Positions 1-64,000 are shown, counted from the stretch's first letter. The stretch is 64,000 bases of DNA from Oopsacas minuta (GCA_024704765.1 JAKMXF010000111.1:310001-374000), one strand, 5' to 3'. Made by a program: numbers and translations. The notes: generated by a model not told the origin, from the letters alone.

Positions 1-1220
1 TCTCCTCCAGTATTTCATTTTTCTATAAAAAATATTTAGTCAACAATAATTACTGTAAACAAAATAAACTTATATGGACTGGATGATCATATTAAATTGT
101 AAATATCTTTATTATGGATTGGAAATCCGAGCGGAGAGACGAAAAATATAACCTGTGCCGACAGTTTAATCTATTAATTAAATTTGTTTAAAAGGTGGCA
201 CTATTAATTGGAGGTACTATGTGTGTTGAGATTAAAACTAACTTTCATAGTGCCGCCAGTCAATAGTGTCACTTTGTAACAAATGTAATTAATAGACTAA
301 GCTATGGGCACAGTTTGTAATTTTTTAAAAACAAAATCTTTAAAATGTGTCCCAAAGTGGCACTTTAAGTGGCTAAAAATAGAAATGATCAATGCAACAG
401 CGATTATGAAGTCAGAACGTGTGGTATATTGGGTGTATCTGTGATTCAAATTTCAAACTTCTATCATGTATATTGGCTGTGCAGTGGTTAATAATGTTAT
501 TTTCGAAAATCAAAAGAGGTGACAATGACGCCATAATTTCGTCATTGGTGTGAATTTTCGTCCAAGACTCGATCTTGTCCGAGGCTGACCCAAAAATACC
601 CCTGTATGCCAAAATCAGCCCTCGGGGTCCTCCAGTTTCTTCAATCAATTCTGGACATACAAATATATAATACAGATTAATTACGTTTTGAGATTATCGA
701 CAACAAATAGGTAACGGCAAGAACAATCATTTTAATTAGTCAACTAATATCTCTGTTCAGCCACAAGCAGGAATTTGCGATAGTGGGATTATTCCAACTT
801 GCCGCAACTAATTTGGAATATTTGTACTGTACCGACTTTACTAAAGCATAGTGGGACAGTTCTAAAATGGTTGACTTTCTTAGTAAGTAGATATAATTAT
901 ATATGTTTTCGCATTTTTAGTTTCTCATATGAAATTTATTGTTGATTTATGAATATTAAGTAAACGAATTTGCCAAATTTCAAAATATATATACAGGTTT
1001 GCTCTAAACAGCCACACAGGGGTAACAAAATACGCTGAACCAGCATTTCATTGACCAATCAATGGTAAGAGTTTATAGGTGTCAAAATACGTGTCCTAAA
1101 TAATCTGTATATCAAATTTTGTATTAATCGTACTATATTTAATATATTAAAGTAGAACACAAATTTCTTGAAATAATTTCAGGACTATCTTCTATAGAAA
1201 GCCCCATATACCTTTGACTG

Positions 1221-2633
1221 CTAGTTAAGAATTGGATTCATCAACCTCTTTGCTATTCGAAATTGTACCCCGAGTTCCTCCAGTCCATCTAGTATAGGGT
1301 TATAGAGGTCTGGGATAATGGGACGATTGACACCTACAATGTCACGAGGGAGTTTCTTTTCGAGCAACAACTTCACCGCGACAGCAACAGGTAATCCCGT
1401 TAACTTGGCGGCTGCAGAGTCATCTTCCTTGCCTAAGAACTGACCATGAATTTCTAGGGTTGATCGCCACTCCTCCCATGAACCATCTTTTCTCTCAATT
1501 TGCATAATTTGTCTGTTTACGGCACTGTCAGGCTCTCCAGCTCTGATCGTTATCTTCTGCAAAGCATGAGCAATCACTTCTAATGCACATTTGGGACCTT
1601 CTGGTATTTTCAGCACGTTTGAGAACAAACCTATAAAATCCATCATGTCTAATATCTCCTCAGCATTCACATCATCACACCTCTCCAATGCTATGCGCAC
1701 ATCGTTCTTAATTTGCTCTGTTAGGTTATCACTAACAATAGTTGTAGGTTTAACTACCACACACTCGTTAACTTGCTTCAAGAATTGTAGAAAGGATATC
1801 CCGCCCAGTCTTGGCATATGTTTCACACTCGTCAATCCGAGTTGCTGAAGTGCACGAATGAAACGCATCGCTTTCGGGTAGTCGTGTACTCCTCTTTCTG
1901 CCTGCATTACATCGTTCAATCCGTATAACTTGGTATACATTGTAGCATCTCGATTATAAAACCATACAACGTTACCAAGACTCGGGTAAGTGTCAGTGCC
2001 CAGATTTCGAGGGATATATAGTTCATTCCAAGGGACATCTACAATCAAACCTTTTCTGAGATAGCATGCTGGGTTCCACGAATGCATGAGCCAGTCATGT
2101 GGAGACCATGTGAGCTTTGCTTCAAGCGGATTATCTAATCCTTCTACGGTAGCAAGAGATCCTGATAAGGAAGTATAGCCTCTGATTTTTCCACCAGTTG
2201 TATGTATCATATTAGCAAGCCGTATAGTATCCACATGATCTAGACCTGGACTCTGTCCACACTCGTTGAGCAACAGTACTCCAGCTTTCTTGGCTGGCTG
2301 ATCTAAGGTTCTAACGGCATCTGATGCGACTGAAGGTGTAACAGCGGACACTCCCTGAGCCACGCAATGCTGAAGCACAAGGAAATGGCTGGATGCTGGT
2401 AGCATGGAGGCCACAGCGTCACACTTGGCAACGATTGATCTGACCAAATTATTGTCAGTATTAACATCGCAAGCAACAACCTCTATCAGTTCTGGGTGTT
2501 TAAGCAGCTTAACTACTTGCTGAATCCTAGAGGGAGTTCTCGTAGCTATGATTTGTTGCACGCCTAGTCGATTGAAATATCGAATGAATGGAGGAGTGAC
2601 TAATCCGCAGCCAAAAACTGCAATCTTTGACAT
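1221..2633 (-). CDS. Saccharopine dehydrogenase (NADP+, glutamate-forming; Lys9/AASS-SDH fold)-like oxidoreductase, stand-alone, intronless, divergent
   Basis: 470-aa ORF. Rossmann motif FGCGLVTPP plus ATRT; NECGQSPGLDH (family NExGLDPGIDH); DNPLEAKLTWSP (DNPLxYKFSWSP); YNRDA; C-terminal SAAAKLTGLPVAVAVKLLL (family SAMAKTVGxPxAIA). No LKR domain. Confidence 0.85.
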   Translation of the reverse strand: MSKIAVFGCGLVTPPFIRYFNRLGVQQIIATRTPSRIQQVVKLLKHPELIEVVACDVNTDNNLVRSIVAKCDAVASMLPASSHFLVLQHCVAQGVSAVTPSVASDAVRTLDQPAKKAGVLLLNECGQSPGLDHVDTIRLANMIHTTGGKIRGYTSLSGSLATVEGLDNPLEAKLTWSPHDWLMHSWNPACYLRKGLIVDVPWNELYIPRNLGTDTYPSLGNVVWFYNRDATMYTKLYGLNDVMQAERGVHDYPKAMRFIRALQQLGLTSVKHMPRLGGISFLQFLKQVNECVVVKPTTIVSDNLTEQIKNDVRIALERCDDVNAEEILDMMDFIGLFSNVLKIPEGPKCALEVIAHALQKITIRAGEPDSAVNRQIMQIERKDGSWEEWRSTLEIHGQFLGKEDDSAAAKLTGLPVAVAVKLLLEKKLPRDIVGVNRPIIPDLYNPILDGLEELGVQFRIAKRLMNPILN

Positions 2634-2686
2634 GGCAGGGCAAGGCTACTAGAGTATGTCAAAATATTTTAATGTTTGTGTATATA

Positions 2687-2934
2687 CACCCCCTGGCCAA
2701 AAGTATTGGAACACCATACCATTAGTAACATGTGGCATATGGCACAATGTGATAATATGCGTATTGAATAGTCTGTGGATATATCAGAAAAGGCGATTGT
2801 AATGATAAAATTAATGATAGAAATAAATTCACAAATGTTTGAAATTATCTTCAGCTTATGCAACTAAAGTAAATACATATTTGTACCATGTGTCAATTGT
2901 TGCAGAGTGTTCCAATACTTTTGGCCAGGGAGTG
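2687..2934. mobile_element. Tc1/mariner-type MITE (248 bp)
   Basis: 28-bp TIRs CACCCCCTGGCCAAAAGTATTGGAACAC / GTGTTCCAATACTTTTGGCCAGGGAGTG, TA on both flanks, no ORF. Confidence 0.9.
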
Positions 2935-3515
2935 TATTTACTTGGTCGTGAACTACGTTATAATAACCTATTCACTGGAGTGAAATGATTTGTTAGATGG
3001 TATTCATCCAAATAGTGAACTTAGAAATTCTTCTTGTGCCATTTGAAGGATCATGGATCTCGTTGAAGTCCATTGATTTAACAATAAATTGGTATACGCA
3101 GATAAAAGATCACCAAAATACACAGTCCAAGAAGTAAAGGAAGGTACATTGGTTTAATAAAGTGTTTCTAAAAGTGGGCCGTAGAGCCCCCTTGGGGGCG
3201 GTGAAGTGGTGTAGGGGGCGGCCACGCAGCAAGGGGGCGCTGTGGGTTATAGAAAGCGAAACAGAGATACGACCTCACGTCAAAAAAGTGGTATCATATT
3301 CCTCATTATTCATTAACAATAGGGCTAGCAAATACTTCAATGATCGAAGCCATTTATAGTGGTAAGAATGAAGAATTCTTTTGTTACAATGTCTATGGCT
3401 TTCCTAATCGAAATATCATGATCACTTTTCTTCAAACAAATGTAAACTTCGTAATTGAAGAGAGGAAAATAAATAAAATGAAATATAGAAATACACAAAT
3501 AAATAGAGTGTTATA

Positions 3516-4387
3516 TCAAAATATCTGTAGACAGTTTACAGTATAGTTACATACTACTATAACTCTATCATGATTGTCTACTGTTAGTGCTGTTGGATGC
3601 TCAGAGACTGGAATATGGTGAATTGATTGGAATTCAGGATTGAAGATAGAAATAGAATTAGAAAAATAATCAGCAATTAGAATGTTGTTAGAAATGTCAA
3701 TAAAGAATGAGTATGGATTAGTGACCTGATTTCCTCGTCCTCGTGAAATTACTCTCTTCTGGAATATGTGGTATGATTGGATAGATGGATACAAGGATTA
3801 GATGCATCTAACACCTAAACATATTCTTTAGAGAGTTTAACATCGAGAGGGAATGTGAATGTACCAAATTGTGATTTGTATTGGAAATCTTGCGAGAGTA
3901 TTTGAACCTGATGGTTAAAATAATCACAAATGTGAATATCATCATTAGATTCATTGATTGCTATACCCCAAGGACAGTTGAATTCTAATTCTCCATTTCC
4001 CTGTTTACAAATTCTAGAAATATATTTACCATCAAGGGTATAATTCAATATACCGTGGTTATGAGTAATTAGAATCCTAAATCTACAAGTCACTAAGCAG
4101 TTTGGACTTGACATCTTTCCTTCACCATTACTGTCACCAAATTTGAATATATACCTAGCAGTACTGTCAAATACTTTAACACAGTTATTCAAACAATCTA
4201 ATATATAAATATCTCCAGTTTTGTCATCTAATGCGACACAACTTAGCCATATAGGTTCAACATTTCCATTATCTTTCTTACAAACACTCACTAGAGGTTG
4301 TATCTTGCTTGTGTAGTCAATTCCAGTTCTCACTCTCTGTAAATTATTCTTAACAGGTTCTGGTTCAATAGGATTAGATGTGGCCAT
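3516..4387 (-). pseudogene. NHL-repeat beta-propeller gene copy 1, disrupted
   Basis: Colinear with the 290-aa paralog at 6747-7619. TAT>TAG nonsense codon at 3815-3817 (KEYV*VLDASNPC) and a 1-bp deletion near 3772 relative to the paralogs; the ORF track splits it into two pieces. Confidence 0.85.
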
Positions 4388-5369
4388 TATTACTAAATAT
4401 TTATTGGAGCAAGAATTAATACAAATAGAAATTGTCAGTAGACATACCTATAGTGTAGCTCATGGTCATTTCGCACATGATTAGTGAATCGTATTAGCTA
4501 CATAATCTTATACAAACATTCCTGTCTCCAATCTTGAGCTATCTTTTATCCTTAGACTATGAGTATATCTACTTTGATAATACAATTAATCTTAGGACAT
4601 TTAAGATGGTGGATTGTACTTAGACATATACCACCATTAATCTAGGTATTGGCAAACTTTCGGGATCGTCTTATTTTCCGGTGCTATAACTGTGAAAGTA
4701 TAACACCTTTCTTTAATGAAACCACAAGTGATAATATACTCAAACTCAGACTTATGCCATGTAAATATATTACTTGTTTCCTAATTAATTATGATAATCC
4801 AGGTTCAATCCGGTCAGGGATGAATTCTTAAACCGTTCCATCACTAGCGGTACTGATCTACAAATATATTCTAACATATAATCCAATAATGAAAATCTGT
4901 GTAGGTAATTGATTTTGGGTTTGGAGTAATTTGAGGGATATTTTATCCTCCAAAAATGCATTCTATAATAACAAATAACTTGTATATAGCTCAGCTATAC
5001 TATAGTACAGATTTAGGTATTAGCTTTGATATCTTCGAGGAAAAGTCATTATTCGGGGTTAATGAAAGTCACATTTTAGAATGAGGGTATGCGGTTAGTA
5101 TTGCAAAAAACTGCACTATAATATAGCTCAGCTATATATAAGGAATCTCTTATAATACGTATTACTGTAACTTCGGGCTATAGCTTACTATAAACACACT
5201 GCTAGCTAAGCAAAGAATTGCCAAAATAATTTCCTAGCAATTGATAATGGTAAACGGAACTTTCGTCTCAGGAAATTTGGTATCCTTTAGCTGTTTTAGT
5301 AATCTTTCTTTTGTTTTTAGAAAAGAAAAGAAGATGGATAATGTTGCAAAAGATCGATAGAATAGGTAG

Positions 5370-5520
5370 AAGGTTACAAAAAGGTGGTAGAAAGGGCGGA
5401 ATGTATAAGATAGGACGGGACCATCACGGATATTTCTTAGATTAGCTAGCAAAAGGTTATCGAAGGGTTGATCGGGGATTTTAATGCTAGACTAGATTCT
5501 AATGAATGTTTTGTTCTGAT
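5370..5520 (+). mobile_element. Degraded non-LTR retrotransposon AP-endonuclease fragment
   Basis: LIGDFNARLD motif at 5468-5497, preceded by a KGGRKGG-like segment; stops and frameshifts around it. Confidence 0.35.
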
Positions 5521-6225
5521 TAGCTATATAATGGTCTGGGGTGGGAGATATGTGTTTTATATAAAGGAGAAGATGATGGCTATGTTTCGAAATGTCATTA
5601 ATGTTGCTAAAGTCGACTGTAAGGTGTGGGATACTTGGGAAAATGGGATCAGGAATTTTTTTTCGAATTTTTAGCGGAATAAGTAGTGTCTCTTTGTTTT
5701 ATAGAAAAAGAAAAAGAAGATAGGTAATGTTGCAAAGATCGATATAATTGGTAAAAGCGTATGAAAATTCCAGAGACTATGTCATTGTGGTTAGAATAAC
5801 CTGAAAAGCAAGTACAAAATTTTTGTAGATATCTCCGCCATATGTAGAAGCCTATATTTAAAAGAATTTGTAATGATAACTGCAATTCTTCATTATCAAA
5901 GAGAATATAATTAATGGTGGCCAGGATAGTATTTTGGCGATTCTTTGCTTAGCTAGCCGTATATATAGTAGGCCATGGGCGGGCCTTCCCCTATAGTTAC
6001 CCTACCCTGCCCTACATCTAGGCAACCATGGGGGTGCACGTGCCACTTGTGCCCTATGCAAGGCACGTGCATGGGTTCACTCCTGGATCCTGGAAACGAA
6101 ACTGATCTTACCCTGATAGGAGCCAGTGTGAAGCTAGGAGGTTGGAAAATATTTCACAAATTGTTCGAAAGTTGCATTAGTTTATTGAATGGCAACCTCT
6201 CCAAGGGTCTAACACGTAATGGAAT

Positions 6226-6400
6226 AAACTACCCACCTTTATCTAGAATTAAGACAATAAATATTTAGAAATATCTTTAATAGAATAAAATAGAATAATA
6301 TTAACAGAAATATATAAAATCAGAATATCATCAAGTTATATAATTACTGATATACATATAGTACTGTGATACTACTGTATTCTCTTGTACATATTCTGTT
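6226..6400 (-). repeat. About 170-bp repeat, copy 1 of 3 (candidate non-coding first exon of NHL genes)
   Basis: Near-identical to 9214-9388 and 12613-12771; minus-strand donor-like AAAG|GTGGGT at 6236. Confidence 0.85.
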
Positions 6401-6746
6401 ATGATAAGGTTTGTATCAGATAATTTTCGGTCAAATATCGGTTTTGCCGAAACTTATCTGATAAAAAACTTGTGTTAAAATCTCCAATACGATACGAAAT
6501 TGTGGAAATTTCCTGATATTGGATACGTTAAATATTCCTTCGATATTACGAAAGTAGGATATAGAAAATATTTGAGAATTCTTGGTAAACAAGTAAAAGA
6601 ATAAACAATACATAAGCTACAAAACAGGAAATAGTAAACTAATCAAGAATAACTATAATGTAAAGATATACGTGAAGACGTTATGATAAGAAAGGGAATA
6701 AAATAAAAAGAAATATGGAAAGAAACCAAATAGAAAGAGTTGTAAA

Positions 6747-7619
6747 TCAAAATATCAGTAGACAGTTCACATTATGATAACACACTACTATAATTCTATC
6801 ATGAGTGTCTACTGTTATTGCTGTTGGTTGCTTAGAGACTGGAATATTATGAATTGATTGGAATTCAGGATTGAAGATAGAAATAGAATTAGAAGAATAA
6901 TCAGCAATTAAAATATTGTTAGAAATGTCAATAGAGAAAGATAAGGGATTAATGACTTGATTTCCTTGTCCTCGTGAAATTACACTCTTCAGGAGTATGT
7001 GGTTATGATTGAATAGATGGATACAAGGATTAGAGTTATTTAACAGATAAATGTATTCTTTAGAGAGTTTAACATCACGAGGGTATTTAAATGAACCTAA
7101 TTGTGATTTGAATTGGAAATCTTGTGAGAGTATTTGAACTCGATTGTTAGAACAATCACAAATGTAAATATCATTATTAGATTCATTGATTGCTATACCC
7201 CAAGGATAACTGAATTCTAACTCTCCGTTTCCATGCATACCAATTCTAGAAATATATTCACCATCAAGACTATAATTAAGTATACCGTGGTTCTGAGTAA
7301 TTATAATCCTACTCCTACAAATAGCTAAACTTTTCGGATAGGACATCATTCCTTCACCTCGTCTGTGACCAAATTTGAACATATACTTAGCTGTACTGTC
7401 AAATACTTTAACACAGTTATCAAACCAATCTAATATATAAATATCTCCAGTTCTGTCATCTATTGTAACACCTTGTGGCCTTTTGGGTTCAATATTTCCA
7501 ATTTCTCTCTGACTAATACTCACTAGAGGTTGCATCTTGCTCGAGTAATCAATTCCAGTTCTCACTCTCTCAAAATTATCCTCAACAGGTTCTAGTCCAA
7601 TAGGATTAGATGTGGCCAT
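6747..7619 (-). CDS. NHL-repeat (six-bladed beta-propeller) protein, NHL-only, copy 2
   Basis: 290-aa intronless ORF with NHL repeats (PQGVTIDDRTGDIYILDWFDNCVKVF; YPWGIAINESNNDIYICDCSNNRVQIL). No RING, B-box or coiled coil. Confidence 0.9.
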   Translation of the reverse strand: MATSNPIGLEPVEDNFERVRTGIDYSSKMQPLVSISQREIGNIEPKRPQGVTIDDRTGDIYILDWFDNCVKVFDSTAKYMFKFGHRRGEGMMSYPKSLAICRSRIIITQNHGILNYSLDGEYISRIGMHGNGELEFSYPWGIAINESNNDIYICDCSNNRVQILSQDFQFKSQLGSFKYPRDVKLSKEYIYLLNNSNPCIHLFNHNHILLKSVISRGQGNQVINPLSFSIDISNNILIADYSSNSISIFNPEFQSIHNIPVSKQPTAITVDTHDRIIVVCYHNVNCLLIF

Positions 7620-9213
7620 TATTGCTAAATATTTATAGGTGTATGAATTAATACAAATAGTCAGTAGACATACATGTAGCTCATGGACATATACGACAAA
7701 ATTACTAGTGATAATAGTCGATGAAAATGGTATAACAGTTAAGTATAAAGTACGTATATTTCACAGATTCTTGTAACTGGTTAAACATTACTCATTTTGG
7801 TTTTGTCATAATGCACAGTGAACTTGTTACATGGGGTGCTAGCAGGGTGACCAGATGTCATTCTTTGGGAAGGTCAGTGCATTATAACCTCGCTAATCCG
7901 AACAGCACAGTCCTAATTGCAAAATATATCGTTATGATTAGCGAAATGAAATAAAACAATACTATAGACTCTAGGAGTACATTGCTTTGGAAATTGTCAA
8001 TTGAAAGGCCTTGGAAGTATGTAATATAGCACAATTAGGGTTGTTGATGATTCTTCAACTTCTAAGACCAGTTATCGTCTCTCTCGTAACTCAATACCTC
8101 GGTAATGGCAGGGTATATGACTCTAGTGATTGCAAGGTTTTAATTCAAAATATGACATCATAGGAAAATTCACTTATCGAAAATTCAATATTTTGAATTT
8201 CTCTAATTTCGTATTTAATTCGAATAAATATTCAGCAAATATGTTTATAAATCAATACGTCATCACGTCTTCATATGTTACTCCGATTATTTCATGAATG
8301 GATTTTTAGAAATATATTTTTAATGTACAAGTTATAAATTGTGAAATCTTTGCTGTAATAAGCTATCTTTGAACTTAGATTATCTTAATTGTAAAGCAAA
8401 TGAACAAATCAATTATCCTAAAATCAACTAGGATATTACGTGTCTTTGTTACACAAAAAATGAAAACACTAAAGTGGTATAAATGAACTAGTCATCGCAT
8501 AATTGCGCCTAAACTAGATGAAGATGACTGTTTGAACTTTTACATTAGTCTAAGTTGATTCCTTAGATGTCCTTACCCTGAAAAGGTTCAATTCAAAACA
8601 TTGAAGGAAAAATCTTTCTTTTATGAAACATATAAAATTTAACTCTTATCTTATTCTATGCATAATTTGGCAGCATTGTTCTGATTCAGTACCCGAATAT
8701 GATATATTTTGGATAGCCTGTGTCTAATTTAAGATTCCGGGAAATATTCACAGGTATTTGAGAACTGGGTTCACCACTAAGCAGGGGATTCATGTCTGCA
8801 ATAAAATTGGATACAATTAAGTATTTTGGAAAAAGAATTTATGGAATTGGGGCAAAACAGTTGTGTATTCTAGCTTAAGAACAACCTAAGCTATAATTTG
8901 ATGCGATGAAATACCGACAAGAACAAGCGTTACTGCTATTCAAAGGTTCCCACAGATTAAAGATGGAGGTCCCAAATGCTTGAATATATTCATGTTTGTT
9001 TGTTTATCTGTCTGTTCATTATCGAAAGAAAGGAGTATTGATATGCTATTATTAGATTGAATTAGCATTAACCAGATGTTACATAACGATAACTCAGCAC
9101 AGTGCCCAAACTGGGGTTCACAGAATCCTAAAACTAAATTTGCTGACTTGTAGTCTTTCGGAGGGATTAGTTCATGACATAACCGTCTCTCCGGGGGTGT
9201 TACATAATGAAAG

Positions 9214-9388
9214 AAACTACTCACCTTTATCTAGAATTAAGACAATAAATATTTAGAGATATCTTTAGTAGAATAAAATAGAATAATATTAACAGAAATA
9301 TATAAAATCAGAATAACATCAAGTTATATAATTACTGATATACATATAGTAATGTGATACTACTGTATTCTCTTGTACATATTCTGTT
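9214..9388 (-). repeat. About 170-bp repeat, copy 2 of 3
   Basis: Near-identical to copies 1 and 3; donor-like AAAG|GTGAGT at 9224. Confidence 0.85.
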
Positions 9389-10468
9389 CCATAATTCTGC
9401 TATGAATTATTACAGGTGTTTGCAGTTATAGATAACTAAACGAATGATCGATCCAACCCTCCAACTCACTGAACGAAACAGATTATTGGAGTTCAGGCGA
9501 ATATGTGAATGTAAACGAACTAAATAGATGTCAGGCTAAAGATCAAAGGAATTGCACTGTTTCAGTTCGTTCGTGAACCTTTCATCCACTGATGATAGGT
9601 TAATGCACGAGAATATCCGGACGCAGCGATATGCTATGCGTACGAGGTATTACTTCAGAGTAACTTGTCAATAATAGAGTTAATCATTTTACGTTGAAAT
9701 ACACAAATTATAATGAATAGTACAATGAACTTTAGATCGAATTAAAGGACTTTCTCAACAAATATGACTTGTAAAATGGAGAAATTCAGAATATAACATA
9801 TTTAGTCAATCCTCTAATGTATTTCTGAATTGATTAAGTAATGAATCTATAGTTATGTTATAAGAGGGTCTAGACTCTAGGGTGTGAATAATATAAACAT
9901 TATTAAATCACATCAATAACTAGTTGCTCACATTCTATTCATTACAAATACACAAAGTATTAAATCGGTTGGAAGTATTAAGTATTACATTAATGTACCA
10001 CATATGTATTTGGAGTACATTAAGTAAACTAGGAAATTGGAAAATTACTATATCTTCCAAGTGCACATAATTTTTCAAAGAAACTGGGGGGCGAGCCCTC
10101 CCGCCCCTTCGAAAACTGACGCCCTAGCATAGCACAGTTCCACTTGGAAAATCCACCAACCTGAATATTTTTGTGGCTGGAAAAGCCACGAAAATATTGA
10201 GAATTTTTTGAAAATTCCGTTCCTACGGTGGATAAATATTCAGAAAAGGCGAATAGATATCTATCGTGTCATATCAGGGATTTTGAAGCTACATCGATTC
10301 TTTCCGAAGCTTGATAGGCAAAAGAATAATTAATGGACTCCAAATGGAAATAATACATGAGAGAGGAGAAAAAGTAAATAAATAACACAATTCCCTAAAG
10401 GAAGAGTTAATGAAAGCGAAAGTATAGAAAATATAATATAGAAACACACACATAAATAGAGTTGTATA

Positions 10469-11320
10469 TCAAAATATCTGTAGACAGTTCACATTATGAG
10501 TACACACTACTATAACTCTATGATGATTGTCTACTGTTACTGCTGTTGGATGCTCAGAGACTGGAATATTGTGAATTGATTGGAATTCAGGATTGAAGAT
10601 AGAAATAGAATTAGAAGAATAATCAGCAATTAGAATATTCTTAGAATTGTCAATAAAGAATGAGTATGGATCAGTGACCTGATTTCCTCGTCCTCGTGAA
10701 ATTACGCTCTTCTGGAGTATGTGGTTATGATTGAATAGATGGATACAAGGATTAGATGCATCTAACACATAAATGTATTCTTTAGAAAGTTTGACATCAC
10801 GAGGGTATTCGAATGGACCAAATTGTGATTTGAATTGGAAATCCTTTGAGAGTATTTGAACTCGACAGTTAGAACAATCACAAATGTAAATATCATCATT
10901 AGATTCATTGATTGCTATACCCTTAGGAAAGATGAATTCTAATTCTCCCTTTCCCTGTTTACCAATTCTAGAAATAAATTCTCCATCAAGATTGTACTTC
11001 AGTATACTGTGGCTATGAGTAATTAGAATCCTACTCTTATAAATAACTAAGCTGCTTGGATGGGATATCTTTCCTTCACGTCCTATGTCACCAAATTTGA
11101 ACATATACTTAGCAGTGCTGTCAAATACTTTAACACAGTAATTGTAAACATCTGCTATATAAATATTTCCAGTCATCTTGTCAACTGCAACACAAAATGG
11201 ACAGTAAAGTTCATCATTTCCTTCTTCTCTCTTACTAGCACATACTAGAGGTTGTATCTTCCTAGTGTAATCAATTCCAGTTTTCACTTTCTCTGTTTCA
11301 ATATTAATAGCTGCGGTCAT
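10469..11320 (-). CDS. NHL-repeat protein, NHL-only, copy 3
   Basis: 283-aa intronless ORF, same repeat motifs, roughly 90% identical by eye to copy 4. Confidence 0.9.
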   Translation of the reverse strand: MTAAINIETEKVKTGIDYTRKIQPLVCASKREEGNDELYCPFCVAVDKMTGNIYIADVYNYCVKVFDSTAKYMFKFGDIGREGKISHPSSLVIYKSRILITHSHSILKYNLDGEFISRIGKQGKGELEFIFPKGIAINESNDDIYICDCSNCRVQILSKDFQFKSQFGPFEYPRDVKLSKEYIYVLDASNPCIHLFNHNHILQKSVISRGRGNQVTDPYSFFIDNSKNILIADYSSNSISIFNPEFQSIHNIPVSEHPTAVTVDNHHRVIVVCTHNVNCLQIF

Positions 11321-12612
11321 AGTTGCTAAAATAATAGAAAGAGTTAGTTTACCTGAAATGAGCTAAGATTGTAGAATACTATAGTAGCAGGAGATGTATA
11401 CACATGTGGGCGTAGATAAAGTTAGATTTCAGAATTTGTATACAGGTGGCATAATGTCTCAAAAATGGTTGGATACCCCATTATTATGAGCAAACAAGTT
11501 TTGAAGCTAACCAATTATGCATAGCATATGTCCACGTGGTTCTTCTATTGATTTCTATAATGAAAATTCAAATTAGAATTGAAGTTAGATAATTGAATTA
11601 CTATTGTTGAGATATGAAATGTAAACACTGACCTACTTAGGCTCGAGTCAATATGAATTAACTGTTCCAGTAGGTAAGAAGTGAGTACAAATGTCCAGCC
11701 TCCATGTATTCTAGACTCAATTCAAAATATGACATCATAGTAAAATTCACTCATCAAAAAATTGAAAAAGCCACATCGCTTGTTTGAGCTGCGTGGCTTG
11801 CGAACACATTATATTTGCAAGAAACTCGGCACTTCTTGCCTTAACAAAGTATAAAATTGAATAAATAACACATATCTCAACAATTTGTTTCCTTTATATT
11901 CATAAAAAAAACAATAAATTTTCATAGGAGGACCTTGGAAACGTGAAATTCGGATTCGGCGTACTTAGCTACCCCTTGATAGCCGTTTAGACCTTGACAA
12001 CGGACAAAACAACATAATAACAACAAATTGAGATTGAATAATATGGATTCAATTTTTGAAGTAATTCCCTCTAATCATCCATACGGAATAAATACTCAGA
12101 ATATTTACATAAATCAATTACCCAGCATAGATATGTGTTTGTAACTAATCATTAATATATTGTTTCCATGTACAAGTTAGGAATTATGAAATCTTTAATC
12201 CAATAAGCTATCTTCGAACTTGGATTAATCGTAATTGTAAATTTTCCACCACTAAGCAGGATGTTATTGTCTGCAATAGAATTGGATACAATTAAGTATT
12301 ATGTAAAAAGAATTTAGTTTGAATTAGGGAATTGGGGTCAGCCAGTTAGCTCCATATGTCTTAACAGAATAAGAGACGGGTTAATACTGGAAGGTTGTAA
12401 TAGTTTTCAAAAATTGATAAATGAGGGCAGATTATTGATACATTACATCAGCGATTGGCAACCTGGGATCCACAGAACCTTAAAATGTATACAAGAATAT
12501 GTGAGGGATACACAAAATATATTAAAAGTGGCATTATGATATGACAGACAATTCCAGGGGATTAGTGTGGCTACAAAGAGCTGGAAATAGAACAGCAATA
12601 ATTAGTATAATG

Positions 12613-12771
12613 AAACTACTCACCTTTAGGTAGAATTAAAACAATAAATATTTAGAAATATCTTTAGTAGAATAAAATATAATAAAAGTAACAGAAATAT
12701 ATAAAATCAGAATAATATCAAGTTATATGATTACTGATATACATATAGTAATGTGATACTACTGCATTCTC
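12613..12771 (-). repeat. About 170-bp repeat, copy 3 of 3, abutting the stop codon of NHL copy 4
   Basis: Homologous to copies 1 and 2; donor-like AAAG|GTGAGT at 12623. Confidence 0.85.
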
Positions 12772-13623
12772 TCAAAATATCTGTAGACAGTTCACAGCAC
12801 GATTACACACTACTATAACTCTATCATGATTGTCTACTGTTACTGCTGTTGGATGCTCAGAGACTGGAATATTATGAATTGATTGGAATTCAGGATTGAA
12901 GATAGAAATAGAATTAGAACCATGATCAGCAATTAGAATGTTGTTAGAATTGTCAATAAAGAATGAGAAGGGAGTAATGACTCGAAATCCTTGTCCTCGT
13001 GAAATTACACTATTCAGGAGTATGTGGTTATAATTGAATAGATGGATACAAGGATTAGATATATCTAGAACATAAATGTATTCTTTAGATAGTTTAAGAT
13101 CATGAGGGTATTTGAATGAACCGAATTGGGATTTGAATTGGAAATCCTTTGAGAGTATTTGAACTCGACAGTTAGAATAATCACAAATGTAAATATCATC
13201 ATTAGATTCATTGATTGCTATACCCTTAGGAAAGATGAATTCTAATTCTCCCTTTCCCTGTTTACCAATTCTAGAAATAAATTCACCATCAAGATTATAC
13301 TTCAGTATACTGTGGCTATGAGTAATTAGAATCCTACTCTTATAAATAACTAAGCTTCTTGGATAGGACATCTTTCCTTCACCACCTATGTCACCAAATT
13401 TGAACATATACTTAGCAGTGCTGTCAAATACTTTAACACTGTGATTGTAACAATCTGCTATATATATATTTCCAGTTATTTTGTCAACTGTAACACAAAA
13501 TGGACAGTCAAGTTCATCATTTCCTTTTCCTCTCTTACTAGCACACACTAGAGGTTGTATCTTCCTAGTGTAATCAATTCCAGTTTTCACTTTCTCTGTT
13601 TCAATATTAATAGCTGCGGCCAT
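12772..13623 (-). CDS. NHL-repeat protein, NHL-only, copy 4
   Basis: 283-aa intronless ORF; about 140 bp of upstream sequence (13624-13770) is shared with copy 3 (11321-11468). Confidence 0.9.
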   Translation of the reverse strand: MAAAINIETEKVKTGIDYTRKIQPLVCASKRGKGNDELDCPFCVTVDKITGNIYIADCYNHSVKVFDSTAKYMFKFGDIGGEGKMSYPRSLVIYKSRILITHSHSILKYNLDGEFISRIGKQGKGELEFIFPKGIAINESNDDIYICDYSNCRVQILSKDFQFKSQFGSFKYPHDLKLSKEYIYVLDISNPCIHLFNYNHILLNSVISRGQGFRVITPFSFFIDNSNNILIADHGSNSISIFNPEFQSIHNIPVSEHPTAVTVDNHDRVIVVCNRAVNCLQIF

Positions 13624-14417
13624 AGTTGCTAAAATAATAGAAAGAGTTAGTTTACCTGAAATGAGCTAAGATTGTAGAATACTATAGTAGCAGGAGATGT
13701 ATACACATGTGGGTGTATAGAATGTTTGATTTCAGAATTTGTATACAGGTGGCATAATGTCTCAAAATGGTTAGTTGCCTCATTCAGATAGTGCAGGTAT
13801 GTTTATTAGGACTCATGAGATTTTTGGCATCAGAGTGTGTTCGCCGAAATAACTCCCTTCGATAATATATCCGGATCCTGTCAGATCAATCCTGAAATTG
13901 ATCCCAACTGTCAATTTCTGATCATTTTATATTCTACATGGTTTATTCCGAGAATTTTACCTCATGAATGTCACGGACTTCTTAAATACAGACTTTCTAC
14001 TTCGTTTTACGATGTTGTTAGCGTAGGCAGAATACAGTATACATAGTATACTTCTTGATCGCCCGTATTCCACTAATGCAAGACATTGAAAATGTATTAT
14101 TATTGTATAGAAAGACACAATGATATTACAAAATTTGTGATACAAAATCTTGATAAGGGAAGATGTGTATAAGAGACATACAGAATTTGTGTGTCGTTGT
14201 GGATATTGAGATATGATCGACACTAATTACTAAATGAGAGAAAAGCCCAACCAAGATTAAGCTACCCAATAAATATCAGCTAACTGGAAAATTGGCTAAG
14301 GTATAATCTATATTTTAAAATCTCAATTGTTGTCTGTCTGTTTGAAATATATCGAATTTACAGAATCACATTTTCACACTTTTGAATTTATCAAAGTAAA
14401 TTTACTTGTTTTTATAA

Positions 14418-14672
14418 TAAACAATATAGTAAACAAATATAGTAAACAATATAGTAAACAAATATAGTAAACAAATATAGTAAACAAATATAGTAAACAA
14501 ACAGTGTAGTAAACAAATATAGTAAACAAATATAGTAAACAAATATAGTAAACAAATATAGCAAACAAATATAGTAAACAAAGATAGTAACCAAATATAG
14601 TAAACAGTGCAGTAAACAAATATAGTAAACAAATATAGTAAACAAATATAGTAAACAAATATAGTAAACAAA
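14418..14672. repeat. 13-bp minisatellite (AGTAAACAAATAT)n, about 19 units
   Basis: Direct tandem periodicity of 13 with a few variant units; explains the three spurious ORFs at 14374-14723. Confidence 0.95.
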
Positions 14673-14770
14673 TTCGTCAAATTTCAAAATATGAATAAAA
14701 GATTTCTCTAAACAGGTTAACACAGTACACTGTACATATGTAAATTTATTGTTGTTTTTATGAATATATA

Positions 14771-15209
14771 CAGTCGACTCCGGTTAATCGGACCACTTTT
14801 GTCCAGAGTAAAATGGTCCGATTAACCGAAAAATCTTATTATCAATAATTTATTGCTAGATAAATATTTCTAGTCAATGGTAATCCTATTGCTAATTGAA
14901 AAAAGAAGTAATAGATTGTTGCTTAAGTCCTTGGCATAGATAATTATTCAGCACGTTGCCGCTGACTTATACCTGGAGGCTGTAATGCAACATCGTCTAG
15001 TAATTTAATCTTTTGTGCAAGTGTCAAATCAGTCTTTGGGCCATAAAATAATAATATAACCTAAATTATATACAAACCTAATCAAATTTTTTTGATGAAT
15101 ATATTCACTTCAAAAAAAATAATGGTCCGATTAACCGATAAATGTTAAATATTAATCCTGGATTAGATTGCGTCCAGGAGAAAATGGTCCGATTAACCGG
15201 AGTCGGCTG
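14771..15209 (-). mobile_element. pogo/Tigger-type internally deleted element
   Basis: TIRs CAGTCGACTCCGGTTAATCGGACCA / TGGTCCGATTAACCGGAGTCGGCTG, TA flanks; internal minus-strand remnant PKTDLTLAQKIKLLDD...SQRQRAE resembles the CENP-B/Tigger N-terminal HTH. Confidence 0.9.
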
Positions 15210-15555
15210 TAGTAAACAAATAGTTGAAATCTCGAATTATACTCTCAACAAATATATAGTTTTCAACTATGTCAACTATGTATTGTGAATATTTGTTGTT
15301 TTAGGTGTATGAAGTAAACAATTTCCTAATTAATCCTACAAACTTGCGTTTAACCGTTATACTGAGGAAAATCATTTACGCTGATTACAAATATGAATTT
15401 ATCACCAACGTACTGTGAATATGTATTACTTTTATGCTTGCTCAATTCGGGGCACGAAGTGCCGAGCCCCATGTGAACATAAAGTGTTCGCAAGCCGCGA
15501 AGCGCGTTAGTTATTTATTATAATTTATTATATCATAATATATTATATACTAAAT

Positions 15556-16200
15556 CAGTATTTCCCAACCTTTACCAATATAACGCCCCTTATCGACTTA
15601 ATACTTACAGAACGCCCCCTACTTAATACTTTATTGAATCAGATTTTAATTAGTGAATACATGGAATTATAAATGATAGACTGATAGAGTATCTAGGGAC
15701 TAATCTAGTTATACGTTGGAACATGTGATCCCTGACTTTGGTGGCTCTTTGCTAGTTTGAATTCATCCGGTTCTAACTGCGTAGGTGAAGCGATGAAAAC
15801 AAACTTCAGATAATCTATGAAGTATTGACGGCATTTTTTCTTGGGGTTTTCAGCCATGATTGGATATGCAAGAAAAAAACGTGTCTACTATTGAGGTAAT
15901 TAATGAAATGACATGGTATGATCACTTTTTATAACTTCTTTGTTAAGAAGCCGACTGAACTATTAATTCAAAACAAAGAAAATATACCATTGAAGGCATT
16001 GATTGATTGTAAATGGTGAATACTTAGCTCTTCTTGTGGGCAACGCGTTAGAATTGTCATTATGAGTAAAGTGCACAACATAATAATGATACAATAGTTT
16101 TCGCAAAATTTACAGATGTTAGAATAAACCTTCATCCAACGACTCATTATCTTCTCAGCACCCCCCTGAGGCAAGCAAACGCCCCCGTTGGGAACCACTG
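15556..16200. mobile_element. hAT-superfamily MITE (645 bp)
   Basis: Ends CAGTATTTCCCAAC / GTTGGGAACCACTG; perfect 8-bp target-site duplication TACTAAAT (15548-15555, 16201-16208). Confidence 0.9.
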
Positions 16201-17341
16201 TACTAAATGGATGTCCATTAGCCAATAATTTCACGCTTGAGTATAACCCGTATATACACTATGCAGTTAGAGTCGCTTATCGTAACCACCTCGGGACAAA
16301 TAATGTTATCCATAATAAAGATACTTCATATATAGCGAAATTATTTGGTAGAATTTAGAGATTCGAAAACCCACAATAATTATCTTTGGCCCAATTTGGA
16401 TTCTACCTCAAGAACTTTCTCGGATTAATGTCCAAGCTTCCAGGGGATGTTGTCCGGATGTGTACTACCTCCTGATTTGATTGGGTTTTTCTCGAATGCG
16501 TCTATTTTATTATCAAACTTTTAGATACTGATATAGGGCTCTCAACCTGGAAACTGTAAAAATCTATAAATTTGTGAAAAATCCCACGATTTCATCTTGA
16601 GACTCATAATTCAATATTTGTTTTCTTTGAAAAGGCAGGGATTTTATTGTACTTGCAGACGCTAAATCGTGTGACATACGACGAGATCGTGTGAGTTGAG
16701 TGCCCTGACTGATACCCTATTATCAGATCTTGACTCTCCAAAGGTTCATCTTCCACCAATTTATTTATTTCCTACTTAGATTTACGAAAATTGTGGGTGA
16801 CTAAATCTGCATTGAATTTCATCCCCTGGACCAATTTATAGGTGGTCAAAACTTTCGTGACAGGCTCAAGTTTATGATCGTATGCAACTATGTATGTATT
16901 ATACTTCCCGGAATTTGTACCAGTTACATTCTGCTCTAGGAGGGACAGAAATTACAAGGTAGGAGCATGCCCAGTGGTGGATCCCTGAATTTCTGGGAGG
17001 ATAAATCATATATACACAGCTCGGGGTCTGGGGCGCGCTTTAAGTTTCAGTTTAAGATAAAACTAAGTATAAGTTTTCACATAATTATGTCTGCTATGAA
17101 GTCTTTGTATTACGAACACAATTTTTGATCCCTGAATGTTTATAATACGATAACCTGGCTGTTATAGGTGCTCCTCAATCCCTAATATGGGGTATTGCAC
17201 CGATTATCGAGGCCGAATTCAATTGTATGTGACCAACCCAGATATTTGATTGGTTGTCCTGTTTTGGGAGGTGCCCGTTTAGAGAATGCCCCGATTATCG
17301 AGTGTCTACTGTAACTGTAACACATATTTTCCAATAATTAG

Positions 17342-19033
17342 ATGGCATCCAAGAGTGAAGCCCCTGAACCTAAGTCCCCACCAGGAGCAGGGAAGGATTC
17401 AAGTCGATTCAAAGAGGGACCACCTTTATACGCATCAGTCTCAAAAGGTTCCGACACAGACGGAAATGGCACAAAACAAAAACCATTCAAAACAGTATTA
17501 CATTGCCTGTTGTCAATAGATATAGAACAGTGTCCTGAAATATACGTAGATGGTAGGGAGAAAGCTGAATGGGATCTTATTAGCAAGAATGCATTCAAAA
17601 ATGTAATGAAAGCATATCGTAAGGCAAAACTAGAGGCAGAACCTAAAGCTAAACCGACGACAGCTCTTCCGCAAAAACAATCAGATATTTATATAAAGAT
17701 GGACCCCACCTTACCTCCAGCAATAAGTGTAAAGATTAGAGGTACGAGTAAATGTATTGGGAAGAGAATTAAGGTACAGGGCTGGGTAGATAGCAAGAGA
17801 CAACAGGGAAAAAATATGATATTCGTTATTCTACGTGATGGAAGCGGATTTTTACAATGTCTACTAATCGGCAATCAGTGTCTCACACCAGAAGCTTTGG
17901 CACTCTCATTAGAATCAACTGTGAGTATTTGGGGAGAAGTTGGTTATGTAAAGGAGGGACAATCAGCTCCTGGGGGATTGGAGGTTGTAGCAGATTATTG
18001 GGAGTTAGTCGGTAGTTCTCCCAGTGGTGGGACTGAGGCTATTGTGAATGAAACTTCTAAAGTAGAGCTTCAATTGGATCAAAGACATTTGATGCTACGC
18101 ACTGAACCATTAGCAAATACATTCCGTTTACGTTCAGGTATTACACAATGTTTTCGTGAACATTATTTCGCTAAAGGCTACGTCGAAGTAACTCCACCCA
18201 CTCTAGTACAGACTCAGGTTGAAGGCGGTTCTACTCTATTCAAACTTAATTATTTCGGGCAGCCTGCCTATCTGACGCAATCTTCTCAATTATACTTAGA
18301 AACAGTTATACCATCACTCGGTGATGTATTCTGTATTTCCCAATCCTACCGAGCTGAAGGATCACATACACGTAGACATTTATCTGAGTATACACATATT
18401 GAGGGGGAGTGTCCTTTCGTTACGTTTGATGAGCTACTCGATTCTCTTGAAGACATTATTGTGGATGTCGCACAACGGGTAATGGATTCATCATTTGGGA
18501 AACTTTTACGTGAGGTAAATCCTAAATTTGTTGTACCGAAACGTCCATTTAAACGTATAACCTATGCAGATGCTATCAAGTACCTCCGTGAGCATGATAT
18601 AAAGAAGGATGACGACACATACTACGAGTATGGAGAAGATATACCGGAGAAACCTGAACGCACTATGACCGATCAGATAGACTCGCCAGTTATGCTAATC
18701 CGCTTCCCAGTCAATATTAAATCTTTCTACATGGCTAAATGTGCTGATAACCCAGATGAAACAGAATCAGTTGATGTTCTATTACCTGGTGTGGGTGAAG
18801 TGATTGGAGGGAGTATGCGCTCTAGTAAATACGATGAGTTATTAGAGGGTTTCAAGCGTGAAGGAATTGATCCTAAACCGTATTACTGGTATTTAGATCA
18901 GAGGAAGTTCGGTACTTGTCCTCACGGTGGCTACGGCTTGGGTTTGGATCGGTTTTTGACATGGATACTAGGAAAATTTCACATACGTGAAGTAGTATTG
19001 TATCCTCGGCTAACAGATAGGTGTACTCCCTGA
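17342..19033 (+). CDS. NARS1: Asparagine--tRNA ligase, cytoplasmic; intronless
   Basis: 563 aa. Eukaryotic N-terminal extension (GSDTDGNGTKQKPFKT), OB-fold (GWVDSKRQQGKNMIFVILRDGSG), class II motifs (PPTLVQTQVEGGSTLF; YLTQSSQLYLE; SYRAEGSHTRRHLSEYTHIEGE; PHGGYGLGLDRFLTW). Confidence 0.97.
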   Translation: MASKSEAPEPKSPPGAGKDSSRFKEGPPLYASVSKGSDTDGNGTKQKPFKTVLHCLLSIDIEQCPEIYVDGREKAEWDLISKNAFKNVMKAYRKAKLEAEPKAKPTTALPQKQSDIYIKMDPTLPPAISVKIRGTSKCIGKRIKVQGWVDSKRQQGKNMIFVILRDGSGFLQCLLIGNQCLTPEALALSLESTVSIWGEVGYVKEGQSAPGGLEVVADYWELVGSSPSGGTEAIVNETSKVELQLDQRHLMLRTEPLANTFRLRSGITQCFREHYFAKGYVEVTPPTLVQTQVEGGSTLFKLNYFGQPAYLTQSSQLYLETVIPSLGDVFCISQSYRAEGSHTRRHLSEYTHIEGECPFVTFDELLDSLEDIIVDVAQRVMDSSFGKLLREVNPKFVVPKRPFKRITYADAIKYLREHDIKKDDDTYYEYGEDIPEKPERTMTDQIDSPVMLIRFPVNIKSFYMAKCADNPDETESVDVLLPGVGEVIGGSMRSSKYDELLEGFKREGIDPKPYYWYLDQRKFGTCPHGGYGLGLDRFLTWILGKFHIREVVLYPRLTDRCTP

Positions 19034-20054
19034 TGAAGAGATTCATGATAGATTGGAATTATTTAGGTTATTTTTCTTATTCAATTTCTTAGAGTTAAGA
19101 AATCTTCATAGAATTGCATCATTACTTTTGCTCATAGAATCTGTATTAGACAAATCACATAACGATATTAGTACTATTGTTTTATTCAAGGTTGGCTAGT
19201 TTAACCCACCCCCCGGTTTAAACCATGGATAAAACCCTATTTTATAGACAAAACTGGTTATTTCACTGTGCTAACCTCATTTAGTTGGATAAACTACCTG
19301 ATCTGTTCTGAGACTCTAATTTAGGATTGTCAGGCTATAATTTGATTAATCAAACTATAGAAGTATATTTCCCTTTTTTGGAAACTCAATTTTGATATTA
19401 TTTAAAACATATTTATTTGTAATGAGTGCTAAAATTCATACTAATTAACGTCTGGTTTTAAGTCAATTGTACGATTACAGATCATTATTTATGAAGACTT
19501 AGAATATTTACTGTGTTTACAATTTAACCCGGGGTAAACTCCAGCCCTGGTTTTATTTAAAGTGAAGTGAGATCATGGATTGAGATTGGGGCTATGGGGT
19601 TGCATAAACTCTGAGCTTCCACATTAATTTTCCAAGGCTACCATGTTCCATGTAATATGATAAATTTGGCAATTGCAAATCAAATCGCCATTTTCAATTT
19701 CTTTCTGGACTAGGGGATGAGGCGATGGGAGCCTAAGAGTCTAAGACATAGGCTTGCATCCTTACGGGGCCGGCTCGTCAGTTTCTAAGGCGATGGGGCC
19801 AGAGTAACCTGTCTCGTCTGCTTTTGGGCCATCATACTTCGAACCCTTTCTGTCAGAGTTGGGATCAATTATACAATTTGCATATTTGAAATTAATATAT
19901 AGTAGAACTACTCAGTAGCGTATGGGCCGGGGACTAGGAGGACTGCAGCCACCCAGCTTTGAAAAAATCGGGAAAGTATCGAATTTAATTCAATTGCAAA
20001 TATACCTTTATTAAATACACCTATACAGGTAATAAGCTACTAATATTAAGCCAT

Positions 20055-20678
20055 AGCATTCTAATACGGTAAGGCAATGCCACGGGCTATTTTCAGGACC
20101 AGGGATTGGTTAATCGAGCCCTGAATTATTATGCGGAGTATATATTTCAGAAACAGTACACTTTTGGCCGAATAAATGCATTACCTACTTGTAGAAATAC
20201 ATGTAGTCATTCCATAAAAGCAAAATTTTTGTCACAAGAAGCCAAATATTGCTTACTTCGCATTAATTTGGTGAAATTGCTCAAAGTCTTTCCATATTTC
20301 CAACCATGTAGAACGTTAAATATTGATATTTGATAAAAATGTTGAAATACGAAAATGATCTAAAACCCGTCTCTATACAACGAATAAAATTGTCATAAGA
20401 AAGTTGGCGAGTTTCTGAGTTATAGGACAGACCATGGATTGCATATGTTTTGTCAATATCCACTTATACCTGGATAATTGTGGAAACTATTGTAAAGTCT
20501 GGATAACCTTTTATGGAATGACGTCATGTATTTCTACAAGTATATATAATACATTCATTAGGCCAAAAAGTGCACAGTTTCTGAAATATTTACTCCAGTA
20601 TAATAAAGCTGGCTCGGTTAACCAATCCCTGATCCTGAGAATATATTCCGTGCAATTGCCTTATCGTATTAGAATGCT
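20055..20678. repeat. Long imperfect inverted repeat (arms 20055-20220 and 20508-20678, about 290-bp spacer)
   Basis: Reverse complement of the left arm aligns to the right arm at roughly 80% identity over about 165 bp; no TSD found. Confidence 0.8.
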
Positions 20679-21220
20679 GGTAGGTGAATTTCCTGTTAAA
20701 TATTCTGTTTTGTTATTTCGAATATTGTTAGTACCCCACATACTAGTTTTATTATTTTTGACTTCATTGGAAAGCTCCCAGGAGATTGAAAGCCATTTAC
20801 GATGCACGATGCGTCAAGATCGCCTAAGTCATTTATCTTAGATTTGTATCGAACGGGAATATTCCGTTCAGCACGAATCCAAGAGAGATTGCAATTTCTC
20901 ATCTCTAATAGTAAAAGATGTGCACACATACAACAGTCGCTTTTTCTTTCATTAATTCGTTACAATGTCATGTCAATCACCAATAGCGACTCACTTGTTT
21001 TGTCAAGGAATATATTCCAATTTTGTCATTGATAATATTAAAAAAATTTTTAATAATGGTCACAAAAGAATTTCAAAATGACATCTTTGAAATTTTGATC
21101 AAAGTTCAATATTAATTCGATCAGAATTCTGCATTGTTCAAGTAGTATTTTGATCGAATTTGGCATTTTTCATCATTCGATCAAAATGTACAGGTCAAGC
21201 TGTCAAACACTACGCTTAAC

Positions 21221-21809
21221 CAGGGCCGTAGCTAGGGGGCTCTGAGCCCCCACTGGAAAAATCTGAGCCCCCCTAGCAAATCTAACCACCCCGTAAATTT
21301 TTGCTAAGCTATATTGATCGTTACTATCTTAGATCTTAAATATTCGTTAAATCAAGGCAATCTTTGTGAATATGTCAAATTGACTATACATTTTAGTTAT
21401 CTAATTCCTCTTGCTAGTAAACATACTTAATTTTATGGATGCTTTTACAGCAACCATTGAAATTATATTTTTTGTTTATATATGACCACAACATATATTC
21501 CTTCCAGTTTGACTACATTTTATGTGCGAATAGTGAAATCATTCCTCATGGCTATAATCACCATACATAGAAACACGTAGTCCTTTGATTTTTAATATGA
21601 TCAAGAAACCTCCTTTTATATTTTCTTATAATGCAAATAATTTAGTTGTCTGAAAATTTATGAACTAAGTAATTTTACCTTCCCCCAAAGTAGCTTGGGA
21701 GTTTGGGTATGGGCCTACCCCAAAAAATTGATATACAAATCTTAAGTATCCAAGCCCCCCCTAAAGTTTACTCAGCCCCTTCTAACACTACGCTCTGGCT
21801 ACGGCCCTG
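21221..21809. mobile_element. hAT-superfamily MITE (589 bp)
   Basis: 12-bp perfect TIR CAGGGCCGTAGC / GCTACGGCCCTG; perfect 8-bp TSD CGCTTAAC. Confidence 0.92.
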
Positions 21810-21999
21810 CGCTTAACTCTGTTATGGAAGAATTATGACAGTATTGTAATATCTACATTTATACAAATACAAAACTCGATAAATTACGCATATAATATAC
21901 TAAATCTGTATATATCCTCTCTAAATCTTGATATATACATATAACTAGTAGCTAACTCTAAAACAAACTATCATAGCACACACCATTTCCTATTTGAGA

Positions 22000-24282
22000 T
22001 TATATCCATATAATCCCACTTATCACCACTGATATTATCAACACTACGAAGATCCATCTCGTATAGTGTAGCGATTCAGTTCCATTACCCTCAGGATTGA
22101 ACTTCAGTTTATCATAGAATTCTGCATCTGAGAATAAAAAGTTTTGGCATTGAGCTAAACCATCAGGTGCCGGATTCTGGTAATCTGGTGCTTCGTCTAT
22201 GATCAATGTCATGCCTTCCAGCTCGTGATTCATGATATGGCAATGTAAGAACCATGCGCCAGGATTATCTGAAATGAAGCGTAGCACAACATATCCACCT
22301 CCTGGAATCATAACTGTATCCTTCCTTACTGTCTTGTTCGTAATTTCAAAGGATTGTGGAGTCGTAAACCTGACAATAGTGCATGGAGTATTCTCACAAG
22401 TTAAATCCTGTGCATTCCCAGAAGCGAACCCTGTGCTGCTGTTATAATCTGGATAACCGATCTTTAACAGTTGGAATGTATGTCCATGTATATGTAATGG
22501 ATGTAGGAAGTGATCTCCAGGTTGTATTGAACTGACGACGAGCTGTACTGTTTGGTTGTAATCAAGTGTTAACACATGTGTGCAGAGACAATCGTCAATA
22601 TTGAATGGATCGCATGAAATTGAGTTGTCACATATTTGCGCTTGTTCGTTAAATAAATCACGTTGTACTACAGGTGGCGCTGGGGGGAAGATAAAGTTAC
22701 GACCATTGATTGTGCTAGAGCCAGCCTCGCCAGCGAAATTAAAGTTTAAGAAATGAGTATTTGATTCCGTGGGATCAGAACTTGGTACTTCTGCATTAGG
22801 TGTTTCTACCAGCAAAGTTAATTGATCAGCGTTAACACAGTTTATATTGTAAACAGGTAGAAATGATTGGAACGGGCAATTCACAGCGATACATGGTGTA
22901 CCAGCTAGACACTGTAGAGGTGGAGACGATTCCTTTATGGTACTATAATTAGAGGATTGGACACCGTTATCACCAGGACCTGTTGAATAATGGAGAATAC
23001 CTTCAGCGACATGACCTAATGTTTCATACGGTGCATTGCCAGTGATGTTAATTTCCATAGAGTTTGCTTCTATCCAATAGTTATCTACAGGACCTGTAGC
23101 ATTGAGAATGAAGTCATAACGTTCGCCTGAATGAATTATTAAATAATCTACATCCCTTACTGGCTCAACAAAATACCCGTCAGTTGCAACTATTATCAGT
23201 TTATGGCCTGCTATGGACAGTCTGTATGGTAAAATTCCCATTGAACCTATCACACGGAAGCGATACAATTTGCCCAATTCTACCGTAAATATGGATAATC
23301 GGGTTTGGATGTAGGGAACAGTTTCATGTCTTCCAAGCCCATTTATGAGCCCTGAGAAGAAAGGAACTGGTGATATATCCGAATTATCAAATGTTCGTGT
23401 ATCTTCGAATGCTTGGCTAAGTGGAATTGGAATATTTCCCAATGGAATTTGTGGATAAAATCCTATTTCTGAATTATCATTATGGTATACCACATCACCT
23501 TCTTCACGATACCAATCTGTAAGAGTAAGACTATGCTCTCCTGGTGTATCAACGAAATTCCCAACTCCAAACCTGGTTGCCAGAATCGATTTAGCAAGAT
23601 TAATACTATCTGCACTTTCCCTAATGATTAGCGCACCAAACAACCCATCAGCCCTTTGAGTTCCAGAATGTGAATGGTACCAATACGATCCCGAAGGTGC
23701 AGCTATGTATTTGTACTGGAAACTAGTGAAAGCACCGATATTACATTGTGTCACCAATCCAACTCCATCCATCCAGGGCGTATTGAATTGACGTAGTCCG
23801 TGCCAATGAATTGAAACACCGCCAGATAGTAAACGATTCGTCACGTTTATGATTACAGTCGCGCTTTCGTCAACTATAATCGTAGGCCCTGGCACCAGAC
23901 CGTTGACAGCTATGATAGATCTATAATTCTCACCATCAACCCAATTTGGCTCTGTGCATTGGACAACTGAACTATCACGATAATCACTACACTCTCCTTC
24001 ACCTACTGGTACCTCTGCGCCACTACCATTAATGTAATAATTCACTCCCGATATGCCTAGTCTACGGGTTAATCCACCCAGAATATGATAACTAGTGAAG
24101 GTAGTAAGACGTTCAATATTCAACGAAAATTCACAATCATAACCTACTTCGCATTCACATACCTTTCCTCCATAACTACAGTCTACGATACAGCGTGGTC
24201 TCCCATCGACAGTCAGTTTCTCTAAACATGTAGCATGTATCAGCGTTATGCTAGCCAAAATTAGTATAGTTTGTAGTAACAT
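22000..24282 (-). CDS. Laccase-type multicopper oxidase with signal peptide and C-terminal hydrophobic anchor; intronless
   Basis: 760 aa. All four Cu signatures: HWHG, WYHSH, HPLHIHGH, HCHIMNHELEGM (axial Met). N-terminal signal, Cys-rich pre-domain, and terminal WIFVVLIISVVISGIIWI. Confidence 0.95.
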   Translation of the reverse strand: MLLQTILILASITLIHATCLEKLTVDGRPRCIVDCSYGGKVCECEVGYDCEFSLNIERLTTFTSYHILGGLTRRLGISGVNYYINGSGAEVPVGEGECSDYRDSSVVQCTEPNWVDGENYRSIIAVNGLVPGPTIIVDESATVIINVTNRLLSGGVSIHWHGLRQFNTPWMDGVGLVTQCNIGAFTSFQYKYIAAPSGSYWYHSHSGTQRADGLFGALIIRESADSINLAKSILATRFGVGNFVDTPGEHSLTLTDWYREEGDVVYHNDNSEIGFYPQIPLGNIPIPLSQAFEDTRTFDNSDISPVPFFSGLINGLGRHETVPYIQTRLSIFTVELGKLYRFRVIGSMGILPYRLSIAGHKLIIVATDGYFVEPVRDVDYLIIHSGERYDFILNATGPVDNYWIEANSMEINITGNAPYETLGHVAEGILHYSTGPGDNGVQSSNYSTIKESSPPLQCLAGTPCIAVNCPFQSFLPVYNINCVNADQLTLLVETPNAEVPSSDPTESNTHFLNFNFAGEAGSSTINGRNFIFPPAPPVVQRDLFNEQAQICDNSISCDPFNIDDCLCTHVLTLDYNQTVQLVVSSIQPGDHFLHPLHIHGHTFQLLKIGYPDYNSSTGFASGNAQDLTCENTPCTIVRFTTPQSFEITNKTVRKDTVMIPGGGYVVLRFISDNPGAWFLHCHIMNHELEGMTLIIDEAPDYQNPAPDGLAQCQNFLFSDAEFYDKLKFNPEGNGTESLHYTRWIFVVLIISVVISGIIWI

Positions 24283-24830
24283 TTCAATTTACCATTCGCT
24301 ATCATAAATTGATTAAATACACAATCCAATCCTTTTAAACCTATAATTATGAGGCTGATAGGTTCGAATATTATGTAATTATATATTTGTGACGATGGAA
24401 TTGTTACCTTGAACTATATTTGGTCTCTGGATCAAGTTTCTCATATTATCTTAAAACAAATTATTGAAAGATACAATTACCTGAGACATATAAGATTGAT
24501 TTACCATATTAAGTTATGACAGGATGTTTGTATAGGTGTGAAATCCATCCCTCAGACAAGAATTGATCATATAAAAGGAATATACTGATGTCTCCACCCA
24601 TTCTTCTTAGAAATTGAAAGCTTAGTTTACTCTAATAGTACTAGCATATTTAGTGATTATTAGCAGAACCTTATTTATTCTTTAATATAATAATAATAAT
24701 AATAATCTCGTTATCTGGTGATCTTATCTTATTTGTTATGTTATTATAGAAACTTATGAGATTTGACAATTTCGCCTTAACTCAATGAAGTAAAATCCTA
24801 TTTCATCGCGTTATTTTGGTTATTTGATTA

Positions 24831-25065
24831 CCGTAAACTGGGTCTACTTTGGCCCACTGGGTTTGCTTTAGCCCAAATATTGAAATTTCCTTACGTATTG
24901 AATAGATATTGTATTTGTATTCGAAATTGTCTATCGATATTTGAAAATTCGTTAAAAATTTGGCAAGTCATTTTCAAGTACAATGCTGAATCTAATCTAG
25001 TTCTTTGAAACTTTGATATTTGGGCTAAAGCAAACCCAGTGGGACAAAGTAGCCCCAGACTACGG
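24831..25065. mobile_element. Tc1/mariner-type MITE (235 bp)
   Basis: About 48-bp TIRs CCGTAAACTGGGTCTACTTTGGCCCACTGGGTTTGCTTTAGCCCAAAT and its near-perfect inverse; TA flanks. Confidence 0.9.
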
Positions 25066-26417
25066 TATATTTCTTTCTCCTTTCCTCAGTACCTATAGCT
25101 CCAATACGTAACTATATCAATGTGTACATTAATTAATTGATTGCTATCCCTTAGTTAAGTATACTTGTGTTAGATTTTGTATAAGAAACATCATTATTTA
25201 TATTAAACACTCTGCTGAATTATGACCTATACACCCCCCGTGTATTAAATAGGCCATGGATGACTACATTACGTATCGTGCCAGTGGCTATGCTAGAGAT
25301 GGGGCTGAGAAGAGGCAAACTAAGAAATATTTAGAAAAATCTCGAATCACCGATGTTCCAGCATAATTTTCCCTTCGTCCCCCAGATTCAGCGTACATTG
25401 TTACTCTTTGAAAGGAAGTCCTCTATTATTTCAAGATTTAAATGTATTTGTTGATTTATATATTAAAATCAACAATAAATTTACATACGATAAATTGAAA
25501 ATGCGAAATTCGGATTGAGCGTATTTTGTTTTGTCTCATTAAAGCCGTTAAGAGCATGTCTCTACGTATATTTTGAGATTTCCATTATTTGTTTACTTTA
25601 TATTCATAAAAACAACAAAAATTACATGCTAAAGCTAAAGTATGAAAAAATGAAAATGAGAAATTCTGATTCAGTGTACTTGATTACGCTATATATCTGT
25701 TGAGCAAGAGTTTAGATTTTACATACAAATGTGTGAACATCTTGAATATTACATAGATATGTAGGAAAAGATGATTAATCATCAAAAAGGTGTGAAAATA
25801 TACACATTATAAATTTTTCAAAATATACGTATGTTATATACTTAATAGCAATATTTGTCTATTAGCAACCTATTTTCAGGTTGCAAGTGTAGATTTTGTA
25901 CGAATTATGTTCGCCTATTAGCTACCTAGCATATTAGCAATTGTTTGAGAACCAAAACCCAAGTTGCTAATTGGGTTACCCACTGTACTTATATGTATGC
26001 ATCTCTAATCTGTCCTTGTCCACCAAAAATGCAATATAATAATGATATACGTATCATCATTCGGGTATTGACGCTGACAATGCCTGAAAAAGTAAATATA
26101 AATATAGAATCCAAACTTTTGTTATATCATTTATTTAAAACAGAAATACGGAAATTTCCCTTCAATCGATTTACCTAATTAATCGAAATGTATAAACAAA
26201 CAATAATTATATGCTAATAATAATGTTATGAATAAAACAGCAAGATATGCAACTAATACAATAGTAATAGTAGCAGGAGATAAAATATTAAAAAGCAAAC
26301 AGCCTAAAAGAATTACCATAGAATTGTTCAAATATATACAATCACTAATTACTTACTGAGTTTGGTTATTTACAAACGTATACACATCTGCACAAATTCT
26401 ATAATACAATGAATTGG

Positions 26418-27069
26418 CTAAGTAAAGTTTCCTCCAGCTATTGGTCCAATATATTCCCTCAAGATGTAACTCTTCACTGCTAGGAATATCTTCCCCATCG
26501 CATCAGTGTCCGTAGCACAGGTGAAATGTGTGGACAGAATTTCGCCACGATCACCATATACCGCGCTGAACATCTGTTTTTATATAATTCTTGGCCTCCC
26601 TCGTAAGGGAAATACTCCTCAAGGTTAGATGTCAATATCTTCTTTTCGAATAGATCAAACTTGTTGAAGAACACCACTATCATTGCGTTTTTAAACCATG
26701 GATATTTGATAATCGTCTCGAAGAGTTGTAAGCTCTCCAAGAGTCGGTTATCATCTTTCTCAGTCTCAGCCAGGACTTGATCATACTCACTGATCGCAGT
26801 AAGGAATATTACACTTTGTACATTCTCAAAAGAAGATATCCATTTCCTGCGCTCTCCTCGCTGACCGCCTACATCTACCACGAGGAAGTTCTGTCCGTAG
26901 ATGTTGAAATTGTACTCGTGTATTCCTACTGTCTTGAGACGTACCCTCACAATGTCCTCTCGTGTTGGGTTGTAGTCATCTTCCTTCACGCGGTCTAGAG
27001 CGTCCAGAAAGTATTCTTCGGAATCTGAGATCTGGAATTTGTTTCTCTTCTCAAAGCACTGCTTCACAC
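26418..27069 (-). pseudogene. Heterotrimeric G-protein alpha subunit, C-terminal exon only (Gq-like, divergent), frameshifted as assembled
   Basis: Acceptor TTCTTATAG|GT at 27069; RLKTVGI, DVGGQRGERRKW, NKFD. After a shift near 26577-26581 a second frame gives KQMF...THFTCATDT...YILREYIGPIAGGNFT* (stop 26418-26420). No P-loop exon seen in the window; could be a real gene with a long intron plus a sequencing error. Confidence 0.75.
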
Positions 27070-27552
27070 CTATAAGAAACAGTCAAACTTAGCATACAAA
27101 ATACCACGAAATCCGTATTTTTAAACCTTTTTATGTTCAATAATTTGTATTGGAACGTGAACTACGTAATATAAGGACTGGAAACACAATAAAAACTGGA
27201 CCATGGATGAACTACAAGTGCATTCGTTTTTTGCTATTTATTATTAGTTATGAACTTTAAACGATAAATGTACTTATTTTTATTGGAAATCGACTCTGAA
27301 ATTGGACCAGGGATGAAATAGAAGTTATTTAAATAAGATATTATTATTAACCCATAACATCTAAACCATAATTGGATTATATCATTAATTTATTTTATTC
27401 AATGAATACAGGTACTGTTTTGGAATATTCTATTCTGTATTTTACCGGGAACTTTTCCGTGATTGGAATTCCCCGATTTTTCGTCTTTATACATTTCCTC
27501 CTTCTTCGTTTTACCTTTTTCTTTTATTTACATGTATTTTAGACACTTCTTA

Positions 27553-28821
27553 ATGCCAAATGCATATTCTGTATTTGAGTGCAAAACTAATTACAGAGGT
27601 CACCCCACTGGCACTGTTTTCAGTTTACCGAAAGGATCTGAAGACTTGAAAGAGAAGTGGATTAGTGCTCTTCATAGGGATCTAGCCGAAGATCTTCCAG
27701 AGGATAAATATTCATTTGCATACACCATTTTAGGAAGGAAGATCTTATCCGCGTTGACCGGGCACTCCAAACTGATGGTAGCTACTCCGAAATACCACGC
27801 ATTAGACCAATTTATCGTCCGAACGCAGTGCCTATTATTTTCCAAGCAGGCCCATCATATTTGAATACAACTGGTCAAATAGCAAAGCGTTTAAATCTTG
27901 AATCTAAGGAAGAGGAAAACTTTGCTAAAGCTCTTCACGATAGCATTATACAAGATCAACAAGATTCATTACTGTTCGGTTTGAGGAATTTTGAGGATCT
28001 TAAAATTAAGTTGCCAGAGTTACACCTTAACCAAGATTGGGCGATCTGATACTCCTCTAGTAATACCTTAGAGATCATACACCTGGAATTCGCCAATCAG
28101 TCTCTACATAATCTATCTACCTTATCAATTCATTCAGATTTAACAGTTTCAGCAGTTTGTTGCCAACCACCAAGTTTCTTTGAGTCTCAGTAGATTAACC
28201 GATATACTACAGATTGAAATCTTAATTAGTGATATTCTAAACTACACAAATCCTGAATTATTTGAATCCAGTTTTGTTCTAGAAAATATTCTCACAAATA
28301 TATCTTGTGATAAGTATGCTGAATTGTTACATGATCTAAGTTCTATTGACCTCAACCTTCATCTTCTCCAATCAATTGTATTTATTTGTGGTTACGCTGT
28401 ATACTCTTATCTTAAAACTGCCACTTGCCATCTTTGTAGTCAGCAACTAACTGAGAACCAAGATATTGAGATTACAGACACTATTAAATATGACCTTATA
28501 AGGTACATTGATTGTAGTTCTCTGAAATGGCCTTTAGAAATAGTAATTGAATCTATTGTCGTATTATGGAAAATAATTATCAAGATTGATGAGAATGAAA
28601 CTCTTAGAAAACACTTCTATTCCTCGTCATCAAGAAAGGTATTAATTCAGCTGACTGAAAATATGTTGGCTGATAATTTTATCCAGCATTGGAGAGATAA
28701 TTGTAAGGGTTGTGATACTTCTGGTTGGACTATCCTTAGGAAGATCCTTAGTGTATGTACTAATTGCATACTAGCTAATAAAGTTCGCAATGTCAACTCT
28801 GAAATCACATCTTCCTCGTAA
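27553..28821 (+). mobile_element. THAP-domain / P-element (THAP9)-like transposase remnant with internal deletion
   Basis: Degenerate THAP finger across a frameshift (MPNAYSVFECKTNY...VFSLPK...KWISALHRD; ICIHHF...NAVPIIF) and a P-transposase-like C-terminus (ICGYAVYSYLKTATCHLC...LIRYIDCSSLKWP...CKGC). No catalytic core between them. Confidence 0.7.
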
Positions 28822-29030
28822 TAGTTACATAAATATTCGTGTGAATACTTACATAATTATGTGAAATATTCAGAGCCTATAACCTCACTTATAATTCAGT
28901 AGAATTTTATTATTTTGAGTTTCTAAATTCAATTTACAGGTTTTTATGTTCGTTTGTTGTACACGATTTGAAAGTGAGGTTTATCATATTGTTGGCAACG
29001 AAATAGGAGATAGGAATGTTAATGAATAGC

Positions 29031-29214
29031 CAGTCAACTCCCATTATATCGAAGTTAGAAATTGGAAAAATATGTTCCTAACACTTCCAGTTCGAACTAT
29101 ACTAAATCGAAGTGATTATCACAGTCCCTTAAGCTTGGATACAACAGGAGTTGACTGTATGTTATTGGACCATATTTATACAATTTCACACTTCGATATA
29201 ACGGGAGTTGACTG
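29031..29214. mobile_element. pogo-type MITE with a duplicated right end
   Basis: CAGTCAACTCCCATTATATCGAAGT / ACTTCGATATAACGGGAGTTGACTG; a second right-TIR copy ends at 29157. Confidence 0.75.
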
Positions 29215-29244
29215 TGCGTATATTTCTCACACAGGTTTGATGGG

Positions 29245-32200
29245 ATGGATTCAATATATGGAAGAGATGTTACTGCCCAGACACAACTAAGATTCAGTCT
29301 TAATAAAGCAAATAATTTCCAGAGGCCTGATTCTCTTCAAGGACAGATACCCCAAAATAGACCCTTCCCTAGATACCAAATTGGAGATATAGTGAATTCC
29401 AATCCACCTAGCAACATCTATCAAACTGTGAGTGACTAATCGTTGGTCAAACGCTTCCCTGGATTTTATTTGCTATGTCAGGGATTGTCATCAACTTTTC
29501 TAGATATCAAAGTGTTATATCAAAGATAGTAATTGTAGGCTTATACGTTTTCAGATATTTCCCCGATTTTCAAATTCTTCCTTGGGTTTCTTGGAGAATT
29601 TGAAAGTTAAAAATATTTTTTTAGAATTTTCACCATCCTAATCATCTCCAAAACCGAGTATTTGTGAGTCCAGTAACTCTAACACACGTGTCAAGTGGTC
29701 ATGCCATAAATATCGACACAAGAGACATAGAGCCACCCTCTCCAAATGATAGACAGGACATATTCTCGAACAGTGACCCTAGGGGGTACATGGGTTCCTC
29801 TTCACGAGAGGAACATTTTATACCTCCTAATGACTACGATCAGATTGAACAAGTATCAATTCCGGAAAGTGGAGATTCTGGTAAGAATAACATAGTTACA
29901 AACTTGAAATTTGGCATGCTTATGGAATGTGATAAATATAGGAAAATGTACGAATATCTAATTGAAATATTCACATATCTCTGAGTAAAGGTGACTAATG
30001 TGTCCGGTCTATCAGATTTGAAGGATTATCTAGTTTTTATGAGGCTGATATTCTATTGGTTGATTAATACATTCCAATAGGCTTAAGTCGTACTCCTGAC
30101 AACTCATCTGAGGGTCCCCCTATCCAACTCATTGACCCCTCATTCCGTCCAAGGAACTCCACAGCACCTCAACCAACAGTAGAGTACATATACCAGCAGA
30201 AACACCTTTCAGCTCAAAGACAACGGTCCTCTAATCTGCCCTCCTCGAGTAGGATAGAGTTCTCTATCAAACTAAGCTTAAGACCAACTCAATACACCTT
30301 TGGATTAATACTAGGGGAAGGTGCTATTGTGGAGAAGGTATTTGTTTATTGTTTGTTTGTCTGTTTGTTTGTTGACCCTATTACAACGGTTAACAAATGC
30401 CTGTCATGTAGTCTATGGAGCCATTGGTGAAGATCTGGGACCGAGGTCATGTGGGCCTGTATTTGAAAGGTGTTAATTAATCATATTCGTCACACAGGTA
30501 GACGGAGCACCTGCTATAAACGAGGACATACAAGTAGGTGATAAAGTGTCCTCTATAAATGGCAGAGCATGTGATCAGCTGTCCCACAATCAGCTGAAGG
30601 AGTTATTAACAGAGGCTGCTCGATATAGAAGTGTGACTCTTAATATTAGTCGTGTGACAAGGCCCGTAGCACCTGAACTACACCGTACATACACAGATCT
30701 ACCTCTAGGGTCGATACGTATCTCACAGCCCCCATACATGAATCACTCTTCCTACGCGCCACCTATCCGCTACTTGAGTTGTCGACACCTTGCTCCACAT
30801 ACTGACGATTCATCACAGGGGAGACATTCCTGGCCTCATTGTCCGATCATCCCAGCTGCAACCGGCCCTCAACCAATCAGATATCAGCCTCGTGACGGGC
30901 TAGCGGCTCATCAGCTGTACTCGGGGATATCTGATGTTTCTCAGTTACAAGAGGATTCAATGCTTAGTACAATTCATGAAGTACCAAGGAAGCAACATGT
31001 TAACTCTATGCAGATGGTAAGTATTACTGTGTGTAGTATAGTCACTATATAATAAATTGGCGACAATATCCTGTTCACACCTTAGGGATTGAGACACCAA
31101 ATTTCGCATGTATACTCGTAGTTACCTCTAGTTGTACACCTGACATTAGAAACTTTTCCAAGGTAGAAACCGATTGAATATTGCTATTCATGAATAGCAA
31201 CCTAACCGAATATTGAACTGCTCTGTTTGCAACCTTGATATTTTCACAAATTTCATACATTTTCATTTTAGTCATTTTGGTTAATGCATACTAGCTTTCT
31301 ATTGATCTGGCGGAGTGTATGTAATAGTATTAGTGAGGTCCTATTGGGATATGTTCTATAAGAGGGACGATATCGTCCGCGCTGTCCTGAGGAATCTCTT
31401 GGTCCAATTGACATGAAAATTGGCACATGGATACATTTTGGTGTGTAGATATGCACCTCGGCTATGGAATGTTATAAAGTTAATAATTTCACACCTTTTA
31501 GTAGTTAAAGTTTGACCTATCAGATTAGGTCTTGTTATCATTTTATTCTTTTCAGGTCCTAGAGACGATGAGACAGTTACGAGACAAATACGGTCCCGAA
31601 TTGGAACAGAGGGAGCTACAGGTGTTGGACAGCTTCCTATCTGACCCAGATATCATTCCCGCTTATAAGATATGTAAAAGAATGAACAGAGCAAGAGAAT
31701 CCCTAAACGATCAGAAGACCCTTTCTCGAAAATCACCAACAGTGCTCACCTCCTCGGGGACTGTATCAAAGACTTGAGGAACAAATTTGGTTCAGACCCT
31801 GATCGAACCGAGCTAATATATCTCCTCTCATCTCTCAATCTAACTCATACTCTTGTGTCACATGATAGAATTGCTACTATTGATTTCTTCACACTTTCCC
31901 CGTCTCCTTTATATCCACATAGCGGGCTAACTCCTCTTCACTCTCCTGGCAAATTACCCCCGAATATTTCCAGAAGTGTCTCAAGTTCAGGTTTGTTAGA
32001 AGGAACAAATTCTAGAGAATTCCGAATCGACAGTGCGGCTAGATCAGGGTCTGTAGCCTCTGCCCTGCAACTTATTGACCTGCACACACGGGAGAATTCT
32101 CGCAGCTCCTCTGTGTACCAACGACCCATAAGTAGGACAGTTTATGGGGGCAAGGGTATCAATGCGCGTATCGTATTGGTCCGTAAGTCCCATAAACAGA

Positions 32201-33456
32201 TGGGTTGTACTGTTAATAAGGTCGGAGACTCTATAATTGTGACAGGGACACTGAAACACTCAGATGCTGAGAAATGTGGCCGGCTACATCCGGGAGATGA
32301 GATCCTTGAGGTGAATGGGAAGACAGTTAGGGGGCGATCTTCTGAACATGTGATGAACTTCATTTTATCGCAGACTGGTCCAATGATTGTGTTCCTAATT
32401 GTTCCTTGTTTGGGGGCTGACAAAAAGGAGATATTTATCCGTCCATTTTATGATTTTTCAGCTCAGCAAGTACCGGATTGTTCCTTTATTGATGTCTTGT
32501 TACCCTTTAATAAGGGAGAGATTTTAAGATTATTGTCCTGTCACGATGATGAATGGTGGGAAGCCAAACAGCTGGTTGATGCCCCCGAAGCAGTCCCAGG
32601 CCTCATTCCTGCAAAAAAGAAGGAAGACCCGAATGATCTCCTCCCTGGAGAGGTCCCCGAACCAGGCGGCAAGTCTAAGAAAAGATCAGATGGCCAAAGT
32701 CGAAGAAAATAAGAAATCAGATTTGAGTATTGACTCCAGTAATGTACAATTGACACAGGACGTTGTGACTTATGAAGAAGTGGGACTTTTGACACCTACT
32801 TCGAACTATAAACCCCGTCCCATAATCGTGGTTGGCGCCTCGGGTGTTGGACATAAACGTGTGATACAGTCCTTGTTGGATAAATACCCGTATATATTTT
32901 GTCTCCCAATTTATCATACGTCTCGCCCGGCGAAATCTCATGAGAAGAAAGGAATCGAGTATCATTTCACGAGCCGGAGGGTCTTCGAACAGTCCGCTGG
33001 TCAGAAAATAATCTTGGACCCATGGGAGACCGGGTCTCATATGTACGGTGTAGCCGCTACCTCCATGCAGGTCGTTGTGGAGAGTGGAAAGTATTGTATA
33101 CAAGCTTTGACCCCTGATTCTATGCGATTCATACGAAATCAAACCAATTTAATACCCTATGTTATATTCCTGGCAGCTCCACAGCCTGCGATACTACGTG
33201 AACAGCTTACACAGACACAAAAGGGAGCTTTCAGACGCGTCCGTTCGGACCAAGGTTCAAAAGACAAACAAATAACCTCGATTATATCCGCTAGCCTCGA
33301 AATATCCCAGGAATTTGGTGGGTATTTTGATGAAGTCATAACTAACTTAGTTTCAGAATAACAGCTGATCATATTTACCAAATTTCAGTTCGTTTGAAGA
33401 ATGAGCCTCAATGGGTACCCATTTCTTGGATTCACACCCTAAACCCCCCTCATTAA
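29245..33456 (+). CDS. MAGUK p55-family scaffold, MPP5(PALS1/Stardust)/MPP7-like: PDZ-L27N-L27C-PDZ-SH3-GuK; three frameshifts as assembled
   Basis: GT-AG exons 29235-29427, 29625-29880, 30081-30337, 30498-31016, 31556-33456. PDZ (FGLILGEG...IQVGDKVSSING), L27 pair (ELIYLLSS...SHDRIA), PDZ (QMGCTV...LHPGDEILEVNG), SH3 (LPFNKGEIL...DEWWEA...GLIP), GuK (RPIIVVGASGVG; HTSRP; EYHF) and terminal EPQWVPISW. Frameshifts near 31676-31679, 32613-32618 and 33346. Start codon uncertain. Confidence 0.88.
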
Positions 33457-33635
33457 CTGCCCCCTGCTAACTGGTGTATTTATTGTCCTTCATTTTGAAT
33501 GTATATATCTATTAACAGGCTTTGTTGTTGTTTATATTCCTTCTGGCATTATAAGATTAGTATTATATTGAGCTATTATTATGTAATGTGATTTATTGAC
33601 ACAAAAGCAAAATTGCAAAATACTCTGAAAAGTTC

Positions 33636-34377
33636 TCAAACATATTTTTCCTCGTTCTTATCATTGTCTTCTTTTCCGTTCGCTGCTATAAAGAGCCCAC
33701 CTGCCACCACCGTGAGTACCGCTCCGACATCAACACCTACTGCTCCTGCCACAACTGCTTTTTGAACCTGACCAGATTTCTTCTTACCAGTAGCACAAAA
33801 TGAAGCGAAATGTTCACAATTATTAAAAACTAGGCTGTAATCGTCCCATTCTTCTGGGTGTTTAAGATAGTATCTTGCTACTTCTACTATTTGTTCTCTG
33901 GGGTGTGTGGCATCATACCTATAATGTACATACAGTAAACATCAACAAGACACAGAGGTTTTATTTGGAACCTCGTTAATACGAAGATCAACGGGCGGTC
34001 AAATTTGTTATCTTTATCCTGAATATGTAATAACCAGAGTACAGGTAAACCTCCGAAATGCTGCACTCTTGGGAACAGCACTTGTGCCGGGTCTTCAGAG
34101 GTTGTCGTGTTTCAAAACTGCTGCTTTCGAGGTTTACCTGACGTCTTTCCCGGAAATTCTTATTAACGAAGTTTCACTGTATTTACCTTTTAAGTGACAC
34201 TTCATATCCACTGGCGAACTCATCATAGCTCATTAATTTGATACCATCTTGTGAGAAATGTATTACCCCTTCATCTCCTATATAAACACCGTAGTGATTA
34301 GCTAATTCAAAGACTTTATTGTCTCTGTATATAACATCTCCTGGCTGTAAATTGTTCTGTGTAACAGCCTTACCCAT
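33636..34377 (-). CDS. PLAAT/HRASLS/LRAT-family (permuted NlpC/P60) phospholipase-acyltransferase, 157 aa, two exons
   Basis: Exons 34377-34187 and 33918-33636 join in frame (phase 2; AG|GTAAAT...TTATAG|G). PGDVI...HYGVYIG...VIHF, catalytic NNCEHFA, C-terminal hydrophobic segment. Confidence 0.9.
33966..34179 (-). mobile_element. pogo-type MITE in the PLAAT intron (family also at 34564 and 48927)
   Basis: Ends TGGAACCTCGTTAATACGAA (truncated) and TTATTAACGAAGTTTCACTG followed by TA. Confidence 0.7.
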
Positions 34378-34563
34378 GGTTCTTAATTCAATGATAAGTA
34401 AGTCCATCAAATTTGTAGGATTTTGTTATTATAGAATTTCGGATATTTGCCTATTAATGTTTAAAATGTAATTCAATATTTGGGCCATAAATAGTACCAA
34501 TTATTGCGTGTAAAAGGTAAATAATATGGAATAATCATACGTCAACACTTTCACTAGTGAATA

Positions 34564-34737
34564 CAGTAGAACTTCGTTAATACGAATATCCAGATATGAG
34601 AAACAATATTTACACAAAATCAGGTTCCTATAATGATTATTCAAAATTGGCTCATATTACTCTGGTTAATATGAATTCCAGTAAAAGCGAACAAATTTTG
34701 ATTGTCCGTTGGTGTTCGTATTTACGAGGTTACACTG
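34564..34737 (+). mobile_element. pogo-type MITE
   Basis: CAGTAGAACTTCGTTAATACGAA / TTCGTATTTACGAGGTTACACTG. Confidence 0.8.
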
Positions 34738-34756
34738 TTAATAGCATATTGAGTAA

Positions 34757-35005
34757 TACAAGAAAAAAGAAATGAAAGAAAGTTAAAAGAGTTTATGAGT
34801 ATAGGAGAGTAAATAGGATATAGTAGATTAACAGTCAGAGAGGGAGTTAGTCTTGTAATTATCAGATTTGACTTTTAACCGAATTCCTAGTAAGATATCT
34901 CTTGATACAGAACACTGCAATTATTGCAACAGCTAAAATCGCAGCAATAACGAGCAATAAGAATACTATTACTGTAATTAAGACACCTTCTTGAGCATAA
35001 ACATT
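34757..35005 (-). repeat. Inverted duplicate of the receptor TM/tail/3'UTR segment (48642-48890)
   Basis: 249 bp with 5 mismatches counted by eye; encodes NVYAQEGVLITVIVFLLLVIAAILAVAIIAVFCIKRYLTRNSVKSQI*. Confidence 0.95.
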
Positions 35006-36311
35006 TTCACTTTTTTGGATGGTAGCATATTGATTCTCATAAATTTGTGTTTCACGGTCGGTAATTCTGACTCAAAAAACTTTATGAATAATTACATGTG
35101 AACTTAGCAATCTTAATAGTCGTCTTCACGTTAAAACACAGGAATTCAACATCTGCAGTAAATTGCACATTGTATGTAGACTTTTAATGTTTGTGAGAAA
35201 TTCTTACACTCAACAATATGAATGCTTTTCTAATGAATTATAATTTGTAAAGCCACAGGTACACTTCTCTGGAAATTTGTTTAGGAATATAAGAGAAATT
35301 ATCATAAACATGCCGGCCTTCTTTTCATGCAATAATGAACTGTAGCATAACTATTATTATATCGAACAAAATATCAGTAAGTTGGACGCAGCTGAAGTCC
35401 AAAGAACATCCCGATGTTGGCGAATTGACAACATCCTCCACAACATATACATAAATTCAAACTAAGGCAATTAATACAGAAATCCTTTTAGCAACTAAGT
35501 ATGAATTGTGGAAATCAACATCATATGAGTTAAGATATCAATTATAGAAAATTATCTATTTCTTCATACCACGCTGTCTATCTACAACTTCACACAATGT
35601 ATCAACCTTACTGATCTCTGAATTAATGTATTTATTCTGTGTTTTGTAAAGTTATGCTACTATTACGATACTCATATTATGGCGAGCGAATATTATCGAC
35701 AATTATGAATTAAAGTTGAATGGCGTGAAAATCACTAAAATGGAATGAAAAATTTAAAAAATTCTCCCATATTTTCCAATTTTAACGCCATCACCTATTG
35801 GACTGCTAGAATAATCATAGACAGACAAATGTCCTACTTCAGCACATCCCTATTTAGCTACATGAAATTTTAAGAAATATATTACGAATATTGTTTACAT
35901 CAAATTGGCTGTTGGAAAGCTAGAACATATATAATTACTACTGATATGATTAGTGAATTAATCATATCGAGTTTGGTCTTAAGAGTTAAGGTAATTAGAC
36001 TTTGCTCACTTAGATATCTCTATGAACAGATATACGTGGCTAATTAATATTTCATATTACCTTGAATAATATCCACCCCTGAAGCTCCTCTATATATTGG
36101 TTTGTAAGGATAAATACATATAACGCAAACACAAGTATGATTATATCGAATTATTGTGTTTAAAATATCAAAACTATGTTGTGGAAGGTTTTATTTGCAC
36201 TAGCTCGGGATGCGGATATTCCTATTAGATCTCTCCTTTATTCCATACCCGTGTTGACATATTTTACTAGCTTTAAAATTGGGATCTGATAGTATACTTT
36301 AGGGGTATAGC

Positions 36312-36438
36312 CAGTGGCAGTGCCAGGGGGAGAGGAAAAACGGGGGCATTTGCCCCGGGTCTGACAGATCCTCAGACCACCACTGCCAATTATATAATAA
36401 CATTTTGTCCTGGGTTTGAAATCCTGGCACCGTCCCTG
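36312..36438. mobile_element. Short hAT-type MITE
   Basis: Imperfect TIRs CAGTGGCAGTGCCAGG / CCTGGCACCGTCCCTG; 7/8 matching flanks GGTATAGC / CGTATAGC. Confidence 0.6.
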
Positions 36439-37113
36439 CGTATAGCACATAATTTACCTTCTAGGGATTTTTCAGCAGAAAATATGTTTCTTCAATAAAT
36501 CAATAGAAATAATTGATATAGCAATAGTAATAGCTGGCGAAGAAAATTCCTCTATTCATCCAGAATTATTAACAAACATCATGGGCGGACCAAGGCGCTG
36601 ATAATTGGGGGCAAAACTGGGCAGTGGAGGAGTTAGGTCATTTATGCAATATACATTCGATTGTATAATCTTGATGAGACAGTGGGATTGACACACAAAA
36701 CTTGATACGTGTACCCAAAGTGTGAATCACTAGTCAGATGTGACTATTTACTTGGACAATTGATTCCCTTAATGAATACACGTATTTCAAAAATAGAAAT
36801 GAAAGTCATTTTGCCGCCCTGTGGAGCATCAAATTCTTTCTAGTCAGTAATGTTTTTCAAGATAGTTTTACAAAAATAAGCACTTCTATTTCGCTCCACG
36901 TCCTCGGAGGCCCTTAAATCGCTATATTTCCTCGAATTTGGTGACTCTGACTCAGTTGGGGATGCTTATGACTCTCGATCCTAAAAACTTTTGGACTCCT
37001 GATATGTGCACAGAGCTAGAATGAGCTATATAAGTAAGCAAATCCATCGAATAGATCGCTTCATTTCACATACATTGAGACTAGAATAGTACTGATAGTA
37101 TTCTAACTGTGAG

Positions 37114-40100
37114 ATGAAATCGCTAATTTTCTCAATCTTGCTGTTAACTTTGCATCTTCAACAGATAATATGTTCAGGTAATATATTTTGTAGATAATTT
37201 TTCGCAGTAGAGTATTCACTAGATATAATATTGTATAATGGAAGTCGGACAAGACGCGACCCTTGGCGGATCCAGGGGGGGTGGGGGACGTATCCCTCCA
37301 TCAGGATATATTACATGATATGGAATCATAATGGTATTGGAAAATCATGCCAATACACTGAAATATTGGCCCAGTTTGCAAACCGTAAATTTTAAGCTCT
37401 CTTTGCTTGCATATTAACCTCAATCATATATGAATATTGTTTCAATCTACGGACGGTTATACCTAACGTAATTATTCGAAAATTACCTTATACAAATGGA
37501 TGCAAGTCATAAATATGTTTATAAACACAACTAGCGCGCTTCGCTGGCTAGGTCCCTGCGGGACGGGCGGAAATATCCTTGAACTTTGTCACTTGTTTTG
37601 CATAAGTATGAAACAGCTACATTACAAAAAATGAGGAGCACTTAATGCTCTGTAGCTAATAAAAATAATGTTTTCTGTATAGTGGTCTTCTCAGGAAGTT
37701 TGCTACGAAGTGATTTTCAACCTTTTTGTATAATAACGCCTTTTCCAGGGGGAAATATTCCCCGGATTAACCGTTGAATCAAAATCTAGAACATCATTTG
37801 AATTATTGTCGAAAAGGTGTGAAAAATTGATTAATTATATGATAAATAAGTATACGTATGTATACACCTGACGAACATCAACAACGAATAGAATTACAGG
37901 TTACGTTCGGTGTAATACAGTTCGTTCATCAGGATATTAACTATACACCAAAGCGTTACTCATACATGGAAGTTCTGTATAATGTATAAATCATACTTTG
38001 CTTCGCTAATATATTGCAGGAAACATAGAACTAAATTCTCTTAATTACACTCTTTCATATCCAGGTGCAAATTTTGGACTTCCAGATAATGGATGCCAAG
38101 GAATTACATCTAGTGGAAAGTGTATAAACTATGTTAATAATGCGATCGGAATAAATTGGGAGAATTCTAAAGCTCTATGCACAGCACCTCAAACAATAGC
38201 TTCTATTTCTTCCAGCGAAGAGAATGATGTGTTGTACAGCCTCACTGATGTATCTACTGGCTACGTAGATTGCTGGATAGGATTTAATGACATAATTACA
38301 GAGAATTCATTTGGGTGGGTTGACGACAGCTCAGTTAGCTATACAAACTGGGGCTATGGTCAGCCAAATGAGGGATCAGGAGATGAAGACTGTGTACAAA
38401 TAACTCCAGACTCTTATTGGTATGATATTTCATGTGAAGACATTAAGCACTGCTTATTTTGCAGTTCTGAAGGTAAAATATTTAATATTATTAGATGCAT
38501 TATTTCTGATATTTTAATCATTATATCAATTTCTAGTTGACAGATTTGGACGTGTTGTTCCAGAAGCAGGCTTGGGAGATTTTACAATCTTAACCCAAGA
38601 CACTACACTATACTGCATTGAGGAGGGAACATACTCTTTAACCTGGCGCTCTACTTTCATAGGTGGATATAGTGACATTATCATTATTCCCACTCCTAAT
38701 ACGCACGGTGAAAGTGAGTTAGATATCCAGCTGGATGAGCCGGGCTACTATATGTGTGAGGCTACGATAAACAATGGGATACCTAAGATGTATACAGTAG
38801 CATTATTGAAATCTGGAATCTATCAAGGTAATCAAAATTCAAGTCTGTAGCACCTAGAAGGTCCTTAATCTATTCTAAACAAATACTATTCGCAGTTTTA
38901 TATGAACGCACTAAACCAGGAATTATATCCATATTTCAATGCATCAAAATTTGCTGAAAAATTCCTATTATTGTTAAAGTGTTATGTATGATCATTTAGT
39001 GGACCCATTCGGAGAAGATGTGATTAACTCATTTTTCCAAGCTTTAAGTGACAACACTATCCTAACTACAAGCCAAACTATATACTGCCTCGCGAGCACA
39101 GAAGATACTTCGAGATTTAACTGGGTGTACATTAATGCAGACGGTATTGCAACAACCTTACCTCATGTAATGGGTACCAGCAAGGGAGTTAGTGCTTTGT
39201 ATATAAACACTGCTAATCCAGGTTCATACAGCTGTGAAGCGACACTTAATGATGGAACCAAAAGTATATTTACTGTAATTCTTGCGCCAACTCTGTATAC
39301 AGGTAACCAACTATGTGTTTACTACTAATGAATTCAAATTATACTGTCACAAAAGATATTTTTAGCAATGCATTTAAGGCAATGTTGCAACTGAATAGTC
39401 CAATATTGGCTGCTGCCGAGTATCAGTATTCGGTATTCGGCTGACTGAATATATTTGGCTGATCGACTATCTATTCGGTCGGAGCAGTTTCAACCTTGAA
39501 TTCAAACAACTTAATTTTCCTGGGAAAATCTCGGACAACTAAAATTTTTCACTTTTTTGGCTGATTTCTCTGGAAAACATAGATTTTGAAAGTGATTAAT
39601 TTATAAACTATCTGAGGTCTTTTTACCGAAGGTACTGTTATTAGACAAAAAGATTTTTCACTTTCAAAATCAAAATTTTCCAAAAATCATCCTAAAGTGA
39701 GCAAAGATGAAACTTTGGTGGATTTCAGTATTACATATCAAACTTGGTTGCATTCCTGGTGGTTAGCGGAATTTCGGTTACACGAGATTTTTTCTAAGAA
39801 ATGATGTAGCATGAAACATGTCAATAGCTTCATATTGAATCTCCTAATCCCTAGATCCAATAATTGGATGTGATGCAATTACTGACAACGGTAATTGCTA
39901 CAGATATATCTACATCGCTAGCGGGCTTAGCTTTTCTGATGCTCAATCCAGTTGTGAAGCAAATGGAGGAGATCTAGCTTCAATATTTTCTAGTAGAGAA
40001 GATAACTTGTTGAGAAGTCTAGTACCTAATAGTGATACCAATTGCTGGATAGGGTTGGAAAACTTTTATGCCGACGCAGCCCAACATGCATGGATTGATG

Positions 40101-43100
40101 GCACTCCTGTTGAATACCATGATTTCGACCTCAGCGGTTGTAGACGTCGTAGAGGTCTTGAACTCGATGAACCAGCTAGATATCGTAGAACTGTTGTAGA
40201 TTGTTTGAGTATTGCTGTTCGAGGTACCTGGCGTACAAGTTCTTGTGCTAATACAAAATCTTGCTACTTTTGCACGAATAAAGGTAAATTTGTAACAATA
40301 TTAATATTTAGAATTCAATCAAATATCGCATCTCATGATTCATTATCTATTTCAGTGAGAAAGATGTTTGCAATGCAATGAATATATATGTTTGTGTAGT
40401 GAGTCAATTTGGACAACTTATTGAACCAAACCAATACACAAGTTTGTCTGATAATGCTATTCTGACTGCTTCAACAACTCTACACTGTATTACAGAACCG
40501 CTAGGCAATTCACAGGTTATCTGGAGTTATGTCGGTCTAGATGGGACAACAAGTAAGACGTTTGATGTTGCAACAGATGCTACTACGGGGTTAGTTCATT
40601 GGATGTAGACATAAATACTCCTGGATACTACAGCTGTGAAGTGACACAGTTCAGAGGAGAGGATAGGAAGAAGTATACTACAGCACTACTCAATCCATAT
40701 ATCACAACAGGTATGTATATATTAATCTGTAGGAATTGGAGATAGGTTTACTTACTAACAAATATACAATATTCCTATAGTGATTTCAGCTGGAGATACA
40801 CGGTATTATACACACGGATTAGACAAAGATGGTATTCTCCTATTTTGCAAAAGTTTTGACCACTCGGTAACATTTGGGAACATTGCATGGAGAACAGCTT
40901 CCGCCGTTGAATACCCTAACCCTCTAGATGTTAGTAATATCCCTTCAGACTTCTATATGATTGATTGTATTGATAAGAGTACTGGTAACAAGCTATTTAC
41001 TGTTGATTTACGTATTCAAGGTTTGTCATACACAGTGGAGCTTACTACTAACCAATATAGAATGTGTTTATTAATTATTTTCTTACAGGTCCGCCTGTTG
41101 GAACTATCCAAGAATTGAATATTGAGACATTCTCTCTCCCTCCTCCTCTACTAAATAAAGCATATGTTCCTTACAATACAACAACAACAGATCTTAGTAT
41201 TAATGTGATGTACACCAATATGGGTTGGAGAGGTCCTGCAGTCGAATCCTCTGATAGTAATGTACGAGTAACAATGTTCTTAAGTGTTGATATAGGTGAA
41301 TACTACTTTTATGCCATTAACTGGGATAAAGAGAAACAGTTAGCTTTACAGATCCTGATTGAAGGTTTGTTCTGTTTTGAAAAGATTGATAGAAATTATG
41401 ACAGAATTATTATACAAATTGAATTATATAAATATTCCTCTAGTTTATCCACTCGGAATCTTCCAAGGGAGTTCCATTTTATATTTAGAAGAATATTCAA
41501 TTGTAGAAAATGGCGAAACACTCAACTGTGCAGATTATGACCAATCTACAATAGCCTGGTACTTATATGAATTCCAAACGAGGGTTACTCAATTGCTCCA
41601 CGAGGCCACAGGTACTATCCAATTGACATTAGGACAATTACCTGCAGGCCTTCTCTATTGTCAGGTAGTAGAAAGAGGAGCATACGCGCCTACCTATCAC
41701 GATCTTGTTCTCAATGGTCCAAGTCTTACAGGTTAGATAACTTCCTATACATTCTCCATATATAATTCCAAATGTAAATCTTTTGAGTTAATCTGTATAT
41801 GTATAACCACTTCCTCCAACGCCTGTTTCTCAATGATATTTGATTATTATTATTATATGACTAAGGCTGTTGGTTGAATATAGAAATTTACAAGAAATTT
41901 TTCTTCTGAGAAACCCAAAAATTTCAATTCATCAAAGCTGTAAATTCGTGTTTTTTTTTTCTAATGGAGCACAAAAATTGATTATTCAATAAAATCTTTC
42001 GTCAATTTCCTTACTTATAGATTTAAGTTTCACTGATGTGAGCATAATTCCCTTTCCCTGCTTATTGAAGTTGCCTATTTATAGAGGCCTCTATTATAGA
42101 GATTGCACTGTTTCAACCAGACAATCTCAGGCCTCAAATATGTATTCATAATGTGCATTGAATTAATAAATGTATCTGCATGATTTTCCACAGTTGTTGA
42201 AGAATCAAATTCTTACATATTCACAAGAGATCAACAAAGCGATACTGAAGAATTGTTATTATGTCACAAAGCTGACAACTCTCTTAATGCTGTTTTCCTT
42301 ATTTGGAGAGAAGTGGGTCAGACAAAATTGTATTTTAATCCTCTATCAACAAACTATATACAAATATACAGAAGATATCTTATGGAATGCATTGATGCTG
42401 TCACGAATGAAACAATATTAACAATAGACCTCTTGCTACAAGGTTTGATTGATTCAATTTATCAACATATTAGCTAAATACTATACTCGTGTACCAAAAT
42501 AACGATAATCATATACAATGGATGCCAGTTATAAGAACATCCTTGGGAGTATCAATTAGTGCATGTTGTTATAACCGGCATACCGTAATACAATAATACA
42601 GTCAACATCCGATAACTTGAACACTGAAATGTGTTTGCATAATCGAATCTTCGTGTTAACGGATGTATACTATATATGAAAATCGTTTTCCAGAGCATCT
42701 TGCTAATAACCGGCATCCACTACACTGTACTTGTTATTGTTTGTATTTACTACATTTATAGGACCAGTTTTGATAACACTTTATGATGGATTCTATGAGA
42801 GTGCTATATCAACGTCAGCATCATTAAACTACAGAGCTCAGGATGTAGTACTAAGTGCTAATGTAGTTGGTAGATGGATGAAGCCTGATCAAACTTATGT
42901 CGAAGATAGCTCTATTACATTCTCAACTTTTGAATTGTCTGATGTAGGAATGTATACCTTTTCGATCCCTAATTGGGATTTGAATAGTGGATATACAGGA
43001 GATTCAACAATAGAATTTACTGGTATGTATTTACAGCGTTTCCTACCTGTAGTGCATGGATCAGGTCTACAGGATCTCAAAAATTCGTATTAAAATCTAT

Positions 43101-46100
43101 GGAAGGGGTCCACGGGTGAAAAGGGTTGGGATACGCTGATCTATATGCTATTATTTTACCGACATTATTCTCATTAGTTTATCAAGCTGGACTTCTAATA
43201 ACTGCAAATACGTATGAAGAATTGCCTAACTATTCCGTGATTCCTGCTAGCACGACTCTATACTGCATAGATACAGTTGACAATGAAGTTGAATGGCAAT
43301 ATGAAGATCTAGCTGGTACCATTACTAATATCGAGTCTTTTACAGAGTCAGAGACTGGAGTTAGTTTACTGAGTGTAAGCATTGATGAACCTGGATTCTA
43401 CAGGTGTACTTTGGATACCATTAGTGATAAATATATTCATACTACTGTCATTCTTAACACTTCAATCTATACAAGTATGTATACATATTTTAAATATTTA
43501 CATATATAACAAATAAGTGCATGTAGCATGAACAAGGCATAATCTCTTTCTCTAGTTGTCCAGCAGGCGGGTCAATTATTCACATACACGATTGGAATAG
43601 ATGCAGCGAGCACGAGCCTAATCTGTGTAGGAGAAGGGAGTCGAGTTTATATAAATATTGATTCGACAGAAGAACTGAGTAACCCTTTAGAGGTTAGAAG
43701 TATCCCAAATGATGGAAATACGCACACGATTGCATGTAAAGATACAGATATTGATAGCACGATTATCTCTTTCTCCCTCTTTATACAAGGTCTGTTACAT
43801 AATGTACAGATAGTCTCTATTTTAATAAGAACAGGATAAGTGGATTACAGTTGTGGAACTATCATGAATAATTGTACAATACGCAACGAGTTCTATCCGC
43901 TAACAATATTTCTTGTTTAAAGTATCTGCGGTCAACTACAATTACATTAACACACGAATATATTGAAATACCCGCTTATATCAAAACCTTAAATTGCATT
44001 ATGCTACCAAACCTTCAAATTGACATAAATTACACTAATTTTATTGAACTCAGCTTATATTGAAGTAATTATCGTGGTCCCTTGAGCTTACTGGTAATGC
44101 CAATAAATATAATGTAATTTCCACAACAGGACCACCAGTCATAACGCTAGATGCTGGAACATCCGACAACTACGAACTGCTATCACCAGAAATCAATTCA
44201 GCATATGTCAATCTTAAGTCTCCTAACGTAGGCCTACATGTGAATATTCCAGGTAGATGGCAGAGGCCAGATGAGACATTTGTGGAAGATATCTCGATAA
44301 TCTTTCCAGTATTTGACTTAACATATGAAGGTTTATACAAGTTCTATGTCATTAATTGGGACAATGAGGAAACACTAGCTATGCAGATATTGATTACAGG
44401 TATGGTATAATTGTATTATCAAATTATTCCTTAGTTTATATTTTTTCTTTCTGATTAGTGTATCCATTTGGAGAAAGGATTGATGAGAATACGTACAGAG
44501 CTATTTTAGAAAAAAATTCATACTTGACTGCTAGCACAACTCTCTACTGTAAAGGAGCGACTGACTTGGCTTTTGTCGTCATTGGAAGTAACTCCCAAAC
44601 TCCAATTGATTCTGGGTCTGAAGTTAGTATATTTGATGCTGAGTCCCCTGGTCTATATATCTGTAGAAGCACTGAGACTTATGAAATACTTCTTATTGAC
44701 GAATCAATACATACACGTAGGTTGAACGAACAATTTTAGTCATATGTGAGGAGGCTGCTCATCCAGCTAATTCCGAACACTTTTCATGTGCTTCCAACGC
44801 CCATAGAGTAAACATCCGAATCATTATTCACGTATACGATTGTTAAATATATCCAGTTTATATTCTATTTCTTTAATAGCTATACAAGCATCAAACTCCT
44901 ACACATATACACGAGATGTAGACAGAAATGATGCATCCCTTGTATGTATTACACCTGACAACAGTGATCCATTTTTCCAATTTTGGGTTGACATTGAGGA
45001 GAATTTGATTTCAAATTCTTACTACCTAAACGTGGATGCACTTGAGGATGGAATAAATCTATTAATCTGTATATCATCCAGTTTTACGAATACAATAGCA
45101 CTGACTGCAGACATATTCATACAAGGTTTGTTGACTTCAATAACAACAGAATCGTAACTGGCTCTTACTATACGGGTCTATACTCTAGTGATCATAGTAG
45201 TATTTGTGTAGTATATTTTATAACCAGCGCGTTTCGCTTGCTAGGTCTCTATATAGATATAATGTACCTTGTTGTTCCAACAGGTCCTCCTGAAATCACC
45301 CTGAATACAGGTACAGTAGAGAGTTATAATTCTCTTACTCCTGGTGACAACACAGCTAGTATAAATCTTCAAGCACAGAATGTAGTTCTAGCAACTAATC
45401 TAGCTGGTAGATGGCAGAGACCAAATGGAACATTTGTTGAAGATGACTCGATAACATTTCCAACTTTTGAGATATCAGATCAGGGAGTATACAAGTATTA
45501 TGTGAATAATTGGGATAAAATAGAAACATTAGCTATTCAAATACAATTATCAGGTACATCTCTATCTTATATGTATTGTATTGTTGTATGTAAATCCATG
45601 CAAACGACAAAAAACCTTTAAAAGAAATCGAATGGGAATAATACATTCCTAATGTTATAACTCACAAGCATAATCTGATTATTAAAACTTTAACTGCCGA
45701 CGAGGAATAAAAATATTCACATTAGAAGAATCCTATACCCGAGGTGCACATTCACCCCCAGAAAGGACCCATGTACCAATTTTCATGTCAATCGAAACAG
45801 GAGATTTCTCAGGGTACCCCGCACTGACGGAAGTAGTACACCGTCCATTGCAATAGGCTATTTCCCTATAGGAACTGAATCAACAATAATTTTCTTGGAT
45901 AAATGAATATTATCTAACTTAACACATTTCTTAACAATATACTTTAGTGTTTACATTTGGACAAGAGATAGCATCAAGTGTATACGAAGATTTATCAGAT
46001 CTTTCAGTATTGACTACAAATACTACTCTATATTGCATAACAGAGAAGATAGACATTCCAGAAGTAATCTGGAACTATGAAGATCTACAAGGTGTCAGGA

Positions 46101-48785
46101 CATCACTATCCGCTGATACGGATTTCTTCACCGGGTTTAGTTCATTACTCGTAACAACAGATAAATCAGGCTACTATAGCTGTAACGTCACAGAAAATGG
46201 CATCAATAAGATGTATACTATTGCCGTTATGAATCCATATGTGTATACAGGTGTGTTGCATTAGTTTTCACAGGTAAATGTATATCAGCTGATATTTGTA
46301 TTATTGCTAGTTGTTGAGGTTGCTGATTCATACTCATACACTGTGGGGATAGACAAAGAGGTTGCATTTCTATTCTGTCACCCATCAGGCAATTCAATCC
46401 CATTTCAAGATTATGGTTGGAGAGAGTTTGGCTCTACTGTGAGAACTCAGAACCCTCTAGACATTGCAGACATTCCTGACGACGGAGACACCCATGCAAT
46501 GGGATGTTTTGATTCGTTGGAAAATTCAGCAATATTTTCAGTTGATGTAATTATTCAAGGTTTGTGTATTGCTTGTATAATGCATACCAAACTAGTGTGC
46601 TCTTATCAGCTTTATCTCCATTGTATACATTTCCAAATGATTATATATTCTTTCAACAGGCCCACTCGTCATAACATTGGAAACTGGAAATGTCGTATCA
46701 TTCAGTCAGGTGTTTCCTTACATGAATACGGTATATGTTAATCATCAAGAGAGTTTGGTTCGTCTTCAAGCCAACGTAGATGGTTCATGGTCGTGGCCTG
46801 GTGGAGCTGATGATGCTAGAACATTAGATGTATCTCCTTTTCAAATAAATACACAGGGATTGTATACCTTCTTCATTGATAATTGGGAGAAAGAAAGCGT
46901 AGCAGTTATGCAAATCTTCATTACTTGTGAGTATTTACATATTATTTGGAATATAATTTAGTTTCTAATGTATTTACCCTAAAAAGCACAAAGCTTTGTT
47001 GTTGTTTTGTTAGAGATTTGATTAGCCAACTTAAACCAATCAAATACTTGCCAAGCATCCAATGGAATGGAATGTATGGGAAAGTTCGATTTGTAAAAAT
47101 TCAGTAAATTTGAAGGGAAAAAATAGTATAATTTGCATAAATAATAGAAATTCAGGTTTTCTAGGAAAATATCAGGAAAACAGTCACAAGGGGTCGAAAT
47201 TATTCTTAATAACAACAGGTGCGGACAGCCCAAGCACATTTGTATACTCGAAATTGGCTGTGAAGTTTCTCCCTTAATATTTGCATATTTATTTGGCAAT
47301 ACTCATTTAGCATATCAATTCGGAGAGAAGATCGATCCAACTAATTACAATAGATTAGAAGCAAATTCTATTCTGACTAGCAACACAGATCTCTACTGCA
47401 TAAATGGTGAAGTTACCTGGAGCTACACAGATCTAGCTGGTATTTGTGAACTTAAAACTGGTACAACTGATACCACGGGAGCTAGTGTATTGTCAGCTGG
47501 GTTAGACAATCCAGGTTACTACAGCTGTGAAGTGATACAAGATGACGTCAGCAATACATATACTGTAGCTGTTCTGGATACAACTCTGTTACAAGGTTAG
47601 AAATTCTCACCTTAATTAAATATCTGAATCGATCTATCTATCCTATTTAGTAATTGAGACATCGGAATCTTACCAATACACAATTGGAGTTGACAATGAA
47701 GATATATTTCTATTCTGTCACAAACCTGACAACTCAATTTCATCTTCTGACATCGTTTGGATGAAGAATGACTCATTTGCTCGTTTTAAGAATCCTCTAG
47801 ATGTATTTGCAGTTGGAAATCTGTTTAAATACACAGACACCTATCTTATAGAATGTCTAGATCAAACCAGTGAAAGTATTTTGAGTGCTAATATCTCTAT
47901 GCAAGGTTTGAGCTATAGAATTCACAAAAATATACTTACTGTCACTTTATAATAATTGCTGTCACTCCACAGGGCCACCTGTCATAAGCGTGGATACAGG
48001 GACAGTACGATCATTCGAGTCTCTCACTCCTGACGGAAACATAGCTTATATTATCGATGAGACACGGAATGTAGTTATAACAGCCAATCTTGTTGGAAAG
48101 TGGCAGAGACCTGATGATACTCATGTTTCTGACAATTCAATTACTTTCTTATCATTTGATGAATCAGACGTAGGCGTATACAAGTTCTATGTAACAGATT
48201 GGTACAATGAACAGAAGCTAGCTATTCAAATCCAACTCTCTCTCTCAGGTGAGTACTGTTAATGGAGATATTTTAGTTAACATTCATTTATGTGTTTGTA
48301 TTTGTTCTCTAGCAACCTACCTACAGTCAGTAACAGATCTATCAACTGTAACATCCAGTGAAAGCTCCATTCTTGTTACCTGGAGTTTGTTATCAGAACA
48401 GACTACCCTCTCTGATGAGAAATTCTCAATTTACTACGGATACGAAGATATAGAATATTTCGCTGGTACAACTGACAGACTCTACTTCAACATTAATGGA
48501 TTAACTCTCAACTTCAACTATACTATCCGTGTAGACCTACAGTTCGCATATTCTACAGAAACATATTCAGAGACTGTTCATCATTTCCTAACAATTCCAG
48601 ATATCACTGAGCCTACAACAATCCTCCAATTATTCACAAATAATGTTTATGCTCAAGAAGGTGTCTTAATCGCAGTAATAGTATTCTTATTGCTCGTTAT
48701 TGCTGCGATTTTAGCTGTTGCAATAATTGCAGTGTTCTGTATCAAGAGATATCTCGCTAGGAATTCGGCTAAAAGTCAAATCTGA
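37114..48785 (+). CDS. Giant C-type lectin / Ig-like-repeat / FN3 type-I membrane receptor, 24 exons, about 2,270 aa
   Basis: Exons: signal 37114-37177; CTLD 38065-38472; IgA 38537-38827, 39000-39302; CTLD 39855-40283. Triads A/B/C: 40400-40710/40781-41020/41089-41364; 41444-41731/42194-42442/42762-43022; 43178-43474/43556-43789/44130-44399; 44459-44716/44880-45125/45284-45553; 45948-46250/46311-46559/46660-46926; 47311-47595/47651-47905/47973-48248. FN3+TM+tail 48313-48785. All GT-AG and phase 1. Every internal exon is 3n long except 40400-40710 (311 nt; one G short at 40587-40590). Confidence 0.88.
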
Positions 48786-48926
48786 TAATTACAAGACTAA
48801 CTCCCTCTCTGACTGTTAATCTACTATATCCTATTTACTCTCCTATACTCATAAACTCTTTTAACTTTCTTTCATTTCTTTTTTCTTGTAAGTATTATTT
48901 TCCCCAATCTGTTAGCTGTTGTTGTA

Positions 48927-49021
48927 CGGTAGAAACTCGTTAATGCGAATTTCCAGATAAGACATACAAACAATAGTCGGTATTACTGTCTGTTGATATT
49001 CGTATTAACGATGTTACACTG
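48927..49021 (+). mobile_element. pogo-type MITE, deleted copy of the 34564 family
   Basis: CGGTAGAAACTCGTTAATGCGAA / TTCGTATTAACGATGTTACACTG. Confidence 0.7.
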
Positions 49022-49177
49022 TTTAGTAGTTTGTGATATTTTTAATATTTTGAAATATGTTTAATTAAAAAAATTCAGTAATCAACAATTGAAAATCAGA
49101 AATATACATAAAGTCTCAAAAAGATAGCAAAACATTGCAAATAAACAAATATTTACACAAATATAATAAATGTAAAG

Positions 49178-49485
49178 TTAGAACAAAATTTTATTTAAGT
49201 AAAATGAATTCTTTTCCAAAACAGAATCAGCAAAACAAACTTTCTTTTCTCCAACAAAATATCCAATATAGTAAGCCCTATGTACCAAATCACCAATAAG
49301 CCAATCAAATCCTGCCCCCTCTTGTCCAATGAAGCCCGTGGTACAATACTCTCCCTCTTTGGAGATAATATATATAGAAGGAGGGATTTTTAATTCATTT
49401 GTTCCAGCGAACTTAAATGGCACATCTGGGAGATTATTTGGATCACAATTTGGTATCAGATATCCATCCTCTGTTTGCACAGCAC
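49178..49485 (-). CDS. Pepsin-family (A1) aspartic protease, final exon only
   Basis: Acceptor CTTTAG|GT at 49485; C..NLPDVPFKF, YII...CTTGFIG, WLIGDLVHRAYY, KVCFA match the A1 C-terminal lobe end. DTG/DSG-containing exons not found in the window. Confidence 0.7.
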
Positions 49486-50479
49486 CTAAAGCATGTATGG
49501 AATGTGAATAGATATGATTTTAACACTTTCAATAATAGCGTACTTAGAGAAAAGGTTGTTCGCCAATGTTTTGTGCTCTTTCAGTCATCAAAATGACAAC
49601 TATATGTAGTATGTGTATGTGTGTGGATATTAGAATACTCTCAGGGCGAGGGATATATTGTTATGATTTATGGTATATCTGTAAATATTTTCTGACATAG
49701 AATATCACAGAAAAATGAGTTTACCAAGGTTAGGAACCATTGTCTCATAGCTTCGTTATAACGAGACTTTACTATATTATGTGTAATTGAATCTATTCGC
49801 ATAAGAACAGTGTCTAATAATATTTGAGATATATTTAGACACACATTATATGATACGGATACTTGTAATAGATATATTATACTCTATACACACAATATGT
49901 ATAAGCTTCTGTATATAGTTCTATATTATCAGAACGATGGAAATGATGTATAAAGTTAAAGGGGGAATTTATCGAAACATTTGATAATCAATTATGATAA
50001 GTATAGGTTTATTATATGAATTATGAAAAAAAGTCTCATTATTTATTGAACAACCCTTGTATATATCGTACTCTTGCTGCAAGTCGAGCGTTACACCTCC
50101 AATGTGCATTACAGGTTGGAAGTTGTTCCGTATAGAACCAAAGAAGGAGTATTTTGAGGTGGTTCTTCTGTTTCTGGCTCGGAAATGAATTTTGAGATTG
50201 GAGAAGTTGTTCCACTGTTGGTGGAACAACGTCTCCGTCACATCTCGGATTTGCTCGTTCAGCTCTTTGTCGACCACAGCCGCCAGTAGAGGTAATTTAA
50301 CCCTCTCAGTTAACTTTTCCAAGAGTTTGGTATAGCTCTCATTGGGGCGCTCTAGCGCCCCAATATATTCAACGCAATAGTGTATTCATAAGAGAAGGTG
50401 ATATATTCGACAAATTAAATATTGGTATTTTGATATTATGGTATAAATACACGTATGTATTGAGATCAACCATTGAAGT

Positions 50480-50960
50480 TATAAAATTCCTATACGAAGT
50501 GTGTGATAGTTATCTGATAAATAAAAGGTAATTACCTGTTGAAATCCAAATAACACAATTTAGAAGCATCTAACGCATTAATTGACATTAATATTTCAAG
50601 ATTTGTATTAGAAAAACGTTTGCCAAGTTCTCTTATGATCATTGGAATAGCATCTGCTTTAAAAGACTGGCCAGAACTCATGCCCTCGAACTTGGCTCTG
50701 ACACCTTCGATCGAAAAGAGAATTTTCATAGTCAATTTATCTTCCGATCATAGAACACACTAATTTGGAATCTGTTAACCACATTTCCTAGTGATATCTC
50801 AAGTAGTAATTGTTTATAGCCAATATTTCTCCAGCAATTCGTGTCCACTTGATTGAATTTTCTTGCATAGCTAAGTTCAAACCTATGCATTATAGATAAC
50901 ACCTCATGAAAACACCAAAGAGATTATAAAGTTACCAGAATTGGTAGAATCATACTTTCA
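50480..50960 (-). mobile_element. Degraded hAT (ZMYM1-like) transposase fragment
   Basis: IIRELGKRFSNTNLEILMSINALDASKLCYLD resembles the ELxxRF...L..S..AL segment of such transposases; frameshifts upstream. Confidence 0.4.
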
Positions 50961-53900
50961 ACGACTATACTGGGGTAATCGAGTATGCTGAGTCTGAATA
51001 TTGTAAACAACATCAATATTATTAAATCTCAATTGTTGTTTGTTTGTTTGTTTGTCCGTTGAATACCTCGAGGCGCAATGCGCCAAGTTCATCATGAGGC
51101 GGCGAGCCAAAGGCTCGTACATTTTAATATTCGTAGATTATAATGTGTGCGTTAGATTTCATTGAGATAGTTAGCTTTAGATTTAGATATTCTCAGTTTA
51201 TTAGATTTCCGTGTAGATTAGCTGATATTATTCATGCTCTTTAGTTATATCTTGTAATTTGATTAAACTAGTCTCACCAATTCTAAGTTTTTGGTATAAG
51301 TACGTAGTGTTATTAACAAAATGACAGTTATTATATTCTCGTGAAATAACTCGAAAGCCCTTCTGCCATACTTTTTGGAAAGCAATGAATATTTTTTATA
51401 TATATGTAAATGGCATATTGTATTACTTCGAGAACCAACATGAGTATATTTTGAATAAGAGTTTATGAGTCCTGACCAAGTACAAGTATACAAGGATAGT
51501 ATTGCTTGAAAGTGCTTGAAGTTCATCAATTTGGGACAGAAATCCAAGTTCAGAATTGGCCGTCTTATCCATTCATAGCAAATGTAAAGCCCACCATATT
51601 TACCAACACGAATGACACGATGCGATTTTCTGTATCCAACACTTGTATGTTAGTCTAAATACTAGCCATTGGAAACTTGGAAATATGTCTTGTGTGAAGC
51701 ATTAAGCTTATGATTTGGTGCATACCTGCCTACCACACTCACAAACATGTAACTCAATTTTATTGTATATCCTATTTCAGTACCAAATGAATCAAAAATG
51801 CTGTCAGCAATAATATTATTGAAACATTCGTAGTGTGATTATTACTTATATACTGTGTGAGGCTAGCAATGTGGAAATAGCTTACAGAAAAATTGAACAG
51901 CTTTAGTGAATGTCTTCAGCAAACATAATCTTCAAAGAGGATTCTAAATATGAGAGGGATGCAACATAACTTTATACATCTGTAATAAAATCACTTACGG
52001 CAAGTACATCCCTTCTTCTGAATAGTTATTAATTACATATAATCTTACAATTTGGAATACATACTTCTAGTATGTATGTATAACTACTAGAGGGCGCAAA
52101 CCCAGTCCGAGTTCGAGTCCCATTTGGCTGAGGCTTAGTTTGAGCTTCTGCCTTCGTGCCGGGCTTGGGACCACACCTGTCATTAAATTTTGAAATAATA
52201 TGGTTTAATTCCATATAATAAATTCAATTCATTGATTAAATTTGTATTCAAACTTCCTGATTGTACTATTGCGTGGTAGAATTACTACCTCTATTACTGG
52301 TACCATTTTATACGAGCGTGAAGTTAGCAGCGAGCTAACAGCGAGAAATCGAGCACACTTTGAATCGGTATATTTTTGTTACCATGGGGTGCAGAGAGGT
52401 GCCATTTGGAGGATACCAATACTATGCTAGGTAGTTTAGACAATTTGTTAATTAACACAGGTAAACAAATGATGTAATATAAGAAGTAGGAAAATAATGG
52501 CACAAAGAGTTCAGGTCTACTTTACTAATTTTTCACTTGCTAATGTGCTAGATAACATGCTACTTGATGACTTATCCCTAGCTAACGTTATTGATTTTGA
52601 AGTAAGTACTTGCTAATTGTAGCTAGTAGAATCTAATTCAGATTCTTTGTTCCGAAAATTCACTTTATCTTCTGAATGAACTTTTGTCACTGGTTGAAAA
52701 TGACTTAATTAGAGACGAAGATATATCCTCTTTTCTGTTAACGGGTGTACATCTTTCTTATCGTTGAATCCATAAGCCGAATATTTATTCCAACAGCAGT
52801 TCCAATCTTTATATAGGAATATGTCAGTTTTGAGCAATCGTACTGCTAAAATAACACCAGGTCGATACCCACAGTAGCTTTGAATGGCTATCCGTAGGCT
52901 TTAGGGTCTTGGGTACATTTAAAGCGCATAAAATGTATTATGTATCTATGGGTTATTGCGTATAACTAGTTGATTGACAGCAAAATATTATTGGTATGGC
53001 TTCTATTTTTTGAGTTATGGTGACGTAATCACAATTTGTGAAACATGTAAACCAGCATAAATCTATTTAGGTTGGAGTTAGGGGTATACAATATATTATT
53101 TACTTATGGGTTAATCACTATTTAAAGTAGATTGGCCAGATATAGTATTTTATATGGCTTCTATTTTCCTTGTTATGATGACGTAAGCAAATTTATAAAA
53201 GTTAAATTCCGGAAATATGTGTTATTTGAGTTATTTAGATAAAGTGTTCACACTAAAATCATTTGCCAAGGGGTAAAGTGTTTAGATTGTAAATTTAACG
53301 TTCTTTTTGCTGTATTATTACGGCAATAGCAATTTTAGCAAAGAAACGAATATAATTGAAATTTAAATTAGTCGGGTAACTTGGACGTTTTTGCGTGTTC
53401 TTAATACCCGACGGTTAATTATCCTTTAAATTTAAATAAAACTATTGTAGCCTTATTTCGATCCAAGTGTTTGGTCCTGTCATAAACTCCTCAGTTACCT
53501 CGCCTTTTCCGCAATACACGTCAGATAGATCAGTGTTAATTAACGTTTGCGCCACTGGGGATAGGTCGTTGTGGGTCGCGTTTCTATTATCTGGGCTCGC
53601 CGTGATTGGGCTTGCGCAGCCTGAATAGCCTCGGACAGAGGTCCCCACAAGTTTTGATGTACCTTGTCATTGAGCGTTTGTGAAACTATTTGTGTGGAAG
53701 TTGAAGAATGAAGGCAAGACGCTACTCAAATATTAACGAATTAAATAATATGTCTCTTGATCGTTAGTCTGGTGAAGCAAATTTGCACCTTTCAGCCTGT
53801 GGGTGTGTCCGATTCCTCCACATTACTACACCTATAAGAATATTACTAAACCTTTCAGAACTGGACAGACACATCATTACGCTTACTGAAAGCATCACGT

Positions 53901-55068
53901 TCATACTTCAATTAGCTGAATTTCTCCGAATTTAGGAGAATTCGCCATCTGAAAGATCAAATATCTGGATGAAGGAATCGACTACCGTTCTGATTGATGG
54001 TTGAGAGAGAAGAAAATCAAATGCTTCCTAGTTATGCATTTAGAATTTAAAATATTTGCTAGAAATTTAGTAAAATAAAGTAGTATAATATGAATTGCTT
54101 AAATTCTGAAGTACTTAAAAATTAACGGGTCGCTCTAATAAAAATGCTTGGTGTTCATTTGCGGGAAGTTGCGGGAGGCTGGATTTAGTTCTAAATTACA
54201 GATAATATCATGACAAATCACCCTAAAACTTTATATTACCTGGCCACGACTGGCCACAGTGAGTTTGAGTCGATTTGTAGTTGTTATTATTTGTATTATT
54301 AACATGGCTGTTGTTGCTCATAATCGAACCATCTGAATAGAATTCAAAACTCGCCAATAACTTAGCGAAAAGCCATAAATCAGTATCAAAATGAGGCAGT
54401 ATAAAATTCCCTGAATTTTCTTAACTCTATGAAACACTTAGGCGCCGTTGCAGGGGGACAGAGGAGCCTGCCCACCCTTGGAAAAGTTTTTGAAGGCTGG
54501 GTCTATCTCGCCCCAGGATGCCAGGGGCTTGGTCTTGCTCCATCTCCCAAGATTTTCACAAAAATTCGAAATTCTACGCCTATGATAAAACGAAACATCT
54601 TTAAAACATATATCGAAAATACACTTGCTCCAAAGATAGCTATTTTCAATAGAGAAGTTAGCCATACATCTATACAAGCAGATCCTACACTATACCAATG
54701 GAATAAAGATTCATCATAGATATTTACCTCATGGATATAATGGATAATGAATAGGCCTGTTGTGACTGATAAGTCGATTCTTATAAATAGAAATAGGAAG
54801 AGAGATATCGAGAAATATGCGAGATAAACACGAGGACAGATATTTTGGGGGCTTTATTCATTATAATTTAGAGTTTTAACAGAGTGATCAGGTTACAGAG
54901 CTTATACTTGATTCAGGCTGTTAGCTGTAAGTTATGTTTAGTTACAATTATGGCTCATTCAATTACGTTAATTCATGAATATAGTTAAAGCTAATGACAA
55001 GATAACTAAGTGAATATTAACAAATTACAGTATAGTATAGTATGCTATGACACTAATGCTTGGAGTAT

Positions 55069-56325
55069 TCAGAAAGCTAGGAGATTAAATTTCTTGTTCC
55101 TTTGAGCTACAATAATTTTATTCTTTTTGTCAATAGCTACTCCATAGGGATAATTGAACTTTTGATCTCCTGGTAGCATATCACTACTAATAGTGTGTAG
55201 GACTTCTCCTTTATTGGAGAATATCTTGATTTGATTTCCTCCCCAATCCGCTACGATAATATTCCCCACTTGATCAATTGAGAAGAAATAATTCCAAATA
55301 ATCTCACGTTTTCCTATCAAACACCTTACTAGCTCTCCTTCTAGAGAGAATATTTGTAGATGGAAAGGGGGATAGTAACCAAACATGACATACATGTTAT
55401 CTTCGTACAGTTTTATGCTATCTGTTTCTGTATCGGATTTAACTTGAGTAGTTTTGAGTTTGATTCTTTTCAGGAATTTGAGATCTTCATCAAACACGAT
55501 TACTGATTTGTTCTTAAGCTCACATCCATAAACATTCATGTCTCTATCAATGTCAACTCCCCAGACTCTTCTCTCTGTTTTAACCGATTTGATAGACTCA
55601 TGGCTTGACTTTTCTATCTTTACTAGCTCATCTTTAGCAGATACGAAAATGAATTCATTCATTAGAGCTATTCCAATAGGCCATTGAGGTGTTGGTATTT
55701 TGTAGAGATGGTTACCTTCTCCATCGAATACTTGTATTATGTTAGCGCCATTATCAGCAACAAATATATTCTGTGTTTTGTTGTCAATTGCTATTTGCCT
55801 GGGATTAGCAATCTCACCAGAACCTGTCCCTTCTCGAAACCAGAGAGGGCACAATTTCACAGAATTGTCAACTGGTATTATAGGTCTCTCCTTCTGTGCC
55901 ACAACCTTACACACATCAATCACTGATTGTTCCAGCTGTTCCATCTTCCAGTCCAACTCTACCCACCCCACATTCACACTCCTTGCTACCTCCTCTCTGA
56001 TCTCATCTTCTAGCGTTCTTAGATTCTTCTCGAGTACTTGCTTCAATTTGTTCTTTGTCAAGTCCCTCTTTAGTCCTTCTCTGGCTGTGCACAATTGCTG
56101 GAGGAGTTCTCTCTTCTCATTGAACTCTTGTCTCGCTCTCATAACAACCTCATCTATCTCTTTCAACAGACTATGCTCCCTCACTACCAACAGACTGTGT
56201 AACTGCTGGAAGTTACAACTCACTTTCTCTTTCCCTATCTGCACATGGTTAATCAGATCTGTTAGATTCCTCTCTAACTCATCCACACACATCAGTTCTC
56301 CTACTGCTGATACTCGTGTCGCCAT
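55069..56325 (-). CDS. Coiled-coil + NHL-repeat protein (TRIM-NHL-like, no RING/B-box); intronless
   Basis: 418 aa. Heptad-rich N-terminal about 140 aa, then NHL repeats (PRQIAIDNKTQNIFVAD; SIDQVGNIIVADW; YPYGVAIDKKNKIIVA). Confidence 0.9.
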   Translation of the reverse strand: MATRVSAVGELMCVDELERNLTDLINHVQIGKEKVSCNFQQLHSLLVVREHSLLKEIDEVVMRARQEFNEKRELLQQLCTAREGLKRDLTKNKLKQVLEKNLRTLEDEIREEVARSVNVGWVELDWKMEQLEQSVIDVCKVVAQKERPIIPVDNSVKLCPLWFREGTGSGEIANPRQIAIDNKTQNIFVADNGANIIQVFDGEGNHLYKIPTPQWPIGIALMNEFIFVSAKDELVKIEKSSHESIKSVKTERRVWGVDIDRDMNVYGCELKNKSVIVFDEDLKFLKRIKLKTTQVKSDTETDSIKLYEDNMYVMFGYYPPFHLQIFSLEGELVRCLIGKREIIWNYFFSIDQVGNIIVADWGGNQIKIFSNKGEVLHTISSDMLPGDQKFNYPYGVAIDKKNKIIVAQRNKKFNLLAF

Positions 56326-57339
56326 AACTCTTAACTCAAACGTCGAATTTTAACTAGAAATAATATACAATTAAACAAATAAAGAGTGTATTATTTGATA
56401 ATCTAAATAGGCAGACAATTGTTATTAGATAGAATTACATTTCTCTAATTATAGAAGACCTTTCAGATATCTGATTTTACCAATTTAAAGATTTATGGTA
56501 TAAACAATTGCCAAACAACTACCTAACATCAACTCGTACATAATATCAATCCAAATCGAGGGGCTTAAAATCCTCTAATCACCAGCTAGACGCGGGTGTA
56601 TAACTAATACAAGAAATGACTGGGTCCACAAACAATAAGAAACACTCTTAAGACAATATCGATTGTAAAATAGATACTAGTTGACTGGCTCCGGTATAAA
56701 CTGATAAGAGCTATTGTCAGTTCATTTTAGTTTAGTATGATGAGTTTGGAATTTTTCTGCTGAAGAAAACAGAAACAATAAAGTTCAAAGAGTAAGTAAT
56801 CGACTAAACTTGTAGTTACAAACGAGTTTACTCAAAAGCAATTGGAGATAAGTTCTGTGAGTAAATCTCCGGGTAGACAACTGAAAATTGGTGAAGAAGA
56901 TCTTCTCTCTTCTCTTTTGTGAGAGAAAAATCTTTCACAAAATTATCTAAAAGTTTTCAACTCTTCCCTTGTCTTGGTCGGTTCAATTATGACTTTCATA
57001 CATTTTGACAACGGACTGTAAGTTATCAGTTTTTCTGAGAGAAAGTCTTGGAAAGAGTCTTGGATAAACATGATAAATACATAGTTACAATTTAAAAATT
57101 GCATACCGTAAATATTTCCTTGACAACGGACAAGCAAACAAACAGACAAACAAAAACACAATAGAGATTGAAAAATATAGATATGATATACATACAGATA
57201 GATTGCGTTTTAGTAAGGTACATCCTCGCTAATACGAACAGCACTGTTCTGATTAGAATATAATTCGTTCGGATTAGCGAAATCAAATGCACAGAAAACA
57301 ATACTATAGAATCTGGGAGCCTATTCTTTTGAAAGTTGT

Positions 57340-58273
57340 TTATACGATGGAATTGCGTCCAACATATGTAAAAAAGTAATTGTATTAATCCACAGTAGAA
57401 TTGGAGACAATTAGTTATTTGTGAACATTAGGTCTATCTCGGTTGTGTTTGTATTTCATCCAACCGAATAGATTTTCTATAGGGTTCATATCTGGACTTT
57501 GACTTGGCCAATCTAGCTAATTATTTGGCATATTTTCGGCCATCCAAGTCTTGACCCCACGACTAGTATGTTTTGGGTCGTTATCTTGAATCAAAAACCA
57601 CTCTGTGCCATGAAAGACATTGACGTTCTCCAACAAATGCCGCTTCAAAATCTCGACAAAGAATTGTGAATCTAGATTCTATGAAAAATACACAGAGGGA
57701 AGGTACCAAATGAGGAAAACGCAGCCCATCTGCGTACCTTTGCTGAGTGCTTGACTGTTGGTTGATAAATTCTCCTAGGACCTTTACACCACATTCGCAC
57801 TCTACCAGCATGAATCCAGAAACTAACTTCATCTGAAACACAGCATGACACCAATTTCGATCTTTATTCTTTGTAGCTCACTCAATACGTGCCAGTCGAT
57901 TTTTCTCAGTTAGCATTGCCAAACGAATCGGATAGGGCTTTGAATGAACAAGTGATTTTAGACAACGGTAGACAGTTCTTGTGGAGACATTAATGCCACG
58001 TTTCTGGCAGATTTCTTCCGCTATTTCATGCCAGAGTTTTTGCTTATCATTAGACACATATTTGGTACAGGATAAAGCGATTTTCTTCCGTAGATTGTCT
58101 GGCCTACCAGCTCCTCTCTTGTGATTTAATGTTTCCCATTTATTATAACGCTCCTTTATTCTGTAAACAGTCGTCTTGTTTACACCGCACAGATGCGCGA
58201 TTTCAATGGCAGAGTGCTTTCCTCCCTGGAGTAATACTACAACCTTGTTTCTAGTTGCTTCCTGGGCCATCAA
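57340..58273 (-). mobile_element. Tc1-family DDE transposase pseudogene
   Basis: HTH with GAGRP, then across frameshifts FSDEVSF, QDNDPKHTS and DWPSQSPDMNPIENLF. TIRs not identified. Confidence 0.9.
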
Positions 58274-58432
58274 GAGATCAAATCGATGTTAGGCGAAAAG
58301 AAAATCTAATTCAAAGATAAACATGGTTAGTAATGATGACTTAATCAGTAGATATAAATGCCTAAAAATAGAAACAGCCACAAAATTCAATTTGCACAAA
58401 AATTACATCAAACATAGTAAAACTACCTGTAG

Positions 58433-58960
58433 AACAAGAAGGAAGCTAATCCTGCGGAATGCTTTTTCGGGCCTTCGGCCCTCACGATTGTCTTTTGGAG
58501 TTTACGAACGTTACGCGTCCGCATATAATAGCCTCCAGGCACCTATTTATTAGATTTTTTTATTCACTGGTATATTTAAGCTTACCTTGTAGTACATTAC
58601 TCAAGCGTTACTTATCTCTTAAATCCATTCACATCTCTTGCATTATAAGGCTATTTCGATTTTGAAATTCTAATTTGTTGTGTTGAGTGTCCAGAACTCA
58701 AAAAATATCCCAGACTTTTTCATATTATCCGAAGGAAGGAATCTGATTGGCCAACGTTGACCTCCGAAAATGCATTGATTTATATGGACGAGGAGTGAAA
58801 AATTCATATAGCTTGTCCATATTGTTTCGATTCAAAAAATTATTCTTTTTTGGAAGGTTGAGTACAACTTAGTCGACACACAAAATTTGGTTCGAATCGC
58901 CCCAGGCATCCCTGAGAAAACGCGTGGACACACACACATACACTTTGTTTTATATATAGA
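58433..58960. mobile_element. Helitron/Helentron-like non-autonomous element
   Basis: One end reads TCTATATATAAAACAAAGTGTATGTGTGTG (minus strand); the other carries a GGGCC-TTC-GGCCC hairpin. Related TCTATA...(GTTT/GTCT)n ends occur near 14310, 51020 and 57180. Confidence 0.4.
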
Positions 58961-59961
58961 GATTAGGTATATACATTTCGACCACTAAAATGACTCAAAA
59001 TATCGTTTCCATTGACCCACCCCCTTTACTCATGAATTCTACTTCATACACATAGTTATACATATATTTGATTGACATATAAATTTTTGCAATTCTAATT
59101 AATTTGGGCTAAGAGTCTAAAATCTTACAGGTAAAAACATTTTGTCACCTCTCTAGATAGTTTGAGAGATATCGCTTTGATATTAGATTATGTTCCTAGA
59201 TCAATCACATCCCACACACATGCCGGTTTTCAAGTTCCTAGATCACGAGTTCTGCAATCAATTCTGGATACAAAAAATAGAAACATCTAACCATCGAGTT
59301 TAAATATATAGGAAATCAATAATTATATGATTTAATATCTAACTCACCACAGAGCGGATAGAATTTTGTAAACCGATCATTTTATACTAGGATAGTGGTG
59401 TTTTATGATCTCCTAAAAGAGATAATTCTTAAATGTGAGATTTGTGATGTTTATAGTATATCATGACTTACACAAATGTATTCATTGTGGAACCAGTAAG
59501 GAATGTTTGTGTGCTTGATAATTCAGCCATACATCTAGCTCGTAGATCCTCATCTGATCATACTCTGGCTTGGAGGTAGAGTCTGCACTATTGGTATGGC
59601 TGAGGGATGTCCAAACATCTCGTTTAATTTTTGTAATTAGGTTTTTAAACTCCTCACTTCCCAAGGGGATAAATTACCCTGCCAAGTAAAGGCTATTCCG
59701 ATCTTTTCTCCTATGATCTGAGTAAATTGATCTATCATACGGGAAAGCCGGAGTTTGGTGTTGTGCTTTGTCATACTTAGAGGCTTTGGTTATGGTTTTA
59801 GCTAATCCGATGCCGAAAATATTCTAATTCGCCATTAAATTATATTACTTATATATTAATAATTACAATAATTAAATAAAACAGATATGGAAAAATTCAA
59901 AATTAATATCCTATTTAATATCGCAGGTTTTCCTGGGCCGATTCCAAATTTGTGCGCATGC

Positions 59962-60034
59962 TCAAAGTAGCAATGAGCATAATCAAAGTAGCAATTGAGC
60001 ATAATCAAAGTAGCAATGAGCATAATCAAAGTAG
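59962..60034. repeat. 21-bp tandem repeat TCAAAGTAGCAATGAGCATAA, about 3.5 units
   Basis: Direct inspection; one unit has an extra T. Confidence 0.9.
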
Positions 60035-60342
60035 TATTTATTATATGACAAATTTTATCCCATGGAAAAACTTTTGAAAATAAACAGGAAATATACAATA
60101 ACTAATTTGAATACCACAATAATTACAAAATATAGTAAAGCAACAATTATCATTAATAAACACAGTAATTTCTTAGGATACAACCTAACAGCAAGAATAA
60201 CTATTAGTATTATACATATATTTATATACGAGATATACATACAAGGGAAAGATAGAGCACAAATTCAAAGCATGTAGTCATGTTGTAAGAATACTGTTGG
60301 AATGATGTTCTTTTATAGATATGAAATCTTTAGATCCTATAT

Positions 60343-63056
60343 TTATATGTTTTCATAAATTTTAATAGCATTCTTGTCGCTTGTCTGTTTTGGAATAACA
60401 TCATTGCCATAAATATTTGATATTTTTATATCTGCATCTGAAGTGTTCAATGATTTCTCATTTGTTCCCAAACACACAGGATTTGATTTTCCGTGAAGTT
60501 CTACATTCTCTGTTCGATTATTAATGGCGTGAGTAGGTATACTTCTCTTTTTGCATAAGAAGATGAAAATTGATACTAGAATGCATGTGCCAATGAGGAT
60601 AACCATGAACAGCAAGATAATTATTGCAATGAGTAAAACAGTAAAGGTTGGAGCTGGCGTTGATACTATTGTTGTAAAATGTGTTGTAGGATTTGTTGTA
60701 GGATTTGTTGTAGGATTTGTTATAGGATTTGTTATAGAATTTGTTATAGAATTTGTTATAGGATTTGTTATAGGATTTGTTGTAGGATTTGTTATAGGAT
60801 TTGTTATAGGATTTGTTGTAGGATTTGTTATAGGATTTGTCGTAATTGTTAATGTTCGAATAGATATATGAGCAGTTGTGTAAGTTACGCCAGAACCAGT
60901 CAGTCGTATCAGGGAGAAATTTCCACTATTTGTACTAGTTAATTCGGGGATAATATATGTAGATGTAATTATTGTATCTTTTTGGTTTGAAATCATCCAT
61001 AAACATTCAGGTAGACTGCAGGTGAATGTAATATCTTTTGTGCCAAGAAGTATACTGATCACTTTTGGAGATGGAAACATTGGATTAGTTATATCACTGA
61101 ATGATTCGTTATATCCTTCATAGCTGACTGTTATTGTAGTAGTGTCTAATAATGTAGGGGTATTCGGTATATACTAGAATTTTCACATTGATAATATTAT
61201 TTATGGCAAATTACCTTTGATAGCTAGTTGTAGGCTCCCTAATAATGTAACAGGTCTCATCCCAAATATACAACTGAACACATAGACACCTGTTCCTACA
61301 TTAGAGAATACTGTACTCAAAAGAACAGGGTTAGGATACTCAATACTGTAGGTTATATTTTCAGCATCTTTGACTATATCTGTTATCCAACGTATCATAC
61401 TGCCAGGAATAATACTATTATTATTATTTGAATAGTAGATCTTTGAGGCAGGAGAAATCACTGAATACTCAACTTGTAATTGACTATCAAAGTTAGATAT
61501 AACTACAATGGATAAATGCGTATTTTGAGTTGATCACATTATACAATTATACAAATCAATTCCTACCTGTAATTGAATCAATATTGATCTGTATAGCACA
61601 GACTTCTTGTCCATTCCAGTTAGTTACATACAACTTATACAAACCAACATTTTGTAATGTAACAATATTTGGAATTGTTAGAGTAGAGAGTGAATAGTTT
61701 CCATCTGGATGTATCCATTTCCCCTCAATGTTACTTGTTATAGAAACATCTTTGACACCAATAGGGATTTCTAGATTATTAATGGCGGGGTACACTGCTG
61801 AAATATGTTCAACAATAATGTCACCATACAGAACGATTATTTGTGGAACTAGAAACAAATAGGAAATGATGAGTGAGGAATAATATACAGTGACATGAGT
61901 ACCTTTAATACGAATAATATTTGTGGAAATTTTAACTCCATTTCGTGAGCAGCTCATGCTCAAGTTAGTTGTTGAAGAATTATCCATCAAACTGTATATA
62001 TTGATAGGATTGAGTAGAGTAGCTACATCCTGTACAAACCAGCCAAACAGAGACAAACTGCCACCATCCATAGGATCACATAATAGTAATACATCCTGTC
62101 TGTCTACTCCTACAATATAGTTGTATGTAGCACCTGATATAGCAACTAGATGGGAGATTATAATGATACAGTAGATAATGGATATAGTGGTAATGTCAGA
62201 GGCACTGAATTTTCTACAAAATTATCACTATATCCATTATAATTATCCATAGTACAACTAAATATGGAAATGATAAAGATAAATCTCTTACCTGTTGTCA
62301 AAGAGAGATCATACAAACCAATTGTATGAGATAATGCAGCAGTTAATTGACACTGATAATATCCTTGTTTTGAGATATTAATTGCTAACCAACTGAATCC
62401 AGATTCTGTGTTGCTATGAGTTGCTATCAATTCTTCGCTGTTTGTAAATTCTGCGTTTGCAGAAAATCTCCAGATTACTACACCACTCAATCCACCACAA
62501 ACTAATGTAATAGATTCGTGTAAGAACGTGTTGCCATTCAATATTCGAAAGTCCAATCCTTCATTCGTAAGTTCTCCGAATATACCAACTAAAAGAAACC
62601 ATTTAAACCTCTTAACCAAATAACTATTAATACATTACATTAGCTGACCTGTTGTTACAGTACTGTTTGATGGTCTTCTACAGATGAATGTATTTCTTAT
62701 CATTTCACAGCTTACCGTCTTCCAACTTCCTTGTCCAGCTTTGATTATTTCAACACAATCTTCATCCCCAGCAGATGGTACACCTCCTGTCCAGTTTGTA
62801 TGACTATATACTGAACCATCAATCCAGGAATAAGTTCCATCACCATCTCTATCATTCAATCCTATCCAGCAATTACTCACTGTATCAGGGATAATAGTGT
62901 ATAAGTAATTATTCTCTCTCTCTGTAGTAATACTAGTCAAGTCACCACCCCATATAGCACAACTAGATTGAGCATCTAACCAGTTGATTCCATCACTCAC
63001 TTCAAATACTCGATAGCATGAACCTTCATAGATCAGATCACATCCTTTTGAATTAC
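60343..63056 (-). CDS. Second C-type lectin / Ig-like receptor: CTLD-A-B-C-B-C, Thr-rich stalk, TM, Tyr-motif tail; signal exon not in window
   Basis: Phase-1 exons 63056-62649 (CTLD, 408 nt), 62588-62292, 62145-61903, 61848-61567, 61502-61215, final 61173-60343. Same A/B/C signatures as the plus-strand gene (C: GKWIHPDG...VGLYKLYVTNW). Tail ends SNIYGN...KIYENI*. The final junction is 2 nt out of phase at a TATATA run. Confidence 0.82.
60683..60840 (-). repeat. Coding 12-bp VNTR encoding a (TNPI/TNPT/TNSI) mucin-like stalk, 13 units
   Basis: Plus-strand unit GTAGGATTTGTT / ATAGGATTTGTT, in frame in ORF 60343-61080. Confidence 0.95.
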
Positions 63057-63189
63057 CTATATATATTATGGAACGGGAGGAAATATATTGAGATTCAAAT
63101 TCGTCGTTTCATTTGACACCAATTGATATATAGTATTCATTTTATATTCATTCTCTTCATAGATCTATAAAATTTACAGCTCACAATTA

Positions 63190-63805
63190 CAGTGGAACCT
63201 CGCTTAACGGCCACTCCAGAATTCCGGCCACTCCAGAATTCCGGCCACTCCGCTATTCCGAATTACGGCCATACTTTTAGAACGAAACCCTATTTTAACT
63301 TCAGAATTACGGCTAATCTTAACAATAGGAATCACTATTGGATGTTTGAAAACGAAAACAATTTCTGGACAATTAAATAACAATACATTGGAGTGTATAC
63401 ATATAAATGCAAAGCAGATTAATGAGACAGTAATTCATACATTATTAATGGCATCGAGCAATCGCAATGAGCTGGATCTCAAACGGAAAGTGGGGTTAAT
63501 TCATAATTCTTCTGGACAATCGCATCGGCAATTGACAAGTAAGATTCAACATAGGAAAAACCCAAGTATCTTCCATGCTAAAACGAAAACAGAGTATTTG
63601 GCCGATTATGAGACAGAAAGCGCCATTGCTATTCCAACGAATTTAATGTACTTGACACTACTATGTGGGATTGGTTTCAATCTGCTCGTCCAAAAAACAT
63701 AACCCTCTTCGGGCCCTTAATAGAATATGATTTCTTTCAAAAATTTTCACAATTATGGCCACTTTTCTCGGTCCCGAGGGTGACCGTTTTTCCGGGGTTC
63801 CACTG
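63190..63805 (+). mobile_element. pogo/Tigger element with internal deletion
   Basis: Ends CAGTGGAACCTCG / CGGGGTTCCACTG, TA flanks, subterminal 17-bp repeats CGGCCACTCCAGAATTC. Frameshifted CENP-B/Tc5 HTH remnant (NRNELDLKRKV...FNIGKTQVS...MWDWFQSAR...GPLI). Confidence 0.9.
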
Positions 63806-64000
63806 TAGTTATTTTTCTGGCGCCTTAAGTAAATTAGGATAATCTGCACATTTTTTGCACGAAAAATCTATTTGATAGTTAGTAATATATGAGTGGTTAA
63901 AATACTTAGTTTCTATGTTTTTCATTTACATATCATGACTTTCAAAGAACTCGACAACAATCGTTTCGTTTGTATACATTCGATAGCCTGAGTCCTTGGC

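What the first reader, a model, noticed from the sequence alone, without database searches (positions are those of the whole stretch)
37114..48785. Hidden giant lectin-Ig receptor built from six A-B-C Ig-like triads
Seen: 24 exons assemble into signal-CTLD-A-A-CTLD-(A-B-C)x6-FN3-TM-13 aa. The three Ig-like classes are distinct and keep strict order. A has C...W...Y-x-C (TTLYC...W.Y.DL.G...PGYYSC). B is short, with FC...W...NPL...C. C lacks cysteines (GPP.I...G.W..PD...D.G.Y.FY..NW). Copies of one class are strongly diverged. Established: CTLD and Ig domains are recognition modules. Inference: a lineage-specific recognition or adhesion receptor whose repeat unit is a three-domain supramodule. 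I do not recognise this architecture from any named family.
Basis: partly seen in the sequence, partly recalled or inferred. Interest (0 to 1): 0.8.

Follow-up and report, generated by a model that had tools for sequence, protein, structure and literature searches.

The report
Glass-sponge lectin receptor with Ig triads
This is a real, already annotated but misnamed and unstudied gene of the glass sponge Oopsacas minuta. It encodes a long cell-surface protein with two sugar-binding-type modules and six repeats of a fixed three-part antibody-like unit, and those repeats are changing unusually fast between two recent gene copies, as in recognition molecules.

Summary
The + strand at 37114-48785 carries one 24-exon gene, with every junction in phase 1. 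Its order is signal peptide, CTLD, A, A, CTLD, (A-B-C)x6, FN3-like domain, membrane span, and a tail of about 14 residues.

The gene is not hidden. It is GenBank KAI6657342.1, "Mannose-binding protein C [Oopsacas minuta]", 2252 aa. That name is wrong: there is no collagen region, and there is a membrane span. 23 of my 24 exons match the GenBank model exactly.

- A is a canonical Ig domain.
- C is a cysteine-free Ig-like fold (pLDDT 96.7, Z up to 9.5).
- B has no sequence relatives in Pfam or the PDB and probably has a compact Ig-like fold (Z about 6).

The A-B-C triad is a conserved unit. The genome holds at least 135 A, 72 B and 104 C matches. I counted 40 triads in 264 kb and found no reversed order, across four architectures and several tail types. 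Relatives were seen only in glass sponges (Oopsacas, Vazella).

Against a roughly 97% identical duplicate 106 kb away, the Ig-like exons show excess amino-acid change (129 of 149 substitutions, P=0.005). There are no stop codons where 8.2 are expected under neutrality.

One caveat: both copies share a frameshift in exon A3.

The scan had already noted related genes nearby (s1-309856, s1-257410).

The parts
37114..37177 (+). Exon 1: start codon and signal peptide MKSLIFSILLLTLHLQQIICS, with a phase-1 donor G|GTAATA
   Evidence: identical to residues 1-21 of KAI6657342.1
38065..38472 (+). Exon 2: CTLD1, with QPN at 38361-38369 and WYD (in place of WND) at 38418-38426
   Evidence: Pfam Lectin_C E=6.9e-17; motifs; exact match to the GenBank protein
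38537..38827 (+). Exon 3: A1, Ig domain
39000..39302 (+). Exon 4: A2, Ig domain
   Evidence: (Ig_3 E=0.027)
39855..40283 (+). Exon 5: CTLD2. It lacks EPN/QPD and WND and has a basic insert, RRRRGLELDEPARYRR
   Evidence: Pfam Lectin_C E=5.9e-13; sequence
40400..40710 (+). Exon 6: A3, the first A of triad 1. It is 311 nt, with a one-base frameshift at the G4 run at 40586-40589. Homology to the other A copies continues on both sides of the shift. GenBank bridges it with a 44-nt intron (40590-40633) that deletes VSSLDVDINTPGYYS
   Evidence: the paralogue carries the same sequence, 350/351 nt
40781..41020 (+). B1
41089..41364 (+). C1
41444..41731 (+). A4. This is the most diverged exon against the duplicate: 42 of 288 nt and 30 of 95 aa differ
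42194..42442 (+). B2
42762..43022 (+). C2
43178..43474 (+). A5
43556..43789 (+). B3
44130..44399 (+). C3
44459..44716 (+). A6, a short A copy that lacks the Trp segment
44880..45125 (+). B4
45284..45553 (+). C4. This is the copy that was folded: pLDDT 96.7, Ig-like
45948..46250 (+). A7
   Evidence: Ig_3 E=0.0028 and ig E=0.0075
46311..46559 (+). B5. This is the copy that was folded: pLDDT 86.9, with Ig-like matches at Z 5.3-6.2
46660..46926 (+). C5
47311..47595 (+). A8
47651..47905 (+). B6
47973..48248 (+). C6
48313..48785 (+). Last exon. It holds the FN3-like domain (48315-48620), a linker, the membrane span (48660-48740), the tail IKRYLARNSAKSQI (48741-48782) and the stop codon
   Evidence: Pfam fn3 E=0.009; PDB profile hits are to FN3 domains only, E 0.03-0.8

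Best explanation
The gene encodes a type I membrane glycoprotein of about 2,250 residues. It belongs to a large CTLD/Ig-like receptor family found so far only in glass sponges.

Shown:
- The order is signal peptide, two C-type lectin-like domains and 20 Ig-like domains, then one FN3-like domain, one membrane span and a tail too short to signal. The 20 Ig-like domains are 2 A next to the lectin domains plus six A-B-C triads.
- The triad is an evolutionary building block. Each domain is one phase-1 exon, the order A-B-C is never reversed, and the block was multiplied or combined with lectin domains to give several architectures.

Inferred mechanism:
- The protein stands on the cell or syncytium surface as a long rod.
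- CTLD1, which keeps a QPN motif, may bind a glycan. The Ig-like triads supply further, rapidly diversifying binding surfaces.
- Because it has no signalling tail, it would act as an adhesion or recognition molecule. It may also act as the tail-less partner of paralogues that put similar ectodomains on longer tails or on a tyrosine-phosphatase domain.

I think the most likely biological role is recognition at the tissue surface, of self versus non-self tissue or of microbes. Diversifying selection on the Ig-like exons would keep copies different.
For: Gene model:
- The model was built independently and equals GenBank KAI6657342.1 in 23 of 24 exons.

Domains:
- The CTLDs pass Pfam.
- The A profile hits FCRL5 at 4e-9, and also LRIG1 and NCAM2.
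- The C model has pLDDT 96.7. Foldseek gives probability 1.0 to I-set Ig domains, and VIA gives Z 9.5 to KIT D1.
- The B model has pLDDT 86.9. Nearly all of its top VIA matches are Ig-like, at Z 5.3-6.2 over 70-78 of 82 residues.

Family:
- The genome has at least 135 A, 72 B and 104 C matches.
- In 264 kb there are 40 ABC triads. The adjacent pairs counted are AB 41, BC 42, and BA/CB/BB 0.
- Architectures seen are LAAL(ABC)nF, (LLABC)n, (LA)nABCF and LABCF.
- Tail types range from about 10 residues to a 641-residue tail with a phosphatase domain.

Selection, measured against the 97% identical duplicate:
- Introns are 1.94% diverged. In the Ig-like exons pN is 3.66% and pS is 1.98%, with 129 of 149 changes non-synonymous (P=0.005).
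- The pN/pS ratio for the CTLD, FN3-like and membrane-span exons is 0.48.
- No stop codons are seen where 8.2 are expected under neutrality (P=2.6e-4).
- Indel events are 14 times rarer per base in exons.

Context:
- Glass sponges lack aggregation-factor genes yet show allorecognition.
- A C-type lectin is their putative aggregation factor (PMC5400394; PMC4557014).
Against: - Exon A3 has a frameshift shared with the duplicate. If it is real and is not spliced around, translation would stop after about 590 residues.
- There is no expression evidence for this gene. Only a Vazella relative of L-A-F type is known to be transcribed.
- CTLD1 has WYD instead of WND, and CTLD2 lacks the sugar-binding motifs, so lectin activity is uncertain.
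- The dN/dS test rests on one pair of copies and a simple counting method. The differences are patchy: some exons are identical and A4 is 15% diverged. Unseen gene conversion could therefore contribute.
- B's Ig-like fold rests on middling Z scores.
Confidence: 0.65

Rival explanations
1. The gene is a decaying duplicate, a pseudogene or on its way to becoming one. On this reading the shared A3 frameshift inactivated the ancestor of both copies, and the excess amino-acid change is only relaxed constraint.
For: - Both copies share the one-base frameshift in A3.
- The sister copy has also lost its ATG through a 10-nt deletion and has a 1-nt gap in A1.
- GenBank needed a 44-nt intron, shorter than any of the other 22 introns (minimum 55 nt), to keep the frame.
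Against: - No stop codons are seen in the 5.8 kb of coding sequence compared, in either copy, where 8.2 are expected under neutrality (P=2.6e-4).
- Exon indel events are strongly depleted: 3-4 in exons against 28 in introns.
- The CTLD, FN3-like and membrane-span exons have a pN/pS ratio of 0.48.
- The ratio in the Ig-like exons is significantly above 1, not merely about 1.
- The frameshift sits in a G4 run, and the whole exon is identical in both copies. That pattern would also fit a shared assembly or polishing error.
Confidence: 0.13
2. The triads are only a passive spacer stalk, like the CCP repeats of selectins. They would hold the lectin domains away from the membrane. All specificity would lie in the CTLDs, and the divergence in the triads would be tolerated variation or gene conversion.
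For: - The CTLDs sit at the N-terminal tip.
- The number of triads varies from 1 to 6 between paralogues.
- The differences between the copies are patchy, with identical exons lying next to diverged ones.
Against: - Non-synonymous divergence in the Ig-like exons is 1.9 times intron divergence (Fisher P=2e-6) and exceeds synonymous divergence (P=0.005).
- No donor for the diverged A4 exon exists elsewhere in the assembly.
- The CTLD, FN3-like and membrane-span exons, the supposed specificity part among them, are the conserved ones (ratio 0.48).
- CTLD2 lacks the sugar-binding motifs.
Confidence: 0.17
3. The exons belong to two or more separate genes, or the array is an assembly artefact.
For: - The region is duplicated about 106 kb away on the same contig, and a third partial copy lies on the small contig C356.
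Against: - All 23 junctions keep phase 1 with usable GT/AG sites.
- There is only one signal peptide and only one membrane span.
- The independent GenBank model joins the same exons.
- Paralogues on five other contigs have the same architecture.
Confidence: 0.03

Closest known systems
Selectins (CTLD-EGF-CCPn-TM-short tail)
   Same: Both are type I membrane proteins. Both carry a C-type lectin-like domain at the tip of a long stalk of small repeated domains, followed by one membrane span and a short tail. The number of stalk repeats varies between family members.
   Different: This protein has no EGF or Sushi/CCP domains (Pfam). It has two CTLDs. Its stalk is built of Ig-like triads that evolve faster than the lectin part. 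The resemblance is an analogy of design only.
Mannose-binding protein C / collectins (the name given in GenBank)
   Same: Both have a C-type lectin-like domain.
   Different: This protein has no collagen-like Gly-X-Y repeats and no neck. It has a membrane span and 20 Ig-like domains. The GenBank name is an automatic best-hit label.
Mannose receptor / PLA2R family, and CD23 (names given to the paralogues)
   Same: These proteins also carry CTLDs. Some paralogues here have several.
   Different: Pfam finds no ricin-B or FN2 domains and no tandem run of 8-10 CTLDs. The protein is type I, not type II like CD23.
Aphrocallistes vastus lectin AvL, the putative aggregation factor of a glass sponge (Gundacker 2001, cited in PMC5400394 and PMC4557014)
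   Same: Both are glass-sponge C-type lectin proteins that are membrane-associated or carry a hydrophobic segment. Both are candidates for cell or tissue adhesion.
   Different: AvL is a single-CTLD polypeptide of about 34 kDa with a hydrophobic N-terminus. It has no Ig-like array. I had no AvL sequence, so I made no sequence comparison.
Lineage-specific invertebrate IgSF/lectin immune receptor families and paired receptors (for example snail FREPs and amphioxus VCBPs; these examples are from my own knowledge)
   Same: In each case Ig-like domains are combined with a lectin-type domain. The families are large, clustered and rapidly diversifying. Here, similar ectodomains also sit on different tails.
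   Different: The domain classes and the fixed three-domain repeat are not those of any of these families. I did not test homology to them.
[quoted passage not shown]
   Same: Both are candidate self/non-self and adhesion molecules of sponges, encoded by clustered, repeat-rich genes.
   Different: None of the aggregation-factor domains is present. Aggregation factors are absent from hexactinellids (PMC5400394).

Membership tests
Immunoglobulin superfamily (class A) | Significant sequence similarity to Ig domains, and the Cys(B)-Trp(C)-Cys(F) pattern | tested here: met
   The A profile hits FCRL5 at 4.1e-9, LRIG1 at 7e-6 and NCAM2 at 1e-4. Cys26 and Cys73 are invariant. Single copies stay below the Pfam cut-offs.
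Immunoglobulin-like fold (class C) | A seven-strand Ig beta-sandwich, plus the canonical B-F disulfide | tested here: inconclusive
   The fold is met. pLDDT is 96.7, Foldseek probability is 1.0 to I-set domains, and VIA gives Z 9.5, rmsd 1.5 Å over 70 residues to KIT D1. The disulfide is not met: the window copies contain no cysteine. No Pfam family matches.
Immunoglobulin-like fold (class B) | An Ig beta-sandwich with the Cys-Trp-Cys pattern | tested here: inconclusive
   L-x-C, W and a second C are conserved. The model has pLDDT 86.9. Nearly all of the top VIA matches are Ig-like, but only at Z 5.3-6.2, and Foldseek E is 0.05 or weaker. There is no Pfam or PDB sequence match, even with a 34-sequence profile.
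C-type lectin-like domain (PF00059) | A Pfam score above the gathering threshold | tested here: met
   The two domains score 62.6 and 49.9 bits against a cut-off of 22.6. The whole protein gives E=8.5e-28 with two stretches.
Ca2+-dependent sugar-binding C-type lectins | An EPN or QPD triplet plus the WND motif | tested here: inconclusive
   CTLD1 has QPN and WYD. CTLD2 has neither. Relatives keep canonical motifs: P0009 has EPN/WND and the Vazella protein P0160 has QPD/WND.
Collectins / mannose-binding protein C | A collagen-like Gly-X-Y region, and a secreted protein with no membrane span | tested here: not met
   No run of four or more G-X-Y repeats is present. One C-terminal membrane span is present.
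Mannose receptor family | Ricin-B and FN2 domains followed by 8-10 tandem CTLDs | tested here: not met
   Pfam on the full GenBank protein finds only Lectin_C (two stretches) and weak Ig matches.
Selectins | An EGF domain and Sushi/CCP repeats after the CTLD | tested here: not met
   No EGF or Sushi match in Pfam.
Fibronectin type III (membrane-proximal domain) | A Pfam fn3 score above the gathering threshold | tested here: inconclusive
   fn3 scores E=0.0091 and 16.6 bits against a cut-off of 25. A 10-sequence profile hits only FN3 chains, but at E 0.03-0.8.
Sponge aggregation factors | [quoted passage not shown] | tested here: not met
   No Calx-beta, VWA or VWD match in Pfam on the full protein; Wreath was not tested. 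Hexactinellids lack aggregation factors according to PMC5400394.

The most novel reading that the evidence does not exclude
This family would be the long-sought self/non-self (fusion or rejection) and adhesion system of glass sponges, which lack the demosponge aggregation factors. On this reading the A-B-C triad is a three-domain binding unit whose exposed loops are kept different between copies and individuals. The tail-less members, like this one, would pair with phosphatase-tailed or tyrosine-motif-tailed relatives to turn recognition into a signal.
Probability: 0.15. Interest if true: 0.85.

Novelty: new variant of a known kind. Interest (0 to 1): 0.58.

Why it matters
Glass sponges are syncytial animals that can tell self from non-self tissue, yet they lack the aggregation-factor genes used by demosponges (PMC5400394). 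Their recognition molecules are unknown apart from one small lectin.

This gene is a well-defined member of a large, clustered, glass-sponge-restricted receptor family. The family combines lectin-type and Ig-like domains. It contains two Ig-like domain classes that no domain database recognises. It reuses a fixed three-domain block, and it shows a signature of diversifying selection. Together these features give concrete candidates for adhesion, allorecognition or microbe recognition in an early-branching animal.

It is also a clean example of evolution by shuffling of multi-exon modules.

Practically, the public names of these proteins (mannose-binding protein C, PLA2 receptor, CD23, mannose receptor) are misleading.

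Tried and rejected
Steps that failed or were blocked:
- I made a mixed alignment of a minimal family member (P0009, L-A-B-C-F-TM) with single-domain fragments, to fold a whole triad. MAFFT merged the A, B and C fragments into the same columns, so I dropped it.
Only the first 10 kb of each paralogous locus was analysed.

Searches that added nothing:
- A search for collinear homologues of P0009 in other species found only Oopsacas proteins and one Vazella transcript.
- The C profile also hits long bacterial Ig_2/Ig_7/PKD arrays (P0004, P0005, P0007). These match only about 30 residues around the D-x-G-x-Y strand and carry Bacteroidota-type domains. I treat them as generic Ig similarity, not family membership.
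- The ESM Atlas gave the same generic Ig_2/I-set lead.

Ideas rejected:
- Gene conversion from a third paralogue as the source of the diverged A4 exon. The exon has only two DNA matches in the genome.

The contig is sponge DNA, not human.
Full report
**What is there**

The window is AT-rich eukaryotic DNA. It is contig C111:310001-374000 of a 61.46-Mb, 365-contig assembly. The public proteins that match it exactly are from the glass sponge Oopsacas minuta (taxonomy). It is not human.

I listed stop-free stretches on the + strand. I then searched for GT/AG sites that keep the frame. This gives one gene of 24 exons from the ATG at 37114 to the stop at 48783-48785, with every junction in phase 1. 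Most introns are short, 55-170 nt.

Exon 1 encodes a typical signal peptide. The last exon encodes an FN3-like domain, one membrane span (48660-48740) and the tail IKRYLARNSAKSQI. In between lie CTLD, A, A, CTLD and six A-B-C triads. Each domain is exactly one exon.

They were searched exon by exon, by reference.

**The gene is annotated**

A profile of the C domain was searched against 1.84 billion representative proteins, and I then looked up the clusters of the hits. This led to KAI6657342.1, "Mannose-binding protein C [Oopsacas minuta]", 2252 aa. It contains 23 of my 24 exon translations letter for letter. So the gene is not hidden. My model and the GenBank model support each other.

The name is an automatic label and does not fit:
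- There are no collagen-like repeats, and there is a membrane span.
- Pfam finds only two Lectin_C domains and weak Ig matches.
- The genome paper never mentions lectins (PMC10280926).
- My literature searches found no description of this family.

**The one discrepancy: exon A3**

Exon A3 (40400-40710) is 311 nt, which is not a multiple of 3. Similarity to the other A copies runs in frame 0 up to ...DATTG. It continues in frame 2 with VSSLDVDINTPGYYSC. This points to a one-base shift at the run GGGG at 40586-40589.

GenBank restores the frame with a 44-nt intron (40590-40633). That is shorter than any other intron of the gene, and it deletes the conserved PGYYS motif. A 56-nt alternative (40553-40608) with a good donor also keeps the frame.

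The duplicate copy has the same sequence, 350 of 351 nt. The assembly used PacBio plus Illumina reads with Pilon polishing. I cannot tell whether this is a real lesion, a real mini-intron or a shared error.

**The domains**

- **CTLDs.** Both pass Pfam. CTLD1 has QPN and WYD. CTLD2 has neither sugar-binding motif and carries a basic insert. Relatives keep canonical motifs: EPN/WND in P0009 and QPD/WND in a Vazella protein.
- **Class A.** A profile hits solved Ig domains, with FCRL5 at 4e-9.
- **Class C.** It has no cysteine and no Pfam match. Its model has pLDDT 96.7. It matches I-set/C2 Ig domains: Foldseek probability 1.0, and VIA Z 9.5 with rmsd 1.5 Å to KIT D1.
- **Class B.** It is about 80 residues long, with conserved L-x-C, W, NPL and C. 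It has no sequence match in Pfam or the PDB, even as a 34-sequence profile. Its model has pLDDT 86.9, and nearly all its best matches are Ig-like, at Z 5.3-6.2 over 70-78 of 82 residues. I read it as a divergent compact Ig-like domain, with moderate confidence.
- **A, B and C against each other.** They are not detectably similar.
- **The membrane-proximal domain.** It matches only FN3 domains, but below threshold.

**The triad as a unit**

The genome has at least 135 A, 72 B and 104 C matches. I analysed 264 kb in six frames with my own HMMs: the window plus 20 paralogous stretches. This gave 61 A, 44 B and 48 C domains and 40 complete A-B-C triads.
- A precedes B in 41 of 41 cases.
- C follows B in 42 of 43 cases.
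- No BA, CB or BB pair occurs.

The block appears in four architectures:
- L-A-A-L-(ABC)n-F, as in this gene and its paralogues on C277, C11, C16 and C312.
- (L-L-A-B-C)n arrays.
- (L-A)n-A-B-C-F.
- The minimal L-A-B-C-F.

Where an FN3-like domain (F) is detected, an A-B-C triad lies directly before it in all but one case. Tails differ widely. Some have about 10 residues (this gene). Others have 29-69 residues with tyrosine or NPxx(Y/F) motifs. P0003 has a 641-residue tail with a tyrosine-phosphatase domain.

**Spread**

Full-length C matches came only from three sources:
- O. minuta proteins.
- Unnamed single-exon fragments from ENA assemblies.
- Clusters that also hold EukProt transcripts of Vazella pourtalesii.

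Vazella belongs to another family of the same order.

One ENA fragment reads through a short in-frame intron between B and C. It is only 53-56% identical to the best Oopsacas copy, so it comes from another species. The Vazella transcript is of the L-A-F-TM type and is 68% identical at best.

No other animal group appeared in the listed hits, but only the best 150 of 465 were shown.

**Evolution of the gene pair**

The gene and about 8 kb upstream are duplicated 106 kb downstream at 96.6-97.3% nucleotide identity. A third partial copy lies on contig C356. I aligned the two copies exon by exon:
- Introns differ at 1.94% of sites.
- In the Ig-like exons, pN is 3.66% and pS is 1.98%. 129 of 149 changes are non-synonymous against 77.8% expected (one-sided P=0.005). 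Without exon A4 the test gives P=0.04.
- In the CTLD, FN3-like and membrane-span exons the ratio is 0.48.
- Non-synonymous divergence in the Ig-like exons is 1.9 times intron divergence (P=2e-6).
- Neither copy has a stop codon in the compared exons, where 8.2 would be expected from 171 neutral changes (P=2.6e-4).
- Indel events number 3-4 in 6.8 kb of exon against 28 in 4.9 kb of intron.

The pattern is patchy:
- CTLD1, A1, A3 and C2 carry no substitutions between the copies.
- A4 differs at 42 of 288 nt.
- A4 has no other donor in the assembly.

The sister copy has lost its ATG and has a 1-nt gap in A1.

I read this as purifying selection on the reading frame and on the lectin and anchor parts, with diversifying selection on the Ig-like triads. 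Local homogenisation and possibly conversion may also contribute. The method is simple Nei-Gojobori counting on one pair of copies, so this is a lead and not proof.

**Interpretation**

The best-supported reading is a surface recognition or adhesion receptor of a glass-sponge-specific family. It has a lectin tip, an array of diversifying Ig-like triads, and no signalling capacity of its own.

The literature frames why this matters. Hexactinellids lack aggregation-factor genes. They do show allorecognition. Their only known adhesion candidate is a small C-type lectin.

Whether the triad packs as one physical unit remains untested.

Noticed in passing
window 34757-35005 (- strand): An inverted copy, about 249 bp and 98% identical, of part of the gene's own last exon and 3' end (window 48642-48890). 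It lies about 2 kb upstream of the start codon. The duplicate locus has the same arrangement.
   Followed up: partly
window 60343-63000 (- strand): A second family member. It has a CTLD (62635-63000), an A domain (62158-62619), and B plus C in one 171-aa open frame that reads through an in-frame intron (61556-62071). A further Ig-like exon follows. The last exon has a (T-N-P-I/T)n mucin-like stalk, a membrane span and a tail of about 70 residues with YxN motifs.
   Followed up: partly
G000 C111:451824-465240; C356:3638-10835: A segmental duplicate of the gene plus its upstream region, about 97% identical. Its signal exon has lost the ATG (10-nt deletion and 5-nt insertion), and A1 has a 1-nt gap. 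GenBank annotates it as a 2008-aa 'Secretory phospholipase A2 receptor' that starts at A2. Contig C356 carries a third partial copy with the same A1 split.
   Followed up: partly
window 49900-56350: Several interspersed repeats with dozens of copies at 81-94% identity across the genome. They lie at about window 50060-52000, 52870-54270 and 55060-56340, and are probably transposable elements. They mark the downstream end of the duplication at about 49536.
   Followed up: no
G000 C11:494259-494813 (L033:8259-8813, - strand): In one paralogue, B and C lie in a single 221-aa frame with no stop codons. Either the intron is lost or it is in frame. This gives a B-C didomain that could be folded by reference.
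   Followed up: no
P0161 (KAI6658168.1, contig of 23,533 bp): An Oopsacas protein annotated as an adhesion GPCR (Pfam 7tm_2) carries the same L-A module at its N-terminus. The family's ectodomain parts are therefore also used on a seven-transmembrane receptor.
   Followed up: no
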